Both the position numbers and the translations under genes were made by a program. Positions 1-43,771 of a stretch of DNA of 43,771 nt are shown here, one piece after another. The stretch comes from Chloroflexota bacterium (lineage in GTDB: Bacteria > Chloroflexota > Limnocylindria > Limnocylindrales > CSP1-4): positions 1 to 43,771 of the forward strand of contig JANPDJ010000124.1 of assembly GCA_031431395.1 (NCBI GenBank), given 5' to 3'. A model generated the notes under the pieces. That model worked only from the letters and a program-made list of their open reading frames with translations. It did not search any database and was not told the DNA's origin. Within the stretch, counting starts at the first letter, position 1. Each line of letters starts with the position of its first letter.

Positions 1-960
1 GGCCACGACACAGCCGAAACGTGCTCCGAGATGGTCTATCTCACCGCGGGAGGAGAGGCAGGCCGGCACCTGGGGTCCCTCATCGCACCGTTGTTGATCC
101 ACGACCTGCCGGTGACGCTCTGGCTGCCGGCCGAACCAGCATTCATCGGCCGGGCCGGGCGCGACCTCGCGGAGATGGCCGACCGACTCGTGGTGGACGG
201 ATCGCGCTGGAACGGCAACGGCCTCGGCCCGCTCATTGAACTCGCCGCACTGGCGGACGGGCGGCGGGCGATCTCCGATTTCGCCCTGATGCGCCAGTCC
301 CGCTGGCGAGAGGCGATTGCCGCCACGTTCGACGCCCCGGAGTTCACGCCGTTCCTCCGTTCGATCCGGCGGATCGCCGTGACGTACGCAACCCACGACA
401 GGACGGGCGATCCGGAGTCGTCGAACGTGGTACGGCCCCTGTACCACGTCGCGTGGATCGCGGGCCGCCTGGGCATGCACGTCCTGTCACCACTGGCGCC
501 GGACCCGCGCGGCGCCCAACCCGGTGCCGAACAGGCGGGCGCGGCGAAACGGCCGGAGATGCCGTCGTCACCGCCGGAGTCCGGGGCGACGGCGCCAGTT
601 CCGGGGGGCTTCTCGGCGACGCTGCGCAACGGCCGCTTCAGGGTTGCGATCGCCCTGCGGCCGCAGGCTTCGGGCATGCCGGAAGGCACCACGCTCAGTG
701 TGGAACTGGTGGCCCGGCGCCGCGGCTCCGAGTTGCGCGCCCTGGTCACCGCCGAAGCGGAAACCGTCCACTGCCACGTGTGGCTCGACGGGATCGAGGT
801 CCAGGGCCGCCGGTTTGCCAGTCCTCGACGCGTGGACGTGGAACTGCTCGCCGAGGCAATCGAGCGCACCGGCGATGACCACGTGGAGCGCGAGACCATG
901 CAGATGGCCGCGTCGATGATCCCCGCGGCCCCAGCCATCCCGCAGGAGGATTCCCTGTGA
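1..960 (+). CDS. opcA: Glucose-6-phosphate dehydrogenase assembly protein OpcA, 5'-partial
   Basis: Frame open from base 1 (GHDTAETCSEMVYL...). OpcA-like motifs PLLIHDLPVTLWLP, RLVVDGS, DFALMRQSRWREAIA. Directly upstream of pgl, as in zwf-opcA-pgl clusters. Confidence 0.8.
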   Translation, partial: GHDTAETCSEMVYLTAGGEAGRHLGSLIAPLLIHDLPVTLWLPAEPAFIGRAGRDLAEMADRLVVDGSRWNGNGLGPLIELAALADGRRAISDFALMRQSRWREAIAATFDAPEFTPFLRSIRRIAVTYATHDRTGDPESSNVVRPLYHVAWIAGRLGMHVLSPLAPDPRGAQPGAEQAGAAKRPEMPSSPPESGATAPVPGGFSATLRNGRFRVAIALRPQASGMPEGTTLSVELVARRRGSELRALVTAEAETVHCHVWLDGIEVQGRRFASPRRVDVELLAEAIERTGDDHVERETMQMAASMIPAAPAIPQEDSL

Positions 961-1850
961 CCGATCCGCCGGCCGCCCCGGAACCCGGCGATGAACCGGT
1001 GCGCCGGACCGGCCACCCGGGCGACGAACCTGAGGTCGTGGTGCGGGCAACCGGCGCCGACGTCTCGGCCGAGGCGGCCGTGCGGATCGTGACGGCCCTC
1101 GCTCGCGCCATCGAAGTCCGCGGACGCGCGGATTTCGTCACCACCGGCGGCTCCACTCCCGCGGGCATCTACGGGGTCCTCGCGGCCTCCTTTGGCGATG
1201 CCCTCGACTGGACCCGGGTGCACGTATGGTGGGGCGATGACCGCTTCGTGCCCCGCGACCACCCGTTGTCCAACGTGCGTCCCGCCGACGCGATCCTGTT
1301 CGCCCAGCCGGAGGCGGCGGCAGATGGAGGCGGCGTTCGAGGGCTCGCGATCCCGACGACCAACATCCATCCCTTCCCCTGCGGCGAGGCGATCGCCCGC
1401 GCACACGGCGCCGCGTGGTGCGCCCGCCGCTACGAAGCGGATCTGCGCGCGTCCGGGCTCCGCGAATCGCGCGGATTCCCCGTGTTCGACGTTGTCCTGC
1501 TGGGCATCGGTCCGGACGGCCACCTCCTGTCCGTCTTCCCCGGGAGCACCACGCTGGATCGCTCCGATTGGGCGATGGCCGTGCCGGCCCCCACCCACGT
1601 GGAACCGCACGTGGAGCGCGTGACCCTGAACCCGGCCGTACTGGCGGTAGCCGGCACCGTCCTGATGGTTGCGATCGGCGCCTGGAAAGCCCCGGTGGTC
1701 GGAGAGGTCTTCCGGACCGAGCGGGACGTTCGACGGCTTCCGGCCCAGCTGGTCCGCCGGCGCGGCGTCACGTGGATCCTGGACCGCGAGGCGGCGGTCA
1801 ACCTGCCGGGGCACCTCACGGGCGAGGCTGCGATTACCATCGCCCGATGA
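957..1850 (+). CDS. pgl: 6-phosphogluconolactonase
   Basis: TGGSTP, WWGDDRFVP..HPLSN, FDVVLLGIGPDGHLLSVFPG and RVTLN motifs. GTGA overlap with opcA. Confidence 0.92.
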   Translation: MTDPPAAPEPGDEPVRRTGHPGDEPEVVVRATGADVSAEAAVRIVTALARAIEVRGRADFVTTGGSTPAGIYGVLAASFGDALDWTRVHVWWGDDRFVPRDHPLSNVRPADAILFAQPEAAADGGGVRGLAIPTTNIHPFPCGEAIARAHGAAWCARRYEADLRASGLRESRGFPVFDVVLLGIGPDGHLLSVFPGSTTLDRSDWAMAVPAPTHVEPHVERVTLNPAVLAVAGTVLMVAIGAWKAPVVGEVFRTERDVRRLPAQLVRRRGVTWILDREAAVNLPGHLTGEAAITIAR

Positions 1851-2941
1851 GCGACAGTCGGCCGTACTCACCCGGTCTTGAGGGCGTGATCGCCGCCGAA
1901 AGTGCGATCGGCATGGTGGATGGCCAGAACGGCCGTCTCCTCTACCGCGGCTATCCCATCGGGCAGCTGGTCAAGCGCGGCACGTACGCGCAGGTGGCAG
2001 AGCTGCTGTGGACGGGCGAGTGGAAGGCGGACGCGTCGCTGCACCCGGCCCGTCTTTCGGATGCGGTGCTGACAACGCTCCGGCAGGTGCCTCGCGACGC
2101 GAGCCCCATGGACGCCCTGCGCACAGCCGTGTCCGTGTGGGGCGCGGAGCAGCGGCTCGGCTGGCCTCCCACCCCGGCGATGGCCCGCGCGCTGACCTCG
2201 TTCTCCCCGTCGGCTCTGGCGGCATTCGGCCGTCTGCGGTTGGGCCTGGAGCCGGTGGAGCCCGACACGTCGCTCGATCTGGCCGGCGGATTCCTCCAGC
2301 AGTTGACCGGGGCGGCACCGGATCCTGCCGCGGCGCGCGCCCTCGACGCGTACTTCATCGTGGGAGCGGAGCACGGTCTCAACGCCTCGACGTTCACCGG
2401 CCGGGTGATCACGGCCACCCGATCAGATTTGGCGTCCGCGGTCTGCGGTGCGATTGGCGCGCTCAAGGGGCCGCTCCACGGAGGCGCGCCGTCGGAGGTC
2501 GTGAACCAGCTCCACGAGATCGGGTCGCCCGAGCGGGCCGAGCAATGGGTACGCGACACCGTGGGCCGGGGCGAGCGGATCATGGGCTTCGGCCACCGCG
2601 TCTACCGGGCCTACGACCCGCGCGCCGCGGCGCTCCGCGAGGTCGCAGAAGGCATGGCCGGCATGGCCGAATGGCTCCATCTCGCGGTGGAGGTGGAGGA
2701 CGTCGTCCTGCGCGTACTGGCCGAACTCAAGCCGGGCCGGACGATCAAGACGAACGTCGAGTACTACGCGGCCGCCGTGCTCCAGGGCGTGGGCCTGCCG
2801 CCGGAGCTGTTCCCGGCGACGTTCGCACTTGCCCGGCATGCAGGGTGGACCGCCCACGCGATCGAGCAGGCCGGCGCCAACCGGCTGATCCGGCCGGACA
2901 TGCGGTACACCGGCCCCGCCGAGCGCGACCTGCCGGCGTAG
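1847..2941 (+). CDS. Citrate synthase family (CitA/methylcitrate synthase-like short form)
   Basis: GLEGV, LLYRGY, AEHGLNAST, GPLHGGA, MGFGHRVYRAYDPRA, NVEYY. Start set at ATG 1847 (ATGA overlap with pgl) rather than 1415 in the ORF track. Confidence 0.9.
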   Translation: MSDSRPYSPGLEGVIAAESAIGMVDGQNGRLLYRGYPIGQLVKRGTYAQVAELLWTGEWKADASLHPARLSDAVLTTLRQVPRDASPMDALRTAVSVWGAEQRLGWPPTPAMARALTSFSPSALAAFGRLRLGLEPVEPDTSLDLAGGFLQQLTGAAPDPAAARALDAYFIVGAEHGLNASTFTGRVITATRSDLASAVCGAIGALKGPLHGGAPSEVVNQLHEIGSPERAEQWVRDTVGRGERIMGFGHRVYRAYDPRAAALREVAEGMAGMAEWLHLAVEVEDVVLRVLAELKPGRTIKTNVEYYAAAVLQGVGLPPELFPATFALARHAGWTAHAIEQAGANRLIRPDMRYTGPAERDLPA

Positions 2942-2945
2942 CCGC

Positions 2946-3008
2946 TCAGCCCGTGGCGGCGCGAGGGCGGCGCTCAGCCCGAGGCGGCCGGTCAGCCCGA
3001 GGCGGCCG
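2946..3008. repeat. Three short direct repeats TCAGCCCG(A/T)GGCGGC between convergent genes
   Basis: Copies at 2946, 2974 and 2992. The 2974 and 2992 copies are identical over 17 nt, and the last one is the MFS stop-codon region. Confidence 0.75.
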
Positions 3009-4248
3009 TGGCCACCGGCGTTGCGCGACCGCGGCGCAGCGCGAGGATGATGCCGGTCGAGATGACGATGGCGCCTGCCACCACGAACGGCAGCGCGATC
3101 CCGCCCCCGACCACCACGGACCCGGCCAGCGGGCCGACGAGCCCGGCCCCGTACAACGGCAGGTAGACGAGGTTCAGGGTGGCCGACCGGCGTTCCGGGG
3201 GGACCTCTGTCGCCAGGAGCCCGAAGACCATCGCGCTGATGATGGCCGTCGCGGCCGCGAACACGAGCGCGGTCAGCGCGAGCAGTGCCACGGTGGGCGC
3301 GAACGGCTCGAGGGCGATGACGACGCCGCCGACGATCAACGCCCCGACGAGGACCGCGCGGAAGCCGATCCGGTCGCCGATCGCACCGCCCAGCGGCGAG
3401 ACGAGGGCGCCCGCAAGTGCAGCAGTGCCGGCCACCAGCGCGATGTCGCTTGCCAGCCCGACCCCGGTCGTGTTGAGGCGCTCGACGAGAATCGGCACGT
3501 ACGGCCTCGCCATCTGTGTCGCCAGGAAGGACACGCCGAACACCGCGAAGACGCGGCGCGTGCCGGGATCGGAGATCACGCCGCGGATCGCCCCGAATGC
3601 GAGACGCAGCACCGGGCCCTGGGGGATGACCTGGGGCCGCACCTCGCGCGAGCCGAGCGCGACGAGCGCGGCCGTCCCCAGCGACAGCGCGGCCGAGGAG
3701 GCGAAGACGGATGACAGGCCCAGGTGCAGGCCGTCCACCACGATTCCGCCGATGACGGGTCCCACGGCGAATCCGATGGGGGCGCTTGCCCCGAACAGCG
3801 CGATCACGGTGCCCAGCCGCCGCTGCGGTGTGACGTCGCGGATCGCCGCAAGCATCACGCCGGTGTTCCCCAACTGCAGCCCGATCAGCATCACGCTGAG
3901 CGCAAGCTGCCACGGCTCGTGGCTGAGGGCGACCGCAGCGAAGACCACGGCCTCCACGAGCGAGCTGCGGATGATCACGGCCTTCCGGCTGTACTTGTCC
4001 GCCCAGACGCCCCAGAGCGGTACGAGCGGGGCGCCCACGACGAAGACCAGCGACGAGAAGACGCCCACGAACCGCAGCCGGTCCGCGCCGGTCACGCCCA
4101 TCTGGGACAGGTACTGAGGCAGGAACGCGAAGACCTGCGAGACGCCGATCCCCTCGACGAGACTCGTCAGCCAGAAGACGACGAGCAGGGCGCGCCAGTC
4201 CTGGCGGTGCGCGTCGGAGGACCGCGGAGCGCTGGGGGTGGCGGTCAC
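2992..4248 (-). CDS. MFS transporter (DHA1/MdtG-like)
   Basis: About 12 hydrophobic segments, WGVWADKYSRK and GGAIGDRIGFR motif-A copies. Probable GTG start at 4248. Confidence 0.85.
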   Translation of the reverse strand: MTATPSAPRSSDAHRQDWRALLVVFWLTSLVEGIGVSQVFAFLPQYLSQMGVTGADRLRFVGVFSSLVFVVGAPLVPLWGVWADKYSRKAVIIRSSLVEAVVFAAVALSHEPWQLALSVMLIGLQLGNTGVMLAAIRDVTPQRRLGTVIALFGASAPIGFAVGPVIGGIVVDGLHLGLSSVFASSAALSLGTAALVALGSREVRPQVIPQGPVLRLAFGAIRGVISDPGTRRVFAVFGVSFLATQMARPYVPILVERLNTTGVGLASDIALVAGTAALAGALVSPLGGAIGDRIGFRAVLVGALIVGGVVIALEPFAPTVALLALTALVFAAATAIISAMVFGLLATEVPPERRSATLNLVYLPLYGAGLVGPLAGSVVVGGGIALPFVVAGAIVISTGIILALRRGRATPVATAASG

Positions 4249-4306
4249 GGCGTCAGAGTAGCGGGCCGCGCCCGCGCGGGCGCCAGATCGCGCCCGTGGC
4301 CGGGAG

Positions 4307-5005
4307 ATGAACGCCGATCTGGGCGATGATGGCACCGTGCAGGCGACGGAGCGCATCCTTGTCGTCCCGACGAGCGGCCTCGTCGTGCTGGTGGGCGCCT
4401 CCGGTGCCGGGAAGACCAGCTTTGCCGCCCGGCACTTCGCCCCCACGGAGGTGCTGTCGTCGGACGCGTTCCGCGCGCTCGTCGGCGACGATGAGGCGGA
4501 TCAGTCGGCCACGGCGGCGGCGTTCGATGTGCTGGGGCGCGTTCTTGCGCACCGGCTCCAGCGCGGACGCCTGAGCGTCGTGGACGCGACGAACGTGACG
4601 ACGGGCGCCCGACGGACCCTGCTCCAGCTCGCGGACACTGCGCGACGCCCGGTCGTGGCCATCGTCCTGGACCTGCCCGAGGCCGTCTGCCAGGAGCGCA
4701 ATGCCCGGCGCGCCGGCCGGGTCGTGGAGGCCGCTGTCGTCCGGCGGCAGGTGCACGGGGTCCGGCGGACGGTTGCCGACCCGGAGCGGCTGTTGTCGGA
4801 GGGGTTCGCGGCGGTCCACATCCTGGACGACCCGGCGGCGATCGAGGCGGTCAGCGTGGTTCGTGACCCCAGCCTGCGCGCGCGAGCCGTCTCTGGATCA
4901 AGGGCGGCGGTGCTGCAAGGAACCGATTCCACTAAGGCGCGAGTGCGCCGATCGGGATCACCGAGACGCCGTCCGGCCGGCGGTAGCCGTAGCCCCAGCC
5001 CGTGA
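4307..5005 (+). CDS. P-loop kinase (AAA_33), similar to the isolated kinase module of bacterial Pnkp
   Basis: LVVLVGASGAGKTSFAARHF, LSSDAFR, VVDATN, ERNARR. The start may be GTG 4337. Confidence 0.75.
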   Translation: MNADLGDDGTVQATERILVVPTSGLVVLVGASGAGKTSFAARHFAPTEVLSSDAFRALVGDDEADQSATAAAFDVLGRVLAHRLQRGRLSVVDATNVTTGARRTLLQLADTARRPVVAIVLDLPEAVCQERNARRAGRVVEAAVVRRQVHGVRRTVADPERLLSEGFAAVHILDDPAAIEAVSVVRDPSLRARAVSGSRAAVLQGTDSTKARVRRSGSPRRRPAGGSRSPSP

Positions 5006-6221
5006 TGACCGCGAGCGCTGCGGGCCGTCCATGCCTGGCGGGATCGACACGGTCGGCGACCCGCAGGAGCGTCCGGGCGGCCTCGTCGACCGCACCGGGA
5101 CCAAGCTTCATCTCGAACGCGGCCCAACTGCCGTCGGGCCGCTCGACGATCGCGTCGGCCTCGAGGCCCGTGCTGTCTCGATAGTGGGACACCGTCGCGT
5201 CCAGCGGCCCGGCGTAGACCCGCAGGTCGCGCACGACCAGCGACTCGAACAGGAAGCCAAGCGTCCGAACGTCCCGCAGGAGTCGATCGGGATCGGCGCC
5301 CAGCGCAGCCACCGCGAGCGACGGATCGACGAAATGGCGCGTCGGGGCGCTCCGGAGGAATGCCCGGGATCGGAGCGCCGGGGCCCAGGCCGGCAGGTCT
5401 TCCAGCACGAACACACGCGCAAGAGCAGCGAGGTAGCCCAGCACCGTGTGGTGATCGATGGGACCCTCGACACCGCCGACGTCGGCGGCGATGGACCGCG
5501 CGGATGCCGACGTGGCCACGTGGCGTGCGAGCGAGCGCAGCACGCGGCCAACGTTCTCGGGATCTCGGGCAACACCATCCATCCGGGCAAGGTCGACCCG
5601 GCGAGTCTCGTCGAGGTAGCCGCGCAGCACGACCTGCGCCTCACCGACAGTCCGGTCCTGTAGCGCCGGCCAGCCACCGACAGTGATCCGCTCGGCGAGG
5701 TCGCGGATCTCCAGCCCCGGGTCCGAAGCCCGAGGCTCGGCGCCGGCCAGCAGCGCCGCGAGCGAGATGTCGCCACTCGAGTAGCCGATCTCTGCGAGGG
5801 ACATCGGCCGCATTCGCAGGCGGCTGAACCTGAGGGCACCGCTGTGGCGTGTCGCATCGTCAGCTGGCACCGCCGAGCCGGTGAGGATGAACTGCCCTGG
5901 GCGTCCACCGCCGGAGTCCACTTCCCGGCGTACGTGGTTCCAGATCGCCGGCACGAGCTGCCACTCGTCGATCAGCCGCGGCCTGGCGCCGTCGAGGAGC
6001 AATGCCGGCGCCAGGAGGCCGGCAGCTCGGGCTTCGTCGTCGACATCGAGGCGGACCGCGCTCGCGGCCGCCTGCAGGCCCGTCGCCGTCTTGCCGCAGC
6101 CGCGAGGACCCTCGATCACGACGGCGCCGATCGCGGCGAGACGGGACGCCAGTTCAGCGTCGGCAATCCGTGGACGGTATTCGATCCCGGACCTTCGGTC
6201 GGCTCTACGTGAGACACCCAT
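4932..6221 (-). CDS. AAA+ ATPase with C-terminal DUF4143/nuclease-like domain (AAA_14 + DUF4143 type)
   Basis: Walker A GPRGCGKT, Walker B LIDEWQ, FILTGS, HSGALR, C-terminal GFLFESLVVRDLR...YRDSTGLEADAIVE...AFEMKLG. Confidence 0.85.
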   Translation of the reverse strand: MGVSRRADRRSGIEYRPRIADAELASRLAAIGAVVIEGPRGCGKTATGLQAAASAVRLDVDDEARAAGLLAPALLLDGARPRLIDEWQLVPAIWNHVRREVDSGGGRPGQFILTGSAVPADDATRHSGALRFSRLRMRPMSLAEIGYSSGDISLAALLAGAEPRASDPGLEIRDLAERITVGGWPALQDRTVGEAQVVLRGYLDETRRVDLARMDGVARDPENVGRVLRSLARHVATSASARSIAADVGGVEGPIDHHTVLGYLAALARVFVLEDLPAWAPALRSRAFLRSAPTRHFVDPSLAVAALGADPDRLLRDVRTLGFLFESLVVRDLRVYAGPLDATVSHYRDSTGLEADAIVERPDGSWAAFEMKLGPGAVDEAARTLLRVADRVDPARHGRPAALAVITGWGYGYRRPDGVSVIPIGALAP

Positions 6222-6273
6222 ATGTGGGGATCTTATGCACCCATATGTGGTGCGTCAAGACACCCAGATGTGC
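6215..6273. repeat. Three 13-bp direct repeats CACCCA(T/G)ATGTG(G/C) with 23-bp period
   Basis: Copies start at 6215, 6238 and 6261. Confidence 0.9.
6230..6258 (-). promoter_or_regulatory. Sigma70-type promoter TTGACG-17-TAAGAT for the AAA+/DUF4143 gene
   Basis: Minus-strand TTGACG at 6258-6253 and TAAGAT at 6235-6230, exactly 17 nt apart. The ATG at 6221 would make the transcript essentially leaderless. Confidence 0.75.
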
Positions 6274-6295
6274 CGGGCACCCGGACACCGGGCCT

Positions 6296-6613
6296 CTAAC
6301 TCGCGGTCGACCGCACCACTCGACCGAATGGCTTGACCCGCAGTTCCACCCACACGCCCTCGCGCATGTAGATGTCGTCCCGGGCGATCGCAAGGGCGGC
6401 CGCTTCACTCTCCGCCCGCAGGATCACCAGCGAGGCAGACAGGTCCAGGTAGCCACCCACCTCGATCACGACGCCGTCGTCCATCAGCTGCGCCATCCGG
6501 GCCAGGTGCTGCGGGCGCACGCGCGGGCGCGTCTCCGCGGCGTCCGGAGCGTACGTGGCCTCGATCACGTACACCGGCTCGATGGTGACGCCGGGCGGCA
6601 TGCTGGTGGCCAT
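6296..6613 (-). CDS. YciI family protein
   Basis: RPRVRPQHLAR, GGYLD, DIYMREGVW..LRVKPF. GAGGAG RBS upstream of ATG 6613 (alternative start 6601). Confidence 0.75.
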   Translation of the reverse strand: MATSMPPGVTIEPVYVIEATYAPDAAETRPRVRPQHLARMAQLMDDGVVIEVGGYLDLSASLVILRAESEAAALAIARDDIYMREGVWVELRVKPFGRVVRSTAS

Positions 6614-6650
6614 CAGTGCGGTACTCCTCTGCTGCGCTGGTCGGGGCATC

Positions 6651-7496
6651 CTACCCGGCGGCAATGAGGACGATCGCGCCCAGGGCTGCGAGGATCCCGA
6701 CGGCCTGCAACCGGCCGATGCGCTCGCGCAGGAATGCCGCCGCAAGCACGATCGTGACGACGGGGTAGAGCGACGAGAGGACGGCTGCGATGTCCAGCCG
6801 GCCCTGCTGCGCGGCGAGGAGGTACCAGAGGTTGCCGCCCAGGTCGAGGACCCCGGCGATTGCCACCGGGACCAGGCTGGGCCTGGCGAGCCGCCACGCC
6901 CCGCGACCCGCGAGGACCAGGGCGACCATCACCACGCACGCCACGATGCGCACGACGACGATGGGCAGGAACACCACGCCCTCGCCAACCTGGCCCAGGA
7001 GCACGAAGAAGGCCCCGAACCCAAGGCCCGCGATCAGTGCCTCCGGGACGCCTCGATGGCCGCCGGACGCCTGGTCACCCACACGAGTAACCAGCAGAAC
7101 AGAGACGAGCGCCAGGCCGATTCCGGCCAGCTGCGCCGGTGCCGGGACACCCTGGAACAGGCCGCCCACCACCACGGGGATCCCCGCGCCAAGCACACCG
7201 GCGATCGGCGCCACCACGCCCATGCGACCGACGGCCAGGCCGCGGTAGAAGAAGACCAGTGCCGTGGGCCCGCACAAGCCCGCCAGTACGGACCAGACGA
7301 GGTCGGAAGCGGTCAGCCCATGCTCGCCCCACGCGACGGCGAGGACGAGCGCGATCGCCCCGCCGATCGGCTGGCTCCACAGCACCACCGCCAGGGACGA
7401 GCTGTGCCGGCTGGCAATCCCGCCGCTGAAGTCGCCCGTGCCCCATGACAGCGCGGACAGGAGCCCGAAGGCCGCAACGGCGAGTTCGGGTGGCAT
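6651..7496 (-). CDS. EamA/DMT family transporter
   Basis: About 10 TM segments, SWGTGDFSGG, SSLYPVVTIVLAAAFLRERI. Confidence 0.85.
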   Translation of the reverse strand: MPPELAVAAFGLLSALSWGTGDFSGGIASRHSSSLAVVLWSQPIGGAIALVLAVAWGEHGLTASDLVWSVLAGLCGPTALVFFYRGLAVGRMGVVAPIAGVLGAGIPVVVGGLFQGVPAPAQLAGIGLALVSVLLVTRVGDQASGGHRGVPEALIAGLGFGAFFVLLGQVGEGVVFLPIVVVRIVACVVMVALVLAGRGAWRLARPSLVPVAIAGVLDLGGNLWYLLAAQQGRLDIAAVLSSLYPVVTIVLAAAFLRERIGRLQAVGILAALGAIVLIAAG

Positions 7497-9814
7497 CAGG
7501 TGCGCGTCGGCACGGCCGCCTCGCTGCTCGCGTCGGAGCCGTCGAGGTTGTTGTCGAGCAGCCGCATCTGCCCCAACTCCTGCGGCAGCCCCACCTCGGG
7601 CTCGGGCTCCCTCACGGGTTCCAGCTCACGCTCAGCCTCCGGTTCCGGTTCATCGGTTGGGCCCACGTCCACGGCGGACGGACCGGGCAGCACAACGACG
7701 GCGTCGGCGACCGCGTCGTACCGATCGGAGCACGTCAGGTAGATGATCTGGAAGTCGCGGGCAAGGTCGTGCAGCAGGTCGAGGGCGCGGACGGCCCGGT
7801 CGTCGTCGAACGTGACGAAGGGGTCGTCGAAGATGAGCGGCGGCCGGCGATCGCCGGTCACGAGGCGCACAAGGCCAAGGCGGGCGGCCAGGTAGACCTG
7901 GTCCACGGTGCCCTGGCTGAGCTGGCTCACGGCCACCCAGTCGGCCTTCTCAGGTGCGAACACGCGGATGTCGAGGGTCCGGTCGTCCACCGAGACGCGC
8001 CGGTAGCGGCCATTGGTGATGCGCTCCACGTCCGCGACCATGGTCCGCTCCAGGTAGCGCGTCGCCGTGCGCATCGTTGCGCGCTCCGCCCGCTCGATGG
8101 CGGCGAGCGTCTCCGTGTAAATGCGGGCGCGACGCTGGACGGCCGCCAGACGCTCACGGGACACCGCGAGCTGTTCCGATTCCGCGGCCACCAGCTCCGC
8201 GTCCACCGCGTTGGCTTCGACGCGCGCGCGCGCCTTCGCCTCGTCGTCGCGCCAGCGTTCCAGTGAAGTCTCGGCGTCGCGGACCTCTGTCTCCAGACGC
8301 TCGCGGGCCCGTGGCTCGTGCGCGATGGGGCCGAGCGCCTCGAGCGCGGCCGTCTTCTGCTCGATTTCGAGCGCCGCGGCGTCGCGCTGTCGGGACAACT
8401 CGTCGGGGGTCAGCGTGCCGGCGAGCCCTTCGAGACGCGCCCTGGTCCGGTCGATCGCCTGTGTGTGGGCGTCCTGGCGGGCCAGCAGATCCTCCGCCGC
8501 CGCGATGTCCGGCAGCTCCAGGAACCCGAGTTCCGTAGCGAAATCCGCCTGCTTCGCGGCGAGGTCCAGTTCGAGCTGCGCGCGGCTGTGAGCGCGGCGC
8601 GCGTCCAGGTCCGCGCGCAACAGGCCGGAGACACGGCCGTGCAGCAAAGCCCGCCTGCGGCGCAGGGCGACGAGACCGACAAGCACCCCGAGGGCCAGGG
8701 ATCCCATGACGGCGCCGACCAGGAGGCCCTGGGTCATGCCGGGCACAAGGATGCCGACAGCTGCGCCTGCAGCGGCCGCAGCGAGGAACAGCGCCCCCAC
8801 GAGCGCCCACCCGCGCCACGCCGGCTCGGGGACCGGCATCGGCGATTCCATCTGCCGGGCCCCGTCAAGGCTCCCGCTCAGCGCGGCAATCTCGCGATCG
8901 AGCGAGCGCAGGCGTTCAACGCGCTCCCTGACAACCGGCAGTGGATGGCTGGACGGGGGGCTGACCTGGAGCTGCTCGACCTCCCGTGCGAGTGCGATGG
9001 CATTCCGGAACCGCTCGAAGCGCTCCCGGGCGGCGTCCCGATCGGCCAGGAACCGTTCCGCCTGTCGAGCCTTCTCGAGCATCGCACGGCCCTCTCCCAG
9101 GGCCGTCGCGGCAGTGCGCCGGCGCTCGCTGGAGAGCCCGAGCGCGTCGCGGTCACCGGCCAGAAGCGCAAGCGCTGTATCGCCCCGCTCGACGGCCGCC
9201 GCGAGGCGCACAACGTTCTCATCGGCCACCTTCAGGCGACCAGGGTTGCGATCACCGCGCATCTGCAGGTCGTGCAGGGCGCGCTCCAGCTTCTTCCTGG
9301 CCGCCGATGTGCCGCGGTCGGCGCCGCTGATGGACGCCTGTAGACGATCACGAAGGGAGGCTTCGTCGCGGTCGAGTTGTTCCAGTTCGTGGTGGCGGAC
9401 CGAGGCCGTGGAGCGGAAGAACGGCTCCGTGGGGATGCCCGTCAGACGGGCAAGCCGGTCCTCCACCTCCGCCGGATCCGTGGTGACCTCGCCGTCCACG
9501 TCCAGCCGCACGGTCCCGCGGGCGCCGCGAAAGGCCTTTTCCAGCTGCCCGTGCCGCGTCCCATCCACGTCCTCTTCGATGAAGTCCAGCTGGATGACTG
9601 GGCGCGCATCCGGGCCGGCTGGCCACGACCGGATGGCATCGAGGTCCGCCTGGGCAGACGTCACCTTCCGCGCGAGGGCCAGCTCGATCGCGCGCTGGAT
9701 GGTGGTCTTGCCAGCTTCGTTCGGGCCGCGAACCACGGTCAGACCGGGTGCGAAGGCGAGGTCCAATGCCGCGTGCCGGCCGAAATCCCGGAGGCGGAGG
9801 CGCGTGACTCTCAC
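7496..9814 (-). CDS. SMC/Rad50-like ATPase with coiled coil and central transmembrane hairpin (YhaN/AAA_27-like)
   Basis: Start VRVTRLRLRDFG (GTG 9814, overlapping the upstream stop). Walker A GPNEAGKTT, signature LSQGT, Walker B LIFDDPF, two hydrophobic helices mid coiled-coil. Confidence 0.85.
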   Translation of the reverse strand: MRVTRLRLRDFGRHAALDLAFAPGLTVVRGPNEAGKTTIQRAIELALARKVTSAQADLDAIRSWPAGPDARPVIQLDFIEEDVDGTRHGQLEKAFRGARGTVRLDVDGEVTTDPAEVEDRLARLTGIPTEPFFRSTASVRHHELEQLDRDEASLRDRLQASISGADRGTSAARKKLERALHDLQMRGDRNPGRLKVADENVVRLAAAVERGDTALALLAGDRDALGLSSERRRTAATALGEGRAMLEKARQAERFLADRDAARERFERFRNAIALAREVEQLQVSPPSSHPLPVVRERVERLRSLDREIAALSGSLDGARQMESPMPVPEPAWRGWALVGALFLAAAAAGAAVGILVPGMTQGLLVGAVMGSLALGVLVGLVALRRRRALLHGRVSGLLRADLDARRAHSRAQLELDLAAKQADFATELGFLELPDIAAAEDLLARQDAHTQAIDRTRARLEGLAGTLTPDELSRQRDAAALEIEQKTAALEALGPIAHEPRARERLETEVRDAETSLERWRDDEAKARARVEANAVDAELVAAESEQLAVSRERLAAVQRRARIYTETLAAIERAERATMRTATRYLERTMVADVERITNGRYRRVSVDDRTLDIRVFAPEKADWVAVSQLSQGTVDQVYLAARLGLVRLVTGDRRPPLIFDDPFVTFDDDRAVRALDLLHDLARDFQIIYLTCSDRYDAVADAVVVLPGPSAVDVGPTDEPEPEAERELEPVREPEPEVGLPQELGQMRLLDNNLDGSDASSEAAVPTRT

Positions 9815-10977
9815 AGGGTCACCTCCTGACCGGACATCAGCAGGCGGCCCAGGCGGAGGACATCCAGCATTTCGCGGGCCGCATCTGCGGACCCCGCGGC
9901 CTCGAGCTCCGAGATGCGGGCCTCGACGTCCCGGATGAACGCACCGGCAATCGTCTCGGCGGGTGGCACCGGCCCGATCGCAAGACCCGGCGCCGAGAGG
10001 TCCCGGACGCGGATCCTGGAGAACGACGGTGCGAGAGCAGGCTCCACCTCGTCCAGATCGAGGTCCAGCTGGTCCGGCCTGACGCCGGTAAGCCGCACAT
10101 CCAGGACGAGATCCGGGTGGGCGTGCGTCAGCAGGCGCGCGATGAGGGTCGCCTGGCTGGGCACCTCTGCGGCGTCCACGTCCAACCGTTCGAAGCGCGT
10201 CCGGCCCACGGTCCGCTCCTGGACCGTTGCCGTGCGAACGCCGTCCACGAGATCCAGCGTCACGAGCAGGACATTGCCGGCGCGATCCTGGTCCACGGCC
10301 ACGGGCTCCGGGGCGCCCGAGTACGCGTAGGGGACGCCACCCGCACGGGCGGAGAGCATGGAATGCCAGTGCCCCAGGGCGAGGTAGTCCAGGCCGGACG
10401 CAGCGATCTCGCCGGCTTCGAAGACCACGTCGTCGCCGTCCGTCCGGCCGGGGATCGACAACGCGCCGTGGATCATCCCGATCCGCCACGTGGCCCGGGT
10501 CTCGCCGTGCACGTCGAACCCGGCCAGCGGACTCCGGGGCGCGCGCTTCGTGTCGAAGACGCGGCCATAGACGACGGCATCCAGGGCCGACAAGACCACG
10601 TCCGGCCGCTCCGGCGTGAGGACAACGACCATATCGCCACCGGCCGGTGCGCCCGCGAGCGCCGCGAGGTCGTACGCCCGGTAGATCGACGAGCGGTCGT
10701 AGACGTCGTGGGTGCCCGGGATGATGACTGAGCGGATGGTGGCCTGGACGAGCCGGTGCAGTTCGGCCGCGACGCGCTCCACCGATCGCCGGGGCTGCGT
10801 GTTCGAGTCGAACAGGTCTCCGGCAACGAGGAACAGGTCCACCCGTTCCTCGATCGCGAGGTCCACCGATCGCCGGAACGCGGCGAACTGGCGCTGACGC
10901 TGCGCAGCGGCCTGCTCCCCGAGATCAGCGTGGCGCGCGCCCAGGTGCACGTCCGCGGTGTGGAGGAGTCGGATCAT
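9811..10977 (-). CDS. Mre11/SbcD-like metallophosphoesterase (DNA repair exonuclease, YhaO-like)
   Basis: LLHTADVHLG, AGDLFD, PGTHD, HG, YLALGHWH, YSGAPE motifs. Start set at ATG 10977. Confidence 0.88.
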   Translation of the reverse strand: MIRLLHTADVHLGARHADLGEQAAAQRQRQFAAFRRSVDLAIEERVDLFLVAGDLFDSNTQPRRSVERVAAELHRLVQATIRSVIIPGTHDVYDRSSIYRAYDLAALAGAPAGGDMVVVLTPERPDVVLSALDAVVYGRVFDTKRAPRSPLAGFDVHGETRATWRIGMIHGALSIPGRTDGDDVVFEAGEIAASGLDYLALGHWHSMLSARAGGVPYAYSGAPEPVAVDQDRAGNVLLVTLDLVDGVRTATVQERTVGRTRFERLDVDAAEVPSQATLIARLLTHAHPDLVLDVRLTGVRPDQLDLDLDEVEPALAPSFSRIRVRDLSAPGLAIGPVPPAETIAGAFIRDVEARISELEAAGSADAAREMLDVLRLGRLLMSGQEVTL

Positions 10978-11105
10978 CGCCGGTCGAAGGACCTCGGGGT
11001 GACGGGTCTGCTGACGAGAAGGCCGCCGGACCACGTGCGAAGGTTGGTGCGAGCGAGGAGCCCCCGTTTGCCCTCGCTCGCCACTGGCAGCATGTGGGTC
11101 GATTG

Positions 11106-11122
11106 TGACAGGTTGCCTGTCA
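11106..11122. promoter_or_regulatory. Perfect inverted repeat TGACAGG-N3-CCTGTCA, possible operator or hairpin
   Basis: Seen directly, about 130 bp upstream of the Mre11-like gene at the left edge of the metal region. Confidence 0.35.
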
Positions 11123-11209
11123 ACGTTGTCTCCGTGCCGGCCGACTCTTGCCCTTGACGTCCGGGGCCGCGGATGACCCGTCGCTCGGCGTCGGCACCAC
11201 CTGCCGGCG

Positions 11210-11341
11210 ATGGCAATCGAGAAGGGCCTGTCCCTCTCGCGCCAGAGCATCGACTACTCCTGCTGTGGGAAGGGCTGCAAGCTCGACTTCATCGAGGATC
11301 CAGAGCGGTTCCTCGACCTGGCATGCGTGCCGGCGATGTAA
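11210..11341 (+). pseudogene. Remnant of a YHS/TRASH-domain gene (C-terminal half)
   Basis: Translates MAIEKGLSLSRQSIDYSCCGKGCKLDFIEDPERFLDLACVPAM*, paralogous to the end of 16583-17077 (YFFCGKGCRLEFEEDPERYLDPAYVPSM*). The DPVCGM half is missing. Confidence 0.75.
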
Positions 11342-11365
11342 GGCTGCGATTCGTGAGGGCTGCCT

Positions 11366-12235
11366 TCATGGGCCGGGCCAGCTCCGGCCTCCATCGACGG
11401 ATCGATAGATCGAGCCGAAGCGCGTTGCAGCCGCGAGGGACCGCCCGTCGTTCGTCATGGCGATCGCGAACGTGGGCTGATGGAATCCCGTCAGCGACCA
11501 GGTCCGGCCGGCATCGTCGGAGCGATACAGCCCCGACGGCGTGCCGGCGAGGAAGATCGTGCCCGCAGCGTTCGCGACGAGACTGATCATCGGATAGTCG
11601 GGCGGAGCGCCGGTCGCGTGCCAGGAGCGGCCCCCGTCGTCACTGGCGACGAGGCCACTGACATCGACGCCGATGAGTCGCGTCGCCACGCCGGTTCGTA
11701 CCGCGTTGAGGTACAGGATGTTGTCCGCGAAGACCTTCTGCCAGTGCGCACCCGAATTCGTGCTCTCGAACACTCCGCCGGTCGCGAGATAGGCCCACAT
11801 CCGGGCGGGATCGCCTGGGTCACGCGCGAACCCGTGAATGTCCAGGCCCGGTAGGTCATTGGCGATTTCGTGCCAGGAACGACCGCCGTCGGTGCTGGAC
11901 CGGAAGACATCATGGCCAGCGATGATGGTCGACCCGTCCTCGCCGAGCTGCATCTGCATTGCGTCCGCGTTTGCCCGGAGGTCAATCCACGTCCGGCCAC
12001 CGTCGCGCGATTCGAAGATGCCGCCATGATGGCCAAACAGGAGGCGATCCGGATCGCCCCCGACAAAGGCGATCGAGTGCGCGTCGCGCGTCGCCAGGTT
12101 CGCCCAGGCGACCGGAGCCTTCGATCCGGAGTTCAGAACGACATAGCCGCCGACCATCGTCAGCGCGGTCGCGACCAGGCCGGCTGCGGCCCAGCCGCGC
12201 AGCCCGACACGACGCAATCGTGGGATCACTCGCAT
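11366..12235 (-). CDS. Membrane-anchored/secreted BNR (Asp-box) repeat beta-propeller protein
   Basis: N-terminal hydrophobic helix and repeated SxDGGxSW/TW Asp boxes. DAHS, GHHG, AGHD and DIHG His motifs. Start ATG 12235. Confidence 0.8.
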   Translation of the reverse strand: MRVIPRLRRVGLRGWAAAGLVATALTMVGGYVVLNSGSKAPVAWANLATRDAHSIAFVGGDPDRLLFGHHGGIFESRDGGRTWIDLRANADAMQMQLGEDGSTIIAGHDVFRSSTDGGRSWHEIANDLPGLDIHGFARDPGDPARMWAYLATGGVFESTNSGAHWQKVFADNILYLNAVRTGVATRLIGVDVSGLVASDDGGRSWHATGAPPDYPMISLVANAAGTIFLAGTPSGLYRSDDAGRTWSLTGFHQPTFAIAMTNDGRSLAAATRFGSIYRSVDGGRSWPGP

Positions 12236-12283
12236 CCCCGGATCGTAGCTGGCTTGTCCCCGGCACGACTTCGGCGGACCTGT

Positions 12284-12309
12284 AACACTTGAGCCATGGC
12301 TCAAGTGTT
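12284..12309. promoter_or_regulatory. ArsR/SmtB-type 12-2-12 operator AACACTTGAGCC-AT-GGCTCAAGTGTT
   Basis: Perfect 26-bp palindrome with a TGA-N8-TCA core, centred on the ATG of the arsR-family gene. Confidence 0.85.
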
Positions 12310-12712
12310 CGCGTCCGCGATCGATGCTGACCGCTGTGAGATTGACTGCCTTCACCCCGCTTCGATCCGGCCGCTCCTTGGCCTGACGCTCAGCACGGAC
12401 GGCGCCGTGGCGGTCGGGGCACTGTTCGAAACGCTGGCGGATCCATCGCGCGCACGCCTGCTCCACGCGCTCGCGATCAGCGAGGTCGAACTGTGCGTCT
12501 GCGACCTCGCCCTTGTCGTCGGCATGAGCGTGTCCGCCCTCAGCCATCAGCTCCGGTACCTCCGCGAGCGGAGAGCGATCGCGCGCCGGAAGGTCGGCCG
12601 GATCGCGTACTACAGGCTCATCGATGACCACCTGCGCGGCCTCGTCCTCGGCGCCGTCGCGCACGTTGCGGAGTCCGCGGCTCAGAAGACAGAGGACAAA
12701 CGAGCCTCGTGA
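12296..12712 (+). CDS. ArsR/SmtB metalloregulator, CadC/ZiaR-like with alpha3N and alpha5 sites
   Basis: N-terminal CEIDC, ELCVCDL, SALSHQLRYLR and C-terminal DDH-x10-HVAE. Confidence 0.9.
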   Translation: MAQVFASAIDADRCEIDCLHPASIRPLLGLTLSTDGAVAVGALFETLADPSRARLLHALAISEVELCVCDLALVVGMSVSALSHQLRYLRERRAIARRKVGRIAYYRLIDDHLRGLVLGAVAHVAESAAQKTEDKRAS

Positions 12713-13389
12713 TTGACCGTGCGCTCCCGAGCCCACGTCAGGCGTGGCTTCGGCGGGGCCTCTTCCTCGAATACCTGACGGTCGGCTGGAACGTGATCGA
12801 AGGCATCCTCGCGGTGGGCGCGGGCATCCTCGCGGTGGGCGCGGGCATCTTCGCGGTGGGCGCGGGCATGCTCGCGCGAAGCCCATCGCTGGTCGGCTTC
12901 GGTGTCGACAGCGCGGTCGAGAGCACCTCGGGCGGCGTTCTCATCTGGCGGCTCCGTGGCGAGCTCCACGGCGACGGCGACGAAAAGGCGTTCGAAGCCC
13001 TGGAGCGACGCGCCGAGCGGATCGTCGGATTCTCGTTCCTGCTCCTTGCCGCATACGTTGCGTTCGACGCCGTGACGTCGCTCCTGAACCAGGACCGCCC
13101 CGCGGTCAGCCCGCTCGGCATCGTCGTAGCCGCCGTGTCGATCGCGGCGATGCTGTGGCTCGCGCGCGCGAAGCGGACCGCCGGAACGGCCCTCGGCAGC
13201 CGCGCGCTCCTGGCGGATGCCAAGCAGACCCAGGCGTGCTGGTATCTCTCGTTCACGACGCTTGCCGGTCTCGGGCTCAACGCGCTGTTCGGGATCTGGT
13301 GGGCGGATCCAGTCGCGGCCATGGTGATTGTCGCGTTCCTCGTGCGCGAAGGGTTCGAGGCCCTGCGCGGCGACCACGAGGAGGGCTGA
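12709..13389 (+). CDS. Short CDF-like cation transporter (TM domain only, TMEM163-like)
   Basis: LEYLTVGWNVIEG, GFGVDSAVES, ALLADAKQT..C, WWADPVAA..REG. Confidence 0.8.
   Translation: MIDRALPSPRQAWLRRGLFLEYLTVGWNVIEGILAVGAGILAVGAGIFAVGAGMLARSPSLVGFGVDSAVESTSGGVLIWRLRGELHGDGDEKAFEALERRAERIVGFSFLLLAAYVAFDAVTSLLNQDRPAVSPLGIVVAAVSIAAMLWLARAKRTAGTALGSRALLADAKQTQACWYLSFTTLAGLGLNALFGIWWADPVAAMVIVAFLVREGFEALRGDHEEG
12802..12876 (+). repeat. In-frame 21-bp tandem repeat (3.5 copies) encoding GILAVGA
   Basis: GGCATCCTCGCGGTGGGCGCG at 12802, 12823 and 12844 (1 mismatch), with a partial copy at 12865. Confidence 0.95.
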
Positions 13390-13390
13390 G

Positions 13391-14374
13391 GTGGGTCACC
13401 AGGATCCGGTCCGCCAGACTCATGGAGTCGTGACGCCCCCGGGCCCCTCAGCGATGTCAGCCTCCCCAGGCGGCAACGGCCATCACCACTCGGCGGCGGG
13501 AGCCAGCGCCGGACGGCTCCGGATCGTACTCGTGCTGACCGCCGCCTACATGGTCGTGGAGGTCATCGGCGGGATCCTGACCGGGAGCCTGGCGCTCATC
13601 GCCGATGCCGGGCACATGGCGACTGATGTGGCGGGCGTGTCGATGGCGTTGCTCGCCATCTGGTTCGCCGCCCGTCCCCCGACAGCGCGCAAGTCGTATG
13701 GCTACTACCGCCTCGAGATCCTGGCCGCGATCGCGAACGGCCTGCTGCTGTTCGGCGTAGCGGCGTTCATCCTGTACGAGGCCTACCGCCGGTTCGTCGA
13801 TCCGCCCGAGGTGCTCGGCGTCCCGATGCTCCTCGTGGCGGCGGTGGGGCTTGTCGTCAACCTGGTCTCGGCGTACCTCCTGTTCGGTGGCCAGAAGACG
13901 AGCCTGAACCTGCGCGGCGGGTTCTACGAGGTGGTGGGGGACCTGCTTGGCTCGGTCGCGGTGATAGTCGCCGGCATCCTGATCGCGCTCACCGGCCAGA
14001 ACGTTATCGATCCGATCGCATCCGTCATCGTCGGCCTGTTGATCCTGCCGCGGACGTGGAGCCTCATCCGCGATGCGATCGACGTGCTGCTGGAGGCGAC
14101 CCCCAAGGGCGTCGACCTCGCCGAGGTCCGCCGCCACATCCTCGAGGCACCCGGCGTGGCCGACGTCCATGACCTCCACGCCTGGACGATCACCAGCGGC
14201 ATGAACGTGCTCTCGGCCCACGTCGTCCTGCATGAAGGGGCGGCGCCCGGCGACGCTCTCGATGAACTCGGGAATTGCCTCGCCGACGACTTCGACATCG
14301 AGCACTCCACGTTCCAGCTCGAAACGGCCGAGCACGTTCGATGGGAAGCCAGTCGCGACCGAGCCCAACTGTGA
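13391..14374 (+). CDS. czcD: CzcD/ZitB-type cation diffusion facilitator
   Basis: SLALIADAGHMATD, SYGYYRLEILAA, DVHDLHAWTITSG, HSTFQLE. Start is GTG 13391 or ATG 13454. Confidence 0.85.
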   Translation: MGHQDPVRQTHGVVTPPGPSAMSASPGGNGHHHSAAGASAGRLRIVLVLTAAYMVVEVIGGILTGSLALIADAGHMATDVAGVSMALLAIWFAARPPTARKSYGYYRLEILAAIANGLLLFGVAAFILYEAYRRFVDPPEVLGVPMLLVAAVGLVVNLVSAYLLFGGQKTSLNLRGGFYEVVGDLLGSVAVIVAGILIALTGQNVIDPIASVIVGLLILPRTWSLIRDAIDVLLEATPKGVDLAEVRRHILEAPGVADVHDLHAWTITSGMNVLSAHVVLHEGAAPGDALDELGNCLADDFDIEHSTFQLETAEHVRWEASRDRAQL

Positions 14375-14399
14375 TCGCCCAGGCGATCCAGGAGCCGGC

Positions 14400-15515
14400 G
14401 TGACCCCGCACGACCACGACAGCCACGATCACGACCACGAGCACGGCGAGGGCGAGCATCACCACGCTCCGAGCGAGGGCCTGTTTGCGCGCCTACGCGA
14501 GCTGCTGCGGCCGCACTCTCACGATGCGGCCACCAAGATCGATGCCGCCCTCGAGTCCGATGCGCGTGGCGTCCGGGCACTGAAGCTCAGCCTCGGTGCG
14601 CTCCTGCTGACAGGCGTCATTCAACTCGTCGTGGTTCTGGCTTCGGGATCGGTCGGTCTTCTGTCCGACACCCTTCACAACTTCGCGGACGCGTTCACGG
14701 CACTGCCGATCTGGCTTGCCTTCTTGGTCGGCCGACGCGTCGCGACGCGTCGGTTCTCCTACGGCCTCGGTCGAGCCGAGGACCTCGCCGGCGTCGTGGT
14801 GCTCCTGTTCATCGCGGCATCAGCGGTGATCGCCGCGTATCTCGCAATCGAGCGCCTCTTCCACCCGGCGGAGGTCAAGCTGCTTTGGGCCGTGGCGGTC
14901 GCGGGCGTTGTCGGCTTCCTGGGCAATGAACTCGTGGCGCGCTACCGCATCAAGGTTGGACGGGAAATCGGCTCGGCTGCGCTGGTCGCTGATGGTCTCC
15001 ATGCTCGCGCCGATGGCTTCACGTCCCTTGCCGTTGTGGTGGGTGCAGCCGGCGTCGCGCTTGGCTTCCCGGCAGCCGACCCGATCGCCGGTCTGATCAT
15101 CGCGGTCCTGATCGTGGTCGTCCTGAAGGACGCCGCTCGCGACGTCCTGATGCGGATCATGGATGGCGTGGACCCGGCAATCCTCGACGCCTCTGAGGCT
15201 GCGTTGCGCGCTGTGCCGGGAGTCGAATCCGTTGGCGCGGTTCGGGTGCGCTGGATCGGCCACCGGCTTCGCGCCGAGGCCGAGGTGCTCGTCGACGAGG
15301 ACCTGACCGTCGTCGCGGCACACGAGATCGCCGAGGACGCTCGCCACTCCCTGCTGCATGACGTGCCGCATCTTGGGTCGGCCATCATCCACGCCGATCC
15401 GTGCGGCCACAGCGGGCAGGACCACCACGCTGTGGCGGCTCACCACGACCTTGCGGCGAGCACTGTCGCTGGCCGTCGCCCTGGGACGACAACGGTTTCA
15501 AGCGCGGACGGCTAG
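14400..15515 (+). CDS. Cation diffusion facilitator with His-rich N-terminus
   Basis: HDHDSHDHDHEHGEGEHHH, SVGLLSDTLHNFAD, LVADGLHARAD, RVRWIGH, IIHADP. GTG 14400 with GGAG RBS. Confidence 0.88.
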   Translation: MTPHDHDSHDHDHEHGEGEHHHAPSEGLFARLRELLRPHSHDAATKIDAALESDARGVRALKLSLGALLLTGVIQLVVVLASGSVGLLSDTLHNFADAFTALPIWLAFLVGRRVATRRFSYGLGRAEDLAGVVVLLFIAASAVIAAYLAIERLFHPAEVKLLWAVAVAGVVGFLGNELVARYRIKVGREIGSAALVADGLHARADGFTSLAVVVGAAGVALGFPAADPIAGLIIAVLIVVVLKDAARDVLMRIMDGVDPAILDASEAALRAVPGVESVGAVRVRWIGHRLRAEAEVLVDEDLTVVAAHEIAEDARHSLLHDVPHLGSAIIHADPCGHSGQDHHAVAAHHDLAASTVAGRRPGTTTVSSADG

Positions 15516-15680
15516 TACGGACCGTACTGCGCGGATCACGCCGGCCTGAGTCCGCGCAACCACCTCGGCTGCAAGGTCGTGGCCACGACTGCAGGTGAAG
15601 TCGTGCCGCGGTCGCGCGGCTGCACCGCTGACCCATCCAACCTCCGAGCGAGCTCCGGCCACTGCAACTCGGCGCGCGGC

Positions 15681-15881
15681 GACGGCATCACGGACGCCCA
15701 GGTGGTGCCATCGAGCGTCACCAGCGTCATGGGGAAAGCTGGTAGGGCCGCTAGCCTCGGCCTCCTCGCTAGCCGACATCCTTCCGCCTGACGCCGATTT
15801 CGGCGGTGCCTTCGACATTCCAGCTCGAAACAGCGGAGCGCAATCGTTCGGAGGTCAGTCGGGACCGATCCCCACTTGTGA
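15681..15881 (+). pseudogene. Degenerate duplicate of the czcD 3' end
   Basis: 15812-15881 encodes STFQLETAERNRSEVSRDRSP, versus czcD STFQLETAEHVRWEASRDRAQL. There is a weaker upstream match, GITDA..VTSVM versus GVADV..ITSGM. Confidence 0.7.
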
Positions 15882-15928
15882 GTCGGGCCACGAGTCGTTC
15901 TCGCAACGCACAGGCTGGCACTACAGGG

Positions 15929-16522
15929 ATGTCGTACGATCACGTGAACACGCTCACAGCAGATGGCAGGCTGACATACGTGGTTGACAGTTTCAGGCAA
16001 CTCGCGGCGACCCTCGATCGACGATTCTGGCTGGCAGCAGCCGCAGGAACAGTCCTGGTGCTTCTTGTGCTGGGCGTGCCGTCGGCAGTGATCCCCAACC
16101 CGTTCTTCATTCGAATGACGCCCACGGAGCCAGTCAACGTGGCCGTCTGGCTTGCGTCGGCCCCTCTCGCCGGCCTGTTGCTTGCGACGTACGTCTCCAG
16201 GAGAGGCGGGATCGCGGCCGATGACCTCCATGCCGCTGCGGGCGGAGGCCGGGCGACACTCGGAGGTGTTGCCGCCTACCTCGCCATCGGCTGCCCCATC
16301 TGCAACAAGATCGTCGTCGCCGCGCTCGGTGTGTCGGGGGCCATGAGCGTCTTCGCCCCGCTCCAGCCTGTGATTGGCGGAGCCTCGCTGGCGCTGCTCG
16401 CGGGCACGCTTGCATGGCGTTTGCGGATGCGGGCACGAGGTTGTGCGCGATGCGCGTCGGCCTCGGTAGCTCCGCCCGCGCCGCTATCGGATGGAGGGTC
16501 GCCCACCTACAGCGTCCGTTGA
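15929..16522 (+). CDS. Membrane protein with CPxC (AIGCPICNK) and C-terminal CxxC
   Basis: About 4 TM helices, IPNPFFIRMTP, GCPICNKIVV, RGCARCA. The ORF-track start 15806 lies in the czcD remnant, so the real start is 15929 or 15980. Confidence 0.7.
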   Translation: MSYDHVNTLTADGRLTYVVDSFRQLAATLDRRFWLAAAAGTVLVLLVLGVPSAVIPNPFFIRMTPTEPVNVAVWLASAPLAGLLLATYVSRRGGIAADDLHAAAGGGRATLGGVAAYLAIGCPICNKIVVAALGVSGAMSVFAPLQPVIGGASLALLAGTLAWRLRMRARGCARCASASVAPPAPLSDGGSPTYSVR

Positions 16523-16535
16523 CGCCGTGGAGCCC

Positions 16536-16556
16536 TGATATACTCCCTGGGAGTAT
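16536..16556 (+). promoter_or_regulatory. CsoR/RicR-type operator ATACTCCC-T-GGGAGTAT overlapping an extended -10 (TGnTATACT)
   Basis: Perfect palindrome at 16540-16556 with TAC..GTA ends around C/G tracts, 26 nt upstream of the YHS-copA operon. Confidence 0.8.
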
Positions 16557-16582
16557 CAGAGAACCAAGTGAGGCATGGTGTG

Positions 16583-17077
16583 ATGGAACTGACAGTGCTC
16601 GAGCCCACAGCCGTCGGGCTGCGTGCCGGCTACAGCTGCCCATGTGGGTGCACCCCCGCAGTGAGCTACCAACGGGGGGCTGAGCTTGTCGAAGAGGGCT
16701 GCTGCTGTGGCAACCAGTTCGCGGTTGGTCCCCGCGCCGCGGCAAGCCTGGTCGCGACCCCGGGCTTCCACGCTGAAGCACAGTCGTTCGACTCGCCTTG
16801 GGGAGAGCGCCTCGAAGCGGCCTGGCTCGTCGGGCCCAGCGTCCACGGCCCGGTCACATCGCACGACCACGATCACGAGGAGCACGGCACGTCTGCGGGC
16901 GGCCCCGTGATCGATCCGGTATGCGGCATGACTCTCGAGCCCGGGGCGGCCCAGGCCAGGGCCCTCCACCTCACCTACGGGGGCACTGACTACTTCTTCT
17001 GCGGGAAGGGCTGCCGGCTCGAGTTCGAGGAGGATCCGGAGCGCTACCTGGATCCGGCCTACGTCCCTTCGATGTGA
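16583..17077 (+). CDS. Cys-rich N-terminal domain + His linker + YHS/TRASH domain, putative copper chaperone
   Basis: CPCGC and CCCG motifs, HDHDHEEH, DPVCGM...FCGKGC...DPERYL. Confidence 0.8.
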   Translation: MELTVLEPTAVGLRAGYSCPCGCTPAVSYQRGAELVEEGCCCGNQFAVGPRAAASLVATPGFHAEAQSFDSPWGERLEAAWLVGPSVHGPVTSHDHDHEEHGTSAGGPVIDPVCGMTLEPGAAQARALHLTYGGTDYFFCGKGCRLEFEEDPERYLDPAYVPSM

Positions 17078-17086
17078 GGTCGGTCC

Positions 17087-19507
<2,421 letters not shown>

Positions 19508-19530
19508 CCGTTGCGTTGGGACCTTCACGG

Positions 19531-20784
19531 CTAGATCCCCTGAGCGGCCGAGAGGGTCCCGAGGACCAGCGCGACGATCCCGGCCGCAACGGCGGTCGCC
19601 GGCAGCGTCGCTGTGAACGTGCGCTGCTCGACACGGAGTCGAAGCAGGAGTTGCCGGAACGCGGCGTACACCGCGAATGCGGCGACGAAGATGAGTCCGT
19701 GGATCAACGGCAGATTCGCAACAACAAGGACGAAGGCCACGACGCCCAGGGCGAGGCCCACCATAGACTCCACTAATTGGGTAGGGATTCGGCGGGCGCC
19801 GACGCGACGATCCGACGACCAGATCCCCCAGCGCGAGCTCGTGCAGCGGCCCGCACAGCAGCCGGTCAGGAAGCATCCCACGCGGCCGATCGCGACAGCC
19901 AGAAACATCCCGGGCGCCATTGCGTCCAGATACAGGCCGATCGGCAGTCGCTGGGCGAAGAGCACCAGGGCCGCGACGACAGGCGCGACGACGAGGAACC
20001 CGTCGACCGCCCAGCCGCCCCTGATCATGGACTCCTTCGGATGCAGGAAGGCGTACCACACCTTCGCGCCGATCAGGCCTGCGAGAATCGCGGTGAGTGA
20101 GACTGCCACGGTCTGGGCACCTCCGATCCGGGGCACGAGCAGGATTGCCTGCAGCACCACGGCGATGGCAATGCCGGCCACGGCGAGAGCCGTGTAGATC
20201 CCCGGGATCACGGCGGGTAACGCGGCGAGTGGCGCGACGAGGGCCATTCGCGTGCTGAGTGGCGTCGATTCAGCATCGTCGAGCCGCCAGTGGCGCCACG
20301 ACCACCGTCCGCGTGGAAGGTATTGATGCGTGGCCCGTCTGGTACCTGGGTGCGGCGTCAGCCAGGAAGGACCGGTCGGCCGTCGCGCGATCTCGGCATC
20401 GACATTCCACCGCCCGGGTTCGAGCCCGTAGATCGTTGCGGTGATCGACACGGGTCCGGTGTCTGGAGCGATTCCCTCGATGGTTTCGTGGTGCTCGAAC
20501 GTTGCGCCTGGGACCGCCTTCCCATCACCCGAGACGAGTCGCCCGGTGTAACGCACGGTCGCCGAGTACGGTTCCGTCCCTGACTCAGCGGTGAACCAGT
20601 GGCTGACGACCAGCGCCTCAAGCTCGATGGGCTTCGACGCGGCAGTCTCGCCGGTGATCCCGGTTACGGACGCAACAGCCGCCCCGGCACGGGCGACGAC
20701 CGCCGGCGTGGCAGCCTGCCGTGGTTGCGCGGTGGTGCGCCGGCGTGCTGGCCTTGGTCTCCCCGATGCCACGGCAGCCTCCAC
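19531..20784 (-). CDS. Divergent prolipoprotein diacylglyceryl transferase (Lgt)-like protein with extra N-terminal soluble domain
   Basis: GLIGAKVWY, YLDAMAPG..AIGRVGCFLTGCCAG, RRIPTQLVES. About 180-aa soluble N-terminal extension. Confidence 0.75.
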   Translation of the reverse strand: MEAAVASGRPRPARRRTTAQPRQAATPAVVARAGAAVASVTGITGETAASKPIELEALVVSHWFTAESGTEPYSATVRYTGRLVSGDGKAVPGATFEHHETIEGIAPDTGPVSITATIYGLEPGRWNVDAEIARRPTGPSWLTPHPGTRRATHQYLPRGRWSWRHWRLDDAESTPLSTRMALVAPLAALPAVIPGIYTALAVAGIAIAVVLQAILLVPRIGGAQTVAVSLTAILAGLIGAKVWYAFLHPKESMIRGGWAVDGFLVVAPVVAALVLFAQRLPIGLYLDAMAPGMFLAVAIGRVGCFLTGCCAGRCTSSRWGIWSSDRRVGARRIPTQLVESMVGLALGVVAFVLVVANLPLIHGLIFVAAFAVYAAFRQLLLRLRVEQRTFTATLPATAVAAGIVALVLGTLSAAQGI

Positions 20785-20807
20785 GTGGTTCGATCAGGGC
20801 CCGATAC

Positions 20808-20825
20808 TACTACACGAGCATAGTA
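20808..20825. promoter_or_regulatory. BlaI/CopY-type palindrome TACTAC-N6-ATAGTA upstream of the lgt-like gene
   Basis: AT-rich near-palindrome 23 nt upstream of GTG 20784, resembling the actinobacterial BlaI box TAC(G/T)AC-Nn-GT(A/C)GTA. Confidence 0.55.
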
Positions 20826-21072
20826 AAGACTCCCGGGCAGGCTCATCTGAACCTGGCGCCTCTGCTACGAAGTCCGGACGGTGTGGCGCCCGGCGCCGGG
20901 ATGGCGCCAGGCCCGGGCTGGCGCCGGGCCCGGCGTTCGCTCGCGCGATGGGCCGACCCTCGGTCAGCCTGCCCGGGCACACACCCTTGATGGCGACCCG
21001 CGCGCCGGTGATCCCCATTCCGGCACCGGCGGGTGGCCCCGCGAGGATGGCGATGTTCGACCTGGACGGTCT

Positions 21073-21546
21073 CTAGCCCGTCACCGTGATCATGGCTTTC
21101 ATGCCGGCGCCGTAGTGTCCCGTGACATGACAGCCGGCCAGGAACTGGCCTGCTGCACTGAAGGTGTGCACCAGCTCCTTTGTTTCACCCGGCTTCAGGA
21201 CGATCCCGTCCGCTTCGTCGTGCAGCATGGTCCCGCCCATCGACATCATCTCCTGCTCGTGGGCGCCCTGGGCTACCTCGTCGCCCAAGTAGAACTCATG
21301 GTCGATCGCGCCGGCGTTGGTCACCACGAATCGGATGGCCTCTCCGGCCTTGACGGTCAGCTGGGAGGGCTCCATCCGAAGCGAGTCGGTCAGCTTCACG
21401 GTGATGGCCTCGGGGCGGGAGCTCGCTGACGCAGCGGGTGGCGGTGACGATGGAGACGCGGTGGGCGCGATGGTGGAACCGGCGCCGGAGCAGGCGGCTA
21501 CGAGGAAAAGGAGGATGGGGCCCAGGGCGAAGTGGCGAAGGTTCAT
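21073..21546 (-). CDS. Cupredoxin (type-1 copper) lipoprotein
   Basis: Lipobox LVAAC, DHEF, CHVTGHYGAGM, His/Met patch HEQEMMSMGG. GGAGA RBS. Confidence 0.85.
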   Translation of the reverse strand: MNLRHFALGPILLFLVAACSGAGSTIAPTASPSSPPPAASASSRPEAITVKLTDSLRMEPSQLTVKAGEAIRFVVTNAGAIDHEFYLGDEVAQGAHEQEMMSMGGTMLHDEADGIVLKPGETKELVHTFSAAGQFLAGCHVTGHYGAGMKAMITVTG

Positions 21547-21671
21547 CGTTCTCCTGTGTGAGCGATTCGGCGCAGCGTGGATATCGCGCGTCGCGCAGTG
21601 GCAATTGGGGGGAGCGCCGCTCGACGCCCGGGAGATCGTACCTGGGGGCCGTCAGCGGCCCTGACCGTCCG

Positions 21672-21968
21672 TCAGTCGCACCGCCACTCGCTCGGCGGCG
21701 AATGGCCATGTCCGCCATCGCAGCACTTCTCCTCAGATCCGGCGAGGTAACGCTCGGGATCTGCTTCCAACCGCGCGCAGCAGACAGGCAGGACGACCTG
21801 CTCGGAGCAGGCGGCGGTCTCCTCTCGGCGAAACAGGGGGCGGACCGGCCGCCCGGCGACGAGCACATCGCCCACCACGACCTCGTCGACGGGGATCTCG
21901 TGCGCCGCCGTCCGGAGCGAAAGGGTCCCAGTCGGGTCGGTGGCACCCGTGGGAGCCGAGTTGGTCAT
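21672..21968 (-). pseudogene. In-frame mosaic of P-type ATPase, cupredoxin and YHS gene fragments
   Basis: HEIPVDEVVVGDVLV (actuator-domain-like), then AGRPVRPLFRREETAACSEQVVLP (cupredoxin-like), then CCARLEADPERYL..CCDGGHGH (YHS end). Confidence 0.55.
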
Positions 21969-22202
21969 GATCCTGTGTCCCGTTTCCCTTCGGCTGATCG
22001 GCGGCTCGATCATCGAGCCTCTCGTCCGAGCTTGATCCCTGGACCTGAGAGCGATGTGAGTGGTGGCTGAGATCCTCGACCTCGGACGTCGTGCGGCCCT
22101 TGTAGTGCTCGTCCGAACCCTCACCGCCGTGACCTGCGTGCCCCCGTGCCCGCCATGGCCACCGACGTGCATCAAGAGCATTCCGCCGACGAGGCCCGCG
22201 TA
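21937..22202 (-). pseudogene. 5'-truncated, frameshifted small His/Gly-rich membrane protein gene (DUF2933-like)
   Basis: YAGLVGGMLLMHVGGHGGHG continues as GHAGHGGEG...DHDQLGSHGCH only if one G is added to the G5 run (plus-strand C5 at 22141-22145). Confidence 0.45.
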
Positions 22203-22218
22203 ACGGCATCGTGAGCTC

Positions 22219-22746
22219 CTATGTGGCTGGTCGGGAATCGCCAGATGCCCAGAGGCAGCCGGCAATCCACGCGAGCAGCGCGAAGACAGCGGCAACCAAC
22301 CCAGCGCCCGGGTCGAGGAGAAGCACCGAAACCAGCGCGACCAGTGGGAGCGAGCACAGCCATAGCACCAGTGCTGTTCCGAGGGGGCTTTCCCCTTGGG
22401 AGGTATCGCCGCGCAGGCTTCGGAGGATCGACCAGCGCTCGCCACGCCTGAACTCGATCTGGCCGTGATAGCGGCCCATCGCGCACGTGAACCGCACCTC
22501 ACCAGGCGGCTGGGGCGGAAGCACGATCGTGGTGTCCGCGGACGGGGCGAGACGTCGTTCCAACCGCGGCGAAGAGAACACCACCCGCTCGGAGCAGGCT
22601 TCGTTGTCCAGGCGATGGAAGACGAGCCGAAGCGGCGCGTCGGCTCGGGCGACGATCGATTGGGGTCGATAGCCGTGATCGACTGTGATCTCCACCTGCT
22701 GCTCGCCGGCGGCATCCGTTCGCGCCCGCATCGGGTGGGCGACCAT
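22219..22746 (-). CDS. CupA/EfeO-type cupredoxin domain with C-terminal transmembrane hairpin
   Basis: ITVDHGYRP, ACSERVVF, FTCAMGRYHG, two C-terminal TM helices. Confidence 0.8.
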   Translation of the reverse strand: MVAHPMRARTDAAGEQQVEITVDHGYRPQSIVARADAPLRLVFHRLDNEACSERVVFSSPRLERRLAPSADTTIVLPPQPPGEVRFTCAMGRYHGQIEFRRGERWSILRSLRGDTSQGESPLGTALVLWLCSLPLVALVSVLLLDPGAGLVAAVFALLAWIAGCLWASGDSRPAT

Positions 22747-22749
22747 CGC

Positions 22750-22935
22750 TCAGAAGATCCGCGTGACGAGGAGCCCGGTCAGCACGACCAGGGCGATGAG
22801 CGCAAGCTGGTGAGAAACAACGGCGCCCATGGCGCTGGCGCCGGTCGTCATCATGGCGCCGCCCAGAAGCAGAACGTCGGCGAGGGCGAGGATCACGACA
22901 ATCAGCAACAGCGTGATCAGGGTGTCATTCGGCAT
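22750..22935 (-). CDS. Small two-TM membrane protein
   Basis: 61 aa, hydrophobic, GGAMM motif. Sits directly behind a hexamer-repeat promoter and is probably leaderless. Confidence 0.65.
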   Translation of the reverse strand: MPNDTLITLLLIVVILALADVLLLGGAMMTTGASAMGAVVSHQLALIALVVLTGLLVTRIF

Positions 22936-22957
22936 GACGACACTTCACCGGTTGAAC

Positions 22958-22996
22958 CTGAAGGTCTGATGAGCCACGGGTAACGGCCGACTGAGA
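22958..22996 (-). promoter_or_regulatory. OmpR-family (MprA-box-like) hexamer array, 11-bp period
   Basis: Plus strand CTGAAG 22958, ATGAGC 22969, GTAACG 22980, CTGAGA 22991. Confidence 0.65.
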
Positions 22997-23011
22997 AGTG
23001 CGTCAGAGCGC

Positions 23012-23878
23012 TCAGACCGTGAGGAGGATGCCGAAGCCAAGCGCGAGGACCACGATGGCCAGGACGGTCTTCGTTCCACCCGCGTGCTCGAGATGCCAGC
23101 GGTTGACGACGCGGATCAAGCCGGGCCGGCTCGCGAGGACGAGGAGCGCAACCAGCGGCGTGATGTACGCCAGGTTGTAGAGAGCGAGGCCTCCGAGGCC
23201 GGCCGCGACCGTCCCGCTGGCGCCCAGTAGCGCAATAACGCCGAGGTAGACGGCCCCACTGCACGGCACCGTGCAGAGTCCAATGAGCACGCCACCACCG
23301 AAGAGTGCCCCTCGGGAAGTCGAGCGCGCCCAGTCACGCATCCGGCCATGCAGCGCATGTGGCGCTTCCAGCTGCCAGCGGGCATCCGGCACCAGAACAT
23401 CGCGCAGCATCCAGAGACCCATCCCGACTGCGGCAAGCGCCGCGATGCGGCTTGGCAGGTGGTTGCCGCCGAACCCGGTGAGCGACGCGACGACCGTCAG
23501 GAGTCCCAGCCCCAGCAGGAAGTACGTCAGCAGGACGCCCGCGACGAAGAACGCCCCAAGGCCGAGGACCGTCCGACTGGCCGTAGACGCGTCTGGTCCG
23601 CCACCGTGCCCCGTGGAAGCGAGAGATTGCCGCGCAGCGAGACCAAGAGCGAATGTGGCGAACAGGATCAGGACACCGAACGCGCACGGGTTGAAGCCGT
23701 CGAGGAAGCCGGCTGCAATGATTGCGGGCACACCGAGATCTCCAAGCGCCTGGTGGTCCATGGGTCGAGGAGCGACGGTGAGGATGGCTCCAGCCGACGC
23801 CAGGACGACGATCCCAACAGCGAGGAGCAGCAGCTGCCGCGGCCGGGTGTTCGATGCGTTGACAGCCCCGCGCGTCAC
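23012..23878 (-). CDS. CcdA/DsbD-beta family transmembrane electron transporter
   Basis: GFLDGFNPCAFGVL and LCTVPCSGAVY paired PC motifs, 6-7 TM helices. Confidence 0.8.
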   Translation of the reverse strand: MTRGAVNASNTRPRQLLLLAVGIVVLASAGAILTVAPRPMDHQALGDLGVPAIIAAGFLDGFNPCAFGVLILFATFALGLAARQSLASTGHGGGPDASTASRTVLGLGAFFVAGVLLTYFLLGLGLLTVVASLTGFGGNHLPSRIAALAAVGMGLWMLRDVLVPDARWQLEAPHALHGRMRDWARSTSRGALFGGGVLIGLCTVPCSGAVYLGVIALLGASGTVAAGLGGLALYNLAYITPLVALLVLASRPGLIRVVNRWHLEHAGGTKTVLAIVVLALGFGILLTV

Positions 23879-24387
23879 GTCGTCACCGTGAGCTTGCCCT
23901 GCATCGACGGGTTCGCCTTGCCGCCGCAGCAGATGTCGCAGTACCAGCTGTACGTTCCAGCCGTGGAAGGGGCCGTGAACTCGAACACCTTGCTGCTCTC
24001 GGGCCCTACCTTCCAGTTGATGCTGAGTGCATCGATCGCGAACTGATGCCAGCCGCCGCCGTCGCTATGCATCGAGCTGTCCATGCTGGCGAGCTCGATC
24101 TTCACCGGCTGACCGGCCTTGACCGTCAGGGCCGCCGGGTCGAACCCGCCCATGCTGGCGTGCACCTGGATCGCTGCTGAGTCGGTAGCAGCAGGCCCCT
24201 GGAGCCGGATTAGGACGAGCGAGATGGCGCCGCCTCCAACGACGAGGGCGATGATGGCGAAGACAGCGAGCCGGAGCGGCCGAGGGAGATGGCGCTCCCC
24301 CCGTCGACGTTGTTCGCCTCCTGCCGCTCGGCGTACAGCCCGCGGCTGGAGTGCATCGACGCGGCCGTGGGAGTCTTGATCGCTCAT
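23875..24387 (-). CDS. Membrane-anchored cupredoxin with atypical CxxCC copper loop
   Basis: TM anchor, SMHSDGGGWHQF, WYCDICCGGKANPSMQG. Confidence 0.8.
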   Translation of the reverse strand: MSDQDSHGRVDALQPRAVRRAAGGEQRRRGERHLPRPLRLAVFAIIALVVGGGAISLVLIRLQGPAATDSAAIQVHASMGGFDPAALTVKAGQPVKIELASMDSSMHSDGGGWHQFAIDALSINWKVGPESSKVFEFTAPSTAGTYSWYCDICCGGKANPSMQGKLTVTT

Positions 24388-24778
24388 CGTCTCGTCCCTT
24401 CTTCAAGTGCAACGTGGGATGGTGCCGCCGCGCTGCTGGCGGTACGTGCGTCACCAACACGGAGCCCGTTCCTGCTGAGCGCCGTGGGCAACAATCCGTC
24501 GACCTCGGGCTGCGACTCGCGGCTCGCCAGGCAGTCGCGAAGCCCCAGCGCAACGAGTCTCACCAGCAGGGAGTCCAGAGAGCCGCGCGCGGCTCGCAGT
24601 TGCTGCGTGACCTGCGGGAACGGCTGGGTTGTGCCGATCATGGCGGCGAGCGCGCTGACCTGGCCGCTCGCCGGCGGTCGCCGTTAGCGGACCGGTCGGC
24701 GCGTCCGAGCAGCGCAGTCGCGCCAACGACCGCCACAACAACGAGTACTCCCGCCGCCAGACAGCCGATCGCCTTCAC
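24384..24778 (-). CDS. Frameshifted CsoR/RcnR-fold protein with N-terminal transmembrane helix
   Basis: GGAGG RBS and GTG 24778 give MKAIGCLAAGVLVVVAVVGATALLG. Adding one base near 24671 joins this to ASGQVSALAAMI..FPQVTQQLRAARGSLDSLLVRLVALGLRDCL (132 codons including stop). Confidence 0.6.
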
Positions 24779-24819
24779 CAGGATTCCTCCCTAGGTGACA
24801 ACGAGCGTCGAGTGGCGCG

Positions 24820-24858
24820 GTGAGTCGGGCGTGAGTGGAACCTGAATGCCGGCTGAGA
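24820..24858 (-). promoter_or_regulatory. OmpR-family (MprA-box-like) hexamer array, 11-bp period
   Basis: Plus strand GTGAGT 24820, GTGAGT 24831, CTGAAT 24842, CTGAGA 24853. GACGCT follows 10 nt downstream on the minus strand. Confidence 0.7.
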
Positions 24859-25040
24859 AGCTGGCTGATGGCACTTCGGGCCCTGGAGAAACCGTCGGGC
24901 AAAGCAGCCTGGCGGGGCTGATTCAATGCGATCTCTTGGGCAAAGTCCTCGCGGGGAGCGACGTCAAGATCAGCACGTCTTTCCTATGGCCCTGTCGTAG
25001 GTGCACAATGGACAGAATGCCCGAACGAGCGAGGAACCCT

Positions 25041-27605
25041 ATGACCGGCGTATTCGAGGCGGGCGGTCTGCTCCGCGCAAGCAGTGCCCAGGCGCTCGAG
25101 ACTTACCTGCGTCGGCAGGCGGGTATTCGTGACGCGCAGGCGAATGCTGTCTCTCAGACTGTCACCGTCGCATACGACGAGAGCGCGCTGAACGCGGACG
25201 CCGTCCGAACGCTCATCGAGCGCTTCGGGTGCAACTGCGGCGGGATGGTTGTCCCGTCCAACCTGTGCCGGGACGAGCAACCGGCCGTCATTGGCAGCAC
25301 GGTCCCGCATCGCGGTGGAGATGCGTCCACGGTTGCGGCCGAGCGCCTCGGCCACGCGCTGCCTGCGCTGGCCACCCCCGGGGCTGCCGAACACGCTGGG
25401 CACCGGATGACAATGCCGGCCGCAGGCGCGCCGGATGCCGCGCCACACGGACTGCACGCTGAACACACGATGGCAATGCCGGCAGCCGCTGGTGGAGAGA
25501 ACGCGTCCGAGCACGCGGGACACGCGCTTGCCGTCCCCGGCGTTCGCGCCCCGGCAGCAGGCGAAATGACCCAGATGGCCCACGCCATGGGACATGACGT
25601 CGGGATGACCATGGACCAGATGGTCCTCGACATGCGCAACCGCTTCATCGTCGCATTCATCCTGGCGATCCCGATCTTCCTGTACTCGCCGCTCGCGACC
25701 GAGGTCTTCAGGATCCGCCTCGGAACTCCGTTCGGCGTCGACCCGAACCTCCTCGCCTTCGTCCTCGCGACTCCCGCCGTCGCATGGAGCGGGAAGATGT
25801 TCTTCGTCGGGGCGTATCGGGCCCTCCGCAACGGGACGCTCGACATGTCGGTCCTGGTCGCCCTTTCGGTCGGCAGCGGCTACCTGTTCAGCGTCGCCGC
25901 GACCTTCCTGTTCAAGGGTGAGGTCTTCTACGAGGCGGCGGTCGTCCTGCTGGCGTTCGTTCTCTTCGGACACTGGCTCGAGATGCGCGCTCGGGCCGGG
26001 GCCTCGGATGCGATCAAGGCGCTCCTAAACCTCACGCCGCCGAAGGCGACCGTGATCCGAGGCGGCGAGCCGATCGAGATCCCGACGGCAGAGGTCGTCA
26101 TCGACGACATCGTCCTGATCCGGCCCGGCGACAAGGTCCCGGTCGACGGCGTCATCATCGATGGCAGCTCGGCGGTCGACGAATCCATGATCACGGGCGA
26201 GAGCGTGCCGGTCGAAAAGACGGTTGGCTCGAATGTCATCGGCGCGTCGATCAACAAGACCGGCACCTTCCGGTTCAAGGCGACGAACGTCGGCGCGGAC
26301 ACCGCCCTTGCCCAGATTGTCAAGCTCGTCCAGCTCGCCCAGAATTCGAAGGCACCGGCGCAGCGGCTGGCCGACCGGGCGGCCCAGTGGCTCGTTGCGG
26401 CAGCCGTCATCCTCGGGCTCATCACGTTCTTCGGATGGCTGACGATCGGCGGCTCGACGTTCGTCTTCGCCCTCACGCTCGCCATCACCGTCGTCATCAT
26501 CGCCTGCCCCGATGCGCTGGGCCTGGCCACACCGACAGCGATCATGGTCGGTACCGGTCTGGGGGCGCTCAACGGCATCCTGTTCAAGAACGCGACCGCG
26601 CTCGAGCAGGCCTCGAAGATCGGGGTGGTGATCTTCGACAAGACCGGCACGCTGACCGTCGGCCAGCCGCGCGTCGTCGAGCTGATCGGCGCCGGCAACC
26701 CCGTCAGCGAGGATGAGGTTCTGCGACTCGCGGCGTCGGCGGAGGCCTCCAGCGAGCATCCACTCGCGCAGGCCGTGGTGGACGCGGCGAAGGAACGCAA
26801 GCTCGCACTCGTTGCGGCGACCGGCTTCAACGCCGTCCCGGGCCACGGGCTTGAGGCGACGGTGGACAGCCGGGCGGTCCTCGTGGGGAATGCCAAGCTC
26901 ATGCGGGACCGCACCATCGACTTCGCCGCGCTTGAGTCCCGAGCCGATGAGCTGGAAGGCGCCGGTCGCACGGTGGTGCGGGTCGCCGTCGATGGCAAGG
27001 CGGGCGGCCTGATCGCCATCGCAGACGCGGTCCGGCCCAGCGCGAAGGAGACGATCGAGCGCCTCCACAACCTCGGCATCCAGGTGGCGATGTTGACCGG
27101 CGACAACCGGGCCACCGCCGAGCGGATCGCCGCCGAGCTCGGACTCGACACCGTATTCGCGGAGATCCTGCCGGGCCAGAAGGCCGACAAGGTCAAGGAA
27201 CTCCAGGCCGCCGGCAAGCTGGTGGCCATGGTTGGCGACGGGATCAACGACGCCCCGGCCCTCGCCCAGGCTGACGTCGGGATCGCGATCGGCGCCGGCA
27301 CGGACGTCGCGGTGGAGACAGCCGACATCGTGCTGATGAAGAGCGACCCGGTTGACGTGCTGGGCGCCATCGCCCTGTCGCGTGCGACCGTCAGGAAGAT
27401 GCGCCAGAACCTCTTCTGGGCCGTCGGGTACAACTCGGTCGCGTTCCCGATCGCGATGGGTCTCTTCTACCCTGCCTTTGGGTTTGTCCTCCGGCCCGAG
27501 ATCGCGGCGATCAGCATGGCCGGAAGCTCGTTCCTCGTGGCCGTGAACGCGCTACTCCTGAAGCGTACGAAGCTCGAGGGGATCCGCCGCTACGGCGCAA
27601 CCTGA
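25041..27605 (+). CDS. Copper-type P1B ATPase with CPD transmembrane motif and His/Met-rich N-terminal linker
   Basis: GAGGA RBS before ATG 25041. Degenerate HMA fold followed by CNCG...C, EHAGH/M repeats, [33 protein letters not shown]. Confidence 0.9.
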
Positions 27606-27685
27606 GCCTGAAACGGCCAGCAGGCGTGTCGCATTGGCAAGCGGCGGACGCATGTCCGAAGGTCGGTCGGCCGGCTGGCGGAGGT

Positions 27686-28569
27686 TCACGGCGCGTCATC
27701 CGTGCGCCCCGCTCTGAGGGGCCCAAAACGGAGGATGAATCCGCCAGCGTGATCGCTGCCGCGCAGGCCGCCCAGGAACTCGTCGCGGCAACCTGGTGCG
27801 CAAACCAGAATGTGTCGCCGTCGCGGTCGGCGCTGACCGCCCGCTCGCGCTCGACGGCCATGCCGCATACGGGGTCCGTTGCCATCGTGACGATATCCTG
27901 GAAGGCGCCGTCCTCGAGCCACAGGACCCGGTCGGCGATGTCGCGGATCCGCTGGTCGTGGCTGACGATGACGACGCTCCGGCCCTGCTCCTTCGCGATC
28001 CGTCGGAGGAGACGCATGATCTCGTGACCAATCTTGCTGTCCAGGTTGGCGGTGGGTTCGTCCGCCAGGATGAGCGTCGGGTCGTTGATCAACGCCCGCG
28101 CGATGGCCACCCGCTGCTTCTCGCCGCCCGACAGCTTCTCGGGGAGGAAGTCGAGGCGTGCCTGGAGCCCAAGGTCGGTCAGGAGCGCCCTTGCCTTGTC
28201 GCGCGCAGCGCGAGGCTTCAACCCGGCGAGCTGAGCAACGATGGAAACGTTTTCGAGGACCGAGAGCGCCGAGAGCAGGTTGAAGTCCTGGAAGATGAAG
28301 CCGAATCGGCGAAGCCGGATCTGCGGGAGATGTCCCTCTGAAAGCGCGCTGATCTCGGTCCCGTCGAGGTGGATCGAGCCGCTGGTCGGCTTCAGCAGCG
28401 CGCCCATCATGGACAGCAGCGTCGTCTTTCCCGAGCCCGACGGACCCATGATCAGGACGACTTCACCGGGCGCGACCGCGAGGCTGACCCCGCGCACCGC
28501 GAGCACCGCCGTGTCGCCGTTGCCGAATCGCTTGCAGACGTTCCGAACGTCCAGCGTCAATGCGGTCAT
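27686..28569 (-). CDS. LolD/MacB-type ABC ATPase fused to C-terminal YHS domain (frameshift near 27803)
   Basis: [22 protein letters not shown], then DPVCGM...FWF. Adding one base restores [11 protein letters not shown], with stop at 27686. Confidence 0.8.
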
Positions 28570-29696
28570 GGCAACGCTCCTCTACGGAAGACGATCGCGG
28601 GGTCGACGCCCGAGACCTGGCGGATTGGCAAGATCGCCGCCAGCCCCGCGATCAGCGCCGCGACCAGGGCAACCTTGGCGAGCGACGCGACGGTGATCGA
28701 CAACTCGAGATTCAGGCCGGTCAGCGGCACCACAAACGCGAGCAGGCCGGTGAATGCGAGGCCGGCGAGGAACCCACCGGCGACGCTCAGGAACGCCTGG
28801 ACCAGAACAACCCGATAGAGCATCCGGTTCCTGGCACCGAGGGCCTTGAGGACTCCGTATTCGCGTCGCCCGGCAAGCGTCGCAACGTAGACGGTGAGCG
28901 CGACGACCGCGAGACCGACGACGAACCCGATGGCGTTCATGATCGAAATGACGTCGGCGCTCATGTCCATCGTCAGCCGCCTCTCCTGCGCCGCGAAGTC
29001 AGCGGTCGACTGGGCAGTCACCCCTGACACCTGGCGCTCAATCTCGGTCGCGACAGCATTGGGTGATCTCCCCTGCGCGACCTTGGCCAGCACGAAGCTG
29101 ACCACCGCGGCACCGCCTCGCATCGCCTGGAAGTCGTCGAACGACACGAATGCAACCGAGTTGACGAGGCTGGCTGTCCCCTCCGATAGCCCGACAATCC
29201 GTGCTTCGCCGCCGAGGACGGTGACCGTGTCCCCGATTGATACACCCGCTGACCTGGCGAACCCTCGATCGACGACGATCTCGCCCCGACCGGCCCGACT
29301 TGAGCCCGCGACCACGTTCCATGGCCCGCCCATGGAGGCGCCCGATGGCAGGCCCACGACGTAGGCGACGGCCCGCTCGTCGCCGGCCGCGACCGTGTCC
29401 GTCGCTTCGAGAATCGGAGTCGCCTCGGCGACACCGTCGACCGCCCGTACCTCATCGGTCACCGATGCCGAAATGAAGCTGGACACCATATGAAGATTCC
29501 GAACGCCAGCCTGGCTCACCCAGACGTCCGCGCCCGCTCGGTCGATGTACGCCGTCAACTGGTTCGAGACGCCCGCAAAGATCGCGTCGAGGGCGAGCAC
29601 CAGCGACAGGGCGAGGGCGACGCCGCCAAGAGAGACGGCGAGCCGCACTCGGTTCCGAGTCAGGTTGCGCCGCGCCAGGAGCCCAGTCGCACTCAT
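28566..29696 (-). CDS. MacB/FtsX-family ABC permease
   Basis: LARRNLTRNRVR, GADVWV, REYGVLKALGA, DPAIVFR. ATG 29696 overlaps the upstream stop. Confidence 0.88.
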   Translation of the reverse strand: MSATGLLARRNLTRNRVRLAVSLGGVALALSLVLALDAIFAGVSNQLTAYIDRAGADVWVSQAGVRNLHMVSSFISASVTDEVRAVDGVAEATPILEATDTVAAGDERAVAYVVGLPSGASMGGPWNVVAGSSRAGRGEIVVDRGFARSAGVSIGDTVTVLGGEARIVGLSEGTASLVNSVAFVSFDDFQAMRGGAAVVSFVLAKVAQGRSPNAVATEIERQVSGVTAQSTADFAAQERRLTMDMSADVISIMNAIGFVVGLAVVALTVYVATLAGRREYGVLKALGARNRMLYRVVLVQAFLSVAGGFLAGLAFTGLLAFVVPLTGLNLELSITVASLAKVALVAALIAGLAAILPIRQVSGVDPAIVFRRGALP

Positions 29697-30790
29697 CCCC
29701 GGAAGACCTCTGCCGGTTCGAGGCGGGCGACGGCCCGTGCTGGGATGAGGGCAGCGAGGAGAGCCATGACCACACTGGCGACCAGAACCACGCCGACGGC
29801 AGCCGGCTCGATCTCGACCCGGAACTGCGGTCGCCAGGCCATGAGGCCCGTCGCCGCACCGTAGGCGAGGCCCACCCCAAAGACGGATCCCGCGACCGCG
29901 GCGATGAACGCCTGCATGGTCACGATCCGGTACAGGGTCCGGTTGCGGGCACCGATCGCCTTCAGCGCTCCGTACTCGCGGCGCCGTTCGACCGTCGCCG
30001 TGTAGATGACGAGACCGACGACAAGGACACCGACGACGAAGGCGATCGCGACCATCAACCCGATTGGAGCGTCGTAGACGCGGGCCATCAGCTTGCGGTC
30101 GTTGGCGATCACGTCGCTCTTGAGCAGCGCTTCCGAGCCCGGGATCGACAGCCGATCGCGGAGCGTTTCGGGGCTCGTTCCGCCGGTCGGCGTGACGATG
30201 AGGAAACCCTGGAGACCTGGTGTACGGAGCAGCGACTCGAGCGTCGTGATCCGGGCGAATGCGATGGAGCCTGCCCAGAATGTCGTCCCGTCCGAGAAGC
30301 CGACGATTGTGGCTTCCCGATCGAGCAGTCGAATCTGATCGCCGATCGCGATCGCGTGCTGCCGGGCCGCTGTTCGGTCGATGACCAGCTCGTCGTCGGT
30401 CGCCGGCTCGCGTCCCTCGGCGAGCTCCCATGGCCCTCCGCCCTTGGCCCGGTCATACCCGATCAGGAAGAACCCGTCCTTGCGGCCGTGGAGTTCGAAG
30501 ATCACGAACTGGGAGACGATCGGGATGACCCGCGCGACACCAGGAGTCCGCTGCACAGCGTCCTCAGCCCCCGCGGGAAGGGTGGAGCTCGTGCCCAGGA
30601 AGTCGCGGATTCCCCGTTCGGCCACGAGCACGGAACCCGGCGCGTGGTCGAGGTAGGCCGAGGCCTGGCGGTAGACCCCGGAGCGATACCCGGCCAGGAG
30701 GAGGATCAGTCCGATCGAGACGGCCACGCCGAGGACGCTGAGTAGAAAGCGCGTCCGGTCCCGGAACAGGTTGCGTCGCGCGATCAACAT
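29693..30790 (-). CDS. MacB/FtsX-family ABC permease
   Basis: IARRNLFRDRTRF, ERRREYGALKAIGA, LEPAEVFRG. Confidence 0.88.
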   Translation of the reverse strand: MLIARRNLFRDRTRFLLSVLGVAVSIGLILLLAGYRSGVYRQASAYLDHAPGSVLVAERGIRDFLGTSSTLPAGAEDAVQRTPGVARVIPIVSQFVIFELHGRKDGFFLIGYDRAKGGGPWELAEGREPATDDELVIDRTAARQHAIAIGDQIRLLDREATIVGFSDGTTFWAGSIAFARITTLESLLRTPGLQGFLIVTPTGGTSPETLRDRLSIPGSEALLKSDVIANDRKLMARVYDAPIGLMVAIAFVVGVLVVGLVIYTATVERRREYGALKAIGARNRTLYRIVTMQAFIAAVAGSVFGVGLAYGAATGLMAWRPQFRVEIEPAAVGVVLVASVVMALLAALIPARAVARLEPAEVFRG

Positions 30791-30793
30791 CGC

Positions 30794-31027
30794 TCAAGAC
30801 TCGACGACCCGGCCGGCACGATAGCCTGCCTTCTCGATCGCCTGGGCCAGCGAGGCCGGGCTCGTCTCGGCGGGGTCGTAGGCAACGTAGGCGGTCTCAG
30901 TTGCTGGGTTCACGTAGGCGCGAAGGACGCCGAACTTCGCTACGAGCTCGCGCTCGATCGTCAGGGCCCCGGAGCCGCCGCACCCCAGGCCGATGATCGA
31001 GATCCGGAGCCCGCGCACAACGTCCAT
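30794..31027 (-). CDS. HMA/CopZ-fold protein with single-Cys motif GLGCGGSG
   Basis: GV..AYVNPATETAYVAYDP...LAQAIEKAGY HMA pattern. Start ATG 31027. Confidence 0.8.
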   Translation of the reverse strand: MDVVRGLRISIIGLGCGGSGALTIERELVAKFGVLRAYVNPATETAYVAYDPAETSPASLAQAIEKAGYRAGRVVES

Positions 31028-31049
31028 GACGCGAGATTGACGCACCGGC

Positions 31050-31077
31050 CTGAGGCCAAGCTGAACGAAGCCTGAGA
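31050..31077 (-). promoter_or_regulatory. OmpR-family (MprA-box-like) hexamer array
   Basis: Plus strand CTGAGG 31050, CTGAAC 31061, CTGAGA 31072. On the minus strand this is followed by 10 nt, CAATCT, 6 nt, ATG. Confidence 0.8.
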
Positions 31078-31210
31078 CTTCTGGGCTCCGCAGGGGACGT
31101 TCACCAGTGGAAGCCGCGATTCGTCAGGGCCGCTTCGTTCGGCCCCGCCTCGCGTCATCTCCGCCCGGCCCAAATGGCTTGGAGGGTAAGAGACAGCCTG
31201 GGGTCGGCCG

Positions 31211-31238
31211 CTGAGAATGACCTGAGGTTCGGCTAAGA
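31211..31238 (-). promoter_or_regulatory. OmpR-family (MprA-box-like) hexamer array with no gene directly downstream
   Basis: Plus strand CTGAGA 31211, CTGAGG 31222, CTAAGA 31233. On the minus strand this is followed by 10 nt and CAGGCT. Confidence 0.75.
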
Positions 31239-31772
31239 ATCTCCGGCCAAAGTTACTGCGGCGAAGTCGGGGGCGGCGATTGCGGCCCTGCGGTCAGCGA
31301 TGGCGCATGCGCGACGTGCCCGACGGAGCTGCCGGGCGATCACGATGATCCCGACCGCATTCATCCCGATACCGACCAGGAACAGCGGCGTCCGATAGGC
31401 ATCGAGGAAGACGGCCGCGGCCGACAGGCCGAGAAACGGCAGCAGATCCACCAGGTGGTGAGCACAGCAGGCGAGCATCGCGGCCGCGCTCGTGCCGGTG
31501 CCGGCGGCAGTGACCGCGGCAGCTGTCCGGTGGCGTCGGTCCACCAAACGGAGCTCGGCGAACAGAGCGATCTGGGTACCGAAGCCGGCCGCGATGAGGC
31601 CGACGAAGGGAGCGTCGGCCATGAGCTGGTCGAATGCGTGCCCGGTGCCCTGGGCGAGACTGATGATCCCAAGGTAGAGGGCGACGAGCGAGATGGCGCC
31701 GACGACCCCGGCGACCATCGAACGCGGCGCGACCGCGACTGGCGGGCGGAGCGGGTGGGCGAGGACGGTCAA
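31233..31772 (-). CDS. Membrane protein with CCAHH motif
   Basis: 4 TM helices, MLACCAHHLVDLLP. TTG start overlaps the upstream stop. Confidence 0.75.
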   Translation of the reverse strand: MTVLAHPLRPPVAVAPRSMVAGVVGAISLVALYLGIISLAQGTGHAFDQLMADAPFVGLIAAGFGTQIALFAELRLVDRRHRTAAAVTAAGTGTSAAAMLACCAHHLVDLLPFLGLSAAAVFLDAYRTPLFLVGIGMNAVGIIVIARQLRRARRACAIADRRAAIAAPDFAAVTLAGDS

Positions 31773-32236
31773 GGGCCGATTTCCCAGCGGAAGATCCGCT
31801 CCTGGATTTCGCCGACGCCCGCGAGGGTCAGTTGGATCCAGTTCGCGCCGGCGAAGAAGGTCGCTGCATTGCCATCGAAGCTGAGTGCCCCCTCGCGGTG
31901 GTGGCCGCCCTTCGACGCCGCCCATGGCCGGGCGGTCAGGGCCTGTCCGCGGTCGTTTCGCAGGACGGCGTTCGAGAAGTCGAGCGCATCGAGGTCCACG
32001 GAGTGCGTGTCGAGCCTTACGTCGAACGCGGCACCATCGGCCAGTCCGGCCCAGTCAACCACCACGGTCACCTGCCCCCCGTCACTGGTCCGCGTCGTGG
32101 CGGTTGTGGCGTTGGTGGCACTCCCCGATCCGGCCGCTGGGGTTATGGACCCCGACGCCTGAGGGCTCGACGCTGAGCAGGCGGAGATCAGGAGCGTGGC
32201 CGAGGACAACAGCACGGCGAGCATGTTCACGTTCAT
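31769..32236 (-). CDS. Lipoprotein of unknown function (THSVDL, GGHHREG motifs)
   Basis: Lipobox LLISAC, Ser/Thr linker, His motifs LDTHSVDLD and GGHHREG. Confidence 0.75.
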   Translation of the reverse strand: MNVNMLAVLLSSATLLISACSASSPQASGSITPAAGSGSATNATTATTRTSDGGQVTVVVDWAGLADGAAFDVRLDTHSVDLDALDFSNAVLRNDRGQALTARPWAASKGGHHREGALSFDGNAATFFAGANWIQLTLAGVGEIQERIFRWEIGP

Positions 32237-32259
32237 GGCTGCGACGTTGACCGGGTCAG

Positions 32260-32287
32260 CTGAGAGATGGATGAGTCCGTGCTGAGG
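32260..32287 (-). promoter_or_regulatory. OmpR-family (MprA-box-like) hexamer array
   Basis: Plus strand CTGAGA 32260, ATGAGT 32271, CTGAGG 32282. On the minus strand this is followed by 10 nt, CAACGT, 7 nt, ATG 32236. Confidence 0.8.
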
Positions 32288-32303
32288 AATGCCCGGCGGA
32301 AAC

Positions 32304-32336
32304 GGAACGCCGGCCGGGATGGCCGGTCGGCGTTCC
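32304..32336 (-). terminator. GC-rich hairpin downstream of the Met-rich gene
   Basis: 14-bp stem GGAACGCCGGCCGG / CCGGTCGGCGTTCC with 1 mismatch and a short T run on the minus strand. Confidence 0.55.
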
Positions 32337-32350
32337 AGGATTGAGCCTGC

Positions 32351-32656
32351 TCAGTCGGTCGAGCGATGCTGATCGTGGAGTTGCTGCATCTGAGCCGGAT
32401 TACACGCCCCGCTCGCGACCATCTGGTCGTGGAACGCGTCCATCTGCTTCATCTGCTCGGGCGTCATCATTCCGGAGCCGCCCATCATTCCGGAGGCGCC
32501 CATCATTCCCGAGGCGCCCATCATTCCGGAAGCCATCGATGGGCCGGAGGAGGCCGACGGAGTCGGGTCCTGGGCGGCCACAAGGCCGGCGGCCCCGAGG
32601 AAGAGCGCCCCAGCCAGGGCGCTGCCGGCAAGGATCCCAAATCGCTTCGATGTCAT
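32351..32656 (-). CDS. Small secreted Met/His-rich protein, putative copper-binding
   Basis: Signal peptide ending VAA-Q, SGMMGA repeats, MKQMDAFHDQM..C...MQQLHDQH. Confidence 0.75.
   Translation of the reverse strand: MTSKRFGILAGSALAGALFLGAAGLVAAQDPTPSASSGPSMASGMMGASGMMGASGMMGGSGMMTPEQMKQMDAFHDQMVASGACNPAQMQQLHDQHRSTD
32465..32536 (-). repeat. 18-bp in-frame tandem repeat x4 (SGMMGA)
   Basis: Plus-strand CATCATTCC(G/C)GA.. units at 32465, 32483, 32501 and 32519. Confidence 0.9.
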
Positions 32657-32666
32657 CGTTCGTCTC

Positions 32667-32888
32667 CTAGATCCCGAGCAGGCGGCGTGCCTGCTCGTAT
32701 TCCGCCTGGTTGATCTCGCCGCGCGCAAAGCGCGCCTTGAGAATTTGCGCGGAGTCGTCGGCCGGTCTCCGATCTCGAGTCGGGATTGCTGAAACGACCG
32801 CCCACACGATGACGACCAGCACGACGACCGCGAGGGCCATCCAGATCCAGCCGTCGAACCCTGAACCCCACGCAAGACCGGTCATCAT
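32667..32888 (-). CDS. SHOCT-domain membrane protein
   Basis: One TM helix then ILKARFARGEINQAEYEQARRLL. GGAGG RBS. Confidence 0.85.
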   Translation of the reverse strand: MMTGLAWGSGFDGWIWMALAVVVLVVIVWAVVSAIPTRDRRPADDSAQILKARFARGEINQAEYEQARRLLGI

Positions 32889-33012
32889 CTGCCGTTGCCT
32901 CCTGAGGTCGGCTCCGGATCGGCTCCGACAGCTCGAATGGTCAACCAGAGCCTTCAAGCGGCGATGCTCGGCAGCTTCAAGTTCTGATCAAGATTGACTG
33001 GGAAGGCGAATC

Positions 33013-33051
33013 TGCCAGCGCGCTGCCAGCCTCGACTCACCTGGCTCTCAG
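33013..33051 (+). promoter_or_regulatory. OmpR-family (MprA-box-like) hexamer array, plus orientation
   Basis: TGCCAG 33013, TGCCAG 33024, ACTCAC 33035, TCTCAG 33046, then 10 nt and CACCGT, upstream of the plus-strand YHS gene. Confidence 0.65.
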
Positions 33052-33107
33052 GCCCGTCGGCCACCGTTCTTCCATCACGACGTTGAACCAGAGAGGAACG
33101 GGAACCG

Positions 33108-33284
33108 ATGAATTCGACCCTTGTCACCAGTGATCCCGTGTGTGGGATGTCAATCGATGTGGCAACCGCGATCGTCGTCGAGCATGACGGCCGCACGTAC
33201 TACTTCTGCGAGTCCGCCTGCGCTGATACGTTTCGCGACGATCCCAGCACGTGGATCCCGCGGGCCGAGCCAGTCGAGGCCTGA
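33108..33284 (+). CDS. Stand-alone YHS/TRASH domain protein (58 aa, not in ORF track)
   Basis: MNSTLVTSDPVCGMSIDVATAIVVEHDGRTYYFCESACADTFRDDPSTWIPRAEPVEA*. GAGAGGA upstream. Confidence 0.88.
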   Translation: MNSTLVTSDPVCGMSIDVATAIVVEHDGRTYYFCESACADTFRDDPSTWIPRAEPVEA

Positions 33285-33286
33285 CG

Positions 33287-34387
33287 TCAGCTTGCTTCCC
33301 GCAGGAGGGTCACGATGAACGAGGAGCCGTGGCCTGGTCCCTTGCTTTCCGCTGAGATCCGACCGCCCATCAGCTCGACGAGGGCCTTCGCGATCGCGAG
33401 GCCGATACCCGAACCCCCGAGAGCGCGCGAGCGGGATGGATCCACGCGATAGAACCGCTCGAAGACTCGTTCTCGTTGCTCGTCCGTGAGACCAGGACCC
33501 TGGTCCACCACCGACACTGTCACGGCCTCAGGGTCCGTCCGGACGTAGACGGTCACCACCGTCCCATCGGCGGTGTAGCGGACCGCATTACTCAACAGGT
33601 TGTCCAGAACCTCGACGAACCGATCGCGGTCGGTCGTGACCGGCGGCACGATGGGATCGGCCTCCAGCCGGAGCTCGATTCCTCGTTCCCCCGCGGCAAT
33701 GGTGTATCGCTTAATCGCTGTCGAGACGAGAGCCGTCATATCGACGGATTCGCGCTTCAGGGTGATTTGCTTCGCTTCGGCTCGCCACAGCTCCTGGAGA
33801 TCGTTGACCAGCCGCGTCAGGCGGGTTGTCTCGCGCCGAAGCACTGACCAGGTTGCATCACTGGGCCGGATAATGCCGTCCTCGAGCCCCTCGAGGTAGC
33901 CGTCGAGCGTCGCCAGCGGGTTGCGCAACTCGTGCGCCACGTCCCCGACCAGCTGGAGCCTCCGTCGCTCCGTGGCCTCGAGCGACGCCGCCATCGCGTT
34001 GAACGACTGAGCGAGATCGCCAAGCTCGTCAGCCGACGTCACGGGCACGCGCTCGGCGTACCGCCCGGAGGCGATTCGGCGGCTCGCGACGGCCAGTCGG
34101 CCGATGGGCCGCGACAGACGGATCGATAGCCCCAGGCTGACCACGATCGCCGCCATGGTCGCCACTACAGCAGCGACGATGAGCGCCGTCCGGATGGCAT
34201 CCTGGAAGGCGGCCCGGATCAGGGTGTTCATCATGGCGCTCATCCCGGCCGTCGCGTGGCCCATCGCCGAATCGAAGGCCGCTGGTGCAACGAACCCGAC
34301 AGCGAGGGACAACGTCGCGGCTCCCACGATCACCACCAACAGGTGGGAGACGATCAAGCGGTTGCCGATCCGGTGTCGCGGGCTCAT
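33287..34387 (-). CDS. HAMP sensor histidine kinase (BaeS/CopS-like) with short His/Met loop
   Basis: Two TM helices flanking MGHATAGMSAMM, H-box VAHELRNPL, N-box NLLSNAVRY, DQGPG, GSGIGL. Confidence 0.92.
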   Translation of the reverse strand: MSPRHRIGNRLIVSHLLVVIVGAATLSLAVGFVAPAAFDSAMGHATAGMSAMMNTLIRAAFQDAIRTALIVAAVVATMAAIVVSLGLSIRLSRPIGRLAVASRRIASGRYAERVPVTSADELGDLAQSFNAMAASLEATERRRLQLVGDVAHELRNPLATLDGYLEGLEDGIIRPSDATWSVLRRETTRLTRLVNDLQELWRAEAKQITLKRESVDMTALVSTAIKRYTIAAGERGIELRLEADPIVPPVTTDRDRFVEVLDNLLSNAVRYTADGTVVTVYVRTDPEAVTVSVVDQGPGLTDEQRERVFERFYRVDPSRSRALGGSGIGLAIAKALVELMGGRISAESKGPGHGSSFIVTLLREAS

Positions 34388-35088
34388 CGACCGCCTCCCA
34401 TCGCCCGGAAGCGGTAGCCGACGCCGCGCACCGTCTCGATGAACGTCGGTGAGCTGGCATCATCACCGAGCTTCCTGCGGACGTTGCCGAGGTGCACCTC
34501 GACGACATGATCGTCGCCGACGTAATCCATTCCCCAGAGGCGGTCGAGGAGCCGCTGGCGGGTGAAGACAACCCCAGGATCCTCGGCCAGGGTCAAGAGC
34601 AGATCGAACTCGACCGTCGTGAGCGTAATCGGCGCCCCCCGCAGGCTGACCGTCCGCTTCGGCCGATCGATCTGGAGATCGCCCCGCTCGAGCACGTCCG
34701 CCCGTGGTTCACCCGGCCCGATACGAGGTCGGCGCAGCAGCGCCTTCACGCGGACGACGAGTTCGCGTGGCGAGAAGGGCTTGGTCAAGTAGTCGTCGGC
34801 GCCCACCGACAGACCGACAATCCGGTCGATCTCCTCGGCCCGGGCCGTGAGCATGATCACATATGCGTCCGTGAAGCTTCGTGCTCGCCGCAGGACCTCG
34901 AGTCCGTCGAAGCCGGGCAGATTCACATCGAGAATGACAACATCAGGCGCCCGAACTCGGATCATTTCCAACGCCGTGGGTCCGTCACCGGCCGTGATCA
35001 CCTCCATGCCGTCGGCCTCGAGATAGCCACGCACCAGTTCAAGCATGGCCGTTTCATCGTCGACGACGAGGACCCGCGGGCCGGTCAC
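34384..35088 (-). CDS. OmpR-family response regulator
   Basis: VLVVDDE, ILDVNLPG, GADDYLTKPFSPREL, IETVRGVGY. Confidence 0.93.
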   Translation of the reverse strand: MTGPRVLVVDDETAMLELVRGYLEADGMEVITAGDGPTALEMIRVRAPDVVILDVNLPGFDGLEVLRRARSFTDAYVIMLTARAEEIDRIVGLSVGADDYLTKPFSPRELVVRVKALLRRPRIGPGEPRADVLERGDLQIDRPKRTVSLRGAPITLTTVEFDLLLTLAEDPGVVFTRQRLLDRLWGMDYVGDDHVVEVHLGNVRRKLGDDASSPTFIETVRGVGYRFRAMGGGR

Positions 35089-36493
35089 TGCGCCCGGACC
35101 GGAAGCGTGACCGTAGCGACAGTGCCCTCACCGGTGCGGTTGGCCAGCTCGATCGACCCGGCATGCGCCTCGACGATCCATCGCGCGATTGCGAGTCCGA
35201 GCCCGGTTCCCGCAGGCCGCATCTTCCGCGCACGCGCACCCCGATACAGGCGTTCGAAGAGCCGATCCCGATCCGCCTCATCGAGCCCGATGCCGGTGTC
35301 CTCGACGCGGACCGTCGCTCGGCCGTCGCGCACAGCGAGCGCGACCACCACGCTTCCACCGGCTGGCGTGTAGCGGGCCGCGTTCTCGAGCAGGATCCCG
35401 AAGAGATCCCGAAGGCGATCCCGGTCACCATCGACGATCGCTGCCTCGACCAACGAAAGGCTCATTCGCACGTGAGGCTCCGCAAGCCGTTCCCGCCGCA
35501 CGGATTCCACGAGCAGGGCGTCGAGTTCGACGGGACCCATGACAAGCCGGGCGCCGGACTCCGCTCTGGCCAGTGCCAGAAGATCGCCGATCAGGCGGCC
35601 CATTCGCTCGGCCTCGTCGCGGGCGTCGGCGAGGATCGCCTGGCGTTCCTCGGCCGGCAGGTCCGGGCGCTGCCCGAGCTCCAGGTTCGCGCGGATGGTC
35701 GTCAGCGGCGTCCGCAACTGATGGGACGCGTCACCGAGGAATCGCTGGAGGGTCTGGTGGTTGTGCTCCAGTGCCTCGAGCATTTCGTTGAATGCAACCG
35801 CCAACTCGCTGACCTCGTCGCCCGCGCGACCCATTTCCACGCGAGCGGCGAAGTCGCCTGACAGCGAGATGGCCCGGGCCGTTTCTGTGACGTCCGAGAC
35901 CGGAGCCAGGGCTCGCCGCGCCAGAATGAGGCCGCCGGCGAGCGCCAGGCCGATCACGAGGGCGCCGCCGATGATCAGGGCGGCGCTGACCGTGGTGAGG
36001 AGGTCCTGGAGTGACCGGGTGGAGTCGGCCCACGCAATGTATCCCACCCGGATCCCGTCTGGGAGGTTGACGGGTTCGACCGTCAGCCGGACGACGTCGT
36101 TTGCGAGGACGAGCTCCCGGATGGCGTGGGCGTGCCGATTCGCGTCCGTCAAAGCGTCGGCGCCGACCGAAAGCCTGGGCTTCCGGGGGGAGCGGAATCG
36201 GCGAGCTCCGTTCCGATTGCGTCGAGGACGAGGACCCGGCCGCCGGTCGAGGCGAATTGCGCGATCAGGCGCTGGGTCGGACGCAGGCGCCCGTCGGCAT
36301 CAATGTCCTGGGCAAATGCCCCCGCCGCGTGTTCTGCATTGGCGATCAGGCCGGCATTGAAGGACACCTCGAGCTGCTGGCGAAGAACCAGATACATGCC
36401 CGCGCCGAACGCCACGAGCGCGGCCGTGAGAAGCCCGGTGTAGATGAGCGCGAGCCGGGTCCGGATCGCGAGGCGTTTTGGAGACGTCCTCAC
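35085..36493 (-). CDS. Sensor histidine kinase (MprB-like), split by a single-base frameshift near 36175-36190
   Basis: ORFs 36149-36493 (TM1 and sensor start) and 35085-36152 (TM2, [20 protein letters not shown]) join into 470 codons including stop with +1 base. G6 run at 36185-36190. Confidence 0.85.
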
Positions 36494-37170
36494 TCTTTCA
36501 GGACGTAGCCGGCGCCACGGATCGTGTGGATGAGCCGGGGCCCGCCGATCATCTCGAGCTTGTTTCGGAGGTAGCGCACGTAGACCTCGAGGACGTTCGA
36601 CTCGCCATCGAAGTCGTACGACCAGACGTGCTCCATGATCACGTCACGCGTCAGCACCTTGCGAGGGTGGCGCATGAACAGAAGCAGCAGGCTGAATTCG
36701 GTGGTCGTGAGCTCGATCGTCCGGCCCATTCGACGCGCCTCCCGGGCGTCGAGGTCGAGTTCGAGATCCGCGAATCGAAGCACCTCGCCGGACGGGGCCG
36801 CCCGACGACGAAGCAGGGCGTGGACCCGGGCAAGGAGCTCCTCGAAGCTGAACGGCTTGACGAGGTAGTCGTCTGCCCCGGTCTCGAGGCCCACAACCCG
36901 GTCCTTGACCTCGTCGCGTGCCGTGAGCATGAGGATCGCGACCTCGTCACCCGACGAACGCAGCCGGCGCGTGACCTCGAGGCCATCGATTCCGGGCATC
37001 ATGACGTCGAGGATCACAAGATCCGGCAGGTGCTCACGAGCTTTCTCCAGGCCTTCCTCGCCCGATGCGGCCTCCACCACGCGGTAGCCCTCATAGGCGA
37101 GGCCGCGACGTACCACCGTCCGGATCTTCGCATCGTCGTCGACGACAAGGATGCGCGCCGCCTCGCTCAT
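36490..37170 (-). CDS. OmpR-family response regulator, MprA-like
   Basis: [68 protein letters not shown]. Confidence 0.93.
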
Positions 37171-37336
37171 GGCCTCGGCCTCCGCGTCAGTAAGTCGTCC
37201 CGTGCATCAGGCCCCTGCCGGGCGTCTCAGTCATGCCGGGCTCCATCGCATGCTCGACGCCCCGACTCGGGCGGTGCCACGGGCAATTCAGGCACCGCGC
37301 TCGAGACGGATCGCGATCCGAGCGTGCCCCTGGAAG

Positions 37337-37364
37337 CTGAAACCAGCCTGAGCGTCACCTGAGA
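37337..37364 (-). promoter_or_regulatory. MprA-box-like array TCTCAG-N5-GCTCAG-N5-TTTCAG upstream of the TCS operon
   Basis: Plus strand CTGAAA 37337, CTGAGC 37348, CTGAGA 37359. On the minus strand this is followed by 10 nt and CACGCT. Confidence 0.8.
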
Positions 37365-37482
37365 CTCTCCGGGCGGACAATCCCCGGTCTCCACGCCAAT
37401 ACCTGGCTGTGCGAGGACCTGATCGCCGATCGTGGATCCGACAGGTTCGTAGCATAGGGCGCCTCATTCGACGGCCGCGGAG

Positions 37483-38211
37483 TCAGGGAAACGCGATGGC
37501 GAATGTCACGTGGCACGTGAGAGCAGCGACCAGGGCCGTGACGACAGGGAGCCACTCCATGGGCGCACCCTGTCTCGGTGGCGCGGCGTCGTCGAGAACC
37601 AGCGCGCTGATTCGCTCACGTGTATACGCACTGAACCACGATCCAGGGGTGCCGCCGGTGTCGTCGGTCGCCATCAGCGCTGATGCAAGATCACGCCGCT
37701 CGATCCCGAGCTGCAGGGCGTACGAGTCGGCAGTTCGTTCGAGATCGATCAGGCGGCGTTCCACGAGTCGGTGGGCAAGGGGCCACCATCCGATGAGCGG
37801 GAGCCACGCCTGCAGCGCGGCGGCGCGCAATGGAGCGCCGTGGCGCCGATGGTGCTCCTCATGTGCGAGAACGGCGCGCAGTTCATGCGGCGAAAGGCGA
37901 TCGGCCAGCCGGCCGCCGAGATAGATCCGCGGGTGAAATGCGCCGACGACGAACGCGCTCGATGCCCCGGGAAGAACTCGGCAGTCCAGGCCAAACGCGG
38001 TCCAGGGGCTGCTGGACCGATCAAGCTCGCGACCCATCAGGTGTCCACGGCCTATGGCGAGGGCCACGCGACCGGCCCAAACGGCCATCACCATCGCGGC
38101 CGCGTATTCGAAGGGCATGAGCGGATCGCCGCCTGCGATACGACCAATGACCAGGCAGAGAGCTGCCACCACGAGCGTCGCGGTGCCGATCAGCGTTCCG
38201 TTTCGAACCAC
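37483..38211 (-). CDS. M56/M48-like membrane zinc metallopeptidase (BlaR1-type, no beta-lactam sensor domain)
   Basis: AFVVGAFHPRIY, AVLAHEEHH (HExxH), ERTADSYA, LASAL. Confidence 0.82.
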   Translation of the reverse strand: MVRNGTLIGTATLVVAALCLVIGRIAGGDPLMPFEYAAAMVMAVWAGRVALAIGRGHLMGRELDRSSSPWTAFGLDCRVLPGASSAFVVGAFHPRIYLGGRLADRLSPHELRAVLAHEEHHRRHGAPLRAAALQAWLPLIGWWPLAHRLVERRLIDLERTADSYALQLGIERRDLASALMATDDTGGTPGSWFSAYTRERISALVLDDAAPPRQGAPMEWLPVVTALVAALTCHVTFAIAFP

Positions 38212-38216
38212 CTTGC

Positions 38217-38639
38217 TTACGGTTCCTCGCCATGGGCGAGGCGGATCAGCTGGTCTCTCGTACCGGCGTCGAGGTCGGCCACCCGGATCGCAAACTGGCG
38301 CAGGGCGGACGTGCCGTATCGGTCCACGATCCGGTCAACGGCGCGCTGACCCAGTGAATCGACAAGGACGGCCTCGTCCGCCGCCGCTTCGTAGACCCAC
38401 TGACGGCCGGTCTTCTCGCGGAGCAAGATGCCCTTTTCGTACAGGCGCGCAAGCACGGTCATCACCGTCGTGTAGGCGGGATGACTCTGAGCGGAGGCGC
38501 CGAGTGCGTCCGCGACGTGCCCGACCGTCGACGGGCCGTCTGACCATAGAACCCGCAGGATCCGGGCCTCGAGGGGGCCAGTGACCTGTTCCACGGGGAC
38601 GGGTGATTCAAGAAGTGGCAGGTCGCTGTCCTTCGTCAT
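38217..38639 (-). CDS. BlaI/MecI/CopY family transcriptional repressor
   Basis: GPLEARILRVLW, AYTTVMTVLARLYEKG.L.REK.GR...Y. No C-terminal CxC, so BlaI-like rather than CopY-like. Confidence 0.88.
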   Translation of the reverse strand: MTKDSDLPLLESPVPVEQVTGPLEARILRVLWSDGPSTVGHVADALGASAQSHPAYTTVMTVLARLYEKGILLREKTGRQWVYEAAADEAVLVDSLGQRAVDRIVDRYGTSALRQFAIRVADLDAGTRDQLIRLAHGEEP

Positions 38640-38817
38640 TCCGCGGAGATTACCCCATCGTTGCACCAGCGAGTCGTACGTGCGCCCGCACAGAGCCAGG
38701 TCTTGGGGAACGGTCCGCCAAGGCACGCGCCGTTGCCGCTCACGGCCGGTCGTGGTGCGCCTGTTACCCCGCCTTGACCACTCGGCTCACAGATGGCGCC
38801 CGGCGCACGTCTTCATG

Positions 38818-38892
38818 GCCGGGCGCGTTGCCGGGCATGGCGTCCTGGCGCTCTACAAGATTGCCTTCAGCGTCCCGCTCGTCGTCCTCCTC
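38818..38892 (+). pseudogene. Fragment of a ccdA-like paralogue at the right edge of the metal region
   Basis: AGRVAGHGVLALYKIAFSVPLVVLL versus GTVAAGLGGLALYNLAYITPLVALL in 23012-23878. Confidence 0.55.
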
Positions 38893-38929
38893 CCGGGCGT
38901 GAGGAATACGCCCCCGCGCGGATCCGGGT

Positions 38930-39685
38930 TCATTCCTCCGCGGATTCGGGGACAGAGGGATGCAGCGCGGCGGAACCGGCCACCCGGAAGACGTCGCCGT
39001 GGCGGTGGCGCTCTCTCCTGCGGCCTCGCCAGACGGTGACCCGCCCGCGGCCGTGCACCTCCCACGACCCGGCTCGCCCGATGACGGCCATCTCGTGGCC
39101 GATGCCCAGCACGGGCATCCCGCGGGGGGCACACAGGGCCAGCAACGCCATGGCCGCCTCGGGACGGGCGTCGTAGTCGGGCAGCACGCAGACGTTGGCG
39201 GCGGCCGCAAGTCCCGCCAGCCATCGAATCGGCCAGCCCAGGCGGACGATGCCGATGTCCAGTTGCCGTCCCCCGAGTGCCATCGCGCCGGCGGCACAAC
39301 CCACGAGCGCCGCGCCACGCTCGTTGGCCTCCATTGCCGCTGCCCATACGGCGCTGCCCCAGAGCGTGCTGTGCAGGTACGCCGAATCGCCTCCGGGCAG
39401 GTAGACGAGATCGGCCTCGCCGACGGCCTGGGCATTCGCGGCGTCATCGGCTCCCCGGCGGTCGCGAACCGCCACGGTCTCCACTTCGGCGCCGAGCGCT
39501 CGGAAGTGGGCCTCGCCCAGGGCAGAAAGGCGCCGGAAGGCCTCTTCGCCGGCGGGGAACGCGGCGGTGGGCAGGATCGCGACTCGCGGCCGGCGCCGCC
39601 CGGTGGCCGTCAGCAGCCCGAGGTCGAATTCGGCCATGGAGGTGAGGAATGCGCCGGAGCCAACCAGCACAACAGGGCCCGACAT
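38930..39685 (-). CDS. Peptidase S51 (PepE/cyanophycinase)-like protein, catalytic residues apparently altered
   Basis: VLVGSG, ILPTA, ADLVYLPGGD, GCAAGAM (canonical GxSAGA), LPDYD (canonical PH). Start ATG 39685. Confidence 0.75.
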   Translation of the reverse strand: MSGPVVLVGSGAFLTSMAEFDLGLLTATGRRRPRVAILPTAAFPAGEEAFRRLSALGEAHFRALGAEVETVAVRDRRGADDAANAQAVGEADLVYLPGGDSAYLHSTLWGSAVWAAAMEANERGAALVGCAAGAMALGGRQLDIGIVRLGWPIRWLAGLAAAANVCVLPDYDARPEAAMALLALCAPRGMPVLGIGHEMAVIGRAGSWEVHGRGRVTVWRGRRRERHRHGDVFRVAGSAALHPSVPESAEE

Positions 39686-39784
39686 GATGCGGGTGCAGTC
39701 TAGCGGGGGCGGCCCGAGAGGGGCCCCGCGACTCACGGAAGACCCCGGCGACCGGGTTGGGCGTCGCTGGGGTAGCCTCGCGGG

Positions 39785-41341
39785 GTGACAAGGCAGAACC
39801 GCTGGATCCTCGCGGCTGTGATCCTTGGGTCGTCGATCGTCTTCCTCGATTCGACCGTCATCAACGTTGCCCTGCCCGCCATCGGGCGGGAACTGCCGGC
39901 CACCGGGGTCGGCACTCTGGAAGGCCAGTCCTTTGTCTACAGCGGCTACTTCCTGTCGCTGAGCGCCATGCTGATCCTGGGCGGCGCCCTGGCCGACTTC
40001 TACGGGCGACGGCGGATGTTCATCCTCGGGCTGGCGGGGTTCGGGCTGACGTCTGTCCTCTGCGGTCTCGCGCCCACCATGGAACTGCTGATCGCCTTCC
40101 GCATCCTGCAGGGAGTTGCCGGCGCGATCCTCGTTCCGGGATCCCTGGCGATCCTGAGCCAGTCGTTCTCCGGCCAGGAGCGGGGCCGGGTGTTCGGCAT
40201 CTGGGCAGGCGCATCGGCGGTCACCCCGCTCTTCGGGCCATTCGTGGGCGGCCTCCTGGTGGACCTCGCGTCCTGGCGACTCGCGTTCCTCATCAACGTC
40301 CCGCTGGTCCTCATCGCGCTCTACGCGACCGTCCGCGAACTGCCAGAGCACCGCCAGTCGGATGCCACTGGACGCTTCGACTGGCTTGGTGCACTGGTGG
40401 TGGCCGTAGCTGTCGGTGGCCTTTCGTTCGGTGCGATCCGGGGCCAGGAGCACAACTGGCAGGATCCGCTCGCCTTCGTCGCGCTCGGGACGGGCGCCCT
40501 TGCCACGATCGCCTTCCCGTTCCTGATGGCGCGATCAGACAGCCCGCTGGTGCCCCTGTGGCTCTTCCGGTCGCGCAACTTCGCCGTGACCAACCTCTCG
40601 ACGCTGCTGATCTACGGCGCGCTGTACGTGTTCTCGTACTTCAACTCGCTGTTCTTCCAGGGCACGATCGGCTACACGGCAACCGCGGCCGGCCTGGCCG
40701 GGGTTCCCGGCTCGATCTTCCTCGTCTTCCTGTCGTCGCGATTCGGCGGCCTGGCAGGCCGCCATGGGTGGCGCCTGTTCATGGCCGTGGGGCCCGCGGT
40801 CATGGGCCTGGGCGTGCTGTGGCTGGCCAGGTTCCCGGCCACCAGCACCCCGTGGCTCTTGAACCCGGCCAGGCCGGAAACGATCCTGCCGTCCGCCGGA
40901 TATCTCGTGGACGCGCTGCCGGGCATGCTGCTCTTTGGAGTCGGGCTCGCAATCCTGGTCGCGCCGCTCACGACGGCGCTGATGAGTTCCGTTCCCATCG
41001 CGAACTCCGGCATCGCCTCGGCGATCAACAACGCGATCTCGCGAGTGGGCCCGCAGCTGGCGGGAGCCGTCATCTTCGTCGCGGTCACGGCGACGTTCTA
41101 CGCCGGTCTTGCGGCAAGAGTCCCGGGCCTGGACCCGGGCTCGGCGGAGCTTCGCCGCCAGGTGGCGCCCTTCGATGCGCCGGCGGCAGGCGTGACACCG
41201 GCGATCGCGGGCGCGGCCCACGAGGCGTCCACCGAATCGTTTCATGCCGCGATGCTCGTGGCCGCCGGGCTGCTGTTCGCCGGCGCAGCCGTGAACGCGG
41301 CGGGGATCCGGAATGCACCGAGAGCCATGGCGGCGCCATGA
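39785..41341 (+). CDS. MFS transporter, DHA2 (14-TM) type
   Basis: FLDSTVINVALPAI, GGALADFYGRRR, WRLAFLINVP. Confidence 0.9.
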   Translation: MTRQNRWILAAVILGSSIVFLDSTVINVALPAIGRELPATGVGTLEGQSFVYSGYFLSLSAMLILGGALADFYGRRRMFILGLAGFGLTSVLCGLAPTMELLIAFRILQGVAGAILVPGSLAILSQSFSGQERGRVFGIWAGASAVTPLFGPFVGGLLVDLASWRLAFLINVPLVLIALYATVRELPEHRQSDATGRFDWLGALVVAVAVGGLSFGAIRGQEHNWQDPLAFVALGTGALATIAFPFLMARSDSPLVPLWLFRSRNFAVTNLSTLLIYGALYVFSYFNSLFFQGTIGYTATAAGLAGVPGSIFLVFLSSRFGGLAGRHGWRLFMAVGPAVMGLGVLWLARFPATSTPWLLNPARPETILPSAGYLVDALPGMLLFGVGLAILVAPLTTALMSSVPIANSGIASAINNAISRVGPQLAGAVIFVAVTATFYAGLAARVPGLDPGSAELRRQVAPFDAPAAGVTPAIAGAAHEASTESFHAAMLVAAGLLFAGAAVNAAGIRNAPRAMAAP

Positions 41342-42084
41342 CGACCCGCGACTGGGACGCTCTCACCTACGACCGGATCGCGAATCCCATGACCCGCTGG
41401 GGCGAGGCGGTGTTGGACCGGCTGGCCCTGACAGGCTCCGAGCGCGTCCTGGACGCCGGTTGCGGATCCGGGCGCGTCACGGAGCTGCTGCTCGCGAAGC
41501 TGCCCACCGGCTCCGTGGTGGCCCTCGACGCTTCACCGAGCATGGTGGACGAAGCGCGCCGGCGGCTGGCGGGCTTCGGCGACCGCGTGGAGTACGTGGT
41601 GGCCGACATGGGGCAGCCGCTGGCCATCGCCCGGGTGGATGCAATCCTTTCCACCGCCACGTTCCACTGGCTGCCGGACCACGATGCCCTCTTCACGAAC
41701 CTGGCCGCGGTGCTGCGGCCCGGAGGGCAGTTGGTGGCCCAGTGCGGCGGCGGGAACAACCTCGCGGCGGTGATGGCGGCCTTCGACGATCTGGATCCGG
41801 GGCGCCGGTACTGGCGCCCGTGGCACTTCGCCACGCCGGAGGACACGCGCCGGCGGCTGGAGACGGCCGGGTTCGGCGACATCGAGGTCTGGCTCAACGA
41901 CGAACCCACCGACCTCCCGCCCGACACGTTGCCCGACTACCTGCGGACGATCATCTTCGGGGCCACCCTGGAACGGATGGCCGAGGCGGAGCGGGAGCCG
42001 TTCGTACGTGCGATGGCCGCCCGGCTGCCGGATGGGCACCTGGACTACGTGCGGCTGAACATCGTGGCCCGCCGAGCCGCCTAG
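41338..42084 (+). CDS. Class I SAM-dependent methyltransferase (trans-aconitate methyltransferase-like)
   Basis: WDALTY, VLDAGCGSG, STATFHWLPDH, DYVRLNIVARR. ATGA overlap with the MFS gene. Confidence 0.85.
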   Translation: MTTRDWDALTYDRIANPMTRWGEAVLDRLALTGSERVLDAGCGSGRVTELLLAKLPTGSVVALDASPSMVDEARRRLAGFGDRVEYVVADMGQPLAIARVDAILSTATFHWLPDHDALFTNLAAVLRPGGQLVAQCGGGNNLAAVMAAFDDLDPGRRYWRPWHFATPEDTRRRLETAGFGDIEVWLNDEPTDLPPDTLPDYLRTIIFGATLERMAEAEREPFVRAMAARLPDGHLDYVRLNIVARRAA

Positions 42085-42740
42085 CCGCCGGCGAGCCGCA
42101 GGCGCTCGAGATCCTCCGGTCGGTCCACGTCGAGCAGGGAACTACCCGTGGGGTCGAACGTCCGCCAGTCGGCCTCGTCGATCGCCGCAACAGGCAATGC
42201 CGCGATCAGCGCCCGCAGGCTGGACGCGCCCCGGGCCCGGACGGCCGCGGCGGCCGCAAGCGCTGCGTCGCGCCGGAAGGCAGAGGGGAGTGGTCGCAGG
42301 TCGTCGTCCACCCGCAGCGCAGCCACCCCGACACCCGGCGTGCCTGCCCGCCGCGCCAGTTCGCGCAGGAGATCCGGCACGAGGCGGGGCATGTCCCCGC
42401 CAACCACGATCGCCACGGGTCCGGGCGCCGCCATCAGGCCCGTCACAAGCCCCCCAAGGGGGCCGGCTCCCGGCTCGTTGTCGGTCACGATGCGCAGCGG
42501 GACGCGAATGCCCCCGGGCCCGGCCGGAACGTCGCCGGCCGCCGCAACGACGATGACCTCATCGCAGGCACTCGCAACCGCTTCGATGGCCCAATGGAGC
42601 AGCGGCCGTCCGCCGAGATCCGCCGCCAGCTTGTTGCTGCCAAAGCGAGCGCTTCGGCCGCCGGCCAGCACGATCCCGGTGACCTGCACCGCATCAGCGT
42701 CGGCCGGAGCAGCGCTGGCCGGATCGGTCGGGAGGGTCAT
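42081..42740 (-). CDS. mobA: Molybdenum cofactor guanylyltransferase
   Basis: GIVLAGGRSARFGSNK, GPLGGL, GGDMP, DVDRPEDL. ATG 42740 overlaps the selB stop. Confidence 0.85.
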   Translation of the reverse strand: MTLPTDPASAAPADADAVQVTGIVLAGGRSARFGSNKLAADLGGRPLLHWAIEAVASACDEVIVVAAAGDVPAGPGGIRVPLRIVTDNEPGAGPLGGLVTGLMAAPGPVAIVVGGDMPRLVPDLLRELARRAGTPGVGVAALRVDDDLRPLPSAFRRDAALAAAAAVRARGASSLRALIAALPVAAIDEADWRTFDPTGSSLLDVDRPEDLERLRLAGG

Positions 42741-43771
42741 CCGGTTTGCGATCGGACGACGACCGGCGCCCGTGGACCGGGCACATGGCCGGCCGGCGTC
42801 CGCCGCAGCAATGCCCGCCGATCCATGTGCTCGAGGATCGCCAGCGCATACCGCCGGCTGGTGCCGGTTGCATCGCGAAAGGCAGCAGGCGACAGAGGCG
42901 CTGCCGTGGCCATCCGGAGTGCCTGGTCCTCGTACCGTTGGAGACTCGCCGCCTCCCACGCAAGGTCATCCTCGACACGGACGATCCGTCCAGCCGCTTC
43001 CAGCGCCCGAATACCCTCCGGCGGGCAGCCGGCCGCGGTCGCAGCCTCGCGCAGCGATGGCGGGGCGGGTGCGGCGAGCGACGCAGCCAGGCGATCCATC
43101 GCCGCCAGAAGCGCCGCACTCGGTCCGGTCCGCGACCCCTCCGGCAGGATGCGATCACCGTCTCGCACGAGCCGGCCCGAAGCGACGAGGCGCTCGACGA
43201 TCGCGTCCGCGACTGCAGCCGCAGCGCTCCGATCCAGCGTCACGCGACGCCGGCTCTCCGCGACGAGTCCGGCCCGAAGCTCCGCGATGGAGGCAGATCC
43301 CGCGGCCGCCACAAGGGCAGGTGCGGCGGCTTCCAGCGCACCGACGACATCCAGGGCGAGGACCACCCCGGCGGTTGCGACCGGCCTTCGTCCGCCCGTG
43401 CCGAGGGCCAGCGCTGCAGCCCGAACGGCCGGCAGGGCCCCGTGGAGCCCAACCAGCGCGTCAAGCTGATCGCCGCTCCCCCACGACGCGCCGGCCAGCC
43501 GGCCCAGGGTCGCGGCATCGACGCGCCGACGGGAGGCTCCGCGCGGCGGCAGTGGATCCAGGATCCGGCCCCCGGCCAGCGTCTCCCCAGGCGATGGCCG
43601 ACGAAGAACGAACGGGTCGCCGATCGCCGCCGCAATGGGCCGCGCCAGCCGGGCGATCGCCGTGATCGACCCGTCGCCGCCGGCCGCCGACGCCCGGCGT
43701 CCCATGTCGAGCGTGCCGTCCACCTGGTCCGTGCCCGCGTGGATACGAATGCACTGGCCGTGCCGCGGGTC
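42737..43771 (-). CDS. selB: Selenocysteine-specific elongation factor SelB, 3' part (runs off window)
   Basis: IHAGT, GDPFVLRRPSP.ETLAGGRILDP (domain III) and terminal winged helix FRDATGTSRRYALAILEHMD. Frame open to base 43771. Confidence 0.85.
   Translation of the reverse strand, partial: DPRHGQCIRIHAGTDQVDGTLDMGRRASAAGGDGSITAIARLARPIAAAIGDPFVLRRPSPGETLAGGRILDPLPPRGASRRRVDAATLGRLAGASWGSGDQLDALVGLHGALPAVRAAALALGTGGRRPVATAGVVLALDVVGALEAAAPALVAAAGSASIAELRAGLVAESRRRVTLDRSAAAAVADAIVERLVASGRLVRDGDRILPEGSRTGPSAALLAAMDRLAASLAAPAPPSLREAATAAGCPPEGIRALEAAGRIVRVEDDLAWEAASLQRYEDQALRMATAAPLSPAAFRDATGTSRRYALAILEHMDRRALLRRTPAGHVPGPRAPVVVRSQTG

Follow-up and report, generated by a model that had tools for sequence, protein, structure and literature searches.

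Eight promoters in the copper island of the window (the whole 43,771-nt stretch of Chloroflexota DNA analysed here), between about 22 and 37.4 kb, carry a common repeat array, made up on the coding strand of three or four TCTCAG-like hexamers with an exact period of 11 bp, followed after 10 nt by a -10 hexamer of the CAnnnT type. Judged from sequence comparison, the arrays are putative operators for the island's own OmpR/PhoB-family response regulator, here called RR1, a reading to which we assign a probability of roughly two in three. The first-pass annotation had claimed seven promoters of identical architecture; all seven arrays, with their -10 hexamers, were recovered where it placed them, and the common architecture stands, though the number does not, as an eighth array has turned up. 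Nor are the products mostly uncharacterised small proteins, as had been supposed: behind the arrays in the window lie genes for cupredoxins, an HMA protein, a YHS protein, a MacB-type ABC exporter and a CcdA-like membrane protein (the last assigned by eye, without a Pfam hit), and those behind the arrays of relatives include multicopper oxidase and CopA ATPases. The arrays are conserved and appear confined to copper genes, consistent with the proposed copper regulon.

The arrays and the genes behind them

The new array, H (22029-22072, minus strand), reads TCTCAG-ACTCAC-TCTCAG, 10 nt, CAAGCT, with its last hexamer at 22050-22045. It is followed by a 113-aa remnant ORF (21672-22013) and then by a cupredoxin lipoprotein gene (21073-21546), and its homolog in the related locus L022 is the promoter of a CopA-type gene. 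Array A (22942-22996, minus strand; TCTCAG, CGTTAC, GCTCAT, CTTCAG, 10 nt, TGAAGT) is predicted to act as a leaderless promoter for two genes, those of a 61-aa membrane peptide (22750-22935) and of a cupredoxin-like protein (22219-22746), the ATG at 22935 coming 6 nt after the -10; its ortholog at L022:16615 is also leaderless by prediction. The first coding remnant behind array B (24804-24858, minus strand; TCTCAG-ATTCAG-ACTCAC-ACTCAC, 10 nt, GACGCT) is that of a cupredoxin gene (46 aa, start at 24778), and further on come 24384-24641, a cupredoxin (23875-24387) and the CcdA-like membrane protein (23012-23878). The orthologs of array B, L022:13924 and G011:C78, stand ahead of full-length cupredoxins of 129-130 aa.

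Array C (31034-31077, minus strand; TCTCAG-GTTCAG-CCTCAG, 10 nt, CAATCT) is the predicted leaderless promoter of the HMA protein (30794-31027), whose ATG at 31027 follows the -10 by 6 nt and whose gene is followed by those of two FtsX/MacB permeases (28566-30790) and an ABC ATPase (27511-28569); the orthologs at L021:9397 and L023:6723 are likewise predicted to be leaderless. Array D (31195-31238, minus strand; TCTTAG-CCTCAG-TCTCAG, 10 nt, CAGGCT) lies 161 bp upstream of array C, with no convincing gene in the interval between the two in the window, and may be either a tandem promoter or the remainder of a lost gene. Its counterpart at L021:10010 scores 34.9 bits; the DNA behind the counterpart in G011 is partly N. 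The third predicted leaderless promoter is array E (32244-32287, minus strand; CCTCAG-ACTCAT-TCTCAG, 10 nt, CAACGT), whose -10 stands 7 nt ahead of the ATG at 32236; its genes encode a lipoprotein of 155 aa (31769-32236) and, at about 31233-31700, a membrane protein bearing a CCAHH motif, and it has orthologs in L021, L022 and L023. The three short distances from -10 to ATG are those of the first-pass annotation. A terminator-like hairpin (32326-32310) lies immediately upstream of array E.

Array F (33013-33067; TGCCAG-TGCCAG-ACTCAC-TCTCAG, 10 nt, CACCGT), on the plus strand, precedes the YHS-domain gene (33108-33284) by 40 nt and has orthologs at L021:12279 and L022:7039. Array G (37321-37364, minus strand; TCTCAG-GCTCAG-TTTCAG, 10 nt, CACGCT) stands 150 nt ahead of RR1. 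In the leader between them there survive the 3'-terminal ~29 codons (tblastx, 37185-37271) of a gene for a multicopper oxidase; G011 and G020 have this gene intact in the same place. The CopA gene of the island (24846-27605) and its SHOCT/Met-rich operon have no array.

The eight window sites and 18 sites from relatives all keep an exact 11-bp period, and the last hexamer stands 10 nt from the -10 at every one of them. In these 26 sites, which were picked by score so that base counts are partly circular, position 5 of the hexamer is A in all 26 at each of three slots, and in the -10 hexamer position 2 is A in 23 and position 6 is T in 26. At 11 of 27 sites the -10 is followed after 5-9 nt by a start codon, a spacing that is retained in orthologs. 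A sigma-70-type -35/-10 pair was sought at every array and found at none, and no -35 element is conserved across the aligned sites.

Counts, controls and related genomes

The pattern of three CTCAG cores with a period of 11, scored out of 15 core matches, was counted in the genome (3.2 Mb) and in 10 third-order Markov simulations of it. At 14 or more matches the genome has 6 arrays, five of them within this island, against 0.2 +/- 0.4 in the simulations; at 13 or more it has 9, six of which lie at 22-37.4 kb of the window, against 2.4. The excess is present at these two thresholds and absent at the lax one of 12 or more (50 against 46.7). A scoring matrix of 44 columns, trained on the eight window sites, gives those sites 28.6-44.8 bits, the maximum being that of array H, and finds no site of at least 20 bits in the rest of the genome, where the best score (19.5 bits) belongs to an unrelated tandem repeat. 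When each site is left out in turn, six score 18.7-32.4 bits (array H again highest), while arrays A and B fall to 9.9 and 9.4. These two are weak alone, and the leave-one-out matrix would miss both; orthologous promoters in related genomes rescue them, at 25.7 and 22.1 bits, respectively.

RR1 orthologs (88-90% identity) were found in three of 40 relatives, each of a different genus. In 56.5 kb of three related islands the window-trained matrix reaches 20 bits or more at 17 sites, several of them at orthologous promoters whose DNA is no longer aligned by BLAST. A strict pattern, allowing at most one mismatch, has 18 matches in the four island-bearing genomes and none in the reversed control; 16 of the 18 are on island contigs, and the other two, both in G011, lie ahead of a CopA-type ATPase and a cupredoxin. 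Arrays and RR1 travel together in all four genomes, with a patchy distribution among genera.

It might be argued that the arrays are chance likenesses, or copies of a duplicated promoter cassette with no common regulator behind them, as the lax count shows no excess and arrays A and B are weak. The counts at 14 of 15 matches and with the strict pattern are hard to square with this. Moreover, the hexamer cores carry 2-2.6 bits and the spacer columns just 0.1-0.8 bits, so that the sites are not simple duplications, and cores are retained at orthologous promoters although the flanks have diverged. A chance or duplicated-cassette origin, which we regard as barely credible, was rejected on the genome and strict-pattern counts.

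The island regulators and a candidate mechanism

RR1 (36490-37170, minus strand; PF00072 plus PF00486) and its cognate histidine kinase HK1 (35085-36493, minus strand) share their operon with a second two-component pair, the OmpR-family regulator RR2 (34384-35088, minus strand; the same two domains) and its partner kinase HK2 (33287-34387, minus strand). A C-run near 36176 lacks one nucleotide in the window, which breaks HK1 in two; the three relatives and one independent contig have the reading frame unbroken. RR1 scores 236.1 bits with the heavy-metal model TIGR01387 (cut-off 279.2), and the C-terminal part of HK1 scores 188.6 bits with TIGR01386 (cut-off 292.55; HK2, 200.1). Because RR1 and HK1 lie below these cut-offs, it is gene context by itself that points to copper sensing. 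Copper, or envelope damage that it causes, is the most likely signal, received through HK1 and/or HK2.

The closest solved relative of RR1 is M. tuberculosis PhoP (218 bits; PDB 5ED4, with activation complexes 9JI3-9JI5), for which parts of PMC4832192 describe tandem binding to 7-bp repeats with a 4-bp spacer, tighter when there are three or four repeats. PhoP repeats have the 11-bp period of the island arrays and are bound head-to-tail; regulon and signal differ. The boxes differ at position 3, being TCACAGC for PhoP and (T)CTCAG(C) in the island. RR1 retains five of the six base-contacting residues of PhoP, the exception being Ser216, which lies over the position-3 base pair in PhoP and is Val in RR1; this change may explain the differing base.

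The earlier proposal that the regulator at 36490-37170 drives the arrays has to be weighed against binding by RR2, alone or with RR1. RR2 lies in one transcription unit with RR1 behind array G, belongs to the family expected on 11-bp direct repeats, and is present in three of the four islands. G003 (92% complete), however, carries RR1-HK1 along with six arrays that score 21.7-29.9 bits, and has no RR2 ortholog, its best match being 42% identical; the recognition helix of RR2 retains only two of the six PhoP base-contacting residues, its nearest solved relatives being RegX3 and MtrA; and RR2 falls in a separate, well-supported tree clade (100/97). RR2 is probably not the array binder, and its involvement appears quite unlikely. 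RR1, with a recognition helix that fits TCnCAG, as that of RR2 does not, is the better candidate. The position of array G upstream of RR1's own operon is consistent with the autoregulation that had been claimed.

Tandem activation by OmpR-family regulators is a textbook mechanism, and the arrays have the features of a Pho-box-like activator site: direct repeats at helical-turn spacing, an OmpR-family regulator encoded alongside, and repeats in the place of the -35 element. If transcription starts about 7 nt past the -10, the hexamers would lie at roughly -50 to -23. Phosphorylated RR1 would bind the 11-bp-spaced (T)CTCAG units head-to-tail, occupying the place of the -35 element, and recruit RNA polymerase to the weak CAnnnT -10, much as PhoB and M. 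tuberculosis PhoP do; according to sections of PMC11825685, tandem PhoP dimers displace the contact of sigma region 4 with the -35 element. Through the eight promoters RR1 would switch on the cupredoxins, the HMA and YHS proteins, the MacB-type exporter, the CcdA-like protein and the lipoproteins, together with the RR1-HK1-RR2-HK2 operon in positive autoregulation, and three of the eight would yield leaderless mRNAs.

The opposite arrangement, in which RR1 bound at the arrays blocks RNA polymerase until copper relieves the block, would suit the last hexamer, which ends 10 nt before the -10, within the spacer region; a site between the -35 position and the -10 could also repress. There is OmpR-family precedent, CutR repressing htrB from position -17 according to portions of PMC12802291. 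Against this, the promoters look activator-dependent because no -35-like element is conserved, and the array geometry recurs at the presumed htrB of Streptomyces, a gene that CssR is reported, in the same portions, to activate. Repression therefore seems unlikely. The sites, their statistics and conservation, the gene content and the protein similarities are observations; that RR1 binds, that it activates and does not repress, where transcription begins and which signal acts are inferences from them.

In having a regulator-kinase pair within a copper island, this system resembles CopRS of C. glutamicum and the proteobacterial CusRS/CopRS. Excerpts of PMC3140484 describe a copper two-component regulon with a multicopper oxidase, a P-type ATPase, autoregulation and a direct repeat of 11-bp period, and give the C. 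glutamicum CopR box, TGAAGATTTnnTGAAGATTT, as occurring once in the genome, far upstream. This single distal box differs from the eight promoter-proximal arrays of the island, which are of other sequence.

The same box beside HtrA-linked regulators

The first-pass annotation had called RR1 MprA-like, which holds in so far as it appears to be a relative of the HtrA-linked clade (53-56% identity), though not an ortholog. In the tree RR1 groups with HtrA-linked regulators with weak support (86/73, 82/85) and lies outside, rather than nested in, their actinobacterial subclade. Eighty homolog loci were surveyed for the box, 17 with an adjacent HtrA-like gene and 63 without. Every one of the 11 matrix hits scoring 20 bits or more falls among the 17, and 18.9 bits is reached by 12 of the 17 as against one of the 63. 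HtrA-linked relatives in Streptomyces, Gaiellaceae and Mycobacterium carry the box, with matching spacing, at their own promoters. The comparison with MprA bears up well: in Mycobacterium heidelbergense the regulator-kinase-HtrA locus, which we take to be mprAB-pepD, has a perfect TCTCAG-N5-TCTCAG, 10 nt and a -10 at both promoters. In Streptomyces, leaderless htrA-like genes beside a regulator-kinase pair have matching hexamers and the 10-nt gap; from gene order we take these to be htrB-cssRS (PMC3498368).

The HtrA-linked systems (CssRS-htrB and the mycobacterial locus) are like the island in hexamer, 11-bp period, 10-nt gap, a CAnnnT or GAAACT -10, an often leaderless first gene and recognition helices resembling that of RR1. 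They differ in having one to three promoters, against eight in the island with copper targets. No HtrA-like gene was found in the window or in L021-L023 (tblastn, E <= 1e-3). CssS is credited with two cysteines in portions of PMC12802291; the HK1 sensor is without them. Streptomyces CutRS, an OmpR-family pair also tied to htrA genes and originally named from copper, has the box TAWATAAA in those portions, unrelated to the island arrays.

Because the box is common to the HtrA-linked clade in several phyla, cross-recognition is possible, and a chromosomal envelope-stress regulator of RR1's clade, encoded off the island, might read the boxes, plugging the island into a stress circuit of the host. 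Yet the nearest other RR1 homolog in the genome is just 48% identical, the genome's two HtrA-like genes have no box and no off-island site reaches 20 bits; arrays accompany RR1 in four of four genomes, patchily across genera. An off-island reader is thus very unlikely, and RR1 is preferred.

More tentatively, and with the odds against it, the island may be a patchy, probably mobile one of Limnocylindria type, in which nearly all transcription is hard-wired to one regulator recruited from the HtrA-linked clade (MprA/CssR type), with TCTCAG specificity and 10-nt geometry conserved across phyla. HK1, its cysteine pair lost, may then sense copper through envelope damage or a new ligand site. Control by RR1, the main reading, would place a copper island under an envelope-stress-type regulator rather than one of the CusR/CopR, CsoR or CueR types; one box and promoter geometry are common to relatives in Actinomycetota and Chloroflexota. 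To our knowledge, no regulator has been studied in the host's uncultured lineage, for which the eight window sites, and 26 in four genomes, make up a directly testable prediction of a full regulon. A CssR box has been proposed as C(C/G)AGCT(G/T)CG (PMC5157995), which seems doubtful, the box not being established in print; portions of PMC12802291 describe the CssR regulon in 2025 as undefined. A by-product of the survey is a candidate CssR operator at the Streptomyces htrA-like promoters, where the TCTCAG box, if the wider reading is true, would define the CssR regulon.

The copper island and its promoter arrays

Using Pfam and NCBIfam, a copper island has been annotated between approximately 16.5 and 38.7 kb of the window, contig C124, which is one of 375 contigs in a 3.22-Mb assembly of ~68% G+C and whose DNA is also present in freshwater-sediment metagenomes, no RNA data set being among the runs listed as containing it. 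The island encodes two CopA-type P1B ATPases (17087-19507 and 24846-27605, both plus strand), two YHS proteins, three or four cupredoxin-like proteins, an HMA protein, a MacB/FtsX-type ABC exporter and Lgt, along with a single minus-strand operon for two regulator-kinase pairs: RR1 (36490-37170) with HK1 (35085-36493), and RR2 (34384-35088) with HK2 (33287-34387). At its flank lie a BlaI/CopY-family repressor and an M56 BlaR1-like membrane protease (37483-38726, minus strand), which may provide a second, CopY-like tier of copper control; such a pair adjoins the island in the related genome G020 as well. The ORFs of the ABC ATPase and of the convergent CopA share ~95 nt (27511-27605). In two other relatives, G011 and G003, the YHS protein gives a tblastn match that runs into the 3' end of the ABC match; the ABC ORF of the window has no YHS domain according to Pfam. 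No Rfam family reached threshold anywhere in the window.

The first-pass annotation had described seven promoters of common build here, in which three or four hexamers resembling TCTCAG recur with an 11-bp period and are followed, 10 nt after the last, by a -10-like hexamer such as CAATCT. All seven were confirmed in position, -10 hexamer and both spacings (11 bp and 10 nt): arrays A (22942-22996), B (24804-24858), C (31034-31077), D (31195-31238), E (32244-32287) and G (37321-37364) on the minus strand, and F (33013-33067) on the plus strand. The total, however, is eight, as counting triplets of CTCAG cores with an 11-bp period across the genome brought out array H (22029-22072, minus strand), which reads TCTCAG-ACTCAC-TCTCAG, 10 nt, CAAGCT and whose last hexamer occupies 22050-22045. 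The start codons claimed 6-7 nt past the -10 at three arrays are indeed present, at 6, 6 and 7 nt, the ATGs being those at 22935, 31027 and 32236. A sigma-70-type -35/-10 pair is absent at every array, and a terminator-like hairpin lies directly upstream of array E.

Measured against random DNA, the motif is enriched at the stricter thresholds but not at the lax one. At least 14 of 15 core matches were observed six times in the genome, versus 0.2 +/- 0.4 expected from 10 Markov-3 simulations, and at least 13 of 15 nine times versus 2.4 simulated, while at least 12 of 15 gave 50 observed versus 46.7 simulated, which is no excess; six of the nine matches at 13 or better fall inside the copper island. 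A 44-column matrix trained on the window's eight sites ranks those sites at the top genome-wide (28.6-44.8 bits), with the best match outside them, an unrelated tandem repeat, at 19.5 bits and the next at 16.8 bits. When each site was left out in turn, six of the eight still scored 18.7-32.4 bits; array A (22963), at 9.9 bits, and array B (24825), at 9.4 bits, are both weak alone, and their orthologs in relatives score 25.7 and 22.1 bits. The spacer columns carry 0.1-0.8 bits versus 2-2.6 bits for the hexamer cores, which means that the sites are not duplicates of a single cassette. Two candidates elsewhere in the genome were rejected: C302:6706 is a tandem GCTCAGGTCGG repeat unrelated to the arrays, and C259:6767 (16.8 bits) was not counted because its -10 lacks T at position 6 and ordinary TTGACA-like hexamers follow it.

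Arrays and gene content in related genomes

Orthologs of RR1 (88-90% identity) were found in only three of 40 relatives, G011, G003 and G020, which belong to three different genera; two genomes of the window's own genus have none, their best matches being 46-48% identical. The copper island is therefore patchily distributed and probably mobile. Scanning 56.5 kb of island DNA from these three relatives (loci L021-L023), the window-only matrix recovers 17 sites scoring 20 bits or more. Orthologous promoters carry an array ahead of the HMA gene, the gene for a 155-aa lipoprotein, the YHS gene, the gene for a 61-aa peptide and the cupredoxin operon, and at those promoters only the coding DNA aligns by BLAST (75-85% identity). 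With a strict pattern allowing at most one mismatch, the four genomes together yield 18 matches (5, 5, 5 and 3), and the reversed control yields none. Island contigs hold 16 of the 18; the remaining two, both in G011, are upstream of a CopA-type ATPase of 719 aa and a cupredoxin of 130 aa. CopA genes also stand behind arrays in G003 and G020. From this placement in four genomes, each site heads a gene on its own strand, and every gene behind an array that can be identified is, judged by its annotation, copper-type, which replaces the earlier picture of a regulon of mostly uncharacterised small proteins.

Over 26 sites (eight from the window and 18 from the relatives, with L022:10502, at 15.7 bits, left out), the three proximal slots have the consensus (T)CTCAG, nCTCA(C/G/T) and TCTCAG. 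Hexamer position 5 is A at 26/26 sites in all three slots, and position 3 is T in 22/26, 26/26 and 26/26; a fourth, upstream hexamer with at least four of five core bases is present at nine of the 26. The -10 consensus is C (19/26), A (23/26), two variable bases, C or G, and T (26/26). With L022:10502 included, 11 of 27 sites have a start codon 5-9 nt past the -10, a distance retained at orthologous genes. Because the sites were selected by score, this invariance is partly circular, and the independent evidence for the arrays lies instead in the genome counts and matrix scans and in the sites found in other genomes.

Behind array G, the 150-nt RR1 leader (37171-37320) retains ~29 codons from the 3' end of a gene for a two-domain multicopper oxidase. 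In G011 and G020 this gene is complete (383-393 aa) and lies downstream of the array, immediately before RR1; it has thus been deleted in the window. The first ORF behind array H (21672-22013, minus strand, 113 aa) is remnant-like and homologous to the 5' region of a CopA-type gene of G020, and that behind array B (24638-24778, minus strand, 46 aa) is likewise remnant-like, matching the N-terminus of the 129-130-aa cupredoxins of G020 and G011. An 85-aa protein of the operon behind array B (24384-24641, minus strand) shows faint similarity to the CsoR/RcnR metal-repressor family, at an E of 0.0066 that misses the cut-off. Only ~120 nt (31078-31194), with no convincing ORF, separate array D from array C; their counterparts in G011 are 613 bp apart, in DNA that is partly N.

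The predicted array-binding regulator

RR1 and RR2 are both OmpR-family proteins, and three lines favour RR1 as the predicted array binder. First, G003, which is 92% complete, has six arrays (21.7-29.9 bits) and RR1-HK1 directly followed by regulon genes, and no RR2 ortholog was found in it, the best match being 42% identical. Second, among proteins of solved structure RR1 is most similar to M. tuberculosis PhoP (218 bits), whose helix residues Asn212, Val213, Glu215, Ser216, Tyr217 and Tyr220 read the repeated 7-bp motif TCACAGC, its copies 4 bp apart (PMC4832192). RR1 keeps five of these six residues, with Val at the Ser216 position, and RR2, which is closest to RegX3 and MtrA, keeps two. 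The island box differs from the PhoP box at position 3, the base pair beside PhoP Ser216, and we infer that the Ser-to-Val change could account for the different base. Third, homologs of RR1 elsewhere carry the same box, as set out below. In a maximum-likelihood tree the four RR1 sequences form one tight group, a weak sister (86/73) of Bacillota HtrA-linked regulators, within a group (82/85) that also contains the actinobacterial HtrA-linked clade; RR2 belongs to a distinct clade (100/97). Identity to the mycobacterial regulator is 56% for RR1 and 44% for RR2, and RR1 shares 53% with the Streptomyces regulator.

Between the divergent SHOCT and YHS genes lies a block (32895-32995) conserved in the three RR2-bearing genomes. 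Within it, a possible RR2 box was weighed, TTCAAG-N5-ATCAAG (32976-32992, 11-bp period); the window has a single copy versus 0.15 expected, a count that 15 of 100 shuffles also reach. The block also holds a GTCGG...CCGAC hairpin immediately ahead of the SHOCT start. The operon that begins there (32345-32957, minus strand) lacks a TCTCAG array; its products are a membrane protein with a SHOCT domain, followed by a secreted protein whose MMGASG repeats resemble Cu(I) ligands, and the operon ends at a terminator-like hairpin (32326-32310).

Among the best 80 homolog loci of RR1 in the species collection (42-63% identity), 17 include a gene for an HtrA-like protease, and all 11 matrix matches of at least 20 bits fall within these 17; 18.9 bits is reached by 12 of the 17 versus one of the 63 loci without HtrA. 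In Streptomyces the array precedes a leaderless htrA-like gene, behind which comes a regulator-kinase pair, an arrangement reported for htrB-cssRS (PMC3498368, PMC12802291). Loci L031-L037 and L051 (Streptomyces), L053 and L052 share TCTCAG-ACTCAG-TCTCAT, 10 nt and CAnnCT, with the leaderless htrA-like gene beside the regulator-kinase pair. With these arrays there is a concrete candidate for the operator of CssR, left unsettled in the accounts of PMC12802291 and PMC5157995. The MprA-type TCTCAG-N5-TCTCAG repeat invoked in the first-pass annotation is likewise seen at the regulator-kinase-HtrA locus of M. heidelbergense, where it is perfect in the regulator promoter, ahead of 10 nt, GAAACT, 6 nt and GTG, and recurs in the HtrA promoter, ahead of 10 nt and CAAGGT. 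We take this locus to be mprAB-pepD. The three Mycobacterium-type loci among the 80 (L088, L095 and L097) have no upstream repeats; they look to us like PrrA, not MprA.

Proposed manner of working and signal

The geometry of the arrays is, as read from the DNA, that of PhoB-/PhoP-type activation, with units one helical turn apart ending 10 nt before the -10 and no conserved -35. On such boxes tandem PhoP dimers are described as ousting sigma region 4 from the -35 element (PMC11825685), and PhoP is bound more tightly by three or four repeats than by two (PMC4832192, Table 2). From this geometry and precedent it is proposed that RR1~P would bind the array units cooperatively in tandem and, once bound, recruit RNA polymerase, with array G providing positive autoregulation of RR1. 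Less probably, RR1 might act at the same sites as a repressor.

In manner of working RR1 would be an activator of the PhoP/MprA/CssR type. RR1 and HK1 score below the curated heavy-metal model cut-offs, and none of the four islands has an HtrA gene; membership of the MprA/CssR ortholog group is not demonstrated, nor is membership of the CusR/CopR family. The regulator has the box and geometry of MprA-type systems and is a relative of their clade, with weak tree support, not an ortholog. The C. glutamicum CopR repeat, reported to occur once in that genome (PMC3140484), differs from the island arrays, and a CutR-type binder was ruled out, the CutR box TAWATAAA (PMC12802291) being unlike them. 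No description of the TCTCAG-array box as a copper-regulon operator was found in the literature searched. The copper regulon first proposed is supported in silico, with its promoter number, orthology and gene content amended.

We infer the signal of the two-component pairs from gene content. The outer domain of HK1 (~130 aa) has no cysteines; the aligned Streptomyces kinase has two, and a conserved cysteine pair is reported for CssS (PMC12802291). The sensor part of HK2 has only a short Met/His-rich loop. HK1 is split in two frames at 36149-36200 by a 1-nt deletion in a C-run, relative to the three orthologs; in an independent metagenome contig (run X2) one additional base behind 36176 puts the frame right again, so that an assembly error or a strain variant may explain the break.
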